Notes under the pieces: model-generated
What the model was told of the DNA's origin: nothing
Database searches by the model: none
Seen by the model: only the letters and a program-made list of their open reading frames with translations
Virus record (IMG/VR): IMGVR_UViG_3300008267_000364
Coordinates: 5,179 to 69,178 of that record
Reading direction: 5' to 3' (one strand)
Length of the DNA stretch: 64,000 nt
Source of the DNA: a virus
Position numbers and translations under genes: made by a program
Shown: piece by piece, positions 1 to 64,000 of the stretch
How positions within the stretch are numbered: position 1 is the first letter of the stretch
Layout of the letters: each line of letters opens with the position of its first letter

Positions 1-75
1 AGTTGCAGTAGCAACAACCTTTATAGGTTGTCCACCAGTTGAACCACTTAATAAAACTTTTGTATAAGTTGCCAT
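1..75 (-). CDS. Partial CDS running off the window, probable tail-associated protein (MATYTKVLLSGSTGGQPIKVVATAT...)
   Basis: ATG at 75, open frame to window edge, follows a tail-fibre-like gene. Confidence 0.6.
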   Translation of the reverse strand, partial: MATYTKVLLSGSTGGQPIKVVATAT

Positions 76-103
76 ATTATATTTTTATTTTTTTTTTGTA
101 AAA

Positions 104-1141
104 TTAAGAAAAAACTTGAATTTGTAAAACATCCATTGTAACTGTTGATGGACTAGCTCCTTCTAAAGCAACACCTACTACATCCCATTTAGCATCATCA
201 CTATTATATACTAATGCAATATATAAAACTTTAGATATTGTAGTAGATACTGGTAAAGTAGTATTTACTGCTCTATACATAGTATCAAAAGCAATAGTTC
301 TAGAAACACCATTATCTTTAATTTTAATTAACATTGATTGTCCTTGAACAGGAGAACCTGTTGGATTAGCTAATGTTAATCCTACAGCTTGTGCTGTAAT
401 TATAACTACGTCATTATTACTTGTTGGAGTTACTGTAGCAGCACTAGTTACTGTTTGTAATCTTGGAGTTATAAAAGTTTGATCTCCAGTATTAGTTCCT
501 GATAAAGTTAACCCACTATCTTTAATTATTTTTCCTGTTGTTCCATCAAAAAATGCAACATTATTATTTACTGAACTTGCAGGACCTGTAACAGCACCTA
601 CAATATTCTTTTGAATAATATTCCAATAAATTCCTACAGTTGCTTGATTTCCACTTACAGTTCCATCAGTGTTACAAATAATCATATCACCAACTTCAAC
701 ATCTATTCCTGAAGCACCACCTATTTTACCAGCAACATTTGCAATATACATAAATCCAGCATCTGCAGCAGGATAATTAGGATTTGTAGAACAATCTAAA
801 ACACCTTTATAAACTAAAGCATTAGCATTTCCTAAAATATTATCAGTGTAAACTTTAACAGCATTTTGAGTAGGATATAAAGTATCACTTGTTCCTAAAG
901 AAGTATTTGTAGATTTATTAGATACATTTTCAGGAGTAAAACCTAAACTTGTTTGAAATAAAGAAGTTGCCCAATCATAAACTGCTTTTACACTAGGATA
1001 TTTTACATTACTAGCTTGATCAGTTACAACTGAAGTACTTTTATTTGCTACATCTTCAGGAGTATAAGGTAATGGTGAACCACCTCCACCTCCACTATTG
1101 CTAGAAAAAACTTTTCTAATATTTTTTACTATAGAAATCAT
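104..1141 (-). CDS. Tail fibre / virion appendage protein
   Basis: Thr/Gly/Ser-rich; two TPExVxNKST...YPS/TxxAV repeats; VTGPASSVNNNVAFFDGTTGK fibre-type motif. Confidence 0.7.
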   Translation of the reverse strand: MISIVKNIRKVFSSNSGGGGGSPLPYTPEDVANKSTSVVTDQASNVKYPSVKAVYDWATSLFQTSLGFTPENVSNKSTNTSLGTSDTLYPTQNAVKVYTDNILGNANALVYKGVLDCSTNPNYPAADAGFMYIANVAGKIGGASGIDVEVGDMIICNTDGTVSGNQATVGIYWNIIQKNIVGAVTGPASSVNNNVAFFDGTTGKIIKDSGLTLSGTNTGDQTFITPRLQTVTSAATVTPTSNNDVVIITAQAVGLTLANPTGSPVQGQSMLIKIKDNGVSRTIAFDTMYRAVNTTLPVSTTISKVLYIALVYNSDDAKWDVVGVALEGASPSTVTMDVLQIQVFS

Positions 1142-1494
1142 TATTTATAATATTGAATATGTAAAGTATTAGTTCCTGTTGAAATAGGAATAACTCTAAA
1201 ATTAATTAAATTTGGATAACCTGTAACATCAAAAAAGTCTAGTCTTGATAATGCTAAACCATCTGTAGAAGTAGGTTCAACAATACTACCTAACATTAAA
1301 TATCTTAATGCAGGAGTATCTGTAATATCAGATTCTACTCTAATTTCAGCATACTTAGCATCTACTGGAATATTATTAAATCCTGTTAAACCGCTAACAT
1401 CTAGTTTTTCATAACCACAAGCTAATAAATTATTTCTATTTACTCTAAGTAATTCTCTTAAAAGACTTTTACTATTATCTATTGAAGCACTCAT
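1141..1494 (-). CDS. Hypothetical virion-module protein
   Basis: 117-aa ORF whose stop overlaps the next start. Confidence 0.6.
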   Translation of the reverse strand: MSASIDNSKSLLRELLRVNRNNLLACGYEKLDVSGLTGFNNIPVDAKYAEIRVESDITDTPALRYLMLGSIVEPTSTDGLALSRLDFFDVTGYPNLINFRVIPISTGTNTLHIQYYK

Positions 1495-1505
1495 TATATT
1501 TTATT

Positions 1506-2708
1506 TTAGTTTATTAATTGACAATCACAGATATTACATTCATGCATTATTTTATGCATCATATCATCTGCTTCTTCTTCTTTTAAACAATTTTTTGCTA
1601 TTGTTGTAGTAATTTCACAAACACCGTTATTTGGTGGTGCAGCATTTGTATATTGTAATACTAAAGGTACACTATTTTCAGTATAATGTAAATCAAATCT
1701 AAGAACTTCATCTGAACATGTAAGATATAAACTATAAATAGTACAAAAACTATTACAAAATTCATCAATAAGAATACCTAATTCAGTTAATTTTTTTACT
1801 AATAATGATTGAGTATTTAAAATACCATCTCCATATATTGTGTAACTATTAGTTAAACTATTTAAATAAATTACTAAATAGTCAGAAGTTGTAGGAATAT
1901 AAGATACAAATTTACTTCTTCGTAAATTATCATTTATATAATAACAATTATTAGGTTGTATAGTAGTAACTACAGTTTCATCAAAACCATATGAAGTCAA
2001 TGCTTCAATTCTATCTATTAAATTATAATTTTCAAGAGTAGGATTTTTACCTTCAGAATAAATTATATAAGCATAACCATCTGTATCTATTTTAAGTATT
2101 ACTTGTTGTAAATTATTAGGAATAACAACTGATGTAGTTCCAGGTAAATCAAATATAATATTAAAATATAAAGTTTCATGTGGAATACAATTAGAATTTA
2201 ATATAAATACAATGTATGTATTACCTAATGTTAAATCTGGTACTGAAGCTGAAATACTATTATCCCAATACATTTTACCTTTTATAAAAACTTGATTAGT
2301 AATTGTATTTTTATAAGTTTTTAATTGAGAAGTAACTAATCCAAAAACACCTAAAGTCCCTTCAGTAACACTATATTCTATTAAACTTCCACCACTAGTA
2401 CCATCTTGAGCTATAATTTCCCAAGAGTCACCATCCCAAATATAACTTTTACCTAAAGTAGTATTATAATATCCCCAATTTAAACTAGGAGATGTTGGTG
2501 CAGAAGATAAACTACCTTGCCATACTATACTAACACCATTAGTTCCATTAGTTCCAGGTATTCCTTGTGGACCTGTAGCACCAGTTGGACCAGTAGCACC
2601 TACGTTACCTTGTAGACCTTGAATACCCTGAATACCTTGTATTCCTTGAGGACCTTGAGGACCTGGTAAACCACTAGGTATTGTTAATGAATCACAATCT
2701 ATACACAT
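1506..2708 (-). CDS. Collagen-repeat fibre protein
   Basis: N-terminal MCxxC followed by a Gly-X-Y run ([13 protein letters not shown]...); Cys-rich C-terminus. Confidence 0.75.
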
Positions 2709-2719
2709 GTTATTAATTT

Positions 2720-3343
2720 TTAAAATTGTCTTATAGGGCGAATATACAAACCTTGGTCAGAATATTTATTTTCATAAAAAACAGTTCCATGAAAAAAGTT
2801 ATAATAAAATGCAGCATATGAACTAGCTTCTGAACTACTCCAATAATAAATTATTGAAGTTGGTGTATCTACTCCTCCAAGTAATTGTGCACCAGATATT
2901 GTACTTAAAGTTTTATTTACATTAAATCTATTATTCCATAATAAACTTAATTCATCTACTGCTGGTAAATACCAATCAGTAAAACCATCTTTAGAATAAG
3001 CTAAACATGCATTAGCTGCACCAAATGTATTACCAACTTGTGAAACTATTGCATTACTATTAGATAAGCCATTCCAACTACTTTTTGCTGTTGGACCTAT
3101 TTCAATTTGAGGAGCATCACTCCAATAATTTACTACAGAATTTACATGTTCAACAGATACTATTAAACCATGTTCTACATTTTGAGAATCTTTCCATAAG
3201 TGATACACTATACCTCCTCCAAAATGTTCACCAATATAATGAACAAATCCACCTTGAGGTCCTACAGGACCTTGTGGACCAGTTGCTCCAGTAGCTCCTG
3301 TTGCACCAATAGGAATAGTTAAAGTTTTACATTTATTACACAT
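2720..3343 (-). CDS. Collagen repeat plus DUF1566/Lcl C-type-lectin-like domain, putative receptor-binding protein
   Basis: Short GXY repeat; [16 protein letters not shown] and terminal IRPIRQF motifs typical of DUF1566. Confidence 0.75.
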
Positions 3344-3368
3344 ATATATAATATAATATTTTTTTTCC

Positions 3369-3959
3369 TTATTTGCAAGTTTTACAGTCAGAATTTATAC
3401 AAAGTTTTGTAATTATTTTTTGCAACTTTGTAAAACTATTAACATCTGCACATTTTGCTGCATTTTTTAATGCTTGTAAAAAAGTCCAAGTTTTAGTATA
3501 ATTTTTATAATCAACATCATCACAATTACAATCACAATCTAATAATGTTAAATTATTCAATTGTTCATTGACACAACATTCAGCATTACAATAAAATAAT
3601 TGATATACAGTTCTTGATAAAGCAGGACCTGTACCAGTAACATCATATTTAAAAGTCCATTTACCATCTTCTAAATTAAGTAATCCTCCTAAGTCTGTAG
3701 ATGTTAAATCATAATAATGACTTACATTATTAGTAGGAAATCCTTTTGAAGTTAAGTTTACTGTATAAACTACATTGCTAGGACTAGTAATTGTTAATAT
3801 TGCTGAAGTATAACTTGACAAAGGATAATTTTGTCCACTACTACCATTACCATAACCTCCTGTATTAGTAGATGAATATATTCCTGTAGTTTCATAAAAT
3901 CTAATTTGTGTACATCCATTAACTACACAACTATATAAATTTAAAGTTCCTGTTGTCAT
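3369..3959 (-). CDS. Virion structural protein with Cys-rich C-terminus
   Basis: 196-aa ORF in the structural operon. Confidence 0.6.
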   Translation of the reverse strand: MTTGTLNLYSCVVNGCTQIRFYETTGIYSSTNTGGYGNGSSGQNYPLSSYTSAILTITSPSNVVYTVNLTSKGFPTNNVSHYYDLTSTDLGGLLNLEDGKWTFKYDVTGTGPALSRTVYQLFYCNAECCVNEQLNNLTLLDCDCNCDDVDYKNYTKTWTFLQALKNAAKCADVNSFTKLQKIITKLCINSDCKTCK

Positions 3960-3989
3960 TTATTATTTATTTAATTTGTTTATAAAGTA

Positions 3990-4029
3990 AAGCCCCTGGA
4001 AACTTTTAAGGAAGAAAAACCAGGGGCTT
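3990..4029 (-). terminator. Stem-loop downstream of the 419-aa structural gene, possible terminator
   Basis: AAGCCCCTGG / CCAGGGGCTT 10-bp inverted repeat with a 20-nt loop. Confidence 0.5.
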
Positions 4030-4095
4030 ATTATACTAATTAAGGCTTTAAAGTTTGATATACCAGAGTGGTATAATAAGTATTTAGATTAAGGA

Positions 4096-5355
4096 TTAAC
4101 CTAAATAAGGAAGATAAGGTCTAGCAGGTGTAGTTCCTAAGAAACTATTTAATTTCTCTCTTAATACACCATAAAGATTAGATTGAGAATTATAAGAATC
4201 ATTTTCATTAATAGCAGGTACTGCAAATAAAAGAGCTTTACGAGATTTAGCTACAACATCTGCACCAGTAGTGAAAGTAGTATCATCAAATAACACATTG
4301 ATTACATTATAGAAATAACGTACTTTAACTTCAAATCCACCACCAGTAGCTTGTGCAAAAGGAGTAGTTAATACTGCAGTAGTTGCATCTATTACATATT
4401 TAATTTCATAATTATAACCAGAAACAGTGATTAATTCACCTGGTCTAATAATACCTACTATAGAACCACTAAAACCAATTACATCAGAACCCAATGTTGC
4501 ACCACTTGTAACAGCAAGTGCAGCAGATAAAGTTGGAGTAGCACTTACACCAAATTTAACTTGTTGAGCTGGCCATAATCTACGGTTAGAAAGACCTTCA
4601 TATTGGTATTCAAAGTTTTCTTTATTGTAAATAGAGTTATAAGTTCCTGTACCAAAGCTATTAGCTAAGATTTGAGAACAAGCAGTAGTATCTTCAAAAG
4701 CTGAAGAATCATCTACAAATACATCAAAATATACACGGTTTTCTTTATAAGTAGAAGATTGGAATTGGTTAATATCTAAAGCTGTAATTTCTACACCGTA
4801 GTTAGTAGCTCCAGTTAAACCATAAGCTCCAGTACCATCACCTACAACAACTGCTTTAATTTGAGTTTTGTAAGCACCATTGTTAATCAAGTTTGCTGCT
4901 TGAGTAGCAATAGATAATTGAGTAGCATTACTAGAAGAAGTAAAGTTAGCTGTAAATCTTTCAGGTCTTTCAGAATATAAAGCTTTATCATTTTTAAATT
5001 TGATATAGAAACTATACAAAGAAGCTGGATTAACTGCAATAGAACCTGTACCTTTAGCACGGTTATATCCAATAGACCATACTTCACGTTGAGCAGGAGC
5101 ATATTTTTCAGCAGTAGCACTGATTACACTTCTACCATTTACCCACATTGATTTTTTGAAAGATCCATCAGCATAAGTTAATGAAGCTTGAAAAGCTGGA
5201 GTAGTTTCTTCACTTGCAGTTTCAGAATATTGTTGTTCTAATATTTGTTGTTCGTAGTTAAACAAACCTAATTTTCCTGGTGTAAGTGTGTTTACTGTAG
5301 ATTCTAATTCTTCTACATTACTTACGAATACGTTAGTTACTTTATGAATTGACAT
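4096..5355 (-). CDS. Conserved crAss-like structural protein, auxiliary capsid protein candidate
   Basis: 419 aa; position downstream of MCP and ring gene matches crAss-like synteny. Confidence 0.6.
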   Translation of the reverse strand: MSIHKVTNVFVSNVEELESTVNTLTPGKLGLFNYEQQILEQQYSETASEETTPAFQASLTYADGSFKKSMWVNGRSVISATAEKYAPAQREVWSIGYNRAKGTGSIAVNPASLYSFYIKFKNDKALYSERPERFTANFTSSSNATQLSIATQAANLINNGAYKTQIKAVVVGDGTGAYGLTGATNYGVEITALDINQFQSSTYKENRVYFDVFVDDSSAFEDTTACSQILANSFGTGTYNSIYNKENFEYQYEGLSNRRLWPAQQVKFGVSATPTLSAALAVTSGATLGSDVIGFSGSIVGIIRPGELITVSGYNYEIKYVIDATTAVLTTPFAQATGGGFEVKVRYFYNVINVLFDDTTFTTGADVVAKSRKALLFAVPAINENDSYNSQSNLYGVLREKLNSFLGTTPARPYLPYLG

Positions 5356-5402
5356 TGTTTTTTAAATTTTAAATTTATTATTTAAGATATTGATTTTTAA
5401 GA

Positions 5403-5627
5403 TTAAAGATCTGCCATTGTAGCAAATACGTTAGTTCCACTTGCTGTAACTGCACCATCTAATGCTGCTTTTTGAGCTGCAGTAGGTACTAATAATTGTG
5501 CTGCTGCTAATTGAGTTTGTAAAGAATTTATAACTTCTATCATTTCATCAATTTTAGATGCATAAACCCTAGGATTTGTAATTTCTGCACCTAAAAAATA
5601 TTTTGGTGCTACTTTAGTTATTGCCAT
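5403..5627 (-). CDS. Small structural protein
   Basis: 74-aa ORF in operon. Confidence 0.6.
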   Translation of the reverse strand: MAITKVAPKYFLGAEITNPRVYASKIDEMIEVINSLQTQLAAAQLLVPTAAQKAALDGAVTASGTNVFATMADL

Positions 5628-5638
5628 TTTTTAAATTA

Positions 5639-6316
5639 TTATTCGTTAGTATTATTAATTAAAGGATTAAATGTTTGAGACCTCTTACCTTCTATTCCTT
5701 CTAATGCTATTTTAACAGCTTCATCAATTATTTCACTATGCATGTGACTAGATAATTCAGAAGTAACATTTGTTGTTAAATCAATTTTATTAGGTTGTTT
5801 AATATATCTCATTCTATATTCAACTATTTGACAAGATGATATTAATTCAACTCTACCTTTTTCCATTAATCTAAGAACAATTACATCATCTGGTTTTCCA
5901 AAAGGGTCTTTAATCCTTTTAGAAAATTCAGAGTGATTTATTGGAATAACTTCAGCAAAACTATTAGTTGGTGATCCACATATTTGACATAAAAGTTTAC
6001 ATCTTTCTTGAACAGTAAACCAATGATCAGTAGGTAGATTTACAAATCTTGCACTAACGTCAATATTATCTGAAGCATAAGGTTGTGTAGTTAAGACTGC
6101 ATTTACAACTATATTTTTTAAATCCTCAATCCTTTTCTGAGTTTCTTCAAAAGATTGTCTTTTTAAGTTGGTAAACCCATATCTTTGTTTAACAATCCTC
6201 TCTTGAGCATTATTTAAAATTAAGTCTATTTCTTCAGGTAAAAAGTTAGGATAATTTAATGAATCCATTTTATCCATCCTAAACTTAAACTCTGTATGCA
6301 TCTCTGCTACTGTCAT
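5639..6316 (-). CDS. Tail ring / head-tail adaptor protein
   Basis: MTVAEMH..F...DK, EIDLILNNAQ, YIKQP, HSEIIDEAV pattern; synteny. Confidence 0.7.
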   Translation of the reverse strand: MTVAEMHTEFKFRMDKMDSLNYPNFLPEEIDLILNNAQERIVKQRYGFTNLKRQSFEETQKRIEDLKNIVVNAVLTTQPYASDNIDVSARFVNLPTDHWFTVQERCKLLCQICGSPTNSFAEVIPINHSEFSKRIKDPFGKPDDVIVLRLMEKGRVELISSCQIVEYRMRYIKQPNKIDLTTNVTSELSSHMHSEIIDEAVKIALEGIEGKRSQTFNPLINNTNE

Positions 6317-7119
6317 TACTCAACTTCTTTTTTTAGTTTCTTAGGTTTTAACTTATTTTCTAATGCTAATTTTACAGATTGATTTTTCATATCTGTTAAG
6401 TAACCTACAACTTCATCTGTAGAACTACCTAATAAATCTTCACCATTATAGTAATAAGTACCTTTCTTTTTAATGATTTCTTTTTCTAACAATGCTTCTA
6501 ACAATGCTTTAGTTGGAGTATCTTTAGAAGTAGATAATCTTAAATATTCTTTAGGATCACGTTTTACTTCTTTATATAACTCAGCTTTAATCATTGTTTC
6601 AGACATTGTATCTACTCCACGTTTACCAAAGATTCTTAGTAATCCTCTCTTCTCTTCAATAGTTGCCGTAGTAAATGCTTCAATAGCTGCAAATTCAAAC
6701 TCCATTTTAGCAGCTTCAATTTTACTTGCTGCTTCAGGATCGTAAATATAAAATTTCGCTGTTGAATTACCAGGAACATCATGTTCACTATTTGCAATCC
6801 AATCATGTTCTAACAACATCTTATATTTAATCTCATCTAATGGAGTTACCACATTAAATATTGTAATTTTATCATTTTTTAATCGCACTTCTAAATCTCC
6901 CCAAAAATCAGAATTTCTTTTATTCAAAGTTCCTTTTGGTACATTTAAAAGTTCTTCATAATGAGCTTCATCTTTAACACTTAATCCTGTTTTATAAACA
7001 CCATTTTGACTAAGTTGTGCTCCCATTATTACAGTAATAGTTTTATTGTAATAAGATTGACCTGAAAATTTATTTTTAATAATAGGTCTGATAACATACT
7101 GTTTAAATCCTTCTTCCAT
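6316..7119 (-). CDS. Conserved crAss-like protein downstream of MCP (cargo-type)
   Basis: 267 aa immediately after the MCP terminator; synteny. Confidence 0.6.
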   Translation of the reverse strand: MEEGFKQYVIRPIIKNKFSGQSYYNKTITVIMGAQLSQNGVYKTGLSVKDEAHYEELLNVPKGTLNKRNSDFWGDLEVRLKNDKITIFNVVTPLDEIKYKMLLEHDWIANSEHDVPGNSTAKFYIYDPEAASKIEAAKMEFEFAAIEAFTTATIEEKRGLLRIFGKRGVDTMSETMIKAELYKEVKRDPKEYLRLSTSKDTPTKALLEALLEKEIIKKKGTYYYNGEDLLGSSTDEVVGYLTDMKNQSVKLALENKLKPKKLKKEVE

Positions 7120-7154
7120 TTGTTTTAATAATTTGCCTTTATTAGTTTAAAAAT

Positions 7155-7179
7155 AAAGGGTGTTTAAGGTACACCCTTT
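7155..7179 (-). terminator. Intrinsic terminator after the major capsid gene
   Basis: AAAGGGTGT / ACACCCTTT stem, T-rich tail on the minus strand. Confidence 0.7.
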
Positions 7180-7194
7180 GAAAACCTTATTATT

Positions 7195-8646
7195 TTAGTT
7201 TAATGAACTTGCATCTAAAATCAATTGAGCTGCATCAGATGGGTCACGTAACATGATTCCACATTCTGTCATAGCTTCAAAAGTGTATCCATCTACTGAA
7301 CTAGCAGAAGATCCATTTTTCTTAGGACCATAAGGACCATACATTCCTTCAATATAAGTAGTTACCATTTCACGGTCTTTAGAATATACTTTTTGAATAT
7401 TTGGTTCTCCTTTATTGTAAGATTTGAAATTTAAGAAAGTAGCTTTGTAAGACTCTGCTGGTTTACCAGTTTGAGGATGTAATAGACGATTTCTCACAGT
7501 ATCATTGTAAGGTTTGTATTCTTTCAAGGTAATTTTATCACCATTCAAACCTGTGTAAGTAATGAACTGACCAGATAAAGTTAATTCTTGTCCTTGACCA
7601 CCAATGAATTTGCTATCTACTAAGTTGAAAGCAGATGCTGAACGCTTCATAGCTTGATCAAATAAATTCATAAATTCCCTTCCACAAAGTGCAACGTATT
7701 CACGAGGACCATCTTCAGTACCGTTATATGCTAAATCTGACATGAAATCACGAATAGTTTTTTCAGTCAAAGTAGTATAAAGACGTTTGTTACCTGGAGC
7801 AATTTGAGCTTCTAATCCAGCACCAGAATAAACTGTATTACCAGATGCACCTTTAATGTCAGTAGTACCGTTAGCTTTAACATTAGACTCACCAAACATT
7901 AACATTACTTCGATTTCATCCATGAACTGTTTCCAAAATTCCCACTCAGCATATTTTACCCAAGTGTTAGTTTTTTCATTAGTTTCAGGGTTTAACATTG
8001 AAATAACCATTACACGGCTATGAGCAGCACCAGTAACAGAATATTTTTTACGCAATGTAGACATGAAGTTTTCTAACATCATTGGAGTAGCATAATGAGT
8101 TTCTCCAGAAGTACGAGAATGATCATGTTCTACAATGTTGTATTCTTTAGAAACTTCTTTACCTACTGCAACTAATACTGCAGGAATTGATTTAGTAACA
8201 TCAGCAGTAACTAATTGACAAGTTAAGATATAGTCATTTCCATCGTAGTAAGGTTCTGCCATTACACGAGCTTTGTATTCAGGGCTGTCAAATAAAATAA
8301 CATCACCTTCTGTGAACCATTTTTCTCCAACACCAAATTTAAAAGTAGTAGCATTTACACCTACTGATCCTGCTGCTTCAAATACTGCACGAGTAATAGA
8401 AATAGCTTTACGAGAATCACCAATGATATTCCAACGATATTGGATACCATCAATTTCTTTAGATTTACCCATTCCACCTGTTAAGAAAGAAAGAGCATTT
8501 TTATAACCATTTTGTTTGTTATAAATACGAGTAATAACTTGACTAGCTAAAGCTGGCTCAGTTAAAAAGAATGTGGACAAATGAGAGTCTTGAGTAAGAC
8601 CTGCATGCCAATTCATGTTAGTTATTTGTAATGGACTAATTTGCAT
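7195..8646 (-). CDS. Major capsid protein (crAss-like)
   Basis: 483 aa; size and position downstream of portal and acidic scaffold; own terminator. Confidence 0.85.
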   Translation of the reverse strand: MQISPLQITNMNWHAGLTQDSHLSTFFLTEPALASQVITRIYNKQNGYKNALSFLTGGMGKSKEIDGIQYRWNIIGDSRKAISITRAVFEAAGSVGVNATTFKFGVGEKWFTEGDVILFDSPEYKARVMAEPYYDGNDYILTCQLVTADVTKSIPAVLVAVGKEVSKEYNIVEHDHSRTSGETHYATPMMLENFMSTLRKKYSVTGAAHSRVMVISMLNPETNEKTNTWVKYAEWEFWKQFMDEIEVMLMFGESNVKANGTTDIKGASGNTVYSGAGLEAQIAPGNKRLYTTLTEKTIRDFMSDLAYNGTEDGPREYVALCGREFMNLFDQAMKRSASAFNLVDSKFIGGQGQELTLSGQFITYTGLNGDKITLKEYKPYNDTVRNRLLHPQTGKPAESYKATFLNFKSYNKGEPNIQKVYSKDREMVTTYIEGMYGPYGPKKNGSSASSVDGYTFEAMTECGIMLRDPSDAAQLILDASSLN

Positions 8647-8678
8647 TTTTTATTGTTATATTAAAGTTAATAATTGTT

Positions 8679-9827
8679 CTAAATTGTACCTGTATTTAAT
8701 GCTTGTTTAAATGCACTAAAGTTATTTTTTCTTTGATCTCCAAAGCTATCAGATTGACCTGATTTTAATTTGCTTCTTCCATCTTTAAAGTTAGAAAGTT
8801 TACTAGCTAATTCTGAATTTACTTTAGTCTTAACTTGTCTTTCTAATTTTGATAAATCCCATTCATTCATTGCTAAGTAAGCATATAAGAATTGAGCATT
8901 CTCATTAGTTTCATTATGTTTTTGTAATCCTGTTTTACCAGCTTTATCTGGAACCATAATGAAGTTCCATAAATTATCTTTCATTTTAGGAGTAAGTTTA
9001 AAACCTTGAATATCTTCTTTTGCATAAAGATTAGCTTTAAATTCCTCATATTGTTTTTTAGCTAAAACTCTTTGTTCAGCATCATACTTTTTTTGAGCTT
9101 CAACTAATTGTTCTTGGTAACTTCTTTCATAAGCTTGTAACTTATTCAAAGCCACTTTAGCTTTCTTTTCCAAAATACCAGAAACTTCATATGTATCCAA
9201 AGTTTCTTCAATATCTTCATCTTCTTCTCCTTGTGCTTTCAAGTATTCTCTTAACACTACTTTTTGAGAAACTTCTGAATCAACTTCATATTCTCCCCAA
9301 GACTTGTTATTGTAGTAAGCTTCCATAAAATCTTTTGGATTTCCTCCTGCTTCTACAAACTCTACTAACTTATGAACGTCTTCAGGTAAACTATTTTTAT
9401 AGTTCTGAACTTCACGTTCTATTGTAGCTCCTACTAGGTTTTTCAAACCTTCTTCTGAATCTTCAAAAGACTCTTCATTAAAATCTACTAGTCCTTGTTC
9501 TCCTAACCAACTAGCAAATACTTTTAAACTAGATGCTTCATCAGAACTTTGTTGAACTTCTTTTTTAGAAAGTTCTTCAACTTCTTCTTCTAACTCAGCT
9601 TCTACTTTTTTAGTAGGAACTTCTTTTTTAGGTTTTACAGTTTCTTCATTAGAAGAAAACTCGTTAAACTCTTCAGTATCAGGATCTTCACCTTCTACCA
9701 TATTATTCTTTACAGAGACATCTTCCTTAAAATCATCTGTAAATTCCATTTCTAATCCATCACCAAAAGGTGTGTCAAGAATGTTGAACTCTTTTAACGG
9801 AGTTGCATCTTTATTTTCTTTACTCAT
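8679..9827 (-). CDS. Putative capsid scaffolding protein
   Basis: Highly acidic N-terminus, helical/coiled-coil; directly upstream of MCP. Confidence 0.65.
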   Translation of the reverse strand: MSKENKDATPLKEFNILDTPFGDGLEMEFTDDFKEDVSVKNNMVEGEDPDTEEFNEFSSNEETVKPKKEVPTKKVEAELEEEVEELSKKEVQQSSDEASSLKVFASWLGEQGLVDFNEESFEDSEEGLKNLVGATIEREVQNYKNSLPEDVHKLVEFVEAGGNPKDFMEAYYNNKSWGEYEVDSEVSQKVVLREYLKAQGEEDEDIEETLDTYEVSGILEKKAKVALNKLQAYERSYQEQLVEAQKKYDAEQRVLAKKQYEEFKANLYAKEDIQGFKLTPKMKDNLWNFIMVPDKAGKTGLQKHNETNENAQFLYAYLAMNEWDLSKLERQVKTKVNSELASKLSNFKDGRSKLKSGQSDSFGDQRKNNFSAFKQALNTGTI

Positions 9828-9853
9828 AATTTGCCTTTATTAGTATTATACTA

Positions 9854-9885
9854 TAAATATAACTGGTTTAGTTATAATTTACAAC
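9854..9885 (-). promoter_or_regulatory. Bacteroidota sigma-70-type promoter for the scaffold/capsid operon
   Basis: Minus strand GTTG-N20-TATATTTA, a variant of TTTG / TAnnTTTG. Confidence 0.55.
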
Positions 9886-9936
9886 TGTTAAAAATTACAT
9901 AATTAAGTAACTTTTTATAGCTTTAATGTATTAATG

Positions 9937-10470
9937 TTATTTGAATTCTTGTAAAAAATCTTGTCCTTTATTTGTAATATCACCAACTTTATCAAGCATG
10001 TAATATTTTCTAACACTTTTAGCTAATTTAGAAGCTCCTTTTAAATAAGGAATAGGTATTGCTCCAGCCATATTTAAAGGATTTTGTTTATTACCCATAT
10101 AAAAATCTTTAACTACTTCTGCTGCATTTGATACAAAAGTTGGATCTGCAAGTTTAATAGCTCTCCAAGCCATTTCTGCAGAATGTATTCCAGAACCATC
10201 CATTTGATTAGCTCCTCTAGTTTGTGTTTCATAATTGGCTTTTTCTTCTGCAAAATTTTTAGGTTTTATAGAATTTAACATTTTTTGCCTAGCAATTATT
10301 TTATCAGATTCTTTTTTAAAGAAAGGTTCTTCTTTAATACCCCCATCACCAAACTTTTCATAACTAGTATTATAATCATTTACCATGTCACGATAAGACA
10401 TGTCAGGGTTAGCCTTTTTATAGGCTTTCATTAACTCTATTCTTTCTTTAATTGGTAGTTTATAATACAT
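9937..10470 (-). CDS. Hypothetical protein with a KFGDGG motif
   Basis: 177-aa ORF between ferritin and scaffold. Confidence 0.6.
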   Translation of the reverse strand: MYYKLPIKERIELMKAYKKANPDMSYRDMVNDYNTSYEKFGDGGIKEEPFFKKESDKIIARQKMLNSIKPKNFAEEKANYETQTRGANQMDGSGIHSAEMAWRAIKLADPTFVSNAAEVVKDFYMGNKQNPLNMAGAIPIPYLKGASKLAKSVRKYYMLDKVGDITNKGQDFLQEFK

Positions 10471-10669
10471 TGGTATTTATATTAAAAGTATTGTTTTTAC
10501 ATAATTTTACATCATTACTATTGTAATGTTTAATCATTCCAGATTCTTCAAGAGCTACAACAAATATTGTATTTTCATGTGGACCATAATCCATTATGAA
10601 TAATACTACTCCATCACCATGTGGAGTAGTTACCCAAAGTATTTGTTGTACCTCGTGAATTAATGACAT
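10460..10669 (-). CDS. Small hypothetical protein
   Basis: 69-aa ORF overlapping the next gene. Confidence 0.65.
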   Translation of the reverse strand: MSLIHEVQQILWVTTPHGDGVVLFIMDYGPHENTIFVVALEESGMIKHYNSNDVKLCKNNTFNINTNVL

Positions 10670-10672
10670 TTA

Positions 10673-11200
10673 TTATCCTTTTAATTCATGATCAAATAAT
10701 CTCATTGCAATCTTATCTTCACCAAATGCTTCTAATTGATCAACTAAAGTTTGTACTTTACCCATTTCTTCTTGTTGTTCAGTTAAGTATTTCATTGCTA
10801 ATTGATATAATAAGTGATTACCATATTTCATAGCATGTGAAGCTAAATCATTACATTGTTGAGTAACTAATACTTCATGAGCAAATGATTGTCTAATAAT
10901 ATCAGGTAATCCTGTAAAAGTTTGAGGTGGTTCTTTTAATGCTGGAGTTTTAGGAGTAACTCCCATATCCAATAAAAAGTCTTTAGCCCATTGAGCATGT
11001 ACTAATTCATCTTGAGCATCTTTAGCCCAAACTGCAGCAGCACCCATATAACCTTTATCATTTAACCACATTGACATTGCAGTATAAAATCTAGAAGAAT
11101 ACTCTTCTTGTTCTATCCTAAAATTTAATATGTCAATACATTCCTTACTTACAAAAGGATTTGTCTTTTTTGCTGGAGGGGTTAATTTTAAACTACTCAT
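10673..11200 (-). CDS. ftnA: Ferritin-like protein
   Basis: EEYSSRFY.AMSMW, DELVHA, HEVLVT, EQQEE ferroxidase-centre pattern of non-haem ferritins. Confidence 0.85.
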   Translation of the reverse strand: MSSLKLTPPAKKTNPFVSKECIDILNFRIEQEEYSSRFYTAMSMWLNDKGYMGAAAVWAKDAQDELVHAQWAKDFLLDMGVTPKTPALKEPPQTFTGLPDIIRQSFAHEVLVTQQCNDLASHAMKYGNHLLYQLAMKYLTEQQEEMGKVQTLVDQLEAFGEDKIAMRLFDHELKG

Positions 11201-13767
11201 TATTTCTTAGGTTTGTTTTTAGCTTGTAATTTCATTTTTTCAATTTCAATCTTTTTATCCATCATCTCTTTATCCAACTTAGCTTTTTTATTAGCTAATT
11301 CTATTTGATTTTTATTTTGAACTTCAATAGCTTTGATTTTCTTATTTTCAAGCTCATTTTTGAGCTTCATTTCTTTATCTTTAAGTTCTAATTGAGACTT
11401 ATGTTTAGCACCATCATGAATTAATTTAGATTGCTCTAAATAAGACTTAGAAGATAACTCTTGTTGTTTTAAAGCATTAGCTGCTAATTCTACTGGATCA
11501 GGAATACCATTAGCATTTTGATCTAAGTTTTTTTGTCTAGCATATACATTAATCTCAGCAACTTGAATCTTAGTTTCATTATTAGCTTCAGCAATATATC
11601 TGTCAAGTTCCATTTTTTCTCTATCCAAATCAACTTGTTCAGCATGCATTTGTTGTTGAAGTTGTTCAATCTGCATTTGATGTTCTTGTTGAGACTTAGC
11701 ATTTTCAGATTGACGTTTATAGAATTCTTCTTCTTTACGTTGTAACAATCTAATAATATCTCTAGGAGAATCATTAATTAATGTTTCAACAATAGCAGAT
11801 AAATCTAATTTTTCTGATTGTAAAGCTACTTGAACTAATTGATCTAACTTACCTTTTAATTCTAAATCTTTACTGTTATTAGTTACAAATACATTAAATT
11901 CTGAATTCTCAAATTCATTTTCTTCTAATTGTAATATCTCTAATCCCATGTCATCTAAAACATATTGAGATACTAATCCTTTCTTATAAGCAATCTTAGC
12001 AACTTCAATCATTGCTGTGTAAGCTCTACGTTTTACTTCACTATGAGCTTCATATAAATATTCAGTAATTAAAGCTGATTGATTTACAGATCTTTCAACA
12101 TTACCTACTAATTCAGAATTATTAATAGCACCTAATCTTTGTGGAGTTACACCAGAAACAAAGTAAACTTGTTGCTTAATGTAATCTAACATATTGATAT
12201 ACTGTTGAATAGATTGACTAAGACTTAAATCAATAGCAGTAAATTGATTAAATCCTCTAGCTAATTGACCAGTAGCAGAACCTTTTTTACCTTCTTCAAA
12301 ACTATTAACAAAAGCAATATTCATCTCTTTAAGATAATATAACCATCTGTCAATATCAATACCATGAGACTCAGGTATTTGAGCTAAATCCATTAAGAAC
12401 TTTTTACCTTGATCAGAAGCAAATGCAATCTCTAATCTATAAGATATAATATCATATAAATACTGATAAGGTTTTAACCTATCTATTAATGATACCGATT
12501 GAGAGTTAGTTGCTTCATATATAAATCCAGTATAACCTAATCTACAGAAATAAGGATTATCTAATCTTCTTCTTTGATTAGCTTTAGGTCTAATTTCAGT
12601 ATAAATATCTAATCCTATTTTAACACCTTCCCAAGCTTCATTAATCCAATACCATTCTACTTTAGCATCAGAAAAAGCTTGTTTAAATACTCTCATATTA
12701 AATAACTCATCAATGATTTCAGTTTGTTGAACACCATCTTCATCAGTCCATGTTAACTCACCAATTTGTTTCATTGATTTCCATTCTACTCTAGTAACCC
12801 TGATAGAATAGTTATTGGTATTATTACCATTAAATGCATTAGTAGGAGTAACTCCAGCAAAAGCATTTTGATTATTTACAACTTCAAATTGAGGTTCAAA
12901 TCCACCTGCAGTATTGAAAGATCCAAAAGTACCTCTAGTGTAATTTTCTAATTTCTCTACATCTTCTTTACTTAATATATCACCATACTCATCTAAAATA
13001 GTATTGATAGCCAACATTCTTTCTTCAACTACTGCAATAGCATCATCAATAAAAGTAGTATCTCCATCTAAAATAACAGTTAAGTTAATTGGATTTACCC
13101 TACGCATTCCAACTTGGTCATTTTCAATACCTACCCAATAAACTTCTTCACCAGCAATTAAAGCATCTTTCCAACCTTGTGAAAACAATAACCTAGTATT
13201 TAATCTTTTTTTAAGAGATTTTAATAACTTATTAGCTTTAGATTCTATAATATCAGAAGGATTATACTTTTCATGTCTAAGTATTTCTTCAGGTGGAGGA
13301 GGAGGATTATTAGGATCTGCGTTAGGATCTATTTGATAAGCCAAAGCACTTTCTAATGCTTGAAATATCTTTTGTTTAATACCTGCAGTTTTTCTATTAA
13401 TATCATCTGGAGATTCAGATACAACTAAATGATTATCAGGTCTTTTAGTCTCTTCACCAATAAGTAATCTTATAGGTTCTGAAATAATATCATAATGTTG
13501 AAATCTACTAGAGAATGTACTGTTAGCAGTAACTCCTAATGGATCACAAATAGTTTCTATATCTTTATGATTTACTTTACCATTGTATAAATCATAATTA
13601 ATTAATTTTCTAAATCTATCAGCTCTAAGATTACTACCATTAGTATATCTATAATTTGAATAGTAATTTATACAAGATTTACCCCACTCCTTATCCTTCT
13701 TGGACATAGGAAGTTTTTGTTGTGGTAAATTTTGTCCACCTAAATTGGCATATATATCTTGACTCAT
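11200..13767 (-). CDS. Portal protein
   Basis: 855 aa, next to TerL; SGVTPQRLG motif and long C-terminal coiled coil typical of crAss/P22-type portals. Confidence 0.88.
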   Translation of the reverse strand: MSQDIYANLGGQNLPQQKLPMSKKDKEWGKSCINYYSNYRYTNGSNLRADRFRKLINYDLYNGKVNHKDIETICDPLGVTANSTFSSRFQHYDIISEPIRLLIGEETKRPDNHLVVSESPDDINRKTAGIKQKIFQALESALAYQIDPNADPNNPPPPPEEILRHEKYNPSDIIESKANKLLKSLKKRLNTRLLFSQGWKDALIAGEEVYWVGIENDQVGMRRVNPINLTVILDGDTTFIDDAIAVVEERMLAINTILDEYGDILSKEDVEKLENYTRGTFGSFNTAGGFEPQFEVVNNQNAFAGVTPTNAFNGNNTNNYSIRVTRVEWKSMKQIGELTWTDEDGVQQTEIIDELFNMRVFKQAFSDAKVEWYWINEAWEGVKIGLDIYTEIRPKANQRRRLDNPYFCRLGYTGFIYEATNSQSVSLIDRLKPYQYLYDIISYRLEIAFASDQGKKFLMDLAQIPESHGIDIDRWLYYLKEMNIAFVNSFEEGKKGSATGQLARGFNQFTAIDLSLSQSIQQYINMLDYIKQQVYFVSGVTPQRLGAINNSELVGNVERSVNQSALITEYLYEAHSEVKRRAYTAMIEVAKIAYKKGLVSQYVLDDMGLEILQLEENEFENSEFNVFVTNNSKDLELKGKLDQLVQVALQSEKLDLSAIVETLINDSPRDIIRLLQRKEEEFYKRQSENAKSQQEHQMQIEQLQQQMHAEQVDLDREKMELDRYIAEANNETKIQVAEINVYARQKNLDQNANGIPDPVELAANALKQQELSSKSYLEQSKLIHDGAKHKSQLELKDKEMKLKNELENKKIKAIEVQNKNQIELANKKAKLDKEMMDKKIEIEKMKLQAKNKPKK

Positions 13768-15848
13768 TAGTTCGTACTTGCGTTAAATTGAGAATTCTTT
13801 CTATTAAATATAAGAGATTTTTGATATATTTTCTCTAAAAATGATCCAGTAGTTGTTTTAACATCTAATAGCTCTTCTACATGTATTCTATGTAGTTCGT
13901 GTGTTTGTAGTATGCATAACATAAGTGCAATAACTCTATCTGTATTAATATCTCTATCATAAGCAATTAATTCTTTAAGTAAAGGTATTGATTTTATTGT
14001 ATGTAACCTAAGTATTTTTTTACCATCTACATCATCAATTTCATCATATAACCATTTTTTTAAATATAACTCACATTGATCTTTAATACCATTAGCACCA
14101 TTACTTCCTCTATTCATGTGAATACCAAATCCACGTTGAACATTAGAATTTTTAATAATATCTTTAATGATTCCTGGTTGTTGCCAAAGTAAATATAAAG
14201 AATTCTTTTGTTCAAAATATACTTTTAAACCCTTTAACTGATTCTCATACAACACTTTAGCATTATAATATAAACACAATCTTCTACAGTTTTCATAAAA
14301 TTGTTCTGCAGTATCGGGTCTTGAAGTATATTCAGCTACAATAACATCATGTGTTTTATCTGCTCTATAAAATCTTTTATATACAACAAAAGAACCCAAA
14401 GATCCAGAATCTGATTTATCTTGGTCATAAGGGTCACATCCTGCAATATATAAATACTCAGGAATTTGTCCATTAACTTTTTCAGGATGTTCCCAAACTA
14501 CAATACATCCATTAGTAGTATGATTTTCTCCTGATTTAGGATCTTTCTTTAAAGGAAAATCTGTAATATGAATTAACTCATCATTAGGTTTCCATTGTAT
14601 TTTGTTTTCTTCACCAAAGTATAACTCTCCTTTTTGAGCTAAACCTCTAAGACTAGGTGTATTTTCTAAATTACCTAACCATTCTAACATTTCTGGAGAA
14701 CCAAATACATTACCTTTATTTCTTAAAAATGCTTCTTTCCAACTTAAAGGAAACTGTGTAGTTACATTATGTAAAGCTTTAGGATCTAAACCATTTCTAG
14801 ACTTAATTCTTAAAAACTCAATGTCATCTATAGCAGCTTCAGTATTAGAATTACCATTTTCATCAACCATTGGTTTCTTAAACCAAATAGAATTAGGATT
14901 TAAACAAAGACCCCATCTACCTTTAGCAGCAGAACTAAAAAATCCAATAGTACCTTGTGGATTAAATGGATCTTCAAAAGCTAACATGTTATACTTATCA
15001 GGATTAGTAAACATTTCATAAAAATACTTACTACCTGAATCCATATCTCCAGATGAACCAAATACTAAAGCTACTCCTGTATAAGTTGAACCATCTTTAA
15101 TAAGTGGTTCAGTATATCCATAAGAATCTACAATATTAGGAAATACCCCTGCTTCATCTAATACTAACCAGTTAGCAGATAGACCTACGGCAGCAGTAGG
15201 ATTATCTTTAAAAGATATTGCTTTAACTTCAGAGTTATATCCTTTCCAAACTTTAACTCCACCAATATCAGCTTGGTATCTAGCTTTAATAAAATCCTTT
15301 AAATCAGGATTACGTTGTTTTCTAAATTCAGTATTAGTATTAATAAAATTTGAATTATCAACTACCATGTTCATAGTATTCTGACTAAAAGAACTAAAGA
15401 AAGCTCCAATAACAGATTTACTATCTGGATAAAAATAGAACTCATGAGTACATAATGCTGCAGCTTTATAAGACCAACCTTGACGTCTACCTTTTACAGC
15501 AGTCATAGACTTTTGATTTTCCTTACAGTATTCTACCATATGGAAAAACTCATAATCTAAATCTACAAACTTTGGAAATATCTTAGATTTTCTACCATTC
15601 TTTTCTCCAAGTATGGGACAAAAGTTTAAGTAAAAGAAATGTTGACCTGTTATTCTAACTCCTTTAGAATTAGTAAAACCATTAATACATTTTTCTTTAA
15701 CATCAGTCCAGAAATCCATATACTCTACAGTTCCTGGAGGAACCATTGTATACATTCCTGTATCATTAAAGATATTGGCTAAATAACTAAACTCCTTACT
15801 ATCAGTAAAGAGTTCAACATAAGGTATGTAAGGATTATCATTTATCAT
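13767..15848 (-). CDS. terL: Terminase large subunit
   Basis: Walker A KGRRQGWS, Walker B LVLDEAG, nuclease motifs GCDPYD and TDRVIA. Confidence 0.92.
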   Translation of the reverse strand: MINDNPYIPYVELFTDSKEFSYLANIFNDTGMYTMVPPGTVEYMDFWTDVKEKCINGFTNSKGVRITGQHFFYLNFCPILGEKNGRKSKIFPKFVDLDYEFFHMVEYCKENQKSMTAVKGRRQGWSYKAAALCTHEFYFYPDSKSVIGAFFSSFSQNTMNMVVDNSNFINTNTEFRKQRNPDLKDFIKARYQADIGGVKVWKGYNSEVKAISFKDNPTAAVGLSANWLVLDEAGVFPNIVDSYGYTEPLIKDGSTYTGVALVFGSSGDMDSGSKYFYEMFTNPDKYNMLAFEDPFNPQGTIGFFSSAAKGRWGLCLNPNSIWFKKPMVDENGNSNTEAAIDDIEFLRIKSRNGLDPKALHNVTTQFPLSWKEAFLRNKGNVFGSPEMLEWLGNLENTPSLRGLAQKGELYFGEENKIQWKPNDELIHITDFPLKKDPKSGENHTTNGCIVVWEHPEKVNGQIPEYLYIAGCDPYDQDKSDSGSLGSFVVYKRFYRADKTHDVIVAEYTSRPDTAEQFYENCRRLCLYYNAKVLYENQLKGLKVYFEQKNSLYLLWQQPGIIKDIIKNSNVQRGFGIHMNRGSNGANGIKDQCELYLKKWLYDEIDDVDGKKILRLHTIKSIPLLKELIAYDRDINTDRVIALMLCILQTHELHRIHVEELLDVKTTTGSFLEKIYQKSLIFNRKNSQFNASTN

Positions 15849-15850
15849 AA

Positions 15851-16372
15851 TTATTTATTTTCAAATAAACCTAATGTAGCATTACCTCTAATCTTATCTC
15901 CTGTAGATTGTTCTTTCATACAGTTATCAAAAGCAGATTGAATAGCTTCTTGCATTTTAGGCATATCTATTACAGCTTTCTGAATTTTAGTTACAGTATC
16001 TTCATTGTAATCTACATTTCTAAAAAACTCTTCCATCTTAACAATAGATTCTTGAACAGATCTAAATAACTTCATTGCTGGAGTTGTATTAATCTTTTCA
16101 AAAATAGCAATACATTCTTTAACTTGATCATTAACTACAAACTTACTATCTTTAAGTATGTGTTCAACAATTAACTTATGTTTATCATTAGAAGAATGTT
16201 GAAAAAAAGGTGATTTAAAAGCAGAATAAAACCATACATATTGCATGACTTTAAAAGATTCTACTTTACCTTTAGATTTATCATTTTCATATAATGATTT
16301 AAATGGTTCAATAATTAAACACTCTGGTGCAACAATTATCTTACCATCTTTAAGATCTATTATTTTTATCAT
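15851..16372 (-). CDS. Conserved protein upstream of TerL, terminase small subunit candidate
   Basis: 173 aa, helical; position only. Confidence 0.45.
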   Translation of the reverse strand: MIKIIDLKDGKIIVAPECLIIEPFKSLYENDKSKGKVESFKVMQYVWFYSAFKSPFFQHSSNDKHKLIVEHILKDSKFVVNDQVKECIAIFEKINTTPAMKLFRSVQESIVKMEEFFRNVDYNEDTVTKIQKAVIDMPKMQEAIQSAFDNCMKEQSTGDKIRGNATLGLFENK

Positions 16373-16487
16373 AAATAAACTATTAATCTAGTTAATATTA
16401 CAGCTTTCATTTTAGATATAATAAGAGCTAACTCAGGATCTTTTTCATTTTGTAGTATTTGAAACAATTCTATGTATTCTGTATATT

Positions 16488-16757
16488 TCATTTTGTTAAT
16501 CCTTTAATTGTTAATGGTAAAAAATATTCATCTCTAATTTCACTATAAGGTTTATTAATCTTGTAAAACTCATTATCATATTTAGCAGTAGTAAACTTTT
16601 TAACTACAATACCTTTACTATTTACATGTTCTTCTATTTGAAGTTTATCTAATTCAAATAACTTCTTTTGAAATACTCTCATAGGTACATACCTAGCAAT
16701 AGATTTACCTGTTTCAGGTAAAGGGTATTGACTTATGACTTCAAATTCTACTACCAT
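16488..16757 (-). CDS. Hypothetical protein
   Basis: 89-aa ORF overlapping the upstream gene. Confidence 0.55.
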   Translation of the reverse strand: MVVEFEVISQYPLPETGKSIARYVPMRVFQKKLFELDKLQIEEHVNSKGIVVKKFTTAKYDNEFYKINKPYSEIRDEYFLPLTIKGLTK

Positions 16758-16951
16758 TTTCCTTCAGGACATTTAGAATATTCTGATCTAGTTTTACTAA
16801 TTAGTGGACAACCACATTTTTGACAAATATTATTCTTATTATATGGACATTCTGCACAAATAATAGCTCTATCCATAGCTTTCTTTTCAACTTCAGGTTT
16901 AGACCAAACTACATTAGTCCACCCATTAAGTATTTCTTTTAACTTTGACAT
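16751..16951 (-). CDS. Small Cys-rich Zn-binding protein
   Basis: CxxC...CxxCGC...CPxGKW. Confidence 0.7.
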   Translation of the reverse strand: MSKLKEILNGWTNVVWSKPEVEKKAMDRAIICAECPYNKNNICQKCGCPLISKTRSEYSKCPEGKW

Positions 16952-17147
16952 AATCTTGATTATAAGCTGTAGGTCTAAACTTACCTAAATATATTAATTG
17001 AATTACTTTACCTTCTCTCTTAGACATAGTATCTCTAATTACCCTAAATTGTGAATCTACAATTCTTTCAATTTCCATACTAGAAATATCAGGATAAATA
17101 ACTTTTATTTCTTTAACTATCTCTTCATATAACTCATTATCTATCAT
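16926..17147 (-). CDS. HU/IHF-like DNA-binding protein
   Basis: Two helices then IQLIYLGKF, resembling HU VxLxGFGxF; usual crAss-like position near terL. Confidence 0.6.
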   Translation of the reverse strand: MIDNELYEEIVKEIKVIYPDISSMEIERIVDSQFRVIRDTMSKREGKVIQLIYLGKFRPTAYNQDYVKVKRNT

Positions 17148-17464
17148 ACAAAAGTTAAGTTTAAAGAATCATGTTTAAGGATGTGTAGTAGCTTAGGATT
17201 TACATTAAGTGTAATCCTATCTACAGGAATAAGAATCTTCTTTTCTTTTAACTTCTTAATATAATTATTAAAGTTAAACTTATCCATATTTAAATGCATC
17301 CTAACATCAGTGCGAGTATCTTTATCTAATTTACTTATTTGCTTATCAGCAATAACAATTAAAATATCAATCTCTTTAGATGTTAAGTTACCTATAATAG
17401 GATTAATCATTTTAATGAAAATCTTATTTTTATCTTTACTTGGTAAATTAAGTTTGAATTCCAT
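17144..17464 (-). CDS. Winged-HTH (RepL-like) protein
   Basis: LTSKEIDIL...NNYIKKLKEKKIL...VNP pattern. Confidence 0.6.
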   Translation of the reverse strand: MEFKLNLPSKDKNKIFIKMINPIIGNLTSKEIDILIVIADKQISKLDKDTRTDVRMHLNMDKFNFNNYIKKLKEKKILIPVDRITLNVNPKLLHILKHDSLNLTFV

Positions 17465-17802
17465 TAATCAGTATATCCTAAATTAATTAAATCTTTAACA
17501 TTAGGTGCATTTACATATTCTGTTTTAACAGTATTACCCAATATGCAATATTTAATAAGTTCTTGATAACAAGAATCTTGAGCATCTTCAAGAGTAATAA
17601 TATTTAAATTATATTTTTTCCTAATGCTTACATAAGCAACATCATTTTGAGTATAAATAAATTTAAAAAGAATTTCATTATTATCAGTTATTGTTTCAGA
17701 AATACTAAATGTACCTCTATTAGGTTTTGATCTAACTGTAGAGTTAGCTTCAGTGTTTACTATTTGTAAAAACCGGTCCATATATTCTTTTGTAATTTTC
17801 AT
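17464..17802 (-). CDS. Hypothetical protein, probably leaderless mRNA
   Basis: ATG 4 nt downstream of a promoter -7 element. Confidence 0.6.
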   Translation of the reverse strand: MKITKEYMDRFLQIVNTEANSTVRSKPNRGTFSISETITDNNEILFKFIYTQNDVAYVSIRKKYNLNIITLEDAQDSCYQELIKYCILGNTVKTEYVNAPNVKDLINLGYTD

Positions 17803-17806
17803 ACAT

Positions 17807-17838
17807 CAAATATAACTGATTTAGTTATTATAACCAAA
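17807..17838 (-). promoter_or_regulatory. Bacteroidota promoter
   Basis: Minus strand TTTG (17838-17835), N20, TATATTTG (17814-17807); exact consensus. Confidence 0.8.
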
Positions 17839-17844
17839 TTTATT

Positions 17845-18152
17845 ATTAAGACATAATAAACCCCTTCAGTTTTTACACCTAATGATGGATTAATTATAAA
17901 TTTATATCTATCTGTCTTAAACCCTTCTGAGTAAACTCAGCGATTGCAAACTTTATTCCTGTTAATTCAGGAGGATACTTCATACCTGATGTTGCAACTA
18001 TAGACTTTCATTTATAATCTTTTTTGTACCTATCGGAGAAACCTCATCTGCTATCAATCTCTATTATTTCAAGAGTGCGGATTACTATCCAACTTCTAAC
18101 CAGGTTTTAACTTATGAGGTATTACCCTGGTGACTTATTTTGCAATAAGAGT
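17845..18152 (-). ncRNA. Candidate structured ncRNA of about 300 nt
   Basis: No ORF of 60 aa or more, own promoter, several stems and a 7-bp pseudoknot. Confidence 0.55.
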
Positions 18153-18157
18153 ACATA

Positions 18158-18189
18158 CAAATATAAGCTTTTGTAAGGACTTTTGCAAA
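18158..18189 (-). promoter_or_regulatory. Bacteroidota promoter facing a non-coding region
   Basis: Minus strand TTTG (18189-18186), N20, TATATTTG (18165-18158). Confidence 0.75.
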
Positions 18190-18202
18190 TATAAAATGTT
18201 AA

Positions 18203-18412
18203 TTATTCAGTATCTGCAATAGGACTAGTACCTGTAAGTAAGTAAAATTTATTAATATTTTCTAAGTTAATTAAATTTTGATTAAGATGATCCATATCTT
18301 CATAATCTAACTTATCATTATATCTCTTTCTAGTAACTCCCATCTTAAGATAAACAATACCTTCTGAAGATATACCTTTAATTTCATGTGATTTAAAATT
18401 CTTTGATTTCAT
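18203..18412 (-). CDS. Hypothetical protein
   Basis: 69-aa ORF coupled to the upstream stop. Confidence 0.55.
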   Translation of the reverse strand: MKSKNFKSHEIKGISSEGIVYLKMGVTRKRYNDKLDYEDMDHLNQNLINLENINKFYLLTGTSPIADTE

Positions 18413-18909
18413 TATTTAATATCTAATTGTTTCATAAGTTTAATTAATTCAGATTTATTTTTAATAGTTCCATTAAATTTTTTTGTTTGCCCTCCATTAC
18501 TAGGATTTCTTCCATCTATATGAACTTTCATGTTTTCATCAAGAGATAATCTATATTTCCAATTACCTAATGGATGCCACATTTCTTCAGCATCAAGTAT
18601 AAGTTTATCCCATTCCCACCAAGCTCCATCATATTGATTACTTAATTTCCAACCTAAACTTTCTATATCAGATTGATCTAGGTATTTAATTCTGATACAA
18701 GTTAAGTCTTCATATTTACAAGCCATATCTTGATAATTTAAATTTCTTAATAAATCATATTCTGTAAAATGCTTTAAATGATTTTCTTTAGATGGACTAT
18801 TCCAAGTATCCAATGTTACTTGAACCCAAGAATCTTCTTTAGATTTATATTCAAATTCAAATCCATAATGTAGGTCTTTTAATGTAGGTGTGTAATATTT
18901 ATTTTCCAT
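18412..18909 (-). CDS. Hypothetical Bacteroidota-phage protein
   Basis: 165 aa; KYYTP...GFEFE...YLDQSDIESLGW...IKNKSEL. Confidence 0.7.
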   Translation of the reverse strand: MENKYYTPTLKDLHYGFEFEYKSKEDSWVQVTLDTWNSPSKENHLKHFTEYDLLRNLNYQDMACKYEDLTCIRIKYLDQSDIESLGWKLSNQYDGAWWEWDKLILDAEEMWHPLGNWKYRLSLDENMKVHIDGRNPSNGGQTKKFNGTIKNKSELIKLMKQLDIK

Positions 18910-19010
18910 TTATTACAATATTATTATTATCATTTATTTCCCAAATTGAATTATCTCCTAAGATAACTTCAATAGGTTTATCTTCCCAAAACTGTTGTTG
19001 TTGATATTCA

Positions 19011-19071
19011 TCATTACTCATATTACCACTTATTACTGATTATTAGCACTTATTACCACTTATTACCACTT
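19011..19071. repeat. Tandem 10-bp repeat (TATTACCACT, five to six degenerate copies)
   Basis: tattaccact tattactgat tattagcact tattaccact tattaccact at 19021-19070. Confidence 0.85.
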
Positions 19072-19287
19072 AAATAAATTATCATCTTTAGGTTTAGTCA
19101 TATTTTCTATATATTCAAATATTAATCTTTTTCTACATTCTAAGTAAGCTTTACCTGAACCTTCTATTCTAGAACAAGGTCTAATAATATCTATATAATC
19201 AGGTAAAGATAATTCATATTCTTTATCACCTACCTCTAAAGTAACATGTTCTTCAGTAGGTGTTCTATATTTTACTAATACTTCCAT
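19063..19287 (-). CDS. Hypothetical protein, first gene of the leftward unit, probably leaderless
   Basis: 74-aa ORF just downstream of a promoter. Confidence 0.6.
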   Translation of the reverse strand: MEVLVKYRTPTEEHVTLEVGDKEYELSLPDYIDIIRPCSRIEGSGKAYLECRKRLIFEYIENMTKPKDDNLFKW

Positions 19288-19291
19288 ACTC

Positions 19292-19323
19292 TAAAAGTAA
19301 CTAATAACTACCTTATAACCAAA
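19292..19323 (-). promoter_or_regulatory. Bacteroidota-type promoter
   Basis: Minus strand TTTG-N20-TACTTTTA; shares ATTTGGTTATAA around -33 with the 17807-17838 promoter. Confidence 0.6.
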
Positions 19324-19488
19324 TAATTATTGATTACAATGGGGTACATGCATATGGCTTTTTTAAAATTTTTTTGTAAAATTTTTTTGAAAAATTTGTG
19401 TAGGTGAAGATTTGGGGCAGCCCCAAAACACCCTCCCTCCATAAATTTAGCAGGAAAACAATTCCGTTTTCCTATAAAAACTATCATT

Positions 19489-19713
19489 ATGGAAGCAATT
19501 ATTTTACACATCAGCAAGTCAGGTAAATCTGCATTAGTTACTACAACAGTTGAAATGGGTGACATTATGCAAACTTTAAATGGGTTTGTAGGATTAAATC
19601 CTAAAAAAGAATACACTCTTAAACAGGTATTAGATATACCTGCTACTAAAGTGCGTTCTGAATCTCGTAAATCTGAAGACGGAACTGAATTCTCATTCCT
19701 GATATTTGAGTAG
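19489..19713 (+). CDS. First rightward small protein
   Basis: 74 aa, A-rich leader, followed by a GAAA hairpin. Confidence 0.7.
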   Translation: MEAIILHISKSGKSALVTTTVEMGDIMQTLNGFVGLNPKKEYTLKQVLDIPATKVRSESRKSEDGTEFSFLIFE

Positions 19714-19733
19714 GTAGCGAAAGCTACTTACTT
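19709..19733 (+). terminator. GNRA hairpin after the first rightward gene
   Basis: AGTAGGTAGC-GAAA-GCTACTTACT. Confidence 0.5.
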
Positions 19734-19878
19734 AAATCTATATATTGACTAACAAACAATATATATTACAAATTATATACATACTTGGACTTCGGAGACC
19801 ATTTACACCAACCTGTTAGGTGGTATGTATTACTTTACAAAACACAAACTATTATTAACTTTTTAAAACCTAGAAATC

Positions 19879-20061
19879 ATGACAATTCAAGAAGAATTAA
19901 ACCAAGTTAGAATAGAAAAACAAAGAGAAAATTTTTATAAACTATTCAATAAATTAAATAATATCTGTAAAGAAGAATCAGATATGGATATTTATGAAGT
20001 ATTAAAACAATATGATATATTATCAGATAATGCATTTAGTATTATTTGGAAATTAACATAA
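19879..20061 (+). CDS. Small hypothetical protein
   Basis: Starts within the CTAGAAATCATG leader motif. Confidence 0.65.
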   Translation: MTIQEELNQVRIEKQRENFYKLFNKLNNICKEESDMDIYEVLKQYDILSDNAFSIIWKLT

Positions 20062-20074
20062 ATTATAAACAAAT

Positions 20075-20256
20075 ACATTTAATAATAAAGTAGTCATAAA
20101 CAAGTGCTTTTAGCTTTGTGATGTGAGGTAGTATATTCCTTTATTATTAAATGTTTTTAATGCACCACAACTCACTTCCCAAATGTGAGCAGTTGTAATG
20201 AACATTGTGCTGTGCTTTTAGTAGCTAGGTTAAATCACTTCATTACAACTGAGTGC
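20075..20256 (+). ncRNA. Two adjacent long stem-loops, candidate sRNAs
   Basis: 16-bp inverted repeat 20075-20090/20139-20154; three-way junction 20162-20256 with a 13-bp stem; loops share CAT-N6-GTGCTTTTAG. Confidence 0.55.
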
Positions 20257-20302
20257 TTAATATTAAATCAAACAATTAACTAACAACTAAAAACTAGAAA
20301 TC

Positions 20303-20380
20303 ATGTTACACATTACAATCTTAACAATCATTGCAATTACATTTATTTACTGTGGATACAAAACAATATTAGACAAATAA
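20303..20380 (+). CDS. 25-aa hydrophobic peptide (MLHITILTIIAITFIYCGYKTILDK)
   Basis: CTAGAAATCATG leader; below the ORF-track cutoff. Confidence 0.5.
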   Translation: MLHITILTIIAITFIYCGYKTILDK

Positions 20381-20389
20381 CTAGAAATC

Positions 20390-20563
20390 ATGGATACAAC
20401 AACAATATTAAATATTATCACAATACTTGATAATAGAATAGACATTCATCCTTATGCTGATAAAGGTATAACAGATAGTGAATGGATTATTGCTTTTAGA
20501 AATCATTTACAAAATTATATTGAACAACAACTTAATGCAGCAGAATTACAGTCAGAAGAATAG
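20390..20563 (+). CDS. 57-aa hypothetical protein
   Basis: CTAGAAATCATG leader; stop lies in the terminator loop. Confidence 0.6.
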   Translation: MDTTTILNIITILDNRIDIHPYADKGITDSEWIIAFRNHLQNYIEQQLNAAELQSEE

Positions 20564-20578
20564 TCTTCTGACTTTTTT
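20550..20578 (+). terminator. Intrinsic terminator
   Basis: AGTCAGAAGA-ATAG-TCTTCTGACT followed by a T run. Confidence 0.8.
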
Positions 20579-20602
20579 ATTAATCAATTAAAACTATCAA
20601 CT

Positions 20603-21010
20603 ATGAAAATATTAATTAACAAATGTCATGGCGGATATAGTATATCTGCTAATGCTCTTAGTATGTATGCTGATAAGAAAGGTTTAAAATATTCTGTTAA
20701 AAATGAATATTTACCTTTTCTTGATCTTGCAGATGGTACTAGTTTAAGTTTTTACAATATAGAACGCAATGACCCAACACTTATAGAAGTTTTTGAAGAA
20801 TTAGGTTCTGAAGATTTCTCAGGTATTTGTGCTGAAGTATCTATTGTAGAAATTCCTGACAATGCTCAATATAAAATAAGTGAGTATGATGGTAAAGAAT
20901 GGATAGAACAAATATGGATTGAAGTTACTTTAGATGAACTTAAAAATGGTTTATCTGTAGAACAACTATCAATGGTTTTTAAAGGATGTGATATTAAACT
21001 TAAACATTAA
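20603..21010 (+). CDS. Conserved phage hypothetical protein
   Basis: INKCHGGYSIS...RNDPTLIEV.EELG...IVEIP...ISEYDGKEW pattern. Confidence 0.75.
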   Translation: MKILINKCHGGYSISANALSMYADKKGLKYSVKNEYLPFLDLADGTSLSFYNIERNDPTLIEVFEELGSEDFSGICAEVSIVEIPDNAQYKISEYDGKEWIEQIWIEVTLDELKNGLSVEQLSMVFKGCDIKLKH

Positions 21011-21054
21011 TTTAAAACCAATTTAATTATTAACCAACTTAAAATCAATAGATT

Positions 21055-21249
21055 ATGAATACATCTCAAAAAACAACTAAAACAGGTAAACCTATTATCA
21101 ATAGAAAATCTAAACTACCTGAATTCTCATTATCAGTACATACTAGAATAATGAGAATTAAAAAAGAATTAGGTATTGTAAACAATAAACCAACAGATGA
21201 ACAAAGATGGGATATGATTATTAATGAAATTAAAAACTTACAACAATGA
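21055..21249 (+). CDS. Hypothetical protein
   Basis: 64-aa ORF with A-rich leader. Confidence 0.55.
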   Translation: MNTSQKTTKTGKPIINRKSKLPEFSLSVHTRIMRIKKELGIVNNKPTDEQRWDMIINEIKNLQQ

Positions 21250-21360
21250 AAGAATTAGCATTCAAATCAGAAGAACATATGCTTTTATGTCAAATAATAT
21301 TGGTAGAACAAGCATATTTAAGATTATTATTATTCAATTAACAACTAAACAAAAACTATC

Positions 21361-21774
21361 ATGAACGAAAGAACTAAAATTAGACTATTGGTAATTGGAT
21401 TATCAATAGTTCTAGCAACAGCCTGTGCTAAAGGTCAAACATTTAAAATGTTTATTAAGATTACAGAATCAGATTCAGTAAGACATAATGCTACAAAATA
21501 TGTTGTAAACATATTAGACTATACTCAAGACACTACATATAACTATGTGGTGTCTTCTAATTATACATTATTCTTTGAGTATGATCACATATACAAAATA
21601 TCCATAAGTTCTTATAATACAAGTAGTTACGAGTATTATTTAATTAACACTGGACCAAAGAAAAATTATTTAATGAATCTTATAATACCACTAAACAATT
21701 CAATATTTGAAACAGTAAGCAAATTCATCTATTATAGCAAAGCTAATGATAGATACTTTATAGACAAAATTTAA
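21361..21774 (+). CDS. Secreted or lipoprotein-like hypothetical protein
   Basis: Basic then hydrophobic N-terminal signal ending LATAC. Confidence 0.6.
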   Translation: MNERTKIRLLVIGLSIVLATACAKGQTFKMFIKITESDSVRHNATKYVVNILDYTQDTTYNYVVSSNYTLFFEYDHIYKISISSYNTSSYEYYLINTGPKKNYLMNLIIPLNNSIFETVSKFIYYSKANDRYFIDKI

Positions 21775-21939
21775 ACAGTTAAGCTCTCATATAGATAATT
21801 AGACATTTATGTCAAATATAACACCGTTAATATATTATCTATATCACCTTAATAATTGTTAAATAGCTAATATATGGGCTAATTCATATATAAAAATCAA
21901 ACAAATAAACAATTATAAACCAATTAAAACCTAGAAATT

Positions 21940-22401
21940 ATGAAAAATCAAGTAACAATCACAGCTAACAAAGATGGTCAAGTATTCGTATCTACTGGTA
22001 TCAGTGCAAAAGATGGTAAAGAATATGGATATGTACGTCTAGAGTCTAAATGGTTAGACATGTCAGGAGCAATTGCTCAAGTTCGTAGCTTATCAGCATT
22101 AAAAACTTTCTCAAGAGAAGCTTTTGAAATGTCTGAATTAAAAGCAGGTGATAAACTAGATGGTAAAATAGTAATTAAAGAATCTATTGTTAAAAATCCA
22201 TTTAGAGCTAACCAACAACCTAAAATTCAACCTAAAAATGCTTCAGTTGCAGGTGATGTAGATAAATTATTGTTATTCAATGGTGCACCAATTTACCGTG
22301 AAACAGAATTTACTACTGATATGAATGCAGAAAATGTATTGATTAAACACACTAGTGTTCAACCAATTCAACAAACTGCAGATATTAAGTTGAATGGATA
22401 A
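21940..22401 (+). CDS. Conserved hypothetical protein, possible ssDNA-binding (OB-like)
   Basis: 153 aa, beta-rich, EYGYVRLE and GAPIYRET motifs; function uncertain. Confidence 0.45.
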   Translation: MKNQVTITANKDGQVFVSTGISAKDGKEYGYVRLESKWLDMSGAIAQVRSLSALKTFSREAFEMSELKAGDKLDGKIVIKESIVKNPFRANQQPKIQPKNASVAGDVDKLLLFNGAPIYRETEFTTDMNAENVLIKHTSVQPIQQTADIKLNG

Positions 22402-22407
22402 TATATA

Positions 22408-22452
22408 GTCTAGTCTTGGAGTTAAGGAGGGTTCGATTCCCTCCACTAGACC
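22408..22452 (+). ncRNA. tRNA-like minihelix (acceptor-type stem plus T arm only)
   Basis: GTCTAGT/ACTAGAC stem, GGAGGG-TTCGATT-CCCTCC arm, only an 11-nt linker. Confidence 0.5.
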
Positions 22453-22590
22453 TTTTATTAGGTTTTATATGATAGTTTACCCTAATACATTTTAAAGTTG
22501 TTATGTAAAACAACTCCTGAAGGTGGAGGAAAACCTTACTTTTAAACAGATAATAATTAACAACTATATAAACAACTAAAAATTAAAGTC

Positions 22591-22839
22591 ATGAAAACAA
22601 TAACATTCTCAGCATTTACTCTATTAGCATTAGCATTAGGTAGCTGTACATCAAGTAAATCATTTATGTTATCAGAAAGAAAAATAGATGCTTGTCCCAA
22701 ATGGAGTCACAAGAAAGTTATGTGGACAAACAACATCAATAATTCTGATAACGATGAATTCATAGCAGAAATAGCATTTAATCTTAACATTAAACCAAGT
22801 GAGGTAACTCAAGAACAGTTTGATGCAAGATATAATTAA
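22591..22839 (+). CDS. Small lipoprotein
   Basis: Signal peptide with lipobox LGSC. Confidence 0.7.
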   Translation: MKTITFSAFTLLALALGSCTSSKSFMLSERKIDACPKWSHKKVMWTNNINNSDNDEFIAEIAFNLNIKPSEVTQEQFDARYN

Positions 22840-22932
22840 TAATTTAGAAACAGGTTTAAAGTATTGGTTTACCAATCTTTTTTCCTGTTCTCTTTTTTTC
22901 AGTAACGCTTTTAACAATTTAAAACTAATATT

Positions 22933-23223
22933 ATGGATAAAACAGAACAAGCTGAAAGAGCAATTCTAATATTTTGTGCTCATGCTATGACAATGTCAGA
23001 TGAATACACAAGATTCTTAGGAATGTTTAAATTCAAAGAGAAACAGAAATTCAATGATTTAGTTAAAGCTTGTGAAGCTTTTGTTAAAACAATGAAAGAT
23101 AATTTAACTGAAGAAAAACAAGAAAATGTTCAAGAATTAAATGATTTAATGTGTGATTTTTATTACTCATTAATAAAAGGTGAATCTATTAAAATTATAA
23201 AAGATGATAAAGAAGATATTTAA
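22933..23223 (+). CDS. Hypothetical protein
   Basis: 96-aa ORF. Confidence 0.6.
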   Translation: MDKTEQAERAILIFCAHAMTMSDEYTRFLGMFKFKEKQKFNDLVKACEAFVKTMKDNLTEEKQENVQELNDLMCDFYYSLIKGESIKIIKDDKEDI

Positions 23224-23324
23224 TATAATAAATAAAGTTATAATAACTACATTTATTATAACATTACTATTATCAATGGTATTATTTATATCATATTGTT
23301 CAACAGTTTTTATAATAAGTAATT

Positions 23325-23651
23325 ATGAGTAATTTAACAAATATTAAAAGATTAGAAGAAAAATTAGTATTATCAGGAGAAGGTAGCACTTCAATGGATT
23401 TTATAAGAATGATGTCTGAAACTTATGCTTTATTAGGAGAATTAGATAAGGTTAAACCTTATATCGTTGTTTCTAGGGACCAATCAGAAAATGTAGCTAA
23501 AGTAATAAACTTAATAAATGATGGCTTTACAATAGATGAAGCTATTGATGAAATTAATATATTAAAAGCTGATTTTTACGGAAATTGTACTACAATACAA
23601 ATGGAGAAAATAAGACAAACATATGTAAATTATATTAATATTAACAAATAA
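23325..23651 (+). CDS. Hypothetical protein
   Basis: 108-aa ORF. Confidence 0.6.
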   Translation: MSNLTNIKRLEEKLVLSGEGSTSMDFIRMMSETYALLGELDKVKPYIVVSRDQSENVAKVINLINDGFTIDEAIDEINILKADFYGNCTTIQMEKIRQTYVNYININK

Positions 23652-23807
23652 AACTTAAAGTTATGAATAACAATCCTTCAATGACACATTTAATATTTAT
23701 AGAAGAATGGTGGACTAAAAAATCATCACCAGATGATATAAGAAGTTCATTTAATATGGAATTATTAAGAAAAGTAGTAGAAGCTAAACTAAAAAGTAAT
23801 AAATAAT

Positions 23808-24107
23808 ATGACAATTATTGAAGCTGTACACGTTCTTGAAAAATATAAAGGATCTAGTTTAAAGAATGTAGCCATTAAAACACTTGTTGATGAAGTTAAA
23901 AGAATTCACAAGAATAAAGGAATGTATCCAGAAGGCTATAAAAACTATAAAATAGATCCTAAATATTATAAAATGAGAAAGTGGGGAGATCATGTTGTAA
24001 TATCTAAAAAATACAACATATCTCTATCCACATTAGTTAAATCATTTAGAAAAGGTTATTGTACTAAAAGAATAATGGAAGCACTTAATGATTATTTTAA
24101 ACAATAA
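23808..24107 (+). CDS. Basic hypothetical protein, possible C-terminal HTH
   Basis: ISKKYNISLSTLVKSF segment. Confidence 0.5.
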   Translation: MTIIEAVHVLEKYKGSSLKNVAIKTLVDEVKRIHKNKGMYPEGYKNYKIDPKYYKMRKWGDHVVISKKYNISLSTLVKSFRKGYCTKRIMEALNDYFKQ

Positions 24108-24111
24108 AATT

Positions 24112-24318
24112 ATGACACCACAAGAAAAAGCAAAATGGTTAGTTTTGAAATATCTAAGAATAAATAACAATACTATAGAATGGTTTAATATACATATTGC
24201 AAAGCAATGTGCTTTAATTGCAGTTGATGAGATAATAAAACAAGAATCAACTTATGACCCATTTTTTAGTGATATTAACTATTGGCAAGAAGTTAAACAA
24301 GAAATTGAAAAGGTTTAA
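24112..24318 (+). CDS. Conserved Bacteroidota-phage small protein
   Basis: MTPQEKA...AKQCALIAVDEII...YWQEVKQEIEK; start reassigned from 24088 to 24112. Confidence 0.7.
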   Translation: MTPQEKAKWLVLKYLRINNNTIEWFNIHIAKQCALIAVDEIIKQESTYDPFFSDINYWQEVKQEIEKV

Positions 24319-24393
24319 AAATAGCCAATATGTATGAAATATCATGCATTATGGCTAAATATAACCTTTAATGAATGATAAATCAGACAAAAT

Positions 24394-25097
24394 ATGATAG
24401 AAAAAGTAACTAGAAAATCAATGCTTATTAGACTTTCAGGTAGATCAACTGATTTTATATCACCAAGTTTTGGTCATGGATGTTTATATAACTGTAGTTA
24501 CTGTTATATGAAAAGACATAAATATCATGTAATGAAGACTTTGCATTACATTTAAAGTATCATAAATGGGAAAAGATATTTGATTTCTTTAAAGAGCATC
24601 CATTAGCTATGGGTTCTTTTGCTACTAAGTATGTAAATGAAAAATTAATAGAATACAATCCACAAGGTAAAATTAGAATTAGATTTAGTTTAATGCCACA
24701 AATTATGGCTGATAAATTAGAACCTAATACATCTAAAATAATAGATAGAATCAAGGCTATTAATGCATTTATAGATGCAGGATATGATGTTCATATTAAC
24801 TTTAGTCCTGTAATAGTTGCAGGTAATTGGTTAGAAGAATATGAAAATCTATTTCACATGGTTAATGATTATGTAGACTATAAAGATGTTGTAAAAGCTG
24901 AAGTTATATTCTTAACACATAATGAAAATAAACACAAGTATAACTTAACTAATGATATTCCAGGAGAAGATGAATACTTATGGGTTCCTACTATACAAGA
25001 ATCTAAAATATCTCAGTATGGTGGTAAAAACATAAGATATAAACATGACTTTAAAGCTCAGTATATTAAGTGGCTCTTATTACAAGTTTCAAGATAA
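24394..25097 (+). pseudogene. Disrupted spore-photoproduct-lyase-like radical SAM gene
   Basis: GCLYNCSYCY (CxxxCxxC) at 24478-24507; frame break near 24522; remainder (FATK, RIRFSLMP, HINFSPVI) in the -1 frame. Confidence 0.75.
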
Positions 25098-25197
25098 CCA
25101 GTGGGAAAAAAAGTACCAAGCATGGTTAAAATCAGATGACTATAAAAAGAAGTCATTTCAGCTTTATTATGGTAATGGAGTAGTAGATTAAAATAAT

Positions 25198-25449
25198 ATG
25201 AAAACTAAAGAAGAAATAAAACAGTTAAAAATAGAAATTTATAAGGCTATAAAAGGAAGTATAGGAGGTGACTATGGTTTTTTTAGTGAAGGATTTAATT
25301 TTGGATACACTCAATGCCAAGAAGATAACATGGAAAAGAGATACACAGAGGAAGATATGAGAAGAGCTATGAAATACGCTTCTGAAATTACTAATAATAA
25401 AATGAAGTATATGGAAGATTACATTAACTCACTAAACAAACAAGACTAA
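25198..25449 (+). CDS. Hypothetical protein, paralog of the next gene
   Basis: MKTxEEI...GYTQCQxD motif. Confidence 0.65.
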   Translation: MKTKEEIKQLKIEIYKAIKGSIGGDYGFFSEGFNFGYTQCQEDNMEKRYTEEDMRRAMKYASEITNNKMKYMEDYINSLNKQD

Positions 25450-25450
25450 T

Positions 25451-25825
25451 ATGAAAACGCAAGAAGAAATAGAAAAGTTAGCTAATGAATTTTATTTAAA
25501 AAAAGCAGAAGAAATAAATAATTCTATTACAAAAGGATTTATAGTTTCTGCTTCAAAAGGTGGTTTTGTTGAAGGTTACACTCAATGTCAAAAAGATATG
25601 GTTAAAAACAGTAAAGAAGAATTTTATAAATATGGTGAATCATTAGGTATTAAAATCAATGATTTACAAAGGCTTAGAATGTTAACTTGTAATGAACCAT
25701 CCAGAAATTTTTATTTAAGACTTAAAAACTTTGTATTAGATGTTAAAGTTAATGATATGATGTCTGAAGAAGAAAAAGAAATGATTATTAGTGTATGTGA
25801 TAAACAAATAAATAAACAAAATTAA
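25451..25825 (+). CDS. Hypothetical protein, paralog of the previous gene
   Basis: MKTxEEI...GYTQCQxD motif. Confidence 0.65.
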   Translation: MKTQEEIEKLANEFYLKKAEEINNSITKGFIVSASKGGFVEGYTQCQKDMVKNSKEEFYKYGESLGIKINDLQRLRMLTCNEPSRNFYLRLKNFVLDVKVNDMMSEEEKEMIISVCDKQINKQN

Positions 25826-25826
25826 T

Positions 25827-26326
25827 ATGAAAGTAGAATTATTAGGTCATTATGGTTCAGATGAAGTAATAGCATTATCAGCTTGGACAAGTACTTCAAG
25901 AGATTTAGATATTGAAAAAAGAAAAAGAATTCCTAAACTAATAGAAATGTTATGGAATGATGGTCATGAAACACCATTTGAGAAAGGTACAGTTCATTTT
26001 TTAGTAACATGTGATATAGCAAGTCATATACAGAGTTATATCATCAATCATTAGAAGAACTTACTCCTATACTTGGTAGGAAGAGAGCCAAGGAATCAGC
26101 AAGGTTTTTTAAAACTTATAATTCTGAAATAACATCAGATGTATTGTTTAATATGAGATCTTTTGCTAACTTTGTAAAACTAAGAGATAGTGAACATGCT
26201 CAATTAGAAATCAGAATGATTGCACAACAAATGTGGAATGAAGTTGAATCTATTGAAGGAAAACCTTTCTCTGAAACATTAAGAGTAATTAAAAACAAAA
26301 TAAATAATGAGAGAAACAAAGTTTAA
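25827..26326 (+). pseudogene. thyX: Disrupted flavin-dependent thymidylate synthase
   Basis: GHETPFE, KESARFF, FNMRSF...LRDSEHAQLEIR are present; frame break at 26031-26033; central RHR-x7-S-type motif absent. Confidence 0.8.
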
Positions 26327-26467
26327 ACAATTAGAAGTTTTATTCTGCTGGTCAGAATTTTATTCAAACAGTAAAAATCTAGCTGTTCCTGTAGTAGCTA
26401 ATTTTGAAGCATTTAATAAAACAAAAGAACAAATTCTTAAATTAAAAACTGAATTAATAGACTAATT

Positions 26468-26713
26468 ATGAGTGATTACAAAAAATTACCAGTAACTGAA
26501 ACAGCAGAATATCAATATAAAAGAGCTGCTATATTAAAAGAAATCAATGCTAATCAAGTATCAATTGATAGATCAGTATTTAAACAAACTGATAGAGCTA
26601 AATTAAAAGAATTTAAGAAATCTAAAGGTTCAGAATCATTAAAAGCTGAATTTATTAAGATTATTATAAACAATCCTATGAATTGTGGTAATTTAAAAGT
26701 AATTATAAAATGA
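26468..26713 (+). CDS. Hypothetical protein
   Basis: 81-aa ORF. Confidence 0.55.
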   Translation: MSDYKKLPVTETAEYQYKRAAILKEINANQVSIDRSVFKQTDRAKLKEFKKSKGSESLKAEFIKIIINNPMNCGNLKVIIK

Positions 26714-26979
26714 TAACAGTAATAAGTATAATAATATCTATAACATGTTTAACTCTAATAAGTTATTTATTTATTGATTCTGTAAGAAGAAATGCTTTTC
26801 TTAATTATAAAGAACAATATAGACAAGAACTTAAAGATACTATAAGAGAAATAGAATTTAAAGTTTATGTAAGTAAATCTAAGATTCTTGCTGGTCATGA
26901 TGGAGGTGAAGATGATTTAGAATTTTATACTAACTTACTATATAAACTAAGAGATCAATTAAAACATATTGATGACTAA
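26710..26979 (+). CDS. Membrane-anchored hypothetical protein
   Basis: N-terminal transmembrane helix. Confidence 0.6.
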   Translation: MITVISIIISITCLTLISYLFIDSVRRNAFLNYKEQYRQELKDTIREIEFKVYVSKSKILAGHDGGEDDLEFYTNLLYKLRDQLKHIDD

Positions 26980-26996
26980 TAGAAATATTAGTCTAT

Positions 26997-27382
26997 GGGC
27001 CTGACATGGTAAGAGAGTGAAACATTTCTATAACAAGCAAGTATCACATTGCCTATTAAATCGTGTGATTAATAAATTAGTAGGTTAAAGAATAATTGGC
27101 AACAATGATTCAAAACTAGGAACTATCCTAGATCTTAAATATGCTTTAGCTAACAATATGTTAGTTAAGACAGAAGTTGAAGAACTTTTAGCAGCTTAGG
27201 ATTAGCAAAATCTTTCAAATCCAGGTAGTTGTAAAGACTGGGATTGTACAGTTAAACAACAAGTTGTAGTTCTTTAAAAACTAATATTCAGCTGAAACTA
27301 TGAAGAAAAATTAGTTATCTAAACTTGTAGAAACTTATAAAAAAGTTTTATTCTAACGTGGGTTCGATTCCCACCAGGTCCA
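26997..27382 (+). ncRNA. ssrA: tmRNA
   Basis: Acceptor GGGCCTG/CAGGTCC-A with G3:U70, T arm GTGGG-TTCGATT-CCCAC, 386 nt, internal tag frame 27098-27199 ending LAA-stop. Confidence 0.88.
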
Positions 27383-27448
27383 CTAAATGCCAAATAAAAG
27401 ATGAGTTAGGCTGTGAAGCAAACCTCATCTTTTGTTATTTATAAACAT

Positions 27449-27519
27449 AGTCAGGTGGCGAAATTGGTAGACGCAGGTATCTCAAGATATGATTACAGGT
27501 TCGAGTCCTGTCCTGACTA
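27449..27519 (+). tRNA. Atypical or pseudo tRNA (Leu-CAA-like D arm, malformed anticodon arm)
   Basis: AGTCAGG/CCTGACT acceptor, GCG-AAATTGGTAGA-CGC D arm, ACAGG-TTCGAGT-CCTGT T arm; no canonical 5-bp stem with 7-nt loop. Confidence 0.55.
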
Positions 27520-27557
27520 CCGAAGGTTGGTAACTCCTATAGGAATAAAAGTTACAA

Positions 27558-27673
27558 AGTCAGGTGATGAAAATGGTAGCCATAACTGGGGGTATTTCCC
27601 AGCTTAGTGAAGTTAAGGTGTACACGAGTTGTTATAAAGACCTTGCGTGCAGGTTCGAGTCCTGTCCTGACTA
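27558..27673 (+). ncRNA. tRNA-like RNA with expanded centre (116 nt)
   Basis: Same acceptor and T arm as the previous gene; about 60-nt centre containing CTGGG-GGTATTT-CCCAG. Confidence 0.6.
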
Positions 27674-27683
27674 CAAAATAAAA

Positions 27684-27829
27684 AGTTAGATAGCTTAATG
27701 GTAAAGCAGGAGTACCTCCAGTGGATTAGAGTATACGAGAAGGGTGAAAGTTCCCATTCCTAGTTGACCACCACTCTCCTTTAGTGGCATCCTTTATTGG
27801 ATATGTGGGTTCAAATCCCACTCTAACTA
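27684..27829 (+). ncRNA. tRNA-like RNA with expanded centre (146 nt)
   Basis: AGTTAGA/TCTAACT acceptor, GCTT-AATGGTA-AAGC D arm, GTGGG-TTCAAAT-CCCAC T arm, about 95-nt multi-hairpin centre. Confidence 0.6.
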
Positions 27830-27867
27830 CAAATATTATAAATTAATAATTTAAAAACAATCATAAA

Positions 27868-28293
27868 ATGGAAAATCAATTAATAACATTTCAAACTGCT
27901 AAATTAGCTAAATCTAAAGGTTTTACTTTATTGTGGGATGATACAAAACAATATAGTTGGGATGCTTTAGATTCTCAAGGACTATTTGAAGAAAAATGGT
28001 ATGATGAAAAAGGACAATTAAATGCAATATTATATTCTTTAGAAGAAGGTTTAGATAATTATATCACTAAAGAAAATATTGATACAACTTATTTAGCTGC
28101 AACTCAATCTTTTTTACAAAAATGGTTAAGAGAAAAACATAATATTCATATTCAAACAGTTTGTAATAATTTACAAAATTTAATGTTTAGTTCTGAAGGA
28201 TATTATATTGGAGGTGAGTTTGTAACAAAAATATGTGAAACTTATGAAGAAGCTTTAGAAATTGGTTTGCAAATTGCTTTACATCAACTTTAA
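27868..28293 (+). CDS. Conserved Bacteroidota-phage hypothetical protein
   Basis: FQTAKLAKSKGF...TQSFLQKWLREKHNIHI...TYEEALEIGL. Confidence 0.7.
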   Translation: MENQLITFQTAKLAKSKGFTLLWDDTKQYSWDALDSQGLFEEKWYDEKGQLNAILYSLEEGLDNYITKENIDTTYLAATQSFLQKWLREKHNIHIQTVCNNLQNLMFSSEGYYIGGEFVTKICETYEEALEIGLQIALHQL

Positions 28294-28324
28294 AAATTAA
28301 TTAAACTTAAAAAACAATCATATC

Positions 28325-28651
28325 ATGGAAACAAACATTACTTTAGACAAATATTGTAAATATTTGTATTTTTGGAATGGTAAACCTACAACATTAGGTC
28401 AATTATCAAATCCACAATTAGAATCAATTATTAAATTTATTAACAAATATCCTTCAGGATTATTAAATGGTTATAGTAAACCAATGTATGTAGAAGCAGT
28501 AACTTACATTCTTAAATGTAGAGCTAATGCAACTAATTTTAGATTGAAAAAACTAGAAAGTATTTATGCTAACAAAGCTGAAGAGAAAGCTGAAAGATTA
28601 AGTAATCATATATTACAATGTATGATTAACACTGAAAAACAATATAAATAA
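28325..28651 (+). CDS. Hypothetical protein
   Basis: 108-aa ORF. Confidence 0.6.
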   Translation: METNITLDKYCKYLYFWNGKPTTLGQLSNPQLESIIKFINKYPSGLLNGYSKPMYVEAVTYILKCRANATNFRLKKLESIYANKAEEKAERLSNHILQCMINTEKQYK

Positions 28652-28652
28652 T

Positions 28653-28862
28653 ATGCTTAGTAAAGAAGAAGTAAAAGAAATTATTAATGGTAATAATCTT
28701 CATCCATTAGATATGGTAAAAGTAATAGTAAAATATATCTATGATCTTAAAAATGTAGAATTAGATATTAATAATATTAATTTACCTAATAATCCTAAAG
28801 ATGGAATGTTTCTAAATATAATGTATTCAGTAGCAAGTAATTATTATAGAAATGAGCAGTAA
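28653..28862 (+). CDS. Hypothetical protein
   Basis: 69-aa ORF overlapping the polB start. Confidence 0.6.
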   Translation: MLSKEEVKEIINGNNLHPLDMVKVIVKYIYDLKNVELDINNINLPNNPKDGMFLNIMYSVASNYYRNEQ

Positions 28863-30684
28863 ATGGCAAAAAGTAATTTGTGATGTTGAGGTTTACTCAA
28901 ACTGTTTTCTCTGTGCTATACAAGATGTAGATACTAAAGAGAAAATAGTTTGGGAAATTTCAGATAGAATAAATGAATACAGTAATATTGTAGAATTTTT
29001 TAATAAGTTTAAACAATATCTTATTACATTTAATGGAATACATTATGATAATTGTATATTGATGTATATTATCCACAATAATCTAACTAATGTAGAAAAT
29101 TATCTACAAAAACTTAAAGAATGGTCAGATTATATTATCAATAATGAATTTTGGTGGAATGACAAAGAATTAAGTAAATACAAGTATCATAATAAATGGA
29201 CAGATATAGATTTGTATTTATACTGGTCTAAAATGCTTAGATTAAGTAAGAAATTAAGCTTAAAAGGGCTTGCTATTCAACTTAATTATCCTACAGTACA
29301 AGAATTACCATTTGATCCCTCAATGAGCTTAAATCATGCTCAAATTGATGAATTGAGACACTATAATAGTGTACATGATTTAGGTATTACTCAATTATTG
29401 TATGATTCAATGATTAATGAGATTAGGTTAAGACAATATATCAATACTGCTTATAATTTAAAATGTTATTCTTGGGATGCTCCTAAGATAGCATCTGAAT
29501 TATTGTTACAAGAATATTGTAAAATAACTGAACAAGATCCTAAATATGTTAAAAGTCTTAAGTTTGAACATAATAATAAATTAGAATTACCAGAAATTAA
29601 CTTTCAATTAGATTGTTTTAAAGATTTATATAAAGGAATGTCTAACTCTTTAAATGAGTTTAGTAAAGAAATTGTATTAATTAAAAACAGTACTGCATTA
29701 AAATTAACTTATGGTAAGGGTGGTTTACATAGTGTAAATAAAAATGAATCTTATTATGAAAATGATAGTCATTGTATAATAACTTCAGATGTAGCTAGTC
29801 TATATCCAAATCTTATTATCAATTATAAATTATTAAGATATAAAGAGGTAATTGAATTATATACTAATGTTAAAGCTGATAGGATTGAAGCTAAAAGAAA
29901 TAAAGAGAAGTCTAAAGATGCTTTGTTAAAATTAATTCTTAATTCAACTTCAGGTATGATAGATAATCAATATTCTTGGCTTTATTATCCTGAAGGTGCA
30001 ATGAAACTTAGATTAATGGGTCAATTAATTCTTACAGTAGCTATTGAAAGATTGGTATTAGCTGATTATCAAGTAGTTAGTGCAAATACAGATGGTATTG
30101 AAGTTGTTGTTCCTAAAAATAAAATTGAAGATTATAAACAAATTATTGATCAAGTTGGTAAAGAATTTAATTTAGAATTTGAACATGAGTTTTATAAAAA
30201 GATTATCTACATGAATGTAAATAATTATTTAGCTGAGGGTTCTAAAATTAAACAAAAAGGTTTATTTGTTGAGAAACCTGAATTAGGTAATAGTGTAGAT
30301 TATCTTGTAATACCTAAAGCATTAAAAGCTTATTACATTGATAATATTCCTGTTAAACAATTTGTTGAATCACATAAAAACATATTAGATTTTTGTTGTA
30401 GTCAAAAAGTAGATAAGTCTTATCATATTGAATGGACTTCACCTGATTTTGTTAAATCTAAACAACAAAGATTAAATAGGTTTTATGCTTCAACTAAAGG
30501 TGGTTATATCTTTAAATGTAGAGATGGTAAACAACATCATTTATTAAAAGAATCTGGTGTAATGATATATAATAATCATAATTCTGAAGTATTTCCTACA
30601 GATGTTAATTATAGTTTTTATATATCAGAAATTAATAAAATTATTAATCAAATAAACTGTAATAACCAAATGAGTTTATTTTAA
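28852..30684 (+). CDS. polB: Family B DNA polymerase
   Basis: Exonuclease motifs DVE and FNGIHYD; polymerase motifs SDVASLYPN, KLILNSTSG, ANTDG. Confidence 0.92.
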   Translation: MSSKWQKVICDVEVYSNCFLCAIQDVDTKEKIVWEISDRINEYSNIVEFFNKFKQYLITFNGIHYDNCILMYIIHNNLTNVENYLQKLKEWSDYIINNEFWWNDKELSKYKYHNKWTDIDLYLYWSKMLRLSKKLSLKGLAIQLNYPTVQELPFDPSMSLNHAQIDELRHYNSVHDLGITQLLYDSMINEIRLRQYINTAYNLKCYSWDAPKIASELLLQEYCKITEQDPKYVKSLKFEHNNKLELPEINFQLDCFKDLYKGMSNSLNEFSKEIVLIKNSTALKLTYGKGGLHSVNKNESYYENDSHCIITSDVASLYPNLIINYKLLRYKEVIELYTNVKADRIEAKRNKEKSKDALLKLILNSTSGMIDNQYSWLYYPEGAMKLRLMGQLILTVAIERLVLADYQVVSANTDGIEVVVPKNKIEDYKQIIDQVGKEFNLEFEHEFYKKIIYMNVNNYLAEGSKIKQKGLFVEKPELGNSVDYLVIPKALKAYYIDNIPVKQFVESHKNILDFCCSQKVDKSYHIEWTSPDFVKSKQQRLNRFYASTKGGYIFKCRDGKQHHLLKESGVMIYNNHNSEVFPTDVNYSFYISEINKIINQINCNNQMSLF

Positions 30685-30695
30685 AAACAAAAACA

Positions 30696-31097
30696 ATGAA
30701 AACTAAAAATTTTGAAGTAGGAGATTTAGTAAAATTAAAGATAAGTGATAATAATTGGAATGAAGATATGGATTATTTTCATGAAATGATTGTTGAAATT
30801 AAACAAATTTTAGAAATGCGTAATGGTAAAACAAGAATTAGATTTGATGAAGATAATGGTTGGGAATTTGTTTATGAAGATGGTCATTTTGAATTATATG
30901 AAAAAGCTAAACCTGTTGTTAATAAACATTCTAGTATAGATGATGAAATATCTTATCAAGAATCATTATTAAATAATATTATATTTCATGAATCTAAAAA
31001 AATAAATGAACTTAAATCTGATATAGAAGGTATTAAATCTAAAAGAAAAAAAGTAGATTATAATAGTATAACAATTAAATTAAATTATAAACCCTAA
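30696..31097 (+). CDS. Hypothetical protein, SH3/KOW-like N-terminus
   Basis: FEVGDLVKL start. Confidence 0.55.
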   Translation: MKTKNFEVGDLVKLKISDNNWNEDMDYFHEMIVEIKQILEMRNGKTRIRFDEDNGWEFVYEDGHFELYEKAKPVVNKHSSIDDEISYQESLLNNIIFHESKKINELKSDIEGIKSKRKKVDYNSITIKLNYKP

Positions 31098-31109
31098 AAA
31101 CAAAAACAA

Positions 31110-31400
31110 ATGGCAAAAGTGGAAAAACCAGCATCAATGAAGTATGTAGATTTAATTAATCGTGATTCTTCAGAAACTAGACAAGATGAATTAGTATTAC
31201 ATGCAAAGACAGCAGAGCTTCAAGTAGAAGCAGATTTAATTCAAGCAGCAAGACTTGAAAATTTAGCTAAAGTAACATTGAATAATGTAATTTCAATGAT
31301 TCCTTTTAGTCCAAAAAACTATATTAATGCAAAGCGTGATTTGCAAGATGCACAAGACTTAATTGCTGAGTTAAAAGCAATAAAACAAGAATTATTTTAA
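31110..31400 (+). CDS. Helical hypothetical protein upstream of the Ubl gene
   Basis: 96-aa ORF with A-rich leader. Confidence 0.65.
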   Translation: MAKVEKPASMKYVDLINRDSSETRQDELVLHAKTAELQVEADLIQAARLENLAKVTLNNVISMIPFSPKNYINAKRDLQDAQDLIAELKAIKQELF

Positions 31401-31432
31401 TTATTAACCTTAAACTTTAAAAAACAAAAAAC

Positions 31433-31666
31433 ATGAGAACTATTACAGTATTAAATCCACAAACACAAACTCCAGTAACTATTAACTCTGATGTTACAAC
31501 TTGGGCTGAATTACAAGAAGTTTTAATTAACAATAACATTAATCCAACAGGTATGAAGGGTATTGTTAGAGAAACTCGTAATTCATTAGAGTCAGGATCT
31601 GCTATTTTACCAGAAACTAACTTTACATTATTTTTATCAGCTTCTAAAATGGCTGCAGGTCACTAA
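31433..31666 (+). CDS. Ubiquitin-like (beta-grasp) protein
   Basis: 77 aa; strand-strand-helix (TTWAELQEVL)-strand...strand (FTLFL) pattern; tail KMAAG-H; adjacent to E2, JAB and E1 genes. Confidence 0.7.
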   Translation: MRTITVLNPQTQTPVTINSDVTTWAELQEVLINNNINPTGMKGIVRETRNSLESGSAILPETNFTLFLSASKMAAGH

Positions 31667-31692
31667 TATTAATTTAATTAAAAAACTATAAA

Positions 31693-31941
31693 ATGTCAAG
31701 TATAGATACAAACTCTATAATTAATTCTTTAAGACAAGAATTAAGTTTAAAATTAGAAGAAATGATTGAAGAAATTCAAGAGATTCTTGAAGAAAAAATT
31801 CAAGATGCTGTTGAAAATATTCAAGATGAAATAAATAATGGTGATCATGATTCAATAGCTCCTATTAGAGGAAGAGAGCTTACTCAAGCTGAAATACTTT
31901 TAGCTGAACAACGTAAAATAGAAAGAGAACTAGGTTTGTAA
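31693..31941 (+). CDS. Acidic coiled-coil protein
   Basis: 82 aa, Glu/Ile-rich heptads. Confidence 0.6.
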   Translation: MSSIDTNSIINSLRQELSLKLEEMIEEIQEILEEKIQDAVENIQDEINNGDHDSIAPIRGRELTQAEILLAEQRKIERELGL

Positions 31942-31948
31942 CTAACAA

Positions 31949-31974
31949 AGCCCTTCTGAAAAGAGGGGCTTTTT
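31949..31974 (+). terminator. Intrinsic terminator/attenuator between the Ubl unit and the enzyme genes
   Basis: AGCCCTTCT-GAAA-AGAGGGGCT followed by TTTT. Confidence 0.8.
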
Positions 31975-31987
31975 AAATTAAATTAAA

Positions 31988-33241
31988 ATGGAAACAATAG
32001 AAGAAGTTAGCCCATTATTAGACATATCTACGTTAAAAGAAGGTGATTATTTTTATCATAATGATTATGATCAATCATTTTTTAAATTCATAAGAATACA
32101 TGATGAAAAATACATATTATCTGAAAAAATTGATAATACTAGTTTTGATTTAATATCATCAAATTATCTTTTAGAATTACCAAATCTTGCAAAAAAAATT
32201 CAAATAATTAAAGATGAATATTTTATAAACAATGTTGAAAATTTTCGTATTTCAATAGGTAATATGTATAGAGTATTATCTGATGCAGAAGATGATTATT
32301 TTGCTTATAAAAAAAGATTAATAAATTTTGAAGATAGAAAACAAAGATCAAAGTTTATAGAAGTATTGAAACATCATTTTGATGAAGACCATTATGAAAT
32401 AAATAAAGTTGGATCTGAATTACATTTTATTTTAAAGTATGATGATATTACTATTGAAAATTCTGAAGACAGATCTCATTTTATTAAATCATTATTTGTT
32501 AAGTTAAAATTTAATACTAACAGTAATACTTTTAGTGATAATATGGAAGGTTATAGAGGTGAAATGTCTATTAAAGAGTTATGTTCTTCTTATTTTCATA
32601 GTCATTTGAGTACTCATACATCTAGTTTTCAATCATTTTGTTTAGGTGCTTCAGAATTAGGTATTCTTTTATCTGATTTACACAATAAACAATTTAATCA
32701 AGATTCTTTTGATTTACTTTTATATACTATTTCAGAATATGTTAAATGGGAATCTTTAGCTGGTGGACCTTACATTAAAATAAAAGATTTAAGTTATTCT
32801 ACTAATAGAACTACTTTAAATTCAATAAATGTTGATGATACTAATAATACTATAAAAGCTTTCATAGATTCAAAATCAGATTTTAATACTAAATTTAATT
32901 TTAGTAGTAATTCTATTGAAGTTGTTAAAGATGAACAGTTTGTAAAAAACATTACTAAACTTATTCCCGATAGATTAAAAGTAATTATGGTTAATGATAC
33001 TACATCACCTATTTGTGATATGGAATCTACTAAAAGAAGTGCAGTAAGTAAATTAGGTACATTAACTAAATTTTCATTTAAAGGTAAAATGTATCCATGT
33101 TTATATGAAGAACCTGAGTTTCAACAACTTAATAATCAAGATAACATAGAAGCACATCCTTTATTAGTAGATAAAGTTAAAAAACATTTAGAACAAAAAA
33201 TTAATAGTCACTTTTTAAAACAATTAAATGAAAAAGTATAA
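31988..33241 (+). CDS. Prokaryotic E2-like (UBC-fold) protein
   Basis: YFHSHL-x10-CLG, resembling E2 HPN/HPH...C; followed by WESLAGGPY; operon context. Confidence 0.65.
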   Translation: METIEEVSPLLDISTLKEGDYFYHNDYDQSFFKFIRIHDEKYILSEKIDNTSFDLISSNYLLELPNLAKKIQIIKDEYFINNVENFRISIGNMYRVLSDAEDDYFAYKKRLINFEDRKQRSKFIEVLKHHFDEDHYEINKVGSELHFILKYDDITIENSEDRSHFIKSLFVKLKFNTNSNTFSDNMEGYRGEMSIKELCSSYFHSHLSTHTSSFQSFCLGASELGILLSDLHNKQFNQDSFDLLLYTISEYVKWESLAGGPYIKIKDLSYSTNRTTLNSINVDDTNNTIKAFIDSKSDFNTKFNFSSNSIEVVKDEQFVKNITKLIPDRLKVIMVNDTTSPICDMESTKRSAVSKLGTLTKFSFKGKMYPCLYEEPEFQQLNNQDNIEAHPLLVDKVKKHLEQKINSHFLKQLNEKV

Positions 33242-34340
33242 AGAAATAAATTTAAAAGCTAAATCTAAATTAATCATTTCTAAAGAACTTCAATCTCAAA
33301 TTATGTTCTTACATAATAAGGTTAAAGATATTGAGTGGTCAGGTATATTATTTCACAGTGTAGTATCTGGAAATATCAATGAACCTGAAACTTTAGTATT
33401 GAAAGCTGAAAAAGTATATTTACAAGATATTGGTGTAAGTACTTATACAGAGTTTGAAACTAATGAAAAGATATTAGATTTTTATGATGCTTATCCTCAA
33501 GCAATGTCTTGGAAAATGAGCTTAATTCACACTCATCATTCAATGCAAGCTTTCTTTAGTGGTACAGATACTCAAGAATTACATGATAATGCTGGTAAAT
33601 ATAATTATTATTTATCATTAATAGTTAATCATAAATCTGAGTTTTGTGCTAAAATTGCAATAGCTGCTGAATATAACATTGAAAAAGCAAATTATACCTT
33701 TAAAGGTTTTGAAGGTATAGAAACTATTGAAACTTCAGGTACTAAATCTGATGTATTGATGTTAATAGATTGTGATATTGAGTTTGAACAAGATGAGTTT
33801 GATGTACAAAAGTATAATGAAATAAAAGAATCTAAGAAAGTAGTTAAACCTACTTATGATTTCTCAAATTCATTTGGTGAAGGTTTTGGTAGATATGGTT
33901 ATCCTAAAACAACCTATTCTTCTAATCCTGCATATAACTATAATTACAATAGTCAAACTAATTTATTTGAAGAACCTAAAATAACTACAACTTATGAATT
34001 ATCTGATTTTGAAGTAAGAAAGTTTTTAGTAAAATGGTTAACATTAGATGTTACTAATGATACAATTTTATCTGATGTATTATCTTTAGTTAATAAGTAT
34101 AAAAATACTAAAATAACTAACTTTATTGAAGAAATAGATATGAATTTAGAATACTTTATTGAAGAAGTATTTCCAAACTTACCTGCTGGTAAAGAAACTG
34201 ATAAGTTATTACTTGCTGCAGTAGATGTGTTATCTAAGTATTCTTCATTTAAAGTTACAAATAGTATTATTGATTTATTATCAATGTATATATCAGACTA
34301 TTATAAAACTACTAAAAAATCTAAAACTAGTAAAGTATGA
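33228..34340 (+). CDS. JAB/MPN+ metallo-isopeptidase
   Basis: EWSG...HTHHSMQAFFSGTD matches JAMM motif E-xn-HxH-x7-S-x2-D. Confidence 0.88.
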   Translation: MKKYKEINLKAKSKLIISKELQSQIMFLHNKVKDIEWSGILFHSVVSGNINEPETLVLKAEKVYLQDIGVSTYTEFETNEKILDFYDAYPQAMSWKMSLIHTHHSMQAFFSGTDTQELHDNAGKYNYYLSLIVNHKSEFCAKIAIAAEYNIEKANYTFKGFEGIETIETSGTKSDVLMLIDCDIEFEQDEFDVQKYNEIKESKKVVKPTYDFSNSFGEGFGRYGYPKTTYSSNPAYNYNYNSQTNLFEEPKITTTYELSDFEVRKFLVKWLTLDVTNDTILSDVLSLVNKYKNTKITNFIEEIDMNLEYFIEEVFPNLPAGKETDKLLLAAVDVLSKYSSFKVTNSIIDLLSMYISDYYKTTKKSKTSKV

Positions 34341-35023
34341 GTCAAATTAATGTCAAAACTTCAAGATTTAATGAAGCTCCTTGGTTTAAAGAAGGACAAG
34401 ATGTTTTAATAGGTGGTTCAGGTGGTATAGGTTCTTGGTTAGCATTATTCTTAGCTAGACAAAGTTGTTATATTTATATTTTTGATGATGATAACTTTGA
34501 AGAAGTTAATATTGCAGGTCAATTCTGTAAAGTATCTGACATTGGTAAATCTAAAACATCAGCTACTAGAGAAAATATTATTGATTTTACAGGTAATAGA
34601 AATGTAGACGAATTTGGTTTATATAGTGAAGACTCATTAGCTAACTCAATAACTTTTTCTGGTTTTGATAATATGAAATCAAGAAAAATTATGTTTGATA
34701 ATTGGGTAAAATATATAAATGATGATAATGAAGATAATTTTTCAGTATTTATTGATGGTAGACTTAATGCTGAAGAAGCAGAAATCTATGTTGTAACTCC
34801 AGATAAAATTGAAGATTATCGTAAAACATTATTTGATGATTCTGAAGCTAGTCCATTAAATTGTAGTTATAAATCTACTAGTCATTGTTCAGCAATGATA
34901 GCAGCATTAATGACTTCTGCATTTAATAATGCTTTTACCAATTACAAATTAAAGCTTAATTATCGAGAAGTTCCTTTTAGTATTAAGTATCAATTACCAT
35001 TATTAAATTTTGAAATAAAATGA
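34337..35023 (+). CDS. ThiF/E1-like adenylating enzyme
   Basis: GSGGIGS, DDDNFEEVNIAGQ, GKSK, FDNMKSR, IDGR; candidate catalytic Cys in PLNCSYK. Confidence 0.9.
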   Translation: MSQINVKTSRFNEAPWFKEGQDVLIGGSGGIGSWLALFLARQSCYIYIFDDDNFEEVNIAGQFCKVSDIGKSKTSATRENIIDFTGNRNVDEFGLYSEDSLANSITFSGFDNMKSRKIMFDNWVKYINDDNEDNFSVFIDGRLNAEEAEIYVVTPDKIEDYRKTLFDDSEASPLNCSYKSTSHCSAMIAALMTSAFNNAFTNYKLKLNYREVPFSIKYQLPLLNFEIK

Positions 35024-35988
35024 TTACACCAATATTTAAAATTATACCAAATGGGCAAATTTCTAATAATTCTTTAAGTTTTAATACATCATTAGATTAT
35101 ATTCCTACATTACTTATTCCTAAATTTAAAATAGTTTCAAGTAATCCTATGCTTAGTAGTGGTTCTTTTAATATTAAAAATTGGGATGTTAAAAAAAGAA
35201 ATGAAGTTTTTGCTAAATATACTACTCTAAGATATAATCATCAAACTCAAAGATTAGGAAAATTATTTCATTCTCATTTATGTGTAAAAGTTATTAATAA
35301 TAATTCTATTGTTGAAAGTTTAAAAACTACTAAAGAAGATATTCTTAATATTATAGATAATACTATTTATGGTATTAGTGATACTGTAAATGTTATAGAT
35401 TATTTTGGTAGTAGACCATCAACTGAATTATTAGGTTATTTTAAAAATCATTATAATTATGATCAACTTTCAAATCTTACTTATGGTTCAGGACCAAATA
35501 AAACAACTTGTTTAATAAGCTCTGAATTTATAGCAGATAATTATAATAATGTTAATTGTGATATAAGTTATGTTTTAATGATAAAGAAAGAATATATTGT
35601 TGAATATATTTTATCATCATTATTAGGTAAACCTATAAACAAAAGTAATTTTCAATGGTGGGTTGATAGTAGAAATACTACAAGATTAAATGAATTTAAA
35701 AAGCGATCTTATAATCAGTTTGTAAAACATATAAAAGAAACTGATATTGAAATTATTGCTAAAGAAAATTTAAATAATCTTATCTTAAATTTTGAAAGTC
35801 CTAAGATTTCATCAATATCTGAAATCAGAGATTTTAATCAAAAATTAAACTTACATGTGAAAAACTTTATGTATAATTCAGAAGAAAACCTACCTGAATT
35901 AGACTTAAAAATTAGTAAAGAAGTTATAAAAACAGTACCTTTAAAAGGTATGAAAATTAAAAAAGTAGAACCACAATTAGTAGATTAA
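35020..35988 (+). CDS. Hypothetical protein translationally coupled to the E1 gene
   Basis: 322 aa, ATGA overlap. Confidence 0.65.
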   Translation: MITPIFKIIPNGQISNNSLSFNTSLDYIPTLLIPKFKIVSSNPMLSSGSFNIKNWDVKKRNEVFAKYTTLRYNHQTQRLGKLFHSHLCVKVINNNSIVESLKTTKEDILNIIDNTIYGISDTVNVIDYFGSRPSTELLGYFKNHYNYDQLSNLTYGSGPNKTTCLISSEFIADNYNNVNCDISYVLMIKKEYIVEYILSSLLGKPINKSNFQWWVDSRNTTRLNEFKKRSYNQFVKHIKETDIEIIAKENLNNLILNFESPKISSISEIRDFNQKLNLHVKNFMYNSEENLPELDLKISKEVIKTVPLKGMKIKKVEPQLVD

Positions 35989-36007
35989 CAATTAAAAACC
36001 AGTAAAC

Positions 36008-36244
36008 ATGGAAAATTTAACATCAGAAACAACAATTTCAAGTAGTAATGAAACTACAACAACTTCTAAAGAAGTACGTCAAATTTCTAAATCTGAATTA
36101 ACTAGATTAGTTAATGAAGGTAAGAAGAAGGATGAAATATCCTCTTATTATGGATTGAATAACGCTCAAACTACAAAGTTATTACAATCTGCTGGATTAA
36201 AAATTCGTAAATTTCACAAACCAACTTTTACATTAGTAGACTAA
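36008..36244 (+). CDS. Small HTH-like protein
   Basis: GKKKDEISSYYGLNNAQTTKLL. Confidence 0.55.
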   Translation: MENLTSETTISSSNETTTTSKEVRQISKSELTRLVNEGKKKDEISSYYGLNNAQTTKLLQSAGLKIRKFHKPTFTLVD

Positions 36245-36245
36245 T

Positions 36246-37322
36246 ATGAATAGAGAAGATATTCAAAAGATAGCTTTAAATAAAGCATTAGAACATAAAA
36301 GATGTAGTTTAGCTTTAAGCGGAGGTACTGGTAAAACATTAATAGGATTGCAACACATGGCTAAACACAGTAGTGATTCTAAATTTTTAGTAGTAGCTCC
36401 AAAGAAATCTATATTTCAATCTTGGAAAGATGATGCTGTAAAGTTTAACTTTGAGTATCTTCTTAAACAAATTACATTCTGTACATACTTATCATTACCT
36501 AAACAAAAACCAGACTTTCATACTATTTATTTAGATGAGTGTCATTCATTAAAACTTAATCATAATGAGGTTTTAAGTAAGTTTAATGGTAGTATATTAG
36601 GATTGACAGGAACACCTCCTAAACATCCTCATTCTGAGAAATCGTTTATGATTGACAAGTACTGTCCTGTAATTTATTCTTATAATACTGATGAAGCCGT
36701 TGATCACAAAATTTTAAATGATTATAGAATTGTAGTTCATTATGTGAATTTAGATTTAAATAAAAACATTAAAGTTACAAAACCAAATGCTACTTGGATG
36801 ACTAGTGAAATTCAATTATACAATTATTGGACAGCTAGAGTAGATTCATCTGTAGGTAAAATGAAACAGATAGCTGCTATTCAAAGAATGAAAGCTATGC
36901 AATTATTTGTATCTAAAGAAAACAAAGCTAGAGAATTATTAAATAGCATTGGTGAGTATAATAAATGTTTATGTTTTGCTAGTACACAAGAACAAACTGC
37001 AAAGATATGTCCTGCTACATATCATTCTAACAATAAGTTTTCTGAAAAGAACTTAGAAGCATTTAAATCTGGTACATTAAAAAAGTTATGTGCTGTAGAA
37101 CAACTTAGTGAAGGTATTAACATTCCAAATCTTAAATATGGTATAATTATGCACTCTTACGGCAATGAGAGAAAAGCTAGTCAGAAAATATTTAGATTTT
37201 TAAGGTTAAATCCTGATGAGCAATCTACTGTACATATTCTTTGTTTTAAGAATACTATTGATGAACAATGGGTTAAATCAGCATTAGAAGATTTTAATCA
37301 AGATAAAATAACGTATATATGA
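36246..37322 (+). CDS. Superfamily 2 helicase
   Basis: GGTGKT, DECH, LTGT, EGINIP, QKIFRFLR. Confidence 0.88.
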   Translation: MNREDIQKIALNKALEHKRCSLALSGGTGKTLIGLQHMAKHSSDSKFLVVAPKKSIFQSWKDDAVKFNFEYLLKQITFCTYLSLPKQKPDFHTIYLDECHSLKLNHNEVLSKFNGSILGLTGTPPKHPHSEKSFMIDKYCPVIYSYNTDEAVDHKILNDYRIVVHYVNLDLNKNIKVTKPNATWMTSEIQLYNYWTARVDSSVGKMKQIAAIQRMKAMQLFVSKENKARELLNSIGEYNKCLCFASTQEQTAKICPATYHSNNKFSEKNLEAFKSGTLKKLCAVEQLSEGINIPNLKYGIIMHSYGNERKASQKIFRFLRLNPDEQSTVHILCFKNTIDEQWVKSALEDFNQDKITYI

Positions 37323-37915
37323 TAGATAAAATTAATGTAGAAATTGAAAGTTTACTTTCAAACAAGTTAAAACTAGAAGAATATTTTATTTTATTTTGTT
37401 TAGTCAATAGTGATGAAGATTTATTAGTAAAATACATTACACATTGTGGTGCTATTGATACTAATATTTTTCAAAAGTTAAGGCAATCTGGATTTATTGT
37501 TCTTTCAAATGAAGTTGATATTACATTTAACAGTATTAGAGTAACTGATCAAACTGAAAAATTATTTGGTTCAAAAAATAGTATAGAGTTCGATTTATTA
37601 TTTCAGGAAGTATTAGCAACATACCCTAATAAAGTTAAAAGATTAACTGGTGGTACAAGAAGATTACATAATGATTTAGTAAGATGTAAGAAGAATTATA
37701 AAACTACCATTGTGCATAATGGTGTTATTAATTTGGAATTACATAAGAAAATAATATTATGTATTCAAATGTATTATCGAGAACATTTGAAAGATAATAA
37801 ACAGGAATTTATGCAATTGTTAGCTACTTTCTTATCTCAAAGAACTTGGGAACAATATTTATCTGATTTAACTAATGTAACAACTTTACCTCAAAATACT
37901 TATGACGCAATTTAA
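37319..37915 (+). CDS. Putative replication initiator / helicase loader
   Basis: Immediately upstream of DnaB; YPNKV...ATFLSQRTWE resembles replisome-organiser C-termini. Confidence 0.5.
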   Translation: MIDKINVEIESLLSNKLKLEEYFILFCLVNSDEDLLVKYITHCGAIDTNIFQKLRQSGFIVLSNEVDITFNSIRVTDQTEKLFGSKNSIEFDLLFQEVLATYPNKVKRLTGGTRRLHNDLVRCKKNYKTTIVHNGVINLELHKKIILCIQMYYREHLKDNKQEFMQLLATFLSQRTWEQYLSDLTNVTTLPQNTYDAI

Positions 37916-38960
37916 AGACAGAATATTAAAAGGTTTAGGTGGTGACTATTCAGGTTTAAATAATGGTTTCAACAGAATTAACAAGTATATTTATAACATT
38001 CAAAGAGGTTGTTACACTTTACTAGGTGGATTATCAGGTAGCTCCAAAACTACTTTATGTGATTTTATCATATTAAATGGTATCCAAGATGCTAAAGCTA
38101 AAAACATACCTGTTAATGTTACTTATTATTCTTGGGAAATTGATGAGATAAGTAAGAAAGCAAACTGGTTATCTATTCTTATTTACAATAAGTATGATAA
38201 GATTATATCTCCTCAAACTATTAAAGGTCTAGGTGATTCAAGGCTTACAGAAGAAGAACAAGAAATTGTATTTTCTGAGTTACCTGAATTAGAAGACTTA
38301 TTTAGTAAGATAACTTGGCACTGGACTCCAATGAACCCAACAGGATTATATCATGAATGGTGGAATGGAGTAGGTAACAAGGGAGAATTTTCTTATGATA
38401 CTTATGTAGATGAGTCTGGACAATCTAAAGACAGAGTTACTGGTTGGAAAGCAAATAACGCTGAAGAATACAATATTGTAGTATTAGATCACTTGGCTTT
38501 AGCTAAAATGGAAAGAGGATTTACTCTAAAGCAAAATATTGACAAAATATCTGAATACATTGTTGCCTGTAGAAATATGTTTAATATGACATTTTATATA
38601 GTTCAACAATTTAATCAGGGTTTAAGTAATATTGACAGAATTAAATATCGTGGTGTAGACTTATCTCCAGAGCAATCTGATTTTAGAGATTCAGTTAATC
38701 CATATATTGATGCTGACGTTGTTTTAGGTTTATTAAATCCTTATAAAATGCAGTTAGAAACAAGTCTAAATTACAATATTAATGTAGAAGGATTTCCAGG
38801 TAATTTAAAAGGTAAATACAGACTTCTCAAGGTTATTAAAAATAGATTAGGTCAAGATAATATATCTATTGGCTTATATACTAAACCTGAAGCTGGTTAC
38901 TTTGAAGAATTACCTAGAGAAATGACATTAGAAGATTATACAAAATATATAAACAAATAA
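37902..38960 (+). CDS. dnaB: DnaB-like replicative helicase
   Basis: GLSGSSKT, SWE, VLDHL, QQFNQ, DADVV, IKNRLG. Confidence 0.85.
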   Translation: MTQFKDRILKGLGGDYSGLNNGFNRINKYIYNIQRGCYTLLGGLSGSSKTTLCDFIILNGIQDAKAKNIPVNVTYYSWEIDEISKKANWLSILIYNKYDKIISPQTIKGLGDSRLTEEEQEIVFSELPELEDLFSKITWHWTPMNPTGLYHEWWNGVGNKGEFSYDTYVDESGQSKDRVTGWKANNAEEYNIVVLDHLALAKMERGFTLKQNIDKISEYIVACRNMFNMTFYIVQQFNQGLSNIDRIKYRGVDLSPEQSDFRDSVNPYIDADVVLGLLNPYKMQLETSLNYNINVEGFPGNLKGKYRLLKVIKNRLGQDNISIGLYTKPEAGYFEELPREMTLEDYTKYINK

Positions 38961-39629
38961 ATGGGAAGAATTATTTTAACAATTGGAGAACCTGGTTCTG
39001 GTAAATCTAGAGCTATTCTTAATTTAGATGAAGAAACGACTTTATTAGTTAAACCTAATAGAAAAGAACTACCTTTTAAAGGTGGAGCCGTAAAGTATAG
39101 TACTGAAAAAGGTAATGTAGTAAATTGTTCTACGTTTCCTGATTTAGGTAATATTTTACTTAAAGTAAATGAGGGTACAAAGTTTAAAACTGTAGTAATC
39201 GAGGATTTTACTCATTATCTGACTAACAGAGTAATGAATGATGCTAAGATTACTGGATTTCAAAAGTGGACTGATTTAGCAGTTGACGTATTTAAAAATC
39301 TTATCAAGATAGAAGAAAAATTGAGAGAAGATTTAAATGTCATTGTTATTGGTCATACTGAAAGAAATACTGATGTGAATGGTAATAGTGTTATTACTCT
39401 ACAAACTGCTGGTAAATTAATGGATAATCAAATTAAAATTCCTTCTTATTTTACTTATGTACTTCATACTGAGGTAGTTGAGAAAAATGGAAGAATGGAA
39501 TATTCATTCTTAACCAATAGTGATGGTACTAGATTAGCTAAATCTCCAGAAGGATGTTTAGATGCTCATGAACCTAATGACTATAAACTAATACTAGACA
39601 AAATTGCAAAATATCAATTAGGAGAATAA
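38961..39629 (+). CDS. AAA_24/Sak4-like ATPase
   Basis: GEPGSGKS, VIEDF, IGH, AKSP. Confidence 0.8.
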   Translation: MGRIILTIGEPGSGKSRAILNLDEETTLLVKPNRKELPFKGGAVKYSTEKGNVVNCSTFPDLGNILLKVNEGTKFKTVVIEDFTHYLTNRVMNDAKITGFQKWTDLAVDVFKNLIKIEEKLREDLNVIVIGHTERNTDVNGNSVITLQTAGKLMDNQIKIPSYFTYVLHTEVVEKNGRMEYSFLTNSDGTRLAKSPEGCLDAHEPNDYKLILDKIAKYQLGE

Positions 39630-39671
39630 TCCTATTAAAAATTTATTTATTAACTAAAAAACCTTAAAATT

Positions 39672-40265
39672 ATGTTCGATTTTCAAAATGCAGAAGTAAA
39701 CAAAAATTCTTATAAAGAAACTATTAAACCTGGTGTTCATGTAGTTAAAATAACATCAGTAACTAATGGTGTAAGTGCTCAAAAACAATCTCCTTATTTA
39801 GAGTTTACAGTAGAATCTACAGATGGTTCTGCTGAATTAAAACAACAATATTACTTGAGTACTACTGTTAATCCAGGTAAACAAAAATCTGCATGGGATA
39901 TTTCTAAAAATTCAATTTTATCTTTAGTTGCTGCATCTAATAGTTTAGATGAAGAATCAGCTAAATCTAAAATGCCTTCTGCTAAATCTGCTGAAGAATT
40001 AGCTCAAAAGTTAGCTATGCTTACAGTAGGTAAAGAATTCCGTTTAAAAGTTAATGGTGAAGAGAAAATTTCTCAAAAGGGAGTAAAATATGTTGCTTCT
40101 AACTTTGCTAATGGTGTATTTTGTGAGTCTTCTAAAGTAGCTGAAAGTAAATTAGCTTTTAGTGCTGAAAAGAATATCAAAAGATTACCTATTGATGCAG
40201 CTCCTTCTACTCCATCAGTTCAAGATGGATTCTCTGCACCAGTAGATGATTTACCAGCATTTTAA
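39672..40265 (+). CDS. ssDNA-binding protein (DUF669-like)
   Basis: IKPGVHVVKI start, acidic DDLPAF tail, follows the AAA ATPase. Confidence 0.65.
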   Translation: MFDFQNAEVNKNSYKETIKPGVHVVKITSVTNGVSAQKQSPYLEFTVESTDGSAELKQQYYLSTTVNPGKQKSAWDISKNSILSLVAASNSLDEESAKSKMPSAKSAEELAQKLAMLTVGKEFRLKVNGEEKISQKGVKYVASNFANGVFCESSKVAESKLAFSAEKNIKRLPIDAAPSTPSVQDGFSAPVDDLPAF

Positions 40266-40435
40266 TTTATTCCGATAGTAAAGGTAGTAGGTTTACGTTT
40301 TTTTAAATATTTTTCCATGACTTTTTCTAATATTTAAAAAAAAGGGGTAGTGCGACGCTACAAAGAATAATTTAATTTAACTTAGCTGCAAGTATTTGTG
40401 TTAATTTACAGATATTTGCAGCTAATTTTTTAACT

Positions 40436-41431
40436 ATGTTTGATTTTAATAATGCTAGTTTATATATCAGTAAATCTGAGATATTAAAATATATTACTGA
40501 ATTACAAATACTTGAAAGATATTGCAAAAACTTTAAATCTAAAGATTCTAGTTTTCAATCAGAGTTTTATGTAGATAAAAATCCAAGTTGTAGAATAGTA
40601 ATAAGTGCTTCAGGGATACCTTATTATAGAGATTATGGTAATGGTGATTATTTTACAGCATTTGATTATGTTAGTAAAAAATATGGTTCTAATTATCATG
40701 AAACATGCAACATTATTGCTAATGATTTTAATATCAAAAAACATGGTGTAAGTATGTCTCCTAAATTACTTATCAATAATGATGATTCTTATAAACCAAT
40801 TAAAATTAAGTCTAATATTAAACCTTTAATTCAACCTTTCAATATTGTAGATTATAATTATTGGATTCAATTTGGATTAACATTTGATGTTTTAAATTAC
40901 TTTAATGTAAAATCTTGTAGTCATGTATTATTAAACAAAGGAGAAAATCATTATACTTTTGAGTATAAGAAAGATAATCCTGTTTATTCATACAGATTCT
41001 TTAAAGATAATACAGAATATTTTAAAATTTATTTTCCTAAAAGTACTAAAAAAGAACTTAAATGGTTAAGTAATGTTGGACCAGAATGTCTACAAGGTTA
41101 TGATCAATTACCAGATTTAGGAAACTTATTAATCTTAACTAAATCATTAAAAGATGTAATGTGTTATTATATTTTAGGGATACCTGCAATAGCATTACAA
41201 GCTGAAACTAACAAGATTAGTGAGAAATCTTATAATGAATTAGTTCATAGATTTAAAAGAATTATTGTTAACTTTGATAATGATGAACAAGGTAGAATAT
41301 CTACTGGTGATTTTGTTCTAAACTATGATTTAGAATTTTATTTTATTGACGAAGAAAAAGATTTAAGTGATTACATTAAGAAATTTGGTTTAGAAAAAGC
41401 TGAATTAATGATTAAAAATAAATTATTATGA
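40436..41431 (+). CDS. dnaG: DNA primase (TOPRIM)
   Basis: DKNPSC...DYG, TKSLKDVM, NFDNDEQG, KDLSDY. Confidence 0.85.
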   Translation: MFDFNNASLYISKSEILKYITELQILERYCKNFKSKDSSFQSEFYVDKNPSCRIVISASGIPYYRDYGNGDYFTAFDYVSKKYGSNYHETCNIIANDFNIKKHGVSMSPKLLINNDDSYKPIKIKSNIKPLIQPFNIVDYNYWIQFGLTFDVLNYFNVKSCSHVLLNKGENHYTFEYKKDNPVYSYRFFKDNTEYFKIYFPKSTKKELKWLSNVGPECLQGYDQLPDLGNLLILTKSLKDVMCYYILGIPAIALQAETNKISEKSYNELVHRFKRIIVNFDNDEQGRISTGDFVLNYDLEFYFIDEEKDLSDYIKKFGLEKAELMIKNKLL

Positions 41432-41718
41432 TAAATTTAAACTGGGCACAATTTACTGAGAAATACAGACCTATAAACAATACTTTTGAAAAAGATCCTC
41501 CTTGTGATGGTCATCTATTTGAAGATAGAGACTTATTAAAAAAAGTATATCCTAATAACATTTGGTCATTAATTGATGATAATGATGGTGAAGATATGTA
41601 CATTACAAATGGACTTAGAATAATAAATTGTTTAGGTTATTTAATAACAATAGAACCTTGGAAAGATAATACTACTGTTGAAGTAAGACTTGAAGATGGT
41701 TATGAAATAAAAGAATAA
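41428..41718 (+). CDS. Hypothetical protein
   Basis: 96 aa, coupled to primase. Confidence 0.65.
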   Translation: MINLNWAQFTEKYRPINNTFEKDPPCDGHLFEDRDLLKKVYPNNIWSLIDDNDGEDMYITNGLRIINCLGYLITIEPWKDNTTVEVRLEDGYEIKE

Positions 41719-41719
41719 T

Positions 41720-42052
41720 ATGGAAACTTTTAATCAACAAGAATTTAAAGAATTACTAGGTCCTTTTCAGTATGCAACATTAATAACAGAATATATTTAT
41801 TCTCTACAAGATGATTTTAAAACATTAAAACCAGACTTTTACTATTATGATTTTTCATTATTTAAAGGTACTTTTGATGGTGAACCTAAAGAATTTACTA
41901 TTGAGTTTGTATATCATTTAACTGAAGAAAATGTTTTTAAAATTGCAATAAATAATGTTTTTATTAAAACATCATCTGAAGATGCTGATGAACTCTTAGA
42001 TAGAATAAATGAATTAGATAAACTTAATGAATTAGACAATGGAGAAGATTAA
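41720..42052 (+). CDS. Acidic hypothetical protein
   Basis: 110-aa ORF. Confidence 0.6.
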   Translation: METFNQQEFKELLGPFQYATLITEYIYSLQDDFKTLKPDFYYYDFSLFKGTFDGEPKEFTIEFVYHLTEENVFKIAINNVFIKTSSEDADELLDRINELDKLNELDNGED

Positions 42053-42464
42053 AGTAAGTATTGAATTAACTGATAACTGGAATAGAGAAGAATTTAGACA
42101 ATTAGTTTATAACATTAAAAATAAATTATATGATACATGTGATGTAGAATATGAATTATGGATTATTACAACAAATAATAATTCAACATATGTTAATGCT
42201 GTAGCTGAACAATTAGAAGTTCCAGAATCAAGAGTTATTTTATGTTTAACAGATAGTACTAAAGTAGGTCAGATAACAACTAATGTAGATATACATTTTG
42301 ATAATACTGAACCTATTGTTCAAGCAGTAACTTTAAATGGTAAAATTTGGGGTATTTTAGTAGATCGAAAATTAGATTATCAAAAATTAGGATTTAAATA
42401 TATTTCTGATTTTAAAAGATTTTCTGAAATTATTTTGAGAGCAAGAAAAGATGAGACAATCTAA
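42039..42464 (+). CDS. Degenerate HAD-like protein
   Basis: LWIITT...K...DIHFDN; first Asp motif not conserved. Confidence 0.45.
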   Translation: MEKIKVSIELTDNWNREEFRQLVYNIKNKLYDTCDVEYELWIITTNNNSTYVNAVAEQLEVPESRVILCLTDSTKVGQITTNVDIHFDNTEPIVQAVTLNGKIWGILVDRKLDYQKLGFKYISDFKRFSEIILRARKDETI

Positions 42465-43020
42465 AATTGGAATTAGAATTAAAAAACCTATTAAAAAACC
42501 TAAGAAAAAAGCTGTACCTCATGGTATTCCAACTAGTTTCAATGGTGTAAATTTAAGATCTGGATTAGAAAAGAACTGTTATAGAAGATTATTAGAATCA
42601 GGTATAACAGATTTTAACTATGAAAGTGATGTATTTACTTTACAAGATAAGTTTACATTTAAAGGTACATCTTATCAACTTTATAAAAGAATGATGACTT
42701 ATGATCAATGTGTTAGTGAAGGTTTAAATGCTAGATTTAAAAACAAAAATAAACCTAAATACGTTTATCAATTTGGTGAAGTAAGTAATAATTTAAGAGC
42801 TATTACAATTAAACCTGATTTTAGTAAGTTAAATCATCAAACTAAAACAGGTTGGATAATAGAAACTAAAGGAGATTATACTAATGAGTATCAATTGAAA
42901 TTAAGATTATTTAAAAAATATCTTAATGATAATGGGTGGGTAATAGATTATTTTGCTCCTAATAATTTAACTAATATTAATAAGTCAATAGCAATAATTA
43001 AAAAGAAATACTATGTATAA
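42451..43020 (+). CDS. PD-(D/E)XK endonuclease, T7 endonuclease I / resolvase-like
   Basis: RSGLE, YE, KPDF, IETKG. Confidence 0.8.
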   Translation: MRQSKIGIRIKKPIKKPKKKAVPHGIPTSFNGVNLRSGLEKNCYRRLLESGITDFNYESDVFTLQDKFTFKGTSYQLYKRMMTYDQCVSEGLNARFKNKNKPKYVYQFGEVSNNLRAITIKPDFSKLNHQTKTGWIIETKGDYTNEYQLKLRLFKKYLNDNGWVIDYFAPNNLTNINKSIAIIKKKYYV

Positions 43021-43163
43021 AGTAGAACATGCAGACTTAGAAAAGATTACAAGATTTTTAGATAAGTTTAGTAAAAACCCATATCCTACAAAAAAATTAG
43101 TTTCAAAATGCTCTAATTTATCTAAAATGATTAAAGATAAATACACAGAGATAAAACCATATT

Positions 43164-43928
43164 ATGATAGCACTAATAGACGCTGATCACATTCCATATA
43201 TTGTCTGTCATAATAAGATAGATGAACCTGAAAAATCTTTACAAGAATGTATTGATGGTTCAAATAGTTATTTACAAGGATTAATAAATGGATGCAAAGC
43301 AGATGAATTTCATCTGTTTTTTACAATAGGTAGAAACTTTAGATATGATATTTATCCTGAATATAAAGCTCATAGAAAAAGTTTAGATAAACCACTTTGG
43401 TTTTATGATGTAAGAGATTATTTGATAAATGAATATCAAGGTATTTCTTTTTCAGAACTAGAAGCAGATGATTTATTATGTATTTATAAGAATAAATATA
43501 TAAATGAATCAAAACCATATATTGTAGTTTCTACAGATAAAGATATTAATAATCTTGAAGGTATGAATTATGATATTAAGAATGATGTAGTAAGAATAGT
43601 AGATAAAGAATTTGCAGATCAGTACTTTTGGAGTTCAATAGTTACAGGAGATTCTGCAGATAATATTAAAGGTATTCCAGGTAAAGGTCCAGCTTTTGTG
43701 AAAAAGTTGTGGGATCAATGTAAAGACTCAGGTGAATCATTAAATTTATTTAAAGCAAAAGTAATAAGTGAATATTTAAATTATTTTGGTGAACTAAAAG
43801 GTGTAGAAGAGTTTTATAAAAATTATAAGTGTTTAAAAATAGTAGAATCTTATGACAGTATCCAATTTATGAATCCTTTAAACACTTCATTGATCTATGC
43901 AAAGACGCTTGGAATGGCTTTTGAATAA
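43164..43928 (+). CDS. 5'-3' exonuclease (T7 gp6/FEN-like)
   Basis: LIDAD, NFR...YKAHR, EADD, DKD, GDSADNIKGIPGKG. Confidence 0.9.
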   Translation: MIALIDADHIPYIVCHNKIDEPEKSLQECIDGSNSYLQGLINGCKADEFHLFFTIGRNFRYDIYPEYKAHRKSLDKPLWFYDVRDYLINEYQGISFSELEADDLLCIYKNKYINESKPYIVVSTDKDINNLEGMNYDIKNDVVRIVDKEFADQYFWSSIVTGDSADNIKGIPGKGPAFVKKLWDQCKDSGESLNLFKAKVISEYLNYFGELKGVEEFYKNYKCLKIVESYDSIQFMNPLNTSLIYAKTLGMAFE

Positions 43929-44478
43929 CGGGTATATTGAAGATAACAGTATAAAATATACCAGAACTACAAGATTTCTAATGCCTTTAATAGGGGTATC
44001 AGAATTAGAATTAAAAAAACTTTCTCCTGAAATTTTAATAAATGCACATATTAAAAGTAAAGAAGAAAAAATTATTTATGTAATACTAAATAAAGAAATT
44101 AATTTATTATTATTGCAGGATTTTATTGCAAATCAAAATTTTAATGAAAACTTTGTTGATTATATAGAAGAAGAAGATGAATTCATTCTTATTTATAGAT
44201 TACAAGAACATTTTTATGAAGATTATAATAAAATTATACAAGGACAGTACTCTAAAACTTCAGATCCATTTAAACAAATCATAACTAGAATTTATGGTAG
44301 TAAATCAAATCAAGAATGTCATCTACCTAGTATTTATGATGCTTTATATCCTACAGATAAAAAGCGAAAAATGTATGCTAAGTTTTTAGATGTACATCAC
44401 ACATTACTAAATGAGGTGTCAAGTATCCCAAATCTTGAATATGAAATTTACAAACCTATAAATCAACTCTATGAATAA
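43897..44478 (+). CDS. Hypothetical protein
   Basis: 193-aa ORF; start uncertain. Confidence 0.6.
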   Translation: MQRRLEWLLNNGYIEDNSIKYTRTTRFLMPLIGVSELELKKLSPEILINAHIKSKEEKIIYVILNKEINLLLLQDFIANQNFNENFVDYIEEEDEFILIYRLQEHFYEDYNKIIQGQYSKTSDPFKQIITRIYGSKSNQECHLPSIYDALYPTDKKRKMYAKFLDVHHTLLNEVSSIPNLEYEIYKPINQLYE

Positions 44479-44677
44479 AATCGAAGAAGTACTTGACAAA
44501 GCTAAAATTTCCAAAGATAGAATGTTTCCTATCTTAAATAAAATTGACAGAATATGGTTAGCAAATCATGAATTATCATTTTGTGAATTAATAAAATTAA
44601 TTAACATTAATAGTGTTGATGACATTGAATTTACAAAAAAATTAGATACCTTTATAGAAACTAATAATATTAAGTAA
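44471..44677 (+). CDS. Hypothetical protein
   Basis: 68-aa ORF. Confidence 0.55.
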   Translation: MNKIEEVLDKAKISKDRMFPILNKIDRIWLANHELSFCELIKLININSVDDIEFTKKLDTFIETNNIK

Positions 44678-44678
44678 T

Positions 44679-44996
44679 ATGATGGAACAAGACTTAAGTA
44701 AAGCTGGATTAAAATATGATGAAGGCAAAACTAGGTTTGATCTCTATCCTTTAGATGCATATGAAGGTTGTGCAAAAGTATTAACTTTTGGTGCAAGTAA
44801 ATATACACCTGGAGGATGGAAATCTGTTCCTCAACCTAAGCAAAGATATTATTCAGCATTAATAAGACATCTTAATGCTCAAATGAAGTATATTCATGAT
44901 GGTAATGAAGGATTAGCCTTAGATGAAGAATCAGGTTTACCTCACTTAGATCATGCCCAATGTTGTTTAATTTTTTTAAGAGAAACTAGTAAATGA
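44679..44996 (+). CDS. dATP/dGTP diphosphohydrolase domain protein (DUF5664-like)
   Basis: KYDEGK, VLTFGASKY, RH, DEESGLPHLDHA. Confidence 0.85.
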   Translation: MMEQDLSKAGLKYDEGKTRFDLYPLDAYEGCAKVLTFGASKYTPGGWKSVPQPKQRYYSALIRHLNAQMKYIHDGNEGLALDEESGLPHLDHAQCCLIFLRETSK

Positions 44997-45868
44997 TACT
45001 AAATAAGAAACAAGAATCAATTTATACCTGGCTTACTAACAAGCCAGGTTATTTAAAATGCAGTCCTAAAGTAATTGCTAAAAACTATCCTAAAGAATCT
45101 AAAACTAAAGATATTGAAATTGCTTTACAAAAAGCTAGATTAGATACTAAACCTGTTTCAAAATCACAGGATAATAATATCATTCTTAGTAAAAATTTTA
45201 ATGAAGACAATATTTTAGTTATAGGAGATACTCATTATCCATTTCAAAGAGAAGGATATTTAGAGCATCTTCTAAAGTGTAGAACAGATTATAACTGTGG
45301 TACTATTGTACACATAGGTGATGTAATTGATAATGCTTACTCCTCATTCCATGAAACTAATCCTGATGGACATAGTGCTGCTGATGAGTTAGAGTTTGCT
45401 ACAGAGCAATTACAGTATATGTATAAAGAGTTTCCTAAAGCTAAAGTATGTTTAGGTAATCATGATTTAATTATTAATAGGAAAGCATTTAGTTCAGGTG
45501 TTTCTAAGAGGTGGATAAAAGGATTAGATGAAGTTTTAGATGTTCCAGGATGGGAATTTGATATTGAGCATATTATTAATGGAGTATTATTTACTCATGG
45601 AACTGGTACTTCAGGTCAGAATGCTGCTTATAACAAAGCTTTAAACAGAAGAATGTCTGTAGTACAAGGTCATTTACATTCAGAAGCTAACATTCGTTTT
45701 AATGTATCTAAAAGTGATATTATTTTTGGAATGCAAGTAGGATGTGGAGTAGATGATAGAAAATATGCCTTTGATTATGCTAAAGCTCACCCTAGAAAAT
45801 TTATTATTTCTTGTGGTGTAGTATTGAATAAAGGAAAATTACCAATTGTTTTACCAATGAATTTATAA
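44993..45868 (+). CDS. Calcineurin-like metallophosphoesterase
   Basis: GDTH, GDVID, GNHD, THG, GHLH. Confidence 0.88.
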   Translation: MILNKKQESIYTWLTNKPGYLKCSPKVIAKNYPKESKTKDIEIALQKARLDTKPVSKSQDNNIILSKNFNEDNILVIGDTHYPFQREGYLEHLLKCRTDYNCGTIVHIGDVIDNAYSSFHETNPDGHSAADELEFATEQLQYMYKEFPKAKVCLGNHDLIINRKAFSSGVSKRWIKGLDEVLDVPGWEFDIEHIINGVLFTHGTGTSGQNAAYNKALNRRMSVVQGHLHSEANIRFNVSKSDIIFGMQVGCGVDDRKYAFDYAKAHPRKFIISCGVVLNKGKLPIVLPMNL

Positions 45869-45869
45869 T

Positions 45870-46169
45870 ATGATACAAGAAGAATTACAACAATTTATAG
45901 AAAAATGGGCTGAAGATAAAGGCTTATTAAAAGAAGAAAATGCTCCTAAGCAAATGTTAAAATTATCTGAAGAAGTTGGAGAATTAGCAGGTGCTTACTT
46001 AAAGAATAAACATGAAGAAGTTGTTGATGCTATTGGAGATATTCAAGTAGTGTTAATTATTTTATCTAAGCAATTAGGTTTAGATTATAATCAATGTTTA
46101 GAAGGAGCTTACAATGTTATTAAAAATAGAACAGGTAAGTTAGTTAATGGATCTTTTATCAAAGATTAA
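45870..46169 (+). CDS. MazG-like NTP pyrophosphohydrolase
   Basis: KLSEEVGEL, DAIGD, IKNRTGK...F.K. Confidence 0.88.
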   Translation: MIQEELQQFIEKWAEDKGLLKEENAPKQMLKLSEEVGELAGAYLKNKHEEVVDAIGDIQVVLIILSKQLGLDYNQCLEGAYNVIKNRTGKLVNGSFIKD

Positions 46170-46170
46170 T

Positions 46171-46365
46171 ATGGATAGACAAGAAGGATATTACTATGTT
46201 AAATATGGAAATCAATTTGAAATAGCTAAATTTGAAAAACATCAAAAAATAAGTGGTATTTCTACTTGTTGGTACATATGTGGTATAGAAAATTGTTTTT
46301 ATGATGAAGATTTTGAACATATTAATGAAGTAAGAATTAAAATGCCTGGAGAATTACCAGATTAA
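46171..46365 (+). CDS. Hypothetical protein
   Basis: Start reassigned from 46147 to MDRQEGYY. Confidence 0.55.
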   Translation: MDRQEGYYYVKYGNQFEIAKFEKHQKISGISTCWYICGIENCFYDEDFEHINEVRIKMPGELPD

Positions 46366-46375
46366 ATTATAAAAT

Positions 46376-46915
46376 ATGTCGCAAGTTAGATTTATAGGAT
46401 GCTTACATTTTAGCCATGAGTCAGTAGCTAAATGGAGAGATTTTGAAAATTCTTTTTACCATGATGAACTTTTAATTAGTCATTGGAATAGAACTGTTCA
46501 TAAGAAAGATTTAACTTATATTCTTGGTGATGTAACTATGGAAAAATCTAATGATTATTATCAATTAGATAGATTAAATGGTAGAAAAATAGTAGTACTT
46601 GGAAACCATGATCTATGGCAAGATGTACCTAAATTATTAAATTATGTAGATGGAGTAGCAGGAATGATTGACTATAAAGGGTTTGCATTAACTCATGCTC
46701 CTATTCACATTAGTGAAATAGGTCAGTATAAAGGAAATATTCATGCTCATATTCATCATAATAATAAATTAGCAGATTTTGATGTTAATTTAAAATATGA
46801 TGATATTGAGAACAATCCTGTAATTAATACTAAAAATAGATATTTTTGTGTAGATGCTAAATTAATTGATTTTAAACCAAAAACTATTGAAGAACTTTTA
46901 AATAGTACATTATGA
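46376..46915 (+). CDS. Calcineurin-like phosphoesterase
   Basis: GCLHFSH (Cys in place of the usual Asp), LGD, GNHD, THAP, HAHIH. Confidence 0.8.
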   Translation: MSQVRFIGCLHFSHESVAKWRDFENSFYHDELLISHWNRTVHKKDLTYILGDVTMEKSNDYYQLDRLNGRKIVVLGNHDLWQDVPKLLNYVDGVAGMIDYKGFALTHAPIHISEIGQYKGNIHAHIHHNNKLADFDVNLKYDDIENNPVINTKNRYFCVDAKLIDFKPKTIEELLNSTL

Positions 46916-47253
46916 GTGGAGGACATTTTTATTGGAATCAATCAAGAATTAAAGAAATTTCAGAAGAAATACAAAATCTTATTGAAAAAAATGGTCTTGA
47001 AAAAACTGAAGAAGAAATAAAAGAAGAAGGATGGAAAGATCCTAATTGGTATGAATTATATCCTGAAGATAAATTTCATCGTAAGTATTCAGAAGAAGTT
47101 CTTGATCAGTTTAAAATAGCAGTAGATATACTTAACAAATCTTATATCTATGCTCAAAGAATAGATTGGTTATTAAGTGGTGATGATAGTGAAGAAGCAT
47201 TTTTAATAAGATTAAAAAATGAATTAGATGAAAAAAATAAAACTAAAAAGTGA
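46912..47253 (+). CDS. Conserved phage hypothetical protein
   Basis: MSGGHF...YAQRIDWLLSGDD. Confidence 0.7.
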   Translation: MSGGHFYWNQSRIKEISEEIQNLIEKNGLEKTEEEIKEEGWKDPNWYELYPEDKFHRKYSEEVLDQFKIAVDILNKSYIYAQRIDWLLSGDDSEEAFLIRLKNELDEKNKTKK

Positions 47254-47518
47254 AGAATTTATTATCCCTGTAATTAATTACATGCTTAGAGAGTTTGATG
47301 CAGATTATGAATCTGTTAAGAAAAAACCTATCATCAAAAAAATGGCATGGTTTGAATATTACTGGGATACTCCTGAAAGTAAACAAGAATGGAGAGATTG
47401 GACTAAAGATTTTATAAAGAATAATGTAAATTATAAACCTTATAAAATAGATAAAATTATTAATGAAATAGATTTAATGTATGGCTTAAAAGTGTATGAT
47501 AATGGTGTTAAAAAATAG
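47228..47518 (+). CDS. Hypothetical protein
   Basis: 96-aa overlapping ORF. Confidence 0.6.
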   Translation: MKKIKLKSEEFIIPVINYMLREFDADYESVKKKPIIKKMAWFEYYWDTPESKQEWRDWTKDFIKNNVNYKPYKIDKIINEIDLMYGLKVYDNGVKK

Positions 47519-47882
47519 TGTAATTTGTAATAAGTGTAAACAAGAAATTGAATCTAAACATAGACATGACTTTGTAGAATGTAAATGTGGTAATGTTGCT
47601 GTAGATGGAGGTCATGACTATCAAAGAGTTCTTGGTAGTGATTACACTTCAAGTAGTATTTATGATGATGGTACTCATGAACTTAGAAGAGAATATTTAA
47701 CATGGGGTAAAAACTATGATGAAAATATGCGTAGATTACCTAAAACTCAATGGATTCCTATCAAAGACATGACTTCTGAACATATTAATGCTATTATATT
47801 AGGAGGATTTGCTCCTGAAGGTAGTATGATGAGACCTATATTTGTAAAAGAATTAGAGTATCGAGATTTCAAAAATAAGTAA
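47496..47882 (+). CDS. Zn-ribbon protein
   Basis: CNKC...IESKHRHDF..CKCG..AVDGG. Confidence 0.75.
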   Translation: MIMVLKNSVICNKCKQEIESKHRHDFVECKCGNVAVDGGHDYQRVLGSDYTSSSIYDDGTHELRREYLTWGKNYDENMRRLPKTQWIPIKDMTSEHINAIILGGFAPEGSMMRPIFVKELEYRDFKNK

Positions 47883-47886
47883 ATTT

Positions 47887-47933
47887 AAAAAGCCCTTTCA
47901 GAAATTAAATCTAAAAGGGCTTTATTTTTTTTT
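47887..47933. terminator. Bidirectional intrinsic terminator between convergent modules
   Basis: AAAGCCCTTT / AAAGGGCTTT stem flanked by A and T tracts. Confidence 0.85.
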
Positions 47934-47945
47934 ATTCAGTAATGG

Positions 47946-49883
47946 TTATTTGAAATAAAAATTACCAGAGATCATTAAGTTTTCAAATTGTGCTCTTAAA
48001 TTTGCAACAGGTATAACATCTTGTATTTCCTTAGATAATTTCAATCTACCTTTATTAGGACCTTTTTGCATATACAAACCTTCATCATTATCTATTAAAT
48101 AATTTATTGGAGTTTTAACTAATTGAGATAACACATCACCAAAATCACTTGCAGCTCTTAATCCTGATACTGGATTTTTAAGATTAGCATAAATTGATTT
48201 AGGATTAACCATAGCATCTAATTCTCCTCCAACCCTATCAGATTGTTTTCTTAAAAAGTTAACTAACATTTTAAGTTCATCATCGTCATCATCTAATCCT
48301 TTAGCTACTCCTTCAAGCAATAATGCTAATGCTGCAGTAGTAGTCCAATAAATAAATTCTACTTGTAACTTTTTAAGATTAGATTTTTCATAATCTTGTA
48401 AAGAATTATAAGCAGCTTTTATAGAATTGTAATCAAACATTGCTCCAGCTTTTAATACTGATATAAATCTACCAAAAGTCTTATATCTTCCTTCTGCATA
48501 ATCTCCTAAAGTTTCATCAAAATAAGTATTACCAAATCTAGATTTACCAAAGTTATACATCCATTTCTTAAATTGCATTACACTTTGAGTTAAAGCATGT
48601 TCTTGCATAGCAACTTTATCATTTTCACTGTAGTTACCATGAATCAACTTATTCATATTTTTAATATCTACTGAAAGTGATCTACGTTGTTCAGGAGAAT
48701 ATTCAAATCCATCTTTAAGTTTTAATTGACCATCTACAAACTCATGAGCTTCCCATACAGATAGCTTTTCACCTGTCTTAGAATTAGTAATCATTGTACT
48801 TCTAAGTTTAGCAATAGCAGTATTAGATTGAGCATAGAATTCACCTCCTGTAATACCACCAAACATAAGTTTACTTATTGCAGAACTTTCATCTATAATT
48901 TGATTATTGTCTATCCAGTTAAATTTCTTTAACATAGCTTCAAACTTATTATCAGGTGTTTTTAAATATTCATCTTTACCTAAGTTTTTAGCAAAATTAA
49001 AACTACTAATATAAGATGAAGTATCTTTAATAGCTTGATTTAAATGAGTATTATTAAATCCAAATTGTCTACCAAATCCTTCAATCCTGTTATTAATACT
49101 AGCCATTACAGTATTATTAATTGCTGAAAATGGATTTAAACCTAATGACTTATAAGCTACAAAACTATTAAAGTTCTGAATCATTTTAGCAGTCTTAGTC
49201 TGATTAGCAGTAGAACTAGAATAGAATATCATTTTCATATAAGCTCTCATTCTTTGTTCAACTAAAGAAGTATCTTTAAGATAATCTTTTTGTCCAGCAG
49301 CGTTAAGTTTAAAAAACTTTTTATTCTGAATAACTCTTTGAGCTATTAATAAAGTAGATTCAGCACCTTTCATTAAATCATAATTTTCAGCCATTTGAGC
49401 AGCTTTAGTTAATGATTTTAACATATCTGTTTCTAACTCTTCAGGAGTAAGCTTGTTTTCTTCTATTAAAATAGAGTTTTTAACAATCTTAATTTTATCT
49501 ACTATTTTTAAATCAGAAGGATTCTTAGTTAATTCAGCTCTTAATTCTTCTAACTTTTTATTTAAACCTTTAAGTTTCTCATTACTTTTTAAATCTCCAG
49601 TATAAAAGATAGGAACATCTTCAATGTAGTTACCATCTTCATCTAACTCTCTTGAAGTAAAAATTACATCAGGATTAACCCATTGTCTAATAGATTTCTT
49701 TAAAGTATTTAATACACCAATAGATTTAATATCTTTAGAAATAGTACTTCTAATTCTAAACATTTTACCTTGCATTTTTTGTTTAATAGCCAAAGGTAAT
49801 TTATCTAATAATGTATTAGATGTATTTTTATAAAACTCAAAAAACTCTTTTCTAGCAATACCTTGAGGAGTTTTATCATTCAT
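47946..49883 (-). CDS. C-terminal part of a large virion (ejection/RNAP-associated) protein
   Basis: 645 aa; frame stays open upstream to about 50027, so probably continuous with 49961-51118. Confidence 0.6.
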   Translation of the reverse strand: MNDKTPQGIARKEFFEFYKNTSNTLLDKLPLAIKQKMQGKMFRIRSTISKDIKSIGVLNTLKKSIRQWVNPDVIFTSRELDEDGNYIEDVPIFYTGDLKSNEKLKGLNKKLEELRAELTKNPSDLKIVDKIKIVKNSILIEENKLTPEELETDMLKSLTKAAQMAENYDLMKGAESTLLIAQRVIQNKKFFKLNAAGQKDYLKDTSLVEQRMRAYMKMIFYSSSTANQTKTAKMIQNFNSFVAYKSLGLNPFSAINNTVMASINNRIEGFGRQFGFNNTHLNQAIKDTSSYISSFNFAKNLGKDEYLKTPDNKFEAMLKKFNWIDNNQIIDESSAISKLMFGGITGGEFYAQSNTAIAKLRSTMITNSKTGEKLSVWEAHEFVDGQLKLKDGFEYSPEQRRSLSVDIKNMNKLIHGNYSENDKVAMQEHALTQSVMQFKKWMYNFGKSRFGNTYFDETLGDYAEGRYKTFGRFISVLKAGAMFDYNSIKAAYNSLQDYEKSNLKKLQVEFIYWTTTAALALLLEGVAKGLDDDDDELKMLVNFLRKQSDRVGGELDAMVNPKSIYANLKNPVSGLRAASDFGDVLSQLVKTPINYLIDNDEGLYMQKGPNKGRLKLSKEIQDVIPVANLRAQFENLMISGNFYFK

Positions 49884-49960
49884 TAATTTATAATATTCAT
49901 CATCTCCAAACTTAGTCTTTTGTCCACCTTTTTCAGTAATAATTTCAACATACTCAGATT

Positions 49961-51118
49961 TTACATAAGTACTAATCCCTTCTTTAACTTCACCAGTATA
50001 AACTGTTTGACCATTAACAAAGGTTTTTTAGTCCATTCAGAATATCCATTTTCACCAACTATAAATTGTTCAAACATACTTCTTTGTTGTTTAAACTCAT
50101 CAGTATATTTATGATTTTCACCATCAATAGGAACACCACTTTTAGTATCTTCAGCTTGAAAGAATGCAGCTACTTTCTTTTTATCTTCACCTAACTTAAT
50201 ATTATGTTGCTTTTCAGCTTCAGAAAGTGGTTCACCAGGTTTATAAATAAATTCTCTTTTATTACCATATTCATCTTTAAGAAGATTTAATATTTTTCTT
50301 CTTTCTTTATAATATAATTCAGATACTCTTTGTAATATTCTACCTGTAATCTTACCATCTTTTGCTTTTTGAAACATCCAGTCAAATCCTTCTACTCCAG
50401 CTTTCTTTAACTTTTCACCTTGAACTCTAATCTTATCTAACCAATTATTAGTATTCTCATAAACTTGTTCTCTAGTTTTTTCTACATGTCTTTGAAGTAA
50501 CTGTAATAATGGATCCATACTATTAGCCATACCTCCCATCTTAGCTTCAATAAAACCAATATCTTTAGACTCTTTTAACAATTGAATAATTTCTTCTTTA
50601 GTAACTTCTCTCTTAGTATTAGTCTTAATAAAGTTAATCATGTATTCTTCAAGAATTTGTTCAACTCTTTCAGACACATTATTATACATAAAATTAATAT
50701 CACTAGCTGTTTTTCTAATATCAGCATTATAATCTGATATTGAAGGTAAGAAAGAATTTAATTCTTTATAAGATTCTAACTGAGTTCTAATTTGTAATAA
50801 GAAATTAATATGATCTGAATTAGTCATATCAAAATTATTTTCTAAAAAATCTTCAGTTACTGCTAATTCTTTATGCATAAAATCTGCAGTTTTAAAGAAT
50901 GCTTCAACATCTTCTAAATTAGATAAATCTTCTTTTAAATCTTTAAGTTTATTAATAGTTTCTTCTTTAGGTAAATAACCTTTTCTTTCTTTAGCAGATT
51001 CAAAAATTAAAATCCTAGTTGTAATTTTCTTAGCATATTCTCTAGCATTATTTTTTAAATATTCAATTAACTCTTCTTTAGAGTATGTTTTTCCATTATG
51101 TGTATATAAACAAGCCAT
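49961..51118 (-). CDS. N-terminal part of a large virion (ejection/RNAP-associated) protein
   Basis: 385 aa; last ~20 codons look out of frame after WTKKP. Confidence 0.6.
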   Translation of the reverse strand: MACLYTHNGKTYSKEELIEYLKNNAREYAKKITTRILIFESAKERKGYLPKEETINKLKDLKEDLSNLEDVEAFFKTADFMHKELAVTEDFLENNFDMTNSDHINFLLQIRTQLESYKELNSFLPSISDYNADIRKTASDINFMYNNVSERVEQILEEYMINFIKTNTKREVTKEEIIQLLKESKDIGFIEAKMGGMANSMDPLLQLLQRHVEKTREQVYENTNNWLDKIRVQGEKLKKAGVEGFDWMFQKAKDGKITGRILQRVSELYYKERRKILNLLKDEYGNKREFIYKPGEPLSEAEKQHNIKLGEDKKKVAAFFQAEDTKSGVPIDGENHKYTDEFKQQRSMFEQFIVGENGYSEWTKKPLLMVKQFILVKLKKGLVLM

Positions 51119-51120
51119 TA

Positions 51121-51678
51121 TTATATTTTACAAGTTTGATTAATTTCTCCAGATTCTAACATTTCATTAAATTTCATTTCTGCTTGAAAGTCAGAAATAT
51201 CTTCATTATCTTTTAATTCTTCTTCATACTCCATTCTATCCTGAGCAGCTTTTCTATATGAAGTTTCCATATAACTATTAATTACTTCAGAGTTTGGTTC
51301 TATGATTAAAGAAACAATACCTGATTCATCAGTAACTCTAGCTATATCTTTTTGATTAGAGTTTACAAATTCATTATTAACTTGTTCAGCTAATCTTTTA
51401 GCAGTTTCATAAAGTTTACCTCTAGTATCTAATTTAGTACTACCAGCAACTACTTTAAACTCATAACGATTAGGTTTAACTCTTTCTATTGCAGGAGAAT
51501 TTATCATTACAATTCTAGCTATATCATCAGACATATAGTTTTTATAATTAATAAATTCTAACCCCTTATCTAGTTCAGACAAGGAGTTAGGAAATCTATC
51601 AAAATAATTATTAAATGAACTGACATCTATATACAAATCTAATTTAGATTTCCAAGTTTGTTCAGCTTCTTTTTGCAA
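51121..51678 (-). CDS. Hypothetical protein downstream of the RNAP gene, probable TTG start
   Basis: In-frame TTG 1 nt after the RNAP stop; the 38-aa extension in the ORF track overlaps the RNAP gene. Confidence 0.5.
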   Translation of the reverse strand: MQKEAEQTWKSKLDLYIDVSSFNNYFDRFPNSLSELDKGLEFINYKNYMSDDIARIVMINSPAIERVKPNRYEFKVVAGSTKLDTRGKLYETAKRLAEQVNNEFVNSNQKDIARVTDESGIVSLIIEPNSEVINSYMETSYRKAAQDRMEYEEELKDNEDISDFQAEMKFNEMLESGEINQTCKI

Positions 51679-51679
51679 T

Positions 51680-54600
51680 TTATAAATCTTTTTGCATTTG
51701 TGAAAATAAATCATTTCCTGAAGGTAATACAGGTACTTCTGGTAAATTTTCAAAAGCTTCAAATGCAGAACCATTAGCTTCAAGTGATTCAAGTGCTAAA
51801 GCCTGAGCTTCAAGTTTTTGTATTAAATCTTCAGAAGGTTCTACAAATTGTTCAGTAGATGGTTGAACAGATTGTTGAACAGATTTAGTTTTTTTAACAG
51901 ACATTATATCATCAGGATCTGCTTTAGGACTAACCTCTTTTATCTTACTAAATTCTTTAACAGCTTTTTCATAAGTACCTGGGAAATAAACACTTACACC
52001 TTTGTAACCTGTAAAGTTTAATGGTTCATAAATAGCTTGTTCACCAATAGCAAAACCTAATTCAGTTTTATGATCTTGTAAAGTTCCATTACCATAAGAA
52101 GGTATTCTACTTAATACTTTTTTAAGTTCATAAACTTTAGTTTCTTTACCAACTTTAAATCTTCTAAATTGAGGAAATTTAAATTGAGCAACTGTTTTAG
52201 TTTCACCAGATTTTTTATCAATATAAGTAATGTTTTTAGCATCTTCACCAGTAACTTCTTCAGTTTTAAATATATTAGATAATACTTTAATATTAGTAGC
52301 AATATCCTCACTTTCTAATCTTTCTTGTAAAACTTTAATTTCAGAAGATAATTCTTTTTCTAACTCAGGACTTCTTTCACTTGCAATTCTAGCTTGTGCA
52401 TTACTTAATTCTTTTTGTTTAATAAATAATTCTAATCTAGTTTTAGAAGATACTTTAAAATCAATAGTACCATCTTCAGCAATATTAACTACCTTACCAT
52501 CATTTTCAACGCTATTATATTTTACAGCCGCAAAACTAGTATTTTTATCAGTAACATAAAGTTTTCTAAAGTTATAAGCTAACTGTTCAAACTTATCCAT
52601 GTTCATGCTTTCTTTATTAACTAAACCTTCAGTAATATCATCTAATAATTTAGAATAGTTACCAAACATTTCTACAGGTAAGAATTTAGAAATACTGTTA
52701 TTTTTAAACAACATATTATCTTTAACCATTAAGTAACTTAACATATTACTAACAAAAGCTCTAGGTGTTAATCCAGTAGTTTCATCAATAACATCATTGT
52801 TATAATATAATGATTTAACAGCATCTATTAATTGAGAAATAGTTTCATTACTTTCCTTAACAAAAGACTTACTAACAATGTAATCAGTAGCATTCTTAGA
52901 TGTATTTTGTACTTCAGAATCTTGTTCTTCTTTAGAAGATCCATCATTAGCTATTGCGGTAGTTAAGTATCTTACAATGTAGTTATCTTTAGTAGTAGGA
53001 TTAATTTTTAATTTATCTAACTGTCTAGCTAAAGTATCTTTTTCAGGACCATTTAATTCTTGGAATACTAATCCTAAATCAATACTATTTATACGTTGTT
53101 CAATAAGTTTTCTTTTTGGAGAATTTAAAGGTTCTTTAGTTTTTAAGTTTTCTAAATTTTCTAAATAACTTCTTACTGAAATATAACCTAAAAACTCTTT
53201 ACTTAATTTAGAATAATTATCACCAATATTAGTAAATGATGTATTTAAACTATGTAATATTTTATTTAAAGATTCTTTAAATACATCAGTTTGTTCAATA
53301 AATATTTTCTTACCTACTTGATTTTCAACTACTAAGGCTCTTTTAATATTATTAAAAGTATTAGCATCATCTTTCAATAATTCTTCAATATCAATGTGAG
53401 CTTTAACTTTATCTGGAGAACTAGTTTCTTTCTTAGGAGTATTGAATAATGCATTTAATTCAAAAGTATCAATAGCTTTATGTAAACCATTATGTAAATC
53501 ATTAAATGAAATATCTAATCCTTGATTTAATTTTAAGAAACTATTTACATTAGACATTATATCATTTTGACCACTAACTTTTACAAATTGAGATAAAGCT
53601 TGTAATTGAACTTCTAATGAAGTTGAAGTATTACCTACACCTAATTCATCAGCTTTAAAGTCAATACCTTTTAATAATGCATTTATTTCATCAGTAGATA
53701 TACGTTTTAATTCAGGATTCTTTTCTAAGTCACTTACCTCACTCATAGTATCTTTAGTAATCCTTTGTTTTAAAGGTTTATCTAAATTCTTAATATAAGC
53801 AATAGCAGCAATAATTGTAGATTGTTTAGTAAAGTTATTTTCTACATCATCTTTTACAGCATATCCAGTTGTTTTTAATAACTCACCATACTTTTGAATA
53901 ATAGGTATATTAATAAACTTAACAGCATTTTCAAAACTCATACCTTGCATAATAAGTTCTGTAACACCACCTAACAATTCAAATTTAATATTTAATTTAG
54001 CAGCAATAGGATCCTTAGCATTATCCGTAAATACGTTCAATAGAATATTCAAGTTATCAGCTATCCTTTGATCTTCAGAATTTTTTGCTTTATATGTACC
54101 TCCAACTTCTTCAGCAATTTCAAATTTAAAAGCATCTTTATTAAATGTTACAACTTTTTCTCCAACTTTAGACATTAAGAATGCAAACTGTTGAATCTTA
54201 TTAGCTGCAATACCAATACCATTTTTACCTTCAGAGTTCTTAGTATTAGCATCAAACTTACCATTAACATCATGAGCAGATTTAAATTTCTTAGATGTAG
54301 TATTGTTACTAACTTCTTTGATAAATCCTTCATCAGTTAATTTATCAACTAAGTCTTTAAGAGCATCTGTAGATGTAGTATTGTTAGCAATCTCAACCAT
54401 TCCTTTGTTAGTTAACATAGGTATCATTGAATCTAATGCTTCATTATTTAATTCAGCACCAGTTTTAATTTTTGATTTAATAAATTCTTCTACATTAGAA
54501 GGTAATCCTAAAGATTTAGATACATCTTCATAGATTTCATTTCTTAATTCATTTAAGAATTTATTTTTAAAATCTTTTTCTAAATTTTTATCTTTTAAAA

Positions 54601-57600
54601 CTTGTTGATAAGCAGTACTTTTATTTAACTCATCATTGTAATTTCTAATAAAATCTTTATTATAATTTAAATTATAAAACTTATAAGCTTCAAATTTATC
54701 TTCATTTGTTTTTTCAGTACCAAATTTAATAGGAACTGTTGGAGCATCTTTTTTATACCAAAAATATGCCATTTGAATAAACTCCGAGTCAATATCAAAA
54801 TCCGCTCCTGATAAGTGTACAATTTCAGATGGGAATAATCCTATACCTTGATAGTAATCAGGTAATAAACTTACTACTTTTAATGACATAGCAGACTGTT
54901 TATCCCCTGTAGGAATACGATAACCTAACATTTTTAATACTTCAGTCATTTGAGGAGTAATAGTATCTCCTATTTTTAAACCATGTCTAGTTAAAATAGC
55001 TTGAGATAACATACATTCTGAATACTTATTACCATCTTCATCTTCTAAGTTATATCCTAACTCTCTAGTAGAGTATTCTTTACCAGAATACAATTCTGGA
55101 TTTTTAACTAATTGATGATGAGAAATAATATTACCTGTAGAATCTGTAACTACAGGTTTTAATCCAGCACTTGATGCTAATGAAACTTTATCTCCATTAA
55201 CTTTTTGACTAAATCCACCTTTACTAAAATGAGATAATACAACTTGTTCAGCTTTAACTAACATTTGAACCATGTTGTAGTTATAACCACCTTCAAAGTA
55301 TTGCATAGTTTGTTCATCAGCTCCACTAGAAGCTAATGCTCTTTTAACTATATCATCTAATCCACTTTTATCAATACTTCCTTTATAAGTACTATCACTA
55401 GTTAAATTATTACCTTTAATATCTTTAATTACAGCAATAGCCTTCTTAAATGCTTCAGATCTACTTCCAGCAATAGCATCATTATATTTCTTTCTAAGAG
55501 CACCTACAGTAGTTTTTTCACCATTAATAACTAATTCTTCATTATCATTTTGTTCACTAGCAATAAGTGTTAAAATCTGAGAACCAAATACAATTTCTTT
55601 TTTACCAGTAGGAGTTTCTACTTGTAAACGCTTATTAGCATTAGACACTGCAAATCTAGACTTAGATAAATCTAAATCACCAGATAAACTGTTTTCAGGA
55701 ATTAATGTAGCTCCTTTAGATGCAGATTCAGTAGCAACGTGATCTACTTCATTTCTATCCATATTGTTAGCTAATTCATGCCAGTATTCCATACCTTTAA
55801 TAGGTTTGTATAAGTCTGCTAATTTTCTAACAGTATCTCTATATTCTTGAGATTCAAAATCATCTGCAAAAATTAATTCTGTTAATGTATCAGTTAAACT
55901 AGTAAAGTAGTCTACATCTTTATCTTCAATATAAGATATACTACTTCTTATTAATCCTAACTCAGACATCTTTAATAACTGTCCATTTAAACCATCAAAA
56001 ACAATAGTCTTTTTAGAGTTTAATGAAGCCATTATTCCAGCTAAATGTTCTTGACTAGAATTACCAATATTTACATTTCTAATAACTCTACCTTCTTCAT
56101 CTCTTTTAGTAAACTGAATAATGTTTTTGTAAATACTTTTAGTTTTTTCATCTAATCTACCTAATCTTAAAGTACCCATCATAATATGATATTGAGAACT
56201 ATAAGACATCGCATCATTAGATGTGTATTTACTTACTTTGTATTCAGTACCATCTATTACTGTATAATCATATAATTTTTTACCTTGATCATCTTTTTTA
56301 ACTTGTACATCTTTAGGATCAACTCTTTGAATTTTATCTCCAACAGGTTTAACAGTAGTGTATAAATCAATATCTTTAATAATTGCAGAGTTATGAGCAC
56401 CTTTTCCATAATCAGGACCAGAAGCCATTGCAGATTTATTTCTTTTAGAAATATCAACTTTATCTTTTCTCTGTATAGAATAATCTCCATCTAATAACTC
56501 ATTCATAGACAAAGCCATCATGTAGTCATTAATGTAAAATTGAGCTAAGTTGTTATCAGTTTTTAAATCTTTATCTAAGAAAAATCTAAGATTGTATTTA
56601 TCTACTTCAGCTTTAAATTCTTGTAATCCTTTATCTAAATAAGTATTGATACCTATTTTTACAGATTCTTTTAAAGATGGACTTAACTCACTATATGGAA
56701 CACCACTTAATGCTGAATTAACTAAACTATCATATTGTTGTTTAGCAAACTCTTTATTAGTAGACATTGTTTCTTGTAAGTATTGAAACTCTGTAAAATC
56801 AAAAGCTCTACCTTTAACAGAATCATTATATCCTTTATACTTACGACCTTCATTATTATCAAATAATTTCTTTTCTCTAAGTATTCTATTGTACTCTTTT
56901 TCTACTTGTTTATCAAAAAATGAATCTTTTACATCTCTACCTTCTTCAGTAAAAATATCTACTTTAGGAAGTTCTACAGCATAAGCAGTATTAGAAGCTT
57001 CATTTTGTCTAAAGATATATCTACCAGTATCAGATTTACCATTATTATTAAATAAACTTAAAGCACTTAATAAGTAACTTCTTCCATCAAATCCACCAAA
57101 AGTAATACCTTGTTTAGTCTCACCTTTATCACTTACAGTAGTATCTCTAAGACCACTTAAGATATTTAACTTAAGATTTTTAAGAAGATCTCTATGATTT
57201 TTAACTAAATAGTTTTCTTTAACAAATTCTAAATTCCTTCTTTCTACATCAGTAGTAGTTACAGGATTTTTACTAAACATGTTTTTCCAGAAAGCATCAT
57301 TCTTGTAAACTGACAATCTACTAATTACATAAGAGTTATTAATAATCTCATATACTTTTTGTCCTTCAGCATTAGTAAATGAGAAGTTACCAATAGTTTC
57401 ATCAAATAAAGCATTGTTCTCTGCCATTGATTTTAAACTACTATCAGCTTCTTTACCTCTGTAAACATTATAAGGATCTTTTTCAAAGATGTCAGCTAAA
57501 CTGAATCCTTCACCAATAGCCTTATTACTAAATATTGTAAAGTCAATTGGAACATAATTATCGTAAGAAGCTAATATTCCTAATTGATCTTCAGTAAAGA

Positions 57601-60600
57601 ATTCTTTAGTTTGAGCAACTTTCTCTAATGAAGCTTTTTGTTTTAATAATGAATATCTAATGTAAGCCTTAGTTAAAGGAATACCTATTGCATCAAATTG
57701 AGATTTAATATTATTAACATTGTCATTAAGTTTATTTTTATCTAACTTTTTAACATTAATAACATTTCCTGATAAGTTGAAAATATTACTACAGTTTTTA
57801 GCTAAACTTTTTCCAGTAGCTTTACCATAAGTAAGTCTATTTTGTAAGTTAGTAGCCCATAAGTTTAATGATACATTACCAGGACTATTGCTATTAGCAT
57901 TAACCCAAGTTAACTTACCTGTTTTTTGATCTAATAATACATCTAATTGAGCTATTCTAGATTTCTTAAAGTTAGTTAAGAAAGCTCTAAATGTGTTATA
58001 AGCATTAGCATTAGTAGGTACAGTAATTGTTTTAGTTTCAACATCAAATGTAACTCCTAAATCTTTTAATATTTGTTCATAGAATGCTTTAATATTAGGA
58101 TTACTTTCTGCAGCATAGTGAATTTTAGAAATCATTTTATCTTCACTAGTATCAGCTAATATTCTAGTTAAACCATTATATAAAGTAACTTCATCAACAG
58201 CAACTTCTCTTTCTTCTCCTGTAAGAATATCAGTCTCAGTAACAGTAGTAAATGCTATGTAACTTTTAATAGCTTGAGATAAAGAATCATGACCTCCTGA
58301 TAACCATGCATCTTGAGAACCTAATTTTTCTTTAACTTCTAAAGCTTCCATTCCACCAGCTTCATTCTCTTCTATCTCATCAACTTTATTTTTAAAACTA
58401 AATACATTTAATTTATCAAGAATTGATGAAACTAAAACTTCTTTAGCTTTAATATCACTAGAGTTTACACTAGTTGGATCATATAAATAAAGTTCTTCTT
58501 TAATTTTATTTTGTAAATTTGAACCAAGAACTTTATCAGTTTCATATTGAGCACTAGCATAAGCTTTACCTTTAGTATTTAAATCTTCTACTCGTTTATT
58601 AATAAAATATTCTATTAATTCTTCAGTAGGTTTAACTTCTTTAGTAACTTTACCATCTACTTCAACACTATTATATAACTCTGGATTATCAGAATACTTA
58701 CCTTTTTTAGCATTGTAAACTTGAATAGCAAAAGAGTTTATTATTTTTCTAGATTCTGAAGCAGTAAAGAAACCATTAGCTATAGCATTTTTCTTATTAG
58801 GTAATAATTTAAATACTGTATCATAATTGTTAGAATAAACATTGTTTACTGGATTAGAGTTAACAAAACTACCTTTTAAGATATTACTAAATAATATACT
58901 TATAGGTTCATTTCTGTCAGTATTAAATATTTCTTTAAAGAAATTAACAACTTTAAAGAATAATCTTTTTAATATATTACTTGAAGTTTTAGTATTTTTA
59001 TCTTTAGCATAATCAGAAAACTTATCAGCTAAGTATTCTTCTAATACAATAGAAACTAATTCTTCATTAGTTTTAGAAGCATAACCAGAAACAGTATCTT
59101 TAAGTTTCTCAATTTCTTCTTTAATATTCTTACCAGATTTTACAAATTCTTCAGCAGCTTTAGTTAAATAAAAATCAATCTGTTCATTATTTAACATTGT
59201 TCTAAATACAGCATGGAATGCTTCATGGTATGCTGTACCAGGTTTACCTTTAAAAGTATTTAAGTAAATTACTTTATTCTTAAATGCTCCATAAGGAATA
59301 CCTTTTATTTTTAAGTTAGAAGCAATAATTTTAATATCTTCAATAGATATAAATCTAGGAAGTATTTTTCTAATAGATTCAATTTCTTCTTTAGTAATAC
59401 CTGTAGATTCTTCTAAACTAGAAGAGAATACAATATCTTCATCATTAGAAGTTAAAGTATCTATTTCATTATTAAGATAATCTTTTATTTTATCTAATTT
59501 ATCAAATTCATTAGTAATGTCTTTAACTAATTCTGCATATTTAGTTAATACTAAATCAGGATTACTTGTAGCATCTTTTAAATCTTTATTTAATTCAGAT
59601 AATATTTTTTCATTATTAGTTACCTCAGCAGATGGAGTTTCTTCAACAGGTTTAGATTCTAAAGCAGCTAGTTCATCATCATATTTTTGTAAAATATTTT
59701 TTTCACTTTTTGACATTCTTGATTCTCGTTCATCCCAAAAAGTTTTTAAAACATGAACTACTTTAGAACCTTGATTTTTTGTAGTTCTACTTATATTTTG
59801 AATTATTTGATATGCTGTATATTTATCTATATTTTTTTTAGCAAATAGTTTTATTAATAATTGTAAAGAATTTACATTAACATCTTGTTCATCAATCCAT
59901 TTTTCTAATTCAACTTGAGTATCTGTAGTAGTTTGAGTATCAGTAGGTGCAACTTCTACAATTAGGTTATTACTTTCAATTCTGCTAACAATATTCTTTT
60001 CAGGATATTTCTTTTTAAGTTCTTCAATATCAGAATTTATTTTTTGTCTTTGTTCAGGTGTAGCTCTTGATATATTAAATGTAACATGTTTACCAGATTT
60101 ATTTATATCTGCTTCCATGATTGCTAAACCTTGATTCCCAATATTACTTAAATTACTAAATCCTAAATCTGTTGCTTTAGCATCTGTAGAGACAGGAGTT
60201 GATGGAGCAGGTTTAGTTTCTGCAACAACACTTTCAGGTTCAACTCCTTCAGCAATACCTATTTGAATACCGTGTTTTAAAAATCCTTCTTTAGAAATAG
60301 AAGTTCCAATATTAGATAAATTTACTTTGTTATCTTCATCAATAAATTTATTATACTTTATATCTCTTTCAGTAAAAGCACCAGTATCCCCATTAATGTT
60401 ACTAGCATTTAATACTTTAACAAGGTTTTCTACAGTAAAATCTTTTACATTAATTTCAGCACCTAATTTTTTTGTAGGATCTGCTTTTGAAACAATAGCT
60501 ACAGATTTAAACTTAGTTCCTTTACCTTGTTTAACTTGTAACTTCAAATACAATTGTTTCTTAGCAGAATTATAATTTAAAGTTAAAGCTCTTTGTTCTC

Positions 60601-63600
60601 CTTGTATAGGTTTTAATGCAAAGAATATTTCACTGTTAAAATCTTTAACAATGTTTTTAATCTCTTCATTAATTTTAACTTTTCTTTCTTTATCAGCAGT
60701 AGCTAATTCTTCAATTAAAGCTTGAATCTTAGTAGTAGTTTCAGTAAATACTTGTTGAGCATTTTGATGAACAGCATTTCTAGCTTTAACTATTTGTTCA
60801 ACACCATCAGGTAAAGTTACCCTTAAATGTAATCCTTTTTTAATATCTTCAATAGCTTCTGAATTACTAACACCTTTAGATTCTACAAGACCATCAGCAT
60901 CTTCTTCTAGTACGAACTCTTCAGCAATATTTGTTTCATTATCACCATAGAATAATTTTAAAGTAGAACCTTGTGGTAAATCTAATTTATCTGCAGTAAC
61001 ACCAATTTCATTATTAATTGTAGTATTTAAATAACGAGTAAGGTTAAAATCTATTACACCTCTTTGAACTAAAGCATTAATAGAATCAATGTCTTTAGGA
61101 TTACCTTCAGCATCATAAAATAAATTAATTACTTTTTGGAAAGAATCTTTATTTGTATCAATACCTTCAGCAAAATGTTGAATTGTAGATATTGGATAAA
61201 GTTGACCATCAGGACCTATTAAATTCAACATTACATTATTACCTTGTTGAGTAAAATATACTGCTTCTTTTAAAGATACATTATTACCAATAATATAATT
61301 TAACAACTGTTGAATTTTTTCAAAAGGTGTCAAGTTGTAATCTTTTCTAAAATCACCAACAACTTTACCATTTTTTTGAATAGCACTATCACTATTCTCA
61401 GGTTTAGTCATTAATACATTTTGATGAGGTGTTACAGAAGATTCAGTTTCTTGAGATTCAGTTTCTTGAACAACTTCTCTTTTTACTTCACCACCAATAG
61501 TAGAAGCTTCACCAAAGGCTTCTTGTTCAAACATTTCACTTTGTATTTCTTCAGGAGTCTTTTCAGTAACAACTTCTTTTTGAGTTTGTACAGGAGTAGA
61601 TTTAGTAGACCATTCTGCAAAAATATTACCAGCTTGTTCTTCAGAAATTTGACCTTGATTAATAGCATCTTGTAATCTTTGAGTCAATTCTTCTTGTGTA
61701 GTATTTTGATCAAACCATTGAGACTTAACTTCTTGAGTAGGAGTAACTGGTGTAACTACTTGAGTTTTAGCAGGTTGAACAGGTTCAATAGGTTGAACAG
61801 GTTCAACAACTTCAGATACAGGAGCTTGTTTAACAGCTTCTTCTTCTTTAGCATCAATCTGTTCTTTTTGATTAGCAATATCTGCATATTTACTCCATAA
61901 AGATTCAGATTTTTGTAAGAACTCATTTTGTAATTGAGGATTTTTTAATGCATTATAAGCTAATACAAAATCTCTTTCTCTATTAGTTAATTTAGATAAA
62001 TCATCTAATTTTTTAATTATTTCATCTTTAGTTAACTCATTAACTTTTTGATCTGATTTTAAAAATTTTTTAAAATTTTCTTGTTCTTGATTAGATAAAT
62101 TAGCATAAGTAGTTCCAAATGTTTCTGGAGTAGAAGTTATAAATGTACTTAATACTTCTTCACTAGGTACAGCTCTTGTAATTAACTCTCTTAATAAAGG
62201 TTGACCAATAGAATTACTAACTTCAACACCTAAAGACTTTCTTCTTTCTTTAGTATTTTCCATACCTTGAGCAGAATACATTAATAATTCTTTTACTTCA
62301 GGATTAGCATTAGGAAATAATTTAGTTACTGAATTATAAGTATCTTCAATAGCTGCAATCTTTTCTAATCTTGATTCAACAAAATCTCTTACAGCATTTG
62401 TAGAAGTTAATTCATCTATTTTAGATTTATTTTTAACAGTAACATCAATACCATAGTTAGTTTTTAGTTCTTCAACAGTTAAATCTTTAAAAGAATCTAA
62501 CTCTTTTTTAACATCATCTAATTTACCATTTTGCAATCTGTTATAAACATATGAAAATATCATATCTTCATTAGCATTATGATAATTAAAATCATCATTA
62601 TTAATTAATGCTTCATCCTTATCTTCAGTTAAATTTGCAGATCTTACATAATTATCTACAAACTTTTTTCTAACAACTTCAGCATTATATTTATTTAATT
62701 CTTCAACTCCTTTAGCTACAATAGCATCTTCAGGATTAGTAATATATTCATCCTTAAAGCCTTTAGGTCCTCTACCAACTAATACCATACCTGGACTAGC
62801 AATACCTGCTGACAATGCTCCAATAATACCTGAATGCCACCCTTCTTGAGTTCCATAAGCTTCAGCTAATCCATGAGTCATTGAATCTGCAAAATCAGAA
62901 GCATAAGGATTATAATATTTTTTAGTATAATAATCTTCTACTGTTTTACCAATAGCAAACTGTAATTGTTCTTGAGTTCCTTCAGAAAGTAATGGAGTAC
63001 CAAACTTACTTGCTCTGTAACCTAAGTTAGCATATTTACCTTTTTCAGCAATCTTATAAGCACCAGTAGCTTCATCTAATATAGAACCTTCTTTAACAAT
63101 TTTAGCAAAGTCATTTGTTTTATTTCCAAATAAAGCTTTACCAAATGTTAACCAGTTATCAGCCATAATTACAGGTAGGTTCATTGCAAATGCTGCATCA
63201 CCTGCCTGTCTAGCCATCATCTTAGCATATTCTAATTCTCCTTCTGATAAGTTTAATTCATTACCAAAATAATCATGCGTTAATTTATATAAAACATTTT
63301 TTTCAGCTTCTCTAGCTTCAGCACCAGATTCACCTTGAGCACCAGCTCCTGAAATGATACCTCTTTTTAAACCATCTTTAATATCTTTCTTAAAAGCTTG
63401 ATCAGCAACATATTTTAATTTATCAGATGCTGCACCTATTCCTACATTTTTAGTTTCAGCTAATATTGCAGCAGCTTCTTCAACAGTTCCTGCAGCTCCC
63501 ATAGCTTTACCTAATAAAGATAAACCTTTACTCCAAGCTCCACCTGCTAAACCAGCACCAATAGTTGTACCAGCACCACCTAAAATATCTCTTGATATAG

Positions 63601-64000
63601 TATTAAATGACCAAAGTTTTCCTAAACCTGTAGCATTAGCTTCAGCTTTAGTTTCGTAAGTAGGAAAGTTTTCTTCAGTAGCTTTAGCAAATTTATCTAA
63701 AGCTTGATTTAAAGCATTATTATAATAAGCATTAGCACTTGGATCCCATTCACCTTTAGCATTAGTATTAGTTAATGCAGCAATAGTTCCATAAAAAGGA
63801 TTAATAATACCTTCAGCAGCAGTAGTTAAAGCCTTACCTCCCATGTTAAGTAAACCATTACCTAGTTTATCTAACTTAGTTTGTCTTTCACCACGAAGAT
63901 ATTTATAATCTCCTGATTCTACCATTGAAACAGGAGTATTTACATCATACTGAGATTCACCAAAATCTACATTTTGTTTATTACCTATAAATTCAGATTT
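51680..64000 (-). CDS. Giant virion-packaged RNA polymerase (crAss-like), 5' end outside the window
   Basis: Over 4081 aa; GYRIPT and LSGADFDIDS catalytic motifs; HEAFH zincin-like motif; frame open to position 64000. Confidence 0.9.
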   Translation of the reverse strand, partial: KSEFIGNKQNVDFGESQYDVNTPVSMVESGDYKYLRGERQTKLDKLGNGLLNMGGKALTTAAEGIINPFYGTIAALTNTNAKGEWDPSANAYYNNALNQALDKFAKATEENFPTYETKAEANATGLGKLWSFNTISRDILGGAGTTIGAGLAGGAWSKGLSLLGKAMGAAGTVEEAAAILAETKNVGIGAASDKLKYVADQAFKKDIKDGLKRGIISGAGAQGESGAEAREAEKNVLYKLTHDYFGNELNLSEGELEYAKMMARQAGDAAFAMNLPVIMADNWLTFGKALFGNKTNDFAKIVKEGSILDEATGAYKIAEKGKYANLGYRASKFGTPLLSEGTQEQLQFAIGKTVEDYYTKKYYNPYASDFADSMTHGLAEAYGTQEGWHSGIIGALSAGIASPGMVLVGRGPKGFKDEYITNPEDAIVAKGVEELNKYNAEVVRKKFVDNYVRSANLTEDKDEALINNDDFNYHNANEDMIFSYVYNRLQNGKLDDVKKELDSFKDLTVEELKTNYGIDVTVKNKSKIDELTSTNAVRDFVESRLEKIAAIEDTYNSVTKLFPNANPEVKELLMYSAQGMENTKERRKSLGVEVSNSIGQPLLRELITRAVPSEEVLSTFITSTPETFGTTYANLSNQEQENFKKFLKSDQKVNELTKDEIIKKLDDLSKLTNRERDFVLAYNALKNPQLQNEFLQKSESLWSKYADIANQKEQIDAKEEEAVKQAPVSEVVEPVQPIEPVQPAKTQVVTPVTPTQEVKSQWFDQNTTQEELTQRLQDAINQGQISEEQAGNIFAEWSTKSTPVQTQKEVVTEKTPEEIQSEMFEQEAFGEASTIGGEVKREVVQETESQETESSVTPHQNVLMTKPENSDSAIQKNGKVVGDFRKDYNLTPFEKIQQLLNYIIGNNVSLKEAVYFTQQGNNVMLNLIGPDGQLYPISTIQHFAEGIDTNKDSFQKVINLFYDAEGNPKDIDSINALVQRGVIDFNLTRYLNTTINNEIGVTADKLDLPQGSTLKLFYGDNETNIAEEFVLEEDADGLVESKGVSNSEAIEDIKKGLHLRVTLPDGVEQIVKARNAVHQNAQQVFTETTTKIQALIEELATADKERKVKINEEIKNIVKDFNSEIFFALKPIQGEQRALTLNYNSAKKQLYLKLQVKQGKGTKFKSVAIVSKADPTKKLGAEINVKDFTVENLVKVLNASNINGDTGAFTERDIKYNKFIDEDNKVNLSNIGTSISKEGFLKHGIQIGIAEGVEPESVVAETKPAPSTPVSTDAKATDLGFSNLSNIGNQGLAIMEADINKSGKHVTFNISRATPEQRQKINSDIEELKKKYPEKNIVSRIESNNLIVEVAPTDTQTTTDTQVELEKWIDEQDVNVNSLQLLIKLFAKKNIDKYTAYQIIQNISRTTKNQGSKVVHVLKTFWDERESRMSKSEKNILQKYDDELAALESKPVEETPSAEVTNNEKILSELNKDLKDATSNPDLVLTKYAELVKDITNEFDKLDKIKDYLNNEIDTLTSNDEDIVFSSSLEESTGITKEEIESIRKILPRFISIEDIKIIASNLKIKGIPYGAFKNKVIYLNTFKGKPGTAYHEAFHAVFRTMLNNEQIDFYLTKAAEEFVKSGKNIKEEIEKLKDTVSGYASKTNEELVSIVLEEYLADKFSDYAKDKNTKTSSNILKRLFFKVVNFFKEIFNTDRNEPISILFSNILKGSFVNSNPVNNVYSNNYDTVFKLLPNKKNAIANGFFTASESRKIINSFAIQVYNAKKGKYSDNPELYNSVEVDGKVTKEVKPTEELIEYFINKRVEDLNTKGKAYASAQYETDKVLGSNLQNKIKEELYLYDPTSVNSSDIKAKEVLVSSILDKLNVFSFKNKVDEIEENEAGGMEALEVKEKLGSQDAWLSGGHDSLSQAIKSYIAFTTVTETDILTGEEREVAVDEVTLYNGLTRILADTSEDKMISKIHYAAESNPNIKAFYEQILKDLGVTFDVETKTITVPTNANAYNTFRAFLTNFKKSRIAQLDVLLDQKTGKLTWVNANSNSPGNVSLNLWATNLQNRLTYGKATGKSLAKNCSNIFNLSGNVINVKKLDKNKLNDNVNNIKSQFDAIGIPLTKAYIRYSLLKQKASLEKVAQTKEFFTEDQLGILASYDNYVPIDFTIFSNKAIGEGFSLADIFEKDPYNVYRGKEADSSLKSMAENNALFDETIGNFSFTNAEGQKVYEIINNSYVISRLSVYKNDAFWKNMFSKNPVTTTDVERRNLEFVKENYLVKNHRDLLKNLKLNILSGLRDTTVSDKGETKQGITFGGFDGRSYLLSALSLFNNNGKSDTGRYIFRQNEASNTAYAVELPKVDIFTEEGRDVKDSFFDKQVEKEYNRILREKKLFDNNEGRKYKGYNDSVKGRAFDFTEFQYLQETMSTNKEFAKQQYDSLVNSALSGVPYSELSPSLKESVKIGINTYLDKGLQEFKAEVDKYNLRFFLDKDLKTDNNLAQFYINDYMMALSMNELLDGDYSIQRKDKVDISKRNKSAMASGPDYGKGAHNSAIIKDIDLYTTVKPVGDKIQRVDPKDVQVKKDDQGKKLYDYTVIDGTEYKVSKYTSNDAMSYSSQYHIMMGTLRLGRLDEKTKSIYKNIIQFTKRDEEGRVIRNVNIGNSSQEHLAGIMASLNSKKTIVFDGLNGQLLKMSELGLIRSSISYIEDKDVDYFTSLTDTLTELIFADDFESQEYRDTVRKLADLYKPIKGMEYWHELANNMDRNEVDHVATESASKGATLIPENSLSGDLDLSKSRFAVSNANKRLQVETPTGKKEIVFGSQILTLIASEQNDNEELVINGEKTTVGALRKKYNDAIAGSRSEAFKKAIAVIKDIKGNNLTSDSTYKGSIDKSGLDDIVKRALASSGADEQTMQYFEGGYNYNMVQMLVKAEQVVLSHFSKGGFSQKVNGDKVSLASSAGLKPVVTDSTGNIISHHQLVKNPELYSGKEYSTRELGYNLEDEDGNKYSECMLSQAILTRHGLKIGDTITPQMTEVLKMLGYRIPTGDKQSAMSLKVVSLLPDYYQGIGLFPSEIVHLSGADFDIDSEFIQMAYFWYKKDAPTVPIKFGTEKTNEDKFEAYKFYNLNYNKDFIRNYNDELNKSTAYQQVLKDKNLEKDFKNKFLNELRNEIYEDVSKSLGLPSNVEEFIKSKIKTGAELNNEALDSMIPMLTNKGMVEIANNTTSTDALKDLVDKLTDEGFIKEVSNNTTSKKFKSAHDVNGKFDANTKNSEGKNGIGIAANKIQQFAFLMSKVGEKVVTFNKDAFKFEIAEEVGGTYKAKNSEDQRIADNLNILLNVFTDNAKDPIAAKLNIKFELLGGVTELIMQGMSFENAVKFINIPIIQKYGELLKTTGYAVKDDVENNFTKQSTIIAAIAYIKNLDKPLKQRITKDTMSEVSDLEKNPELKRISTDEINALLKGIDFKADELGVGNTSTSLEVQLQALSQFVKVSGQNDIMSNVNSFLKLNQGLDISFNDLHNGLHKAIDTFELNALFNTPKKETSSPDKVKAHIDIEELLKDDANTFNNIKRALVVENQVGKKIFIEQTDVFKESLNKILHSLNTSFTNIGDNYSKLSKEFLGYISVRSYLENLENLKTKEPLNSPKRKLIEQRINSIDLGLVFQELNGPEKDTLARQLDKLKINPTTKDNYIVRYLTTAIANDGSSKEEQDSEVQNTSKNATDYIVSKSFVKESNETISQLIDAVKSLYYNNDVIDETTGLTPRAFVSNMLSYLMVKDNMLFKNNSISKFLPVEMFGNYSKLLDDITEGLVNKESMNMDKFEQLAYNFRKLYVTDKNTSFAAVKYNSVENDGKVVNIAEDGTIDFKVSSKTRLELFIKQKELSNAQARIASERSPELEKELSSEIKVLQERLESEDIATNIKVLSNIFKTEEVTGEDAKNITYIDKKSGETKTVAQFKFPQFRRFKVGKETKVYELKKVLSRIPSYGNGTLQDHKTELGFAIGEQAIYEPLNFTGYKGVSVYFPGTYEKAVKEFSKIKEVSPKADPDDIMSVKKTKSVQQSVQPSTEQFVEPSEDLIQKLEAQALALESLEANGSAFEAFENLPEVPVLPSGNDLFSQMQKDL

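Follow-up and report, generated by a model that had tools for sequence, protein, structure and literature searches.

Stem-loop SL2, a probable member of a widespread, apparently undescribed three-way-junction RNA family of uncultured crAss-like phages

A stem-loop (SL2) in an intergenic spacer of an uncultured freshwater crAss-like phage is very probably, in identity and in architecture, one copy of a folded RNA that is widespread in uncultured crAss-like phages and apparently has not been described. What the data show is that SL2 belongs to this family, how the family is structured, that its helices covary and its modules are shuffled, and on which strand and where between genes it lies. The 240-nt spacer lies in the promoter-proximal part of a rightward small-gene operon in the window, that is, the whole 64-kb (64,000-nt) stretch of DNA analyzed here. 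As the initial annotation had described, two long stem-loops, SL1 and SL2, can be read from the letters of this spacer, and ViennaRNA gives exactly these folds. The + strand of the spacer, taken as 239 nt, folds with -54.8 kcal/mol (z -3.75, a value equaled by 0 of 200 shuffles) and its - strand with z -1.81; separately, z is -3.68 for SL1 (2 of 200 shuffles as good) and -4.35 for SL2 (0 of 200). For a further hairpin at 19768-19842, shuffles do equally well (z -0.38). The features of the region are the following:

19704-19737, + strand: terminator-like hairpin after the ORF at 19489-19713, upstream in the same operon
19879-20061, + strand: 60-aa ORF just 5' of SL1, with no PHROG match, in a block missing from the closest relative
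20075-20158, + strand: SL1, a 16-bp A/U-rich stem (20075-20090 with 20139-20154) with a structured apical region of 48 nt (20091-20138) and a U-run (20154-20158)
20095-20113, + strand: motif copy 1, CAT-N6-GTGCTTTTAG, within the SL1 apical hairpin
20158-20262, + strand: SL2, a three-way-junction RNA, very probable member of the conserved family
20162-20165/20253-20256, + strand: SL2 helix P1, GCAC/GTGC
20166-20170, + strand: SL2 joiner CACAA
20171-20177/20183-20189, + strand: SL2 helix P2, including CTCAC (20171-20175) and GTGAG (20185-20189), with loop CCCAA (20178-20182)
20190-20202/20239-20251, + strand: SL2 helix P3, C+AGTTGTAATGAA with TTCATTACAACT+G
20203-20238, + strand: SL2 P3 insert, 36 nt, containing motif copy 2
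20203-20221, + strand: motif copy 2, CAT-N6-GTGCTTTTAG, within the SL2 P3 insert
20252, + strand: single A between P3 and the return strand of P1
20257-20305, + strand: A-rich leader with CTAGAAATCATG at its 3' end; a 25-aa ORF (20303-20380) starts from the ATG at 20303
20550-20573, + strand: terminator-like hairpin after the ORF at 20390-20563, downstream in the same operon

A covariance model (R2), built from 30 family members with the window excluded, has a single match in the 64 kb, located at 20154-20276 (72 bits, E 1.9e-17). The family architecture comprises a four-pair closing helix (P1), a joiner starting with CA, a 7-bp P2 hairpin with a CCCAA loop and, directly after it, P3, which takes inserts of 6 to ~190 nt and is followed by a single A and the return strand of P1. 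The window copy has the P1 of the family, likewise its P3 (20190-20251) and single A, and a P2 of the family type (CTCAC-TT-CCCAA-AT-GTGAG), the two U.G pairs of the family being here a U-A pair and a U.U mismatch. The P1 consensus, GCAY/RUGC, shows covariation, with the variants GCAC/GUGC, GCAU/AUGC, GCGU/ACGC, GUGU/ACAC and GUAC/GUAC. Among 106 members in an alignment fitted to the model (A3), 94.2% of the cells are paired and 16 of the 20 pairs have changed on both sides, a level of pairing reached by 0 of 500 shuffles and compared with 22-43% in slid controls. A MAFFT alignment of 30 members, hand-picked for short inserts and variant helices (A4), gives 97.6% of paired cells and covariation in 19 of 25 pairs; in this set P2 is 100% paired, five of its seven pairs covary, and its two U.G pairs are invariant (30/30 each). 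The near-invariance of the P3 3' arm, P1 and the tail is partly a matter of ascertainment, because an exact 19-base pattern that covers these parts served to find most of the members.

The same data bear on whether the element acts as DNA, its inverted repeats serving as hot spots of recombination, as an origin or as a structured promoter and its RNA having no role. The exchange of cassettes exactly at the element borders would fit this, as would locus L045, where the 3' half of the element is duplicated and flanks an ORF on both sides, and the GC skew, which turns near 20 kb. However, G.U pairs exceed A.C by three to one in the modeled pairs (105 versus 33), the U.G pairs of P2 do not vary, the model scores far lower on the opposite strand, and a loop-tail pseudoknot covaries, leaving a role for the DNA alone hardly probable at all.

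This pseudoknot is predicted between the GGG of the family tail, AGAGGG, and the CCC of the P2 loop. The tail triplet is fully complementary in 83 of the 89 members with a CCCAA-type loop (CCC:GGG in 81, CAC:GUG in 1 and UCC:GGA in 1), and the loop-tail pairing thus covaries; among the 17 members with other loops, many would pair the tail with the 5' flank instead, as judged by eye. The window copy is one of the six exceptions, having TTAATATT, unaligned to the model, in the position of AGAGGG. Because this tail is lost, it may be a weakened or altered version of the element.

A compact core with invariant unpaired bases, covarying helices, a stem of variable length and a pseudoknot would also be expected of a riboswitch-like aptamer, where a ligand would fix the loop-tail pseudoknot and in this way control the downstream structure; in L211, a terminator hairpin uses, by eye, the G-run of the tail as its 5' strand as well. 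Nevertheless, the genes downstream are diverse and unannotated, what follows some copies is a tRNA-like gene or a second copy, and only 5 of 106 copies are followed by a terminator-like structure, which makes a ligand-controlled switch very improbable.

Regarding its distribution, the 19-base pattern TTACAACTGARTGCARAGG occurs in at least 120 viral contigs, and 98 of the first 100 loci match the model at E <= 0.01. All five records searched hold one or two copies (three of these records are 99-100% complete), and tandem copies 100-400 nt apart are common. No relevant match to any Rfam 15 family, among them twister-sister, hammerhead, HDV-like, Y RNA and riboswitches, at E <= 10 was found in window 19650-20450, L083 1-1500 or L072 2500-4600, and in 25 element-bearing loci the only families with gathering-level Rfam matches are tRNA, tmRNA, hatchet and pistol. 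A comparison of coordinates places the hatchet and pistol matches and the tRNA matches of L186 and L190 at sites different from the element. Also, blastn of window 19000-22000 and of a canonical element against 50,697 GenBank phages returned no match, and no like element was found in a literature search that could miss a motif listed solely in a supplement, for example of structured-RNA surveys. In prokaryote genomes, the canonical pattern occurs in 26 stretches versus ~17 expected by our own estimate; only nine of these loci are model-positive, all in contigs of metagenome-assembled genomes (MAGs), and they are probably binned phage DNA.

The initial annotation had proposed the junction as a reusable scaffold, and the family bears this out: the same three-way junction recurs with unrelated P3 inserts, 118 distinct ones falling into 105 similarity clusters. 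At the lower extreme, where other members have an insert, a natural minimal member of 67 nt (L120:261-327) has only a 6-nt loop, indicating that the family core needs no displayed loop. On the other hand, insert types can persist, since that of the window is present in five different scaffold versions and is 92-94% identical in other contigs, and a comparison by eye of L114 with L125 suggests that insert helices are kept by compensatory change. In the closest relative (L016), ~104 nt stand in place of window 19779-20258.

SL1 is a module independent of SL2, a putative terminator-type or 3'-end hairpin of the upstream 60-aa cassette. An intrinsic terminator would be expected to have a short G+C-rich hairpin with a small loop and then a U-run; in SL1 a U-run stands at 20154-20158, the 16-bp stem is A/U-rich and carries a 48-nt apical part, and a terminator consensus scan restricted to loops of 3-8 nt did not call it. 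With 0-1 differences, SL1 is found elsewhere solely in contigs of two other runs (X3 and X13), there without SL2; relatives have SL1 without SL2, neither of them, or the SL2 insert without SL1. The two stem-loops, initially taken as twins, are therefore not an obligate pair. No SL1 homolog was found in 200 fetched loci, and an exact 20-mer of its loop has 0 matches in viral contigs and 0 in metagenome contigs.

What the two modules of the window have in common is the motif CAT-N6-GTGCTTTTAG, 13 fixed bases with identical spacing. It has two matches in the 64 kb, both strands included, where shuffles give 0.15 on average and 1 of 100 reached two; the bare 10-mer with up to one mismatch is not enriched in the window (9 versus 5.7 expected). 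Since the search of both strands finds just these two sites, no gene of the window has a complementary leader, in agreement with the initial annotation. Both copies lie within the apical regions, but ~6 of 10 motif bases in SL1 and 3 of 10 in SL2 are paired in the predicted folds, so that neither copy is a free single strand. A search for the twin pattern GTGCTTTTAG-N85-115-GTGCTTTTAG in viral contigs gave 14 stretches, all of them unrelated sequences such as coding repeats. The shared motif lies in the optional apical part, which is swapped between scaffolds by recombination and is not the working part of the family.

From this motif it had been proposed that the loops are antisense to translation starts. 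As in antisense small RNAs that occlude start codons, a structured scaffold would present a variable region; however, the proposal is unsupported, as no target was found, the inserts have no anti-start signature and part of the motif is base-paired. The inserts show no enrichment of CAT (123 occurrences versus 136.9 +/- 11.2 in shuffles), and CAT followed by a T-run is seen in 4 inserts versus 5.1 expected. Across 596 billion bases of prokaryote genomes at large, the two 19-base loop sequences have 2 and 9 exact complements, a chance level judged against ~4 each from our own uniform-composition estimate. A long ORF starts at only two of these matches, one in a Prevotellaceae MAG and the other in a cyanobacterial MAG; neither looks like a likely host, because the runs in which this DNA is present come from freshwater, lake, plankton or aquaculture metagenomes. 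Minus-strand small ORFs at the two ATGs (31 aa at 20205-20110, and a 14-aa frame seen by eye) were rejected, because they would run antisense through compensatorily changing helices and the ATG is present solely in this insert type.

In a broader version, the junction would be a scaffold for trans-acting small RNAs, with the P3 insert or the SL1 apical part pairing with, or acting as a decoy for, host or phage RNA or protein; the module of the window would then cover CTAAAAGCAC-N6-ATG. This would account for inserts that are hypervariable and yet persist as types across scaffolds, for their compensatory changes and for the bases common to both window loops. It would also fit the few copies with a terminator-like hairpin of their own (5 of 106, and L203, L211 and L212 by eye), and copies fused to a tRNA-like gene would come free as discrete RNAs. 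However, the member with a 6-nt loop, the absence of CAT enrichment, complementary 19-mers at chance level with none in a likely host, the partly paired motif and the separate occurrence of SL1 and SL2 all disagree with it, and most copies are in leaders 25-75 nt 5' of an ORF, not in free-standing genes. A trans-acting role is thus regarded as decidedly unlikely.

Concerning genomic position, the members are intergenic and the neighboring ORFs are mostly on the same strand. The closest upstream same-strand stop is at a median of 53 nt (found for 101 of 106 members), and in 92 of 106 an ORF with an ATG start on the same strand begins within 400 nt downstream, the commonest distance being 25-49 nt (27 cases). 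Ten TerL-related loci, one of them the window, were compared: in 7 of these the first copy is within ~0.3-1.3 kb of the strand switch, preceded in the divergent operon by one or two small ORFs, and in the other three the element is 1.9-4.5 kb into the operon. No loci related through the 135-aa neighbor protein were found.

In HK022 put and the Bacillus EAR, nascent RNA binds the transcribing polymerase and lets it pass terminators. By analogy, the element could be a processive antitermination element with which polymerase would read through the hairpin terminators of the operon, and in description it is like them: a proposed action in cis, a promoter-proximal and intercistronic position on the coding strand, one to two copies per genome and, in the window operon, terminator-like hairpins at 19704-19737, SL1 and 20550-20573. 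However, the tandem copies do not fit, nor do the four copies within a few bases of a tRNA-like gene, the processing of which would sever the tether; in addition, the three loci with the element deep in the operon, and the T-run just upstream in only 20 of 106 copies, make antitermination unlikely.

These tRNA-like genes begin 3-7 nt past the tail in four unique loci (L083, L142, L186 and L190), and L214 has in common with them only the start string of the gene. For 2 of 106 copies, ARAGORN predicts a tRNA no more than 150 nt away on the same strand, compared with 1.7 +/- 1.1 for random placement. A general tRNA association is therefore rejected, and what is seen is a small subset that abuts an odd tRNA-like gene. 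Ribozymes are also found nearby: among 15 hand-picked loci, hatchet is present in three and pistol in one, sharing the element's strand and, for pistol, in a similar 5'-leader slot; 10 further loci gave no ribozyme. A string resembling the hammerhead core was seen by eye 3' of the element in L173, but Rfam made no call, and in a by-eye mapping onto the layouts of the HDV-like (theta) and hammerhead classes, the strand order does not fit the element.

Regarding proteins, in 5 of 120 loci the element is followed after 158-595 nt by the start of a 487-aa protein with DUF2828 and DUF7788 (phrog_850, annotated as 'RNA-binding protein', E 7e-139), which is within 3 kb in 7. By analogy with Y RNA and Ro, the junction could bind a conserved protein and the apical module a second partner, and the insert of L083 contains, by eye, a T-arm-like hairpin. 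However, PF11443 was not found in the window record (75% complete), and phrog_850 is missing from four of five element-bearing records searched, three of the four being 99-100% complete, the single match being that of L138 itself. A Ro-type protein was accordingly rejected as a general partner, and no single family goes with the element, the commonest neighbor being present in 24 of 120 loci only. A protein-binding scaffold is quite improbable.

The explanation that is preferred, although tentatively, is that the family core would be a cis-acting, possibly self-cleaving, RNA-processing element; here we infer from sequence the transcription of the element, any cleavage and any effect on expression. 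The spacer holds two separate RNA modules; according to this reading, SL1 would close the upstream 60-aa gene cassette and the SL2 core would act in cis on the operon transcript. The core would most likely fold into a compact junction-plus-pseudoknot and then cleave itself or be cut by a host nuclease. Such a cut would part cistrons from one another, with a tRNA-like RNA being what is split off in a few cases, and would leave a structured 5' end on the downstream RNA. Several points count against the processing reading. The ribozyme company is thin and is partly owed to our own choice of loci, the tRNA link is not general, and one to two copies per genome are too few for general operon punctuation. 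Moreover, a pure processing role does not explain insert modules that are kept across different scaffolds, and the window copy is without the tail required by the pseudoknot.

A more specific form of the processing reading, which is on the unlikely side, is that the family would represent a novel class of catalytic RNA, self-cleaving or other, a ~60-nt pseudoknot-locked three-way junction with P3 as the insertion site for exchangeable modules. If so, phages would display varied RNA 'cargo' on a processing scaffold, beside hatchet and pistol, rare ribozyme classes whose biology is itself unexplained. The element is like hatchet (RF02678) and pistol (RF02679) in size class, in its covarying helices around invariant unpaired bases, in its pseudoknot and variable-length stem, and in its intergenic position on the coding strand of uncultured phages, sometimes in the same loci; it differs from them in architecture and in its lack of an Rfam match, and its cleavage is a candidate property.

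Other phage systems offer partial parallels. In early operons of the T7 type, irregular intercistronic hairpins, several per operon, are processed by RNase III; the element would likewise be a conserved structured RNA between cistrons that leaves structured ends, whereas it is a three-way junction with a pseudoknot and occurs once or twice per genome. The PeSL (promoter-early stem-loop) cassettes of T4-type phages combine a terminator hairpin and a promoter and, like the element, are short conserved non-coding modules that flank small ORFs in a hyperplastic region where cassettes are swapped; in contrast, what is conserved in the element is an RNA junction that covaries, and no promoter was identified here. 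Few known viruses are as abundant as crAss-like phages, and to our knowledge the non-coding RNAs of these phages are almost unstudied. The sole report found describes abundant, rightward, early intergenic RNAs, their function unknown, from the small-gene region of phi14:2, a crAss-like phage of Flavobacteriia (bioRxiv 10.1101/2020.03.07.982082). The element resembles these long RNAs in being intergenic, rightward and in the small-gene region, but the first 9 kb of phi14:2 gave no sequence or structure match, the best hit with filters off having 10.7 bits (E 0.37).

The element is a compact, strongly covarying RNA with a 67-nt natural minimal form and more than 100 natural variants. If it cleaves, it would add a ribozyme class and a handle on the clustering of such RNAs in phages; if it does not, it would still be a defined candidate for early-operon control in Bacteroidota phages, and in either case it is a natural scaffold that takes inserts of up to ~190 nt. 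Finally, the 12-mer that ends the A-rich leader following SL2, CTAGAAATCATG, has three exact occurrences and one with a single mismatch, versus 0.76 expected, all of them on the + strand before ORFs.

SL2 (window 20158-20262) is an atypical member of a structured RNA family widespread in crAss-like phages, for which no earlier description was found, and its neighbour SL1 (20075-20158) is an unrelated hairpin module. The 69-kb virus record that holds the window is ~75% complete according to CheckV, and the gene content corresponds to the crAss-like phage set, including a crAss tail-ring protein and the two modules below.

Structural and replication genes of the window
7-16 kb, minus strand: major head protein, portal and large terminase
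From 28 kb onward, plus strand: DNA polymerase, helicases, primase and annealing protein

The terminase shares 34-36% identity with its counterparts in named crAss-like Bacteroides phages, with Flavobacterium and Cellulophaga phages also among the records matching it, and window DNA is contained mostly in freshwater or lake metagenomes, plus a few from plankton and aquaculture. The direction of transcription flips at ~19.3-19.5 kb, and the SL1/SL2 spacer lies ~0.7-0.9 kb inside the rightward operon of small ORFs. Four small plus-strand ORFs are preceded by the leader CTAGAAATCATG, where ATG is the start codon (three exact copies and one with a single mismatch; 0.76 expected), which may be a signal, specific to the phage, for translation initiation or for processing.

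Copies of the leader CTAGAAATCATG
19870-19881, plus strand
20294-20305, plus strand
20381-20392, plus strand
21931-21942, plus strand

Also, the minus strand of 51680-64000 is a single open frame, 4,081 codons or longer, that continues past the right end of the window and probably encodes the crAss-like giant protein of the fused virion RNA-polymerase type. A 162-aa ORF at 24609-25097 has only a partial match to the spore photoproduct lyase family, and the replication module includes a ThiF-family protein at 34337-35023. The group at 26997-27385, 27449-27521 and 27684-27829 begins with a phage-borne tmRNA gene, whose tag peptide ends in ...EELLAA, and includes a tRNA-like gene with an anticodon loop unreadable to ARAGORN ('anticodon (ca)') and a 146-nt match that covers the full tRNA model, its length pointing to an insertion of ~75 nt. 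Odd anticodon loops ('(ca)', '(tt)', '(ctag)') are found in tRNA-like genes of the related loci L083, L022 and L045 too.

SL1 is a 16-bp stem (20075-20090/20139-20154) with an apical part of 48 nt, followed by a T-run, and SL2 is a three-way junction of GCAC/GTGC, CTCAC/GTGAG and a 13-bp third stem carrying an insert of 36 nt. The minimum-energy fold of the plus strand reproduces exactly both structures, with z-scores of -3.75 (spacer), -3.68 (SL1) and -4.35 (SL2), against -1.81 on the minus strand. CAT-N6-GTGCTTTTAG occurs in the window only at 20095 and 20203 (0.15 expected). The two long stems whose loops share this motif, as described in the initial annotation, are present in the sequence with all their features. 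The motif is partly base-paired within the predicted folds, and the apical hairpins of SL1 and of the SL2 insert both fold round GCU...AGC inside it. We interpret this either as divergence between copies of a single apical module or as a binding site common to both.

The family was traced from a starting set of 80 loci round relatives of the window terminase. In the closest one (L016, terminase 99%), the block 19779-20258 is missing and ~104 unrelated bases stand in its place; remoter relatives hold short exact matches to both arms of the SL2 third stem. Set side by side, the copies show a single architecture, always on the strand opposite to the terminase, and the covariance model R1 brought further copies, including some in which the third stem or closing helix is wholly different in sequence yet paired. 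At least 120 viral contigs contain a 19-base pattern taken from the 3' half; a model match at E <= 0.01 is present in 98 of the first 100 pattern-matched loci, and these 100 hold 127 model matches, many loci having two or three copies. Five whole records contain one or two copies each, three of these records being 99-100% complete with 116-124 kb. The head protein is 24-34% identical to that of the window in three of the five and has no match in the other two, so the family extends well outside the lineage of the window. Moreover, R2, a second model based on 30 members with the window left out, gives a single match in the window, at 20154-20276 (72 bits, E 1.9e-17).

The consensus is, from 5' to 3', UAAU, the closing helix P1 (GCAC), a joiner that opens with CA (CAUAA, CAUU, CACAA and others), the hairpin P2, the third stem P3, one A, the return strand of P1, AGA and GGG. 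P2 has five covarying pairs (CUCAC/GUGAG, CUAC/GUAG, CAGC/GCUG, CCUGA/UCAGG, CUAGC/GCUAG, CUAUC/GAUAG, CUAGU/ACUAG, CUCAU/AUGAG) and two invariant U.G pairs, and it closes the loop CCCAA; P3 begins with C-G immediately after it.

Pairing in the two alignments of family members
A3: 106 sequences, fitted to the model; 94.2% of cells paired; 16 of 20 pairs changed on both sides; 0 of 500 shuffles as high; slid controls 22-43%
A4: 30 sequences chosen for short inserts and for variants, aligned with MAFFT; 97.6% of cells paired; 19 of 25 pairs changed on both sides; 0 of 500 shuffles as high; slid controls 31-52%

Since most members were ascertained by an exact pattern spanning the P3 3' arm, P1 and the tail, the apparent invariance of the P3 3' arm and P1 helices is partly built in; the covariation of P1 and P3 comes from the less biased copies, namely terminase relatives and second copies at the same loci. 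The loop CCC pairs with the tail GGG in 83 of the 89 members having a CCCAA-type loop, two members altering both sides jointly (CAC with GUG; UCC with GGA), and in many of the 17 members of other loop type the tail pairs instead with a C/U-rich 5' flank, as read by eye. In the modelled pairs G.U outnumbers A.C (105 vs 33), as expected for an RNA read from the coding strand. A role at the DNA level would be consistent with cassettes swapped at the element borders, but the G.U pairs and the covariation of the pseudoknot make it highly improbable. The window copy has no AGAGGG tail and its end resembles a scaffold variant lacking P2, being perhaps a recombinant with reduced or changed activity.

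The element combines a small core in which the unpaired bases are invariant with covarying helices, a pseudoknot and a stem of unrestricted length, and it lies between genes on the coding strand, in loci that also hold self-cleaving ribozymes; small catalytic or processing RNAs have this pattern. We place first, tentatively, a candidate cis-acting processing element. Rfam searches of 15 loci, hand-picked for multiple copies or odd neighbours, returned hatchet in three and pistol in one, and 10 further loci gave no ribozyme.

Ribozymes above Rfam gathering scores
L193:3088-3239, minus strand: hatchet
L101:6387-6553: hatchet
L096:5635-5767: hatchet
L190:13780-13840, minus strand: pistol

Each hatchet is on the strand of the element, roughly 1 kb upstream of an element pair, and the pistol is in a 5' leader, ending ~15 nt ahead of an ATG.

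The ORFs neighbouring the element are mostly on its strand, with a median distance of 53 nt to the nearest upstream same-strand stop; by a crude ORF call, an ATG ORF with 30 codons or more lies within 400 nt downstream in 92 of 106 cases, most commonly at 25-49 nt. In 7 of 10 terminase-related loci, of which the window is one, one or two ORFs of the divergent operon precede the first copy; in the other three it lies 1.9-4.5 kb into the operon. This promoter-proximal position and the copy number would fit an antitermination RNA, which the tandem copies and the fusion to tRNA-like genes nonetheless render rather unlikely. Such a gene, always with the same acceptor stem, begins 3-7 nt past the tail in four unique loci, and a fifth holds the start string only.

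Recurrent tRNA-like gene, acceptor stem AGUCAGG/CCUGACU
L083:567-696, minus strand
L142
L186:1275-1374
L190:13060-13163, minus strand

The internal insertions of these genes are very long (59 nt in L083); three of the four are called by Rfam, as tRNAs with long insertions, and none by ARAGORN, on whose calls tRNAs are no closer to the element than random. A suppressor tRNA ('tRNA-Stop' by ARAGORN) is found at L112:1748-1822 (minus strand), 98 nt downstream of an element.

A compact, aptamer-like core could suggest a riboswitch; however, the downstream genes are diverse and terminator-like structures within 75 nt downstream are few (5 of 106), so that this reading is improbable. No protein family is regularly found beside the element. 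In a few loci a Ro-like RNA-binding protein lies downstream, which would favour a protein-binding scaffold, yet it is missing from the complete genomes that carry the element, and we consider this role unlikely.

Putative Ro-like protein
L138:838-2298 and six further loci, a short way downstream of the element: 487-aa protein with DUF2828 and DUF7788 (phrog_850, 'RNA-binding protein'), which may be a Ro-like protein in phages

The P3 inserts range from 6 nt (L120:261-327, whole element 67 nt) to about 150-190 nt, and 118 distinct inserts, a few of them mis-parsed with a second core within range, fall in 105 similarity clusters. The insert type of the window is found again, 92-94% identical, in four further scaffold versions, which brings its contexts to five and includes scaffolds from the other class and ones with different tails; GTGCTTTTAG is retained in three of the four and GTGCTTTAAG is found in the fourth. 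Also, the related inserts of L114 and L125 show compensatory changes in an internal hairpin (read by eye). This recurrence and these changes indicate that the inserts are structured RNA that passes from one scaffold to another, the presumed route being recombination within the conserved P3 arms, and the loop is an optional, exchangeable module of the family. Thus, the junction is a reusable scaffold, as had been proposed, but the accompanying claim that the loops are antisense to start codons is unsupported: the family inserts carry no anti-start signature, and complementary sites for the two loops are at chance level only. Generalised to a scaffold displaying trans-acting modules, the idea gains from the conservation of the insert modules; nonetheless, with these two results, a member that has no insert and copies in leader position, it is unlikely, slightly more so than antitermination.

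Regarding known RNAs, Rfam 15 gave no match to the element at E <= 10 in three stretches with six copies, nor any gathering-level match placeable on it in 25 further loci. A canonical copy has no blastn match among 50,697 GenBank phage records, and the element was not found in the first 9 kb of phi14:2, long non-coding region included. The portion of the literature searched holds neither its core strings nor a description, and a supplement could list it. A preprint on phi14:2, a related phage, reports abundant early intergenic RNAs of unknown function (bioRxiv 10.1101/2020.03.07.982082), which shows transcription of regions of this kind within the group and says nothing on transcription of this element.

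SL1 occupies the slot where other members often have an ordinary hairpin, and a T-run just upstream of the element is found in only 20 of 106. No SL1 homolog was detected in 200 loci, nor by exact 20-mer in viral and metagenome collections; SL1 is nearly unchanged in contigs of two public metagenome runs from different studies (X3 and X13). The X3 contig has 20071-20160 with one difference, 8 letters for 20161-20280 (SL2) and 126 letters for the upstream ORF, and the X13 contig has 20077-20159 identical and 434 letters in place of 20160-20253. In a contig of a third run (X5), 19770 is joined to 20289 through 20 other letters, so both stem-loops are missing there. Short contigs of X3, X5 and X6 match 20156-20200 only and then diverge, as a core common to many different genomes would give.

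Finally, the stretch 19785-19818, only a weak hairpin in the window (z -0.38), has a homolog in the X3 and X13 contigs flanked by element-like arms, with the loose ends ...GGCAATTGTAAT in front and CGTCATTACAAC... after, which indicates that it is the insert of a full element in relatives. In L045:5714-6348 (minus strand), a small ORF (5718-6011) has a copy of the element's 3' half (third-stem arm, closing strand and AGAGGG) on either side, and a second, P2-less element follows immediately; the arrangement resembles a cassette inserted through recombination in the element.

What the first reader, a model, noticed from the sequence alone, without database searches (positions are those of the whole stretch)
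31433..35988. Phage-encoded ubiquitin-like conjugation operon (Ubl, E2, JAB, E1) inside the replication module
Seen: a 77-aa ORF with a beta-grasp-like pattern ending KMAAG-H; a 417-aa ORF with HSH-x11-C(LG); a JAMM protease with the complete E...HTH-x7-S-x2-D motif; a ThiF/E1 with GxGGxG and DxD; and a coupled 322-aa unknown. The last four genes overlap stop-to-start. Established: these are the components of prokaryotic ubiquitination systems such as PRTRC-type operons and the BilABCD anti-phage system. Inference: JAB clips the terminal His to expose Gly76, E1 adenylates it, and E2 conjugates the Ubl to phage or host targets. Possible roles are replication control or counter-defence; position between polB and the helicases suggests a core role. 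No thiamine or molybdopterin genes are nearby, so a sulfur-carrier role is unlikely. I cannot say how far this operon has been described in related phages.
Basis: partly seen in the sequence, partly recalled or inferred. Interest (0 to 1): 0.88.

Follow-up and report, generated by a model that had tools for sequence, protein, structure and literature searches.

The report
Phage ubiquitin-like tagging gene module
A freshwater relative of the crAss-like phages carries a conserved gene set that looks like a ubiquitin-style protein-tagging kit, shared with gut phage crAss001, but the proposed transfer enzyme (E2) is unproven.

Summary

**What is supported**
- The 228-aa protein is a ThiF/E1 adenylase: Pfam 7e-11, above cut-off.
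- The 370-aa protein has a fully conserved JAMM motif, and 31 of 33 family members hit Pfam Prok-JAB.
- The 77-aa protein ends one residue after a Gly kept in 72 of 73 relatives. Its nearest named structural neighbours in the ESM Atlas are all beta-grasp families.
- The order Ubl, 417-aa protein, JAB, E1 is kept in all 78 related loci that have enough upstream DNA. That includes crAss001 gp79-gp76.
- In most relatives the Ubl domain is the N-terminus of a 146-290-aa protein. This implies cleavage after K-x-K/R-S-G.

**What is not shown**
- The 417-aa protein has an invariant Cys and an HSH motif, but no significant similarity to any E2. hhalign gave 0.1-0.2% probability; only an Atlas TM of about 0.5 points to Prok-E2_D.
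- The 322-aa gene is an ORFan.
- The module fails the PRTRC and Bil membership tests.

**Verdict:** a new phage-borne variant of the prokaryotic Ubl/E1/JAB systems. I found no description of it in the searched literature.

The parts
31433..31666 (+). Ubl candidate, 77 aa. It is a predicted beta-grasp domain ending K-M-A-A-G76, followed by one residue (His).
   Evidence: ORF. G76 is kept in 72 of 73 distinct relatives and the preceding residue is Ser in 70 of 73. Short natural forms end 1-2 residues after the Gly. The Atlas model has pLDDT 0.73, and its named structural neighbours are RBD, DWNN, YukD and SAMP2/ThiS at TM 0.63-0.68. No Pfam, PHROG or PDB sequence hit was found.
31693..31941 (+). 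82-aa acidic, coiled-coil-like ORF. It may be the detached C-terminal tail that is fused to the Ubl domain in relatives.
   Evidence: ORF; found only in L003 by HMM. An uncorrected blastp aligns it to the C-terminal tail of the L020 Ubl fusion: 32% identity over 69 aa, E 8e-6 in a 34-sequence database, composition-biased. hhalign was not significant. This reading is tentative.
31951..31967 (+). Terminator-like hairpin followed by a T-run, lying between the Ubl/82-aa genes and the enzyme genes.
   Evidence: Consensus scan. There were 3 sites in the region against 1.3 expected, so this is weak evidence.
31988..33241 (+). 417-aa protein of a large phage-only family with an invariant Cys218. It is the candidate E2-like Ubl carrier, which remains unproven.
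   Evidence: N158, Y202, S205, H206, C218, G220, E255, S256, G259 and P261 are invariant in 99 sequences. The family has 3386 50%-identity clusters at E<=1e-3. It matches PHROG 15310, function unknown. The Atlas core (residues 130-280) matches Prok-E2_D clusters at TM 0.50-0.52. hhalign to PRTRC_B and to the Cap2 E2 domain gave 0.1-0.2%.
33228..34340 (+). JAB/JAMM metallopeptidase, 370 aa. The catalytic domain spans roughly residues 25-140, followed by a variable C-terminal region.
   Evidence: The complete, conserved E36...H101xH103-x7-S111-xx-D114 motif is present. 31 of 33 family members hit Pfam Prok-JAB, best E 2.4e-6. The window protein itself scores 16.6 bits, below the 25-bit cut-off. 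hhalign to PRTRC_A gave 38%, E 3.4e-4.
34337..35023 (+). Minimal E1-like (ThiF-fold) adenylating enzyme, 228 aa, with an invariant Cys176.
   Evidence: Pfam ThiF 7e-11, 42.2 bits against a 28.1-bit cut-off. The PDB profile search hit MccB, TcdA, UBA5, Uba1, ThiF and Cap2. R10, G27, G29, G30, D50, D52, N58, K73, D111, R116, D140, R142 and C176 are invariant in 33 aligned sequences and in 76 of 76. G61 stands where MccB has the Arg of NLTRQ.
35020..35988 (+). 322-aa ORFan, translationally coupled to E1. It occupies the slot of a variable 'fifth gene'.
   Evidence: Only one other cluster was found, at 95% identity. There was no Pfam, PHROG, NCBIfam or PADLOC hit. It is not linked by hhalign to the fifth-gene superfamily of relatives; the best probability was 2.2% (against fam 51) and 1.5% against the main family f17.

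Best explanation
This is a phage-encoded ubiquitin-like protein (Ubl) activation and processing module. It is conserved as Ubl, 417-aa Cys-protein, JAB, E1 in crAss-like phages and their Flavobacterium-phage and freshwater relatives.

Proposed mechanism, with the status of each step:
1. The Ubl is made as a precursor. In most relatives it is fused to a 60-210-residue tail; here it carries a single extra His. This is shown by comparison.
2. The JAMM peptidase cuts after the conserved K-x-K/R-S-G (here K-M-A-A-G76) to expose the Gly carboxylate. This is inferred from the bimodal tail lengths and from precedent in Bub and Bil operons.
3. The minimal E1 adenylates Gly76 and may form a thioester on its invariant Cys176. 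This is inferred from conserved ATP/Mg-site residues.
4. The Ubl passes to the invariant Cys218 of the 417-aa protein, which acts as an E2-like carrier or ligase. This is the weakest step and rests on position, conservation and a lead-level fold match.
5. The Ubl is conjugated to phage or host proteins during the replication phase. Targets are unknown and this step is pure inference.

The JAB enzyme may also reverse conjugates.
For: - E1: Pfam ThiF 7e-11, above cut-off. 47 PDB sequences of the E1 superfamily matched. Catalytic-site residues are invariant in 76 of 76.
- JAB: the complete JAMM motif is kept in 73-74 of 74, and 31 of 33 members hit Prok-JAB.
- Ubl C-terminus: the Gly is kept in 72 of 73. 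Tail lengths are 1, 1, 1 and 2 residues, then nothing until 60 or more. Two further one-residue forms occur in MAG loci L084 and L085.
- Ubl fold: the Atlas model has pLDDT 0.73 and every named structural neighbour is a beta-grasp family.
- Synteny: the four genes keep the same order in 78 of 82 loci. The 4 exceptions are cut off upstream. The order is also seen in MAG loci and in crAss001 gp79-gp76, with HMM E-values of 8e-63 to 5e-123.
- 417-aa protein: the Cys and nine other residues are invariant in 99 of 99. It sits where the E2-like PRTRC_B sits in the colinear C-F-B-A-ThiF cassette of Ralstonia phage Dina. The nearest named Atlas clusters are Prok-E2_D.
Against: - No sequence method links the 417-aa protein to any E2. 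Pfam gave 0 of 32 members, the PDB profile gave no real hit, PF14460 found nothing in the window's own genome, and hhalign to PRTRC_B and to the Cap2 E2 domain gave 0.1-0.2%.
- The Atlas model of that protein is poor (pLDDT 0.49) and its TM of 0.5 is only a lead.
- The His-to-Cys spacing varies from 11 to 26 residues. From recall, this is unlike the fixed HPN-x8-C of classical E2s.
- The Ubl matches no Ubl family by sequence.
- The E1 family has Gly (76 of 76) where E1 enzymes have the Arg of the N-L-x-R-Q motif.
- No E3, target or conjugate is known.
Confidence: 0.55

Rival explanations
1. Sulfur-carrier pathway. The Ubl is trimmed by JAB, adenylated by the E1 and converted to a C-terminal thiocarboxylate. 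It then donates sulfur for a small molecule or a nucleic-acid base modification. The 417-aa Cys/His protein would be the sulfur-transfer or insertion enzyme rather than an E2.
For: The E1's best NCBIfam hits are ThiF-type sulfur-carrier adenylyltransferases (1.4e-9). A feature-based Atlas hit for the Ubl is a cluster in which 14% of members carry ThiS, and SAMP2/ThiS is a structural neighbour. Ubl+JAB+E1 trios are known in cysteine and siderophore pathways: Iyer 2006, passages; the QbsE/CysO examples are from recall. The module lies among nucleotide-metabolism genes.
Against: All ThiF and MoeB equivalog scores are far below cut-off, 37.9 against 159 bits. The E1 has no rhodanese domain and is only 228 aa. 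No cysteine desulfurase, PP-loop ATPase, or thiamine/molybdopterin gene was found among the ORFs scanned. Ubl fusion to long SAP-like or acidic tails is not a trait of sulfur carriers. The colinear PRTRC-type cassettes carry an E2-like protein at that position.
Confidence: 0.17
2. Counter-defence or decoy. The module does not tag targets of its own. Instead it interferes with host Ubl-based immunity (type II CBASS Cap2/Cap3, Bil or Bub), for example by JAB removing host conjugates or by the Ubl and E1 competing with host components.
For: The E1 gives weak PADLOC matches to 19 CBASS 'E1-E2' models, best 4.4e-6, and to 6A-MBL cap2_3 at 1.4e-5. Bacterial Ubl systems are antiphage: passages; Bil and CBASS details are from recall. 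A 2026 preprint raises the idea for a gut-phage UBA5-like family (passage).
Against: A strictly conserved four-gene set with its own Ubl precursor, placed in the replication module across very distant phages, fits a core function better than an accessory anti-defence gene, which usually varies between relatives. No member hits a defence-system model other than through the generic E1 fold.
Confidence: 0.13
3. Pro-protein maturation only. The beta-grasp domain is a cleavable N-terminal chaperone or pro-domain for the tail protein, as with eukaryotic ubiquitin-ribosomal fusions or lambda TAPI/TAPK. JAB is the maturation protease, and the released Ubl is never conjugated.
For: Most relatives encode the fusion: 69 of 73 distinct sequences have tails of 60 residues or more. 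The tails carry a conserved SAP/HeH-like stretch and an acidic C-terminal motif. Iyer 2006 proposes exactly this for phage TAPI plus JAB (passage).
Against: This does not explain the invariant E1 next to it (82 of 82 loci). It also does not explain the lineages that keep the Ubl with no tail at all: L026, L084, and the window with a split tail.
Confidence: 0.1

Closest known systems
PRTRC cassette (Iyer et al. 2006 operon type 6d; NCBIfam TIGR03735-03738: PRTRC_A JAB, PRTRC_B Prok-E2_D, PRTRC_C, PRTRC_ThiF). It is found on conjugative elements and in Ralstonia phage Dina and Burkholderia phage BgVeeders33.
   Same: The gene order is colinear: small protein, (F), E2-like B, JAB A, ThiF, against Ubl, 417-aa protein, JAB, E1 here. 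The genes are stop-start coupled. The cassette is carried by mobile elements and phages. The E1 families are related (hhalign 97.6-98.2%) and the JABs are weakly related (38%).
   Different: All PRTRC HMM scores are far below cut-off: ThiF 17.5 against 144.75 bits, A 12.5 against 101.8 bits, B no hit. The 417-aa protein shows no significant similarity to PRTRC_B or PRTRC_F. It has conserved His residues upstream of the Cys, whereas type 6d E2s lack that His (passage). No ParB-like, PRTRC_E or PRTRC_F genes were found. Here the Ubl is usually a fusion with a long tail.
Type I Bub operons (bacterial ubiquitination-like; bioRxiv PMC11601596)
   Same: The Ubl is made as the N-terminal part of a pre-protein that the operon's JAB peptidase is proposed to cleave. 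The E1 is a minimal homodimer-type adenylation domain with its catalytic residue on the crossover loop. The E2 is very diverged (passages).
   Different: Bub uses Tyr and Ser oxyesters and a BubE serine protease. Here both candidate catalytic residues are invariant Cys (C176 and C218). JAB and E1 are separate proteins, and the fusion partner is not the E2.
BilABCD antiphage system (Ubl, E2, JAB, E1)
   Same: The same four activities lie in one operon, and JAB trims and deconjugates (passage).
   Different: [quoted passage not shown] Here the E1 is a single 228-aa domain. This module is encoded by the phage, in its replication module, not by the host as a defence island.
Lambda/T1 tail-assembly TAPI (Ubl) with TAPK (JAB + NlpC/P60)
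   Same: It is a phage-encoded Ubl with a conserved C-terminal Gly, fused to a C-terminal domain and paired with a JAB peptidase (passages).
   Different: That system has no E1 or E2-like gene and lies in the tail module, not the replication module.
Eukaryotic ubiquitin precursors (Ub-ribosomal protein fusions; polyubiquitin with one extra C-terminal residue) - from recall
   Same: The Ubl is N-terminal to an unrelated protein or capped by a single residue, and needs a peptidase to expose the Gly.
   Different: There is a single Gly (S-G or A-G) rather than G-G, and no detectable sequence similarity.

Membership tests
Prokaryotic Ubl-E1-E2-JAB conjugation operons (Iyer et al. 2006, class 6) | E1-like adenylating enzyme with a ThiF fold | tested here: met
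   Pfam ThiF 42.2 bits against a 28.1-bit cut-off, E 7e-11. The PDB profile search hit MccB at 1.8e-9, UBA5 at 3e-7, and Uba1, ThiF and Cap2.
Prokaryotic Ubl-E1-E2-JAB conjugation operons (Iyer et al. 2006, class 6) | JAB/JAMM peptidase with E...HxH-x7-S-xx-D | tested here: met
   The motif is present and kept in 73-74 of 74. 31 of 33 members hit Prok-JAB. The window protein alone is below the Pfam cut-off, 16.6 against 25 bits.
Prokaryotic Ubl-E1-E2-JAB conjugation operons (Iyer et al. 2006, class 6) | Small protein or domain with a conserved C-terminal Gly | tested here: met
   The Gly is kept in 72 of 73. Short forms end 1-2 residues after it.
Prokaryotic Ubl-E1-E2-JAB conjugation operons (Iyer et al. 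2006, class 6) | That small protein has a beta-grasp fold | tested here: inconclusive
   The Atlas's own model (pLDDT 0.73) has only beta-grasp families among its named neighbours, at TM 0.63-0.68. There is no sequence-level hit. My structure job failed.
Prokaryotic Ubl-E1-E2-JAB conjugation operons (Iyer et al. 2006, class 6) | E2/UBC-fold protein with a catalytic Cys | tested here: inconclusive
   The Cys is invariant in 99 of 99, and Atlas gives TM 0.50-0.52 to Prok-E2_D clusters. Against this, Pfam gave 0 of 32, hhalign gave 0.1-0.2%, and the structure job failed.
Prokaryotic Ubl-E1-E2-JAB conjugation operons (Iyer et al. 2006, class 6) | Ubl thioester and Ubl-target conjugates form | not testable with these tools
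   This needs biochemistry.
PRTRC system (NCBIfam TIGR03735-03741) | Component proteins reach the curated HMM cut-offs | tested here: not met
   PRTRC_ThiF 17.5 against 144.75 bits. PRTRC_A 12.5 against 101.8 bits. There was no PRTRC_B, PRTRC_C or PRTRC_E hit.
PRTRC system (NCBIfam TIGR03735-03741) | ParB-related gene in the cassette | tested here: not met
   No ParB family appeared among the 9 ORFs of 30696-36244 scanned with Pfam, nor in the neighbours scanned.
BilABCD | [quoted passage not shown] | tested here: not met
   The E1 is 228 aa with a single ThiF match over residues 22-194. The Bil architecture is taken from a passage.
ThiS/MoaD-ThiF/MoeB sulfur-carrier pathways | E1 reaches ThiF/MoeB equivalog cut-offs, with thiamine or molybdopterin genes nearby | tested here: not met
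   The best hit, PRK08644, scores 37.9 against 159 bits. No such neighbours were found.

The most novel reading that the evidence does not exclude
crAss-like phages and their aquatic relatives, including the cultivable gut phage crAss001 (gp79-gp76), run their own ubiquitin-like protein conjugation system. It is built around a previously unrecognised, phage-specific E2-type enzyme family. The modifier is made, as in eukaryotes, as a fusion to an unrelated protein (a SAP-like, acidic-tailed factor of the replication module) and is freed by a dedicated JAMM protease. The system would tag replication or host proteins as a core step of infection.
Probability: 0.4. Interest if true: 0.87.

Novelty: new variant of a known kind. 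Interest (0 to 1): 0.72.

Why it matters
Ubl/E1/E2/JAB operons in bacteria have recently been shown to be antiphage systems (Bil, type II CBASS, Bub). Here the same chemistry appears on the phage side. It is a conserved, syntenic part of the replication module of a very large phage group: 302 IMG/VR contigs were confirmed by the E1, and the 417-aa family has 3386 clusters at 50% identity.

In crAss001 the genes are annotated 'hypothetical', 'metalloprotease domain' and 'thiamine biosynthesis protein'. A cultivable model therefore exists for a direct test.

If conjugation is shown, it would reveal a viral post-translational tagging system in the most abundant human gut phages. It would also add a new E2-like family and a prokaryotic-virus parallel to ubiquitin fusion precursors.

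Tried and rejected
**Structure and complex prediction**
Both jobs were accepted, then failed as 'interrupted'. No fold search was therefore possible.
- The complex prediction (E1 x2 plus Ubl) never ran. There was no usable answer. The cap was reported as used. There is no verdict of any kind from this tool.

**Sequence searches on the 417-aa protein**
- The profile search against PDB gave one spurious hit to a tag/linker region, E 0.11.
- Pfam on 32 members gave nothing relevant.
- PF14460 searched in the window's own genome gave nothing.
- hhalign against 11 Bacteroidota PRTRC_B, then against 15 sequences with phage members added, and against 4 Cap2 E2 domains, gave 0.1-0.2%. The top local alignments did place F-C-L-G on V-C-M-G, but I do not count that as evidence.
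- Enlarging the PRTRC_B profile failed: the 120 listed hits were all at least 78% identical.
- A search for short stand-alone homologues found none.

**Other tests**
- Ubl profile against PDB and Pfam: nothing meaningful.
- JAB profile against PDB: only chance-level hits.
- Sigma-70 promoter scan: 80 sites against 82 expected, uninformative.
- A crude MSA-averaged Chou-Fasman sketch is compatible with strands before the HSH...C segment and with a beta-beta-alpha...beta pattern in the Ubl. It is too weak to use.
- p322 was not linked to the fifth-gene superfamily of relatives; the best hhalign probability was 2.2% and the main family f17 gave 1.5%.
- The RNA-library run X20 gave contigs over 31555-31927 and parts of p322, and none over 32062-35070. 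The tool warns that DNA can be present in such libraries and that uncovered parts prove nothing, so I draw no conclusion about expression.

**Literature**
- Searches for crAss-like plus ThiF (0 papers), Crassvirales plus ubiquitin-like (2 irrelevant), crAss-like plus ubiquitin (13, none on this module), crAssphage plus ThiF/MoeB/E1-like (none of the 15 papers listed holds crAssphage) and crAss001 plus gp76-79 (none of the 10 listed does) found no description.

Full report
**Observation.** They are a 77-aa ORF (31433-31666) ending ...S-K-M-A-A-G-H, a 417-aa ORF (31988-33241), a 370-aa ORF (33228-34340), a 228-aa ORF (34337-35023) and a 322-aa ORF (35020-35988). The stop/start overlaps are 14, 4 and 4 nt. 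An 82-aa ORF (31693-31941) lies between the first two and was not mentioned. The quoted motifs are all present.

The window comes from a 69-kb linear virus record. Its region is AT-rich, about 24-25% GC. Near-identical DNA is held by freshwater, lake and aquaculture metagenomes; 20 listed runs from 14 studies hold at least part of it. Independent contigs cover the block without gaps; the X3 contig of 7670 nt spans 31323-36298 with 63 differences.

The neighbours are replication genes:
- a DNA polymerase (PHROG 1252, 3e-117; Pfam gave nothing, and PDB gave only E 0.61 to E. coli Pol II);
- an SF2 helicase;
- a DnaB-like helicase;
- a Sak4-like protein;
- an SSB.

**What each protein is.** The 228-aa protein is an E1-superfamily adenylase. 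It scores Pfam ThiF 7e-11, 42.2 bits against a 28.1-bit cut-off. A family profile hits 47 distinct PDB sequences, including MccB, TcdA, PaaA, UBA5, Uba1, NEDD8 and SUMO E1s, ThiF and Cap2.

Across 76 distinct relatives these residues are invariant: R10, the G-x-G-G loop, D50, D52, N58, K73, D111, R116, D140, R142 and C176. From recall of the MoeB and ThiF structures, R10, K73 and D111 correspond to the N-terminal Arg, the Lys and the Mg-binding Asp. C176 lies about 65 residues after the Asp, where the crossover-loop Cys sits. I could not test that mapping. One deviation stands out: the family has Gly (76 of 76) where MccB has the Arg of N-L-T-R-Q (alignment).

The 370-aa protein carries the full JAMM signature. 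E36 and H101 are kept in 73 of 74; H103, S111 and D114 in 74 of 74. Alone it falls below the Pfam cut-off (Prok-JAB 16.6 against 25 bits), but 31 of 33 family members match Prok-JAB, best E 2.4e-6.

**The small protein.** It has no Pfam, PHROG, NCBIfam, PADLOC or PDB sequence match. Comparison is informative. An iterated HMM finds the domain in 78 of 82 related loci. There it is the N-terminal ~80 residues of proteins of 146-290 aa. The domain always ends in K-x-K/R-S-G: Gly in 72 of 73 distinct sequences, with KSG in 32 and RSG in 31.

Tail lengths after the Gly are bimodal. They are 1, 1, 1 and 2 residues, then nothing until 60 or more. Two further forms in MAG loci, L084 and L085, end exactly one residue after K-S-G. 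So several lineages make a free domain capped by one or two residues, and all others make a fusion. That is the pattern of a modifier precursor whose functional C-terminus is the Gly.

The ESM Atlas holds this exact sequence with a fair model (pTM 0.66, pLDDT 0.73). After its own family, every named structural neighbour is a beta-grasp family: RBD 0.65, DWNN 0.67, YukD 0.68 and SAMP2/ThiS 0.63. This rests on predicted models only and is lead-level evidence. My own structure job failed.

In relatives the tail begins with a conserved stretch. It gives a SAP hit in 1 of 34 members (3e-4) and an HeH hit in 1 of 34 (0.028). It ends in an acidic S-x-x-E-I-D-x-M-F-like motif. The window's 82-aa ORF may be a detached tail, but the support is weak and composition-biased.

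**The 417-aa protein.** This is the crux. It belongs to a very large family: 3386 50%-identity cluster representatives at E<=1e-3 and 2287 at E<=1e-30. PHROGs label it 'unknown function'. In 99 aligned sequences, N158, Y202, S205, H206, C218, G220, E255, S256, G259 and P261 are invariant. H204 is kept in 98 of 99.

The conserved core (residues ~135-265) reads Y-x-H-S-H ... C-[LT]-G-x-G-P-I ... E-S-x-x-G-x-P-Y. The His-to-Cys spacing varies from 11 to 26 residues with a mode of 15. The Cys-to-Glu spacing is fixed at 35 in 84 of 99.

No sequence method ties it to E2 enzymes:
- Pfam gave 0 of 32 members.
- The PDB profile gave one spurious hit.
- PF14460 found nothing in the window's own genome.
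- hhalign gave 0.1-0.2% probability against PRTRC_B/Prok-E2_D and against the Cap2 E2 domain.
- No short stand-alone homologues exist in the searched length range.

Three points favour an E2-like role:
- The invariant Cys has nearby invariant His and Ser residues.
- The gene sits immediately upstream of JAB and E1, as does the E2-like PRTRC_B in the cassette C-F-B-A-ThiF annotated in Ralstonia phage Dina (same layout in Burkholderia phage BgVeeders33).
- For the Atlas's own, poor model (pLDDT 0.49), the nearest named clusters by structure are Prok-E2_D at TM 0.50 and 0.52. By features there is a cluster with 11% Prok-E2_D at 0.87.

I rate the E2 reading at about even odds. The structure job that would have tested it failed.

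**Conservation and range.** Using an E1 alignment, 302 of 346 candidate stretches in IMG/VR encode a relative, and the best 80 were kept. In 82 loci (80 IMG/VR plus FpV4 and DAC17), the E1 is found in 82, JAB in 81, the 417-aa family in 79 and the Ubl domain in 78. The order is always the same, and the 4 incomplete loci are cut off upstream.

In the annotated phage collection 74 records carry the E1. They are 29 Flavobacterium psychrophilum phages of the FpV4 group, 29 Bacteroides crAss-like phages including crAss001 and DAC15/17, 12 'uncultured phage cr...' records and 4 others. They are annotated 'thiamine biosynthesis protein', 'ThiF family', 'E1 enzyme family' or 'hypothetical'.

In crAss001 the module is as follows:

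| Gene | Role | Detail |
|---|---|---|
| gp79 | Ubl fusion | ...K-K-I-K-S-G followed by A-M-S-R... |
| gp78 | 417-aa family | HMM E 3.5e-106 |
| gp77 | JAB | annotated 'metalloprotease domain' |
| gp76 | E1 | annotated 'thiamine biosynthesis protein, ThiF' |
| gp75 | fifth-gene family | |

It lies between the primase and UDG.

Among one genome for each of 185,579 prokaryotic species, only 15 loci were found. All are in MAG contigs and most are of phage size, with the same module. The family is therefore essentially phage-borne.

The gene after the E1 is variable. In relatives it belongs to a loose superfamily (hhalign 77-94% between subfamilies) with no Pfam match. The window's 322-aa protein is not linked to that superfamily (best hhalign probability 2.2%) and has only one other cluster, at 95% identity.

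**Mechanism.** The best-supported reading is a Ubl processing and activation system.
1. JAB trims the precursor after the Gly.
2. The E1 adenylates the Gly and may form a thioester at C176.
3. The Ubl is passed to C218 of the 417-aa protein.
4. It is then passed on to targets.

Precursor diversity, the enzyme identities and the synteny are shown. Every chemical step is inferred.

Precedent comes from passages I read in the Bub preprint (PMC11601596). There, JAB peptidases of bacterial Ubl operons cleave pre-proteins such as the BubAB fusion, bacterial E2s are highly diverged, and minimal E1s carry their catalytic residue on the crossover loop. Passages from Iyer et al. 2006 (PMC1779556) describe Ubl+JAB+E1+E2 operons on mobile elements and the phage TAPI/JAB pair.

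Rivals are a sulfur-carrier pathway, a counter-defence or decoy role, and pure pro-protein maturation. They are weighed in their own sections. None explains the whole set as well, but none is excluded.

**Comparison and membership.** The module works like the class-6 prokaryotic Ubl operons. It is closest in layout to PRTRC, but it is not a PRTRC member because all PRTRC HMM scores are far below cut-off and no ParB gene was found. It is not Bil, because it has a single-domain E1. It is not a ThiS/MoaD pathway, because equivalog scores are far below cut-off and there are no cofactor genes nearby.

**Novelty.** My full-text searches found no paper describing it. The nearest is one sentence in a 2026 preprint (10.64898/2026.03.05.709809, passage) noting a gut-phage protein family with a UBA5-like fold as a possible phage homologue of bacterial ubiquitination-like proteins. 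Subscription papers and the supplementary gene tables of the crAss-like phage surveys were not visible to me and could hold annotations. I class it as a new variant of a known kind, with a possibly new E2-type family.

Noticed in passing
window 31951-31967 (+): A terminator-like hairpin with a T-run lies between the Ubl/82-aa genes and the enzyme genes. It could set a higher Ubl:enzyme transcript ratio. An RNA-library contig ends at 31927, but that proves nothing.
   Followed up: no
window 51680-64000 (-): A giant ORF of more than 4081 aa runs off the window end. It is typical of the huge virion proteins of crAss-like phages.
   Followed up: no
L086 (373,651-bp contig titled Puia sp. MAG) and L092 (639,747-bp contig titled Bacilli bacterium MAG): The full four-gene module lies inside very long MAG contigs. 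This could mean an integrated or chimeric crAss-like element rather than a free phage contig.
   Followed up: no
L084 (MAG titled Promethearchaeia archaeon) and L087 (MAG titled Nitrososphaerota archaeon): Module-bearing contigs are binned with archaeal MAGs. This is probably a binning artefact, but it was not checked.
   Followed up: no
L117 (crAss001) 801-1478, and the gut crAss-like rows of A4: After K-S-G the Ubl fusion proteins carry a conserved A-x-S-R-x-E-A-Y...G-K-N-F-T-x-C-x-T-x-D-L-I stretch. One member hits SAP at 3e-4 and one hits HeH at 0.028. They end in an acidic S-x-x-E-I-D-x-M-F-like tip. This suggests a DNA- or protein-docking factor released by cleavage.
   Followed up: partly
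L079 1958-2233 and 2687-3259: A gut crAss-like contig also has the Ubl domain (91 aa, ending R-S-G plus 2 residues) and the tail (190 aa) as separate ORFs. This is an independent split like the one in the window.
   Followed up: partly
E1 family, window residue G61 (34517-34519): Gly replaces the Arg of the N-L-x-R-Q motif of E1 enzymes in 76 of 76 family members. Either another Arg compensates or the ATP chemistry differs.
   Followed up: no
E1 homologues of gut crAss-like phages (e.g. L117 4060-5211, crAss001 gp76, 383 aa): These E1s carry N-terminal extensions of about 70-200 residues that are absent from the window's 228-aa form. The function is unknown, and some may be over-called starts.
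   Followed up: no
L109 (Ralstonia phage Dina, 1739-6091) and L110 (Burkholderia phage BgVeeders33): Complete PRTRC cassettes (E, C, F, B, A, ThiF) lie at the genome end of small (33-39 kb) proteobacterial phages. A second, unrelated group of phages therefore carries a Ubl-type operon.
   Followed up: partly
loci L001-L082, gene after the E1 (e.g. L008 6663-7751, L047 6711-7481, crAss001 gp75): A fifth, fast-evolving gene family follows the E1 in most relatives. Its subfamilies are linked by hhalign at 77-94% and it has no Pfam match. It is a candidate specificity factor or target.
   Followed up: partly
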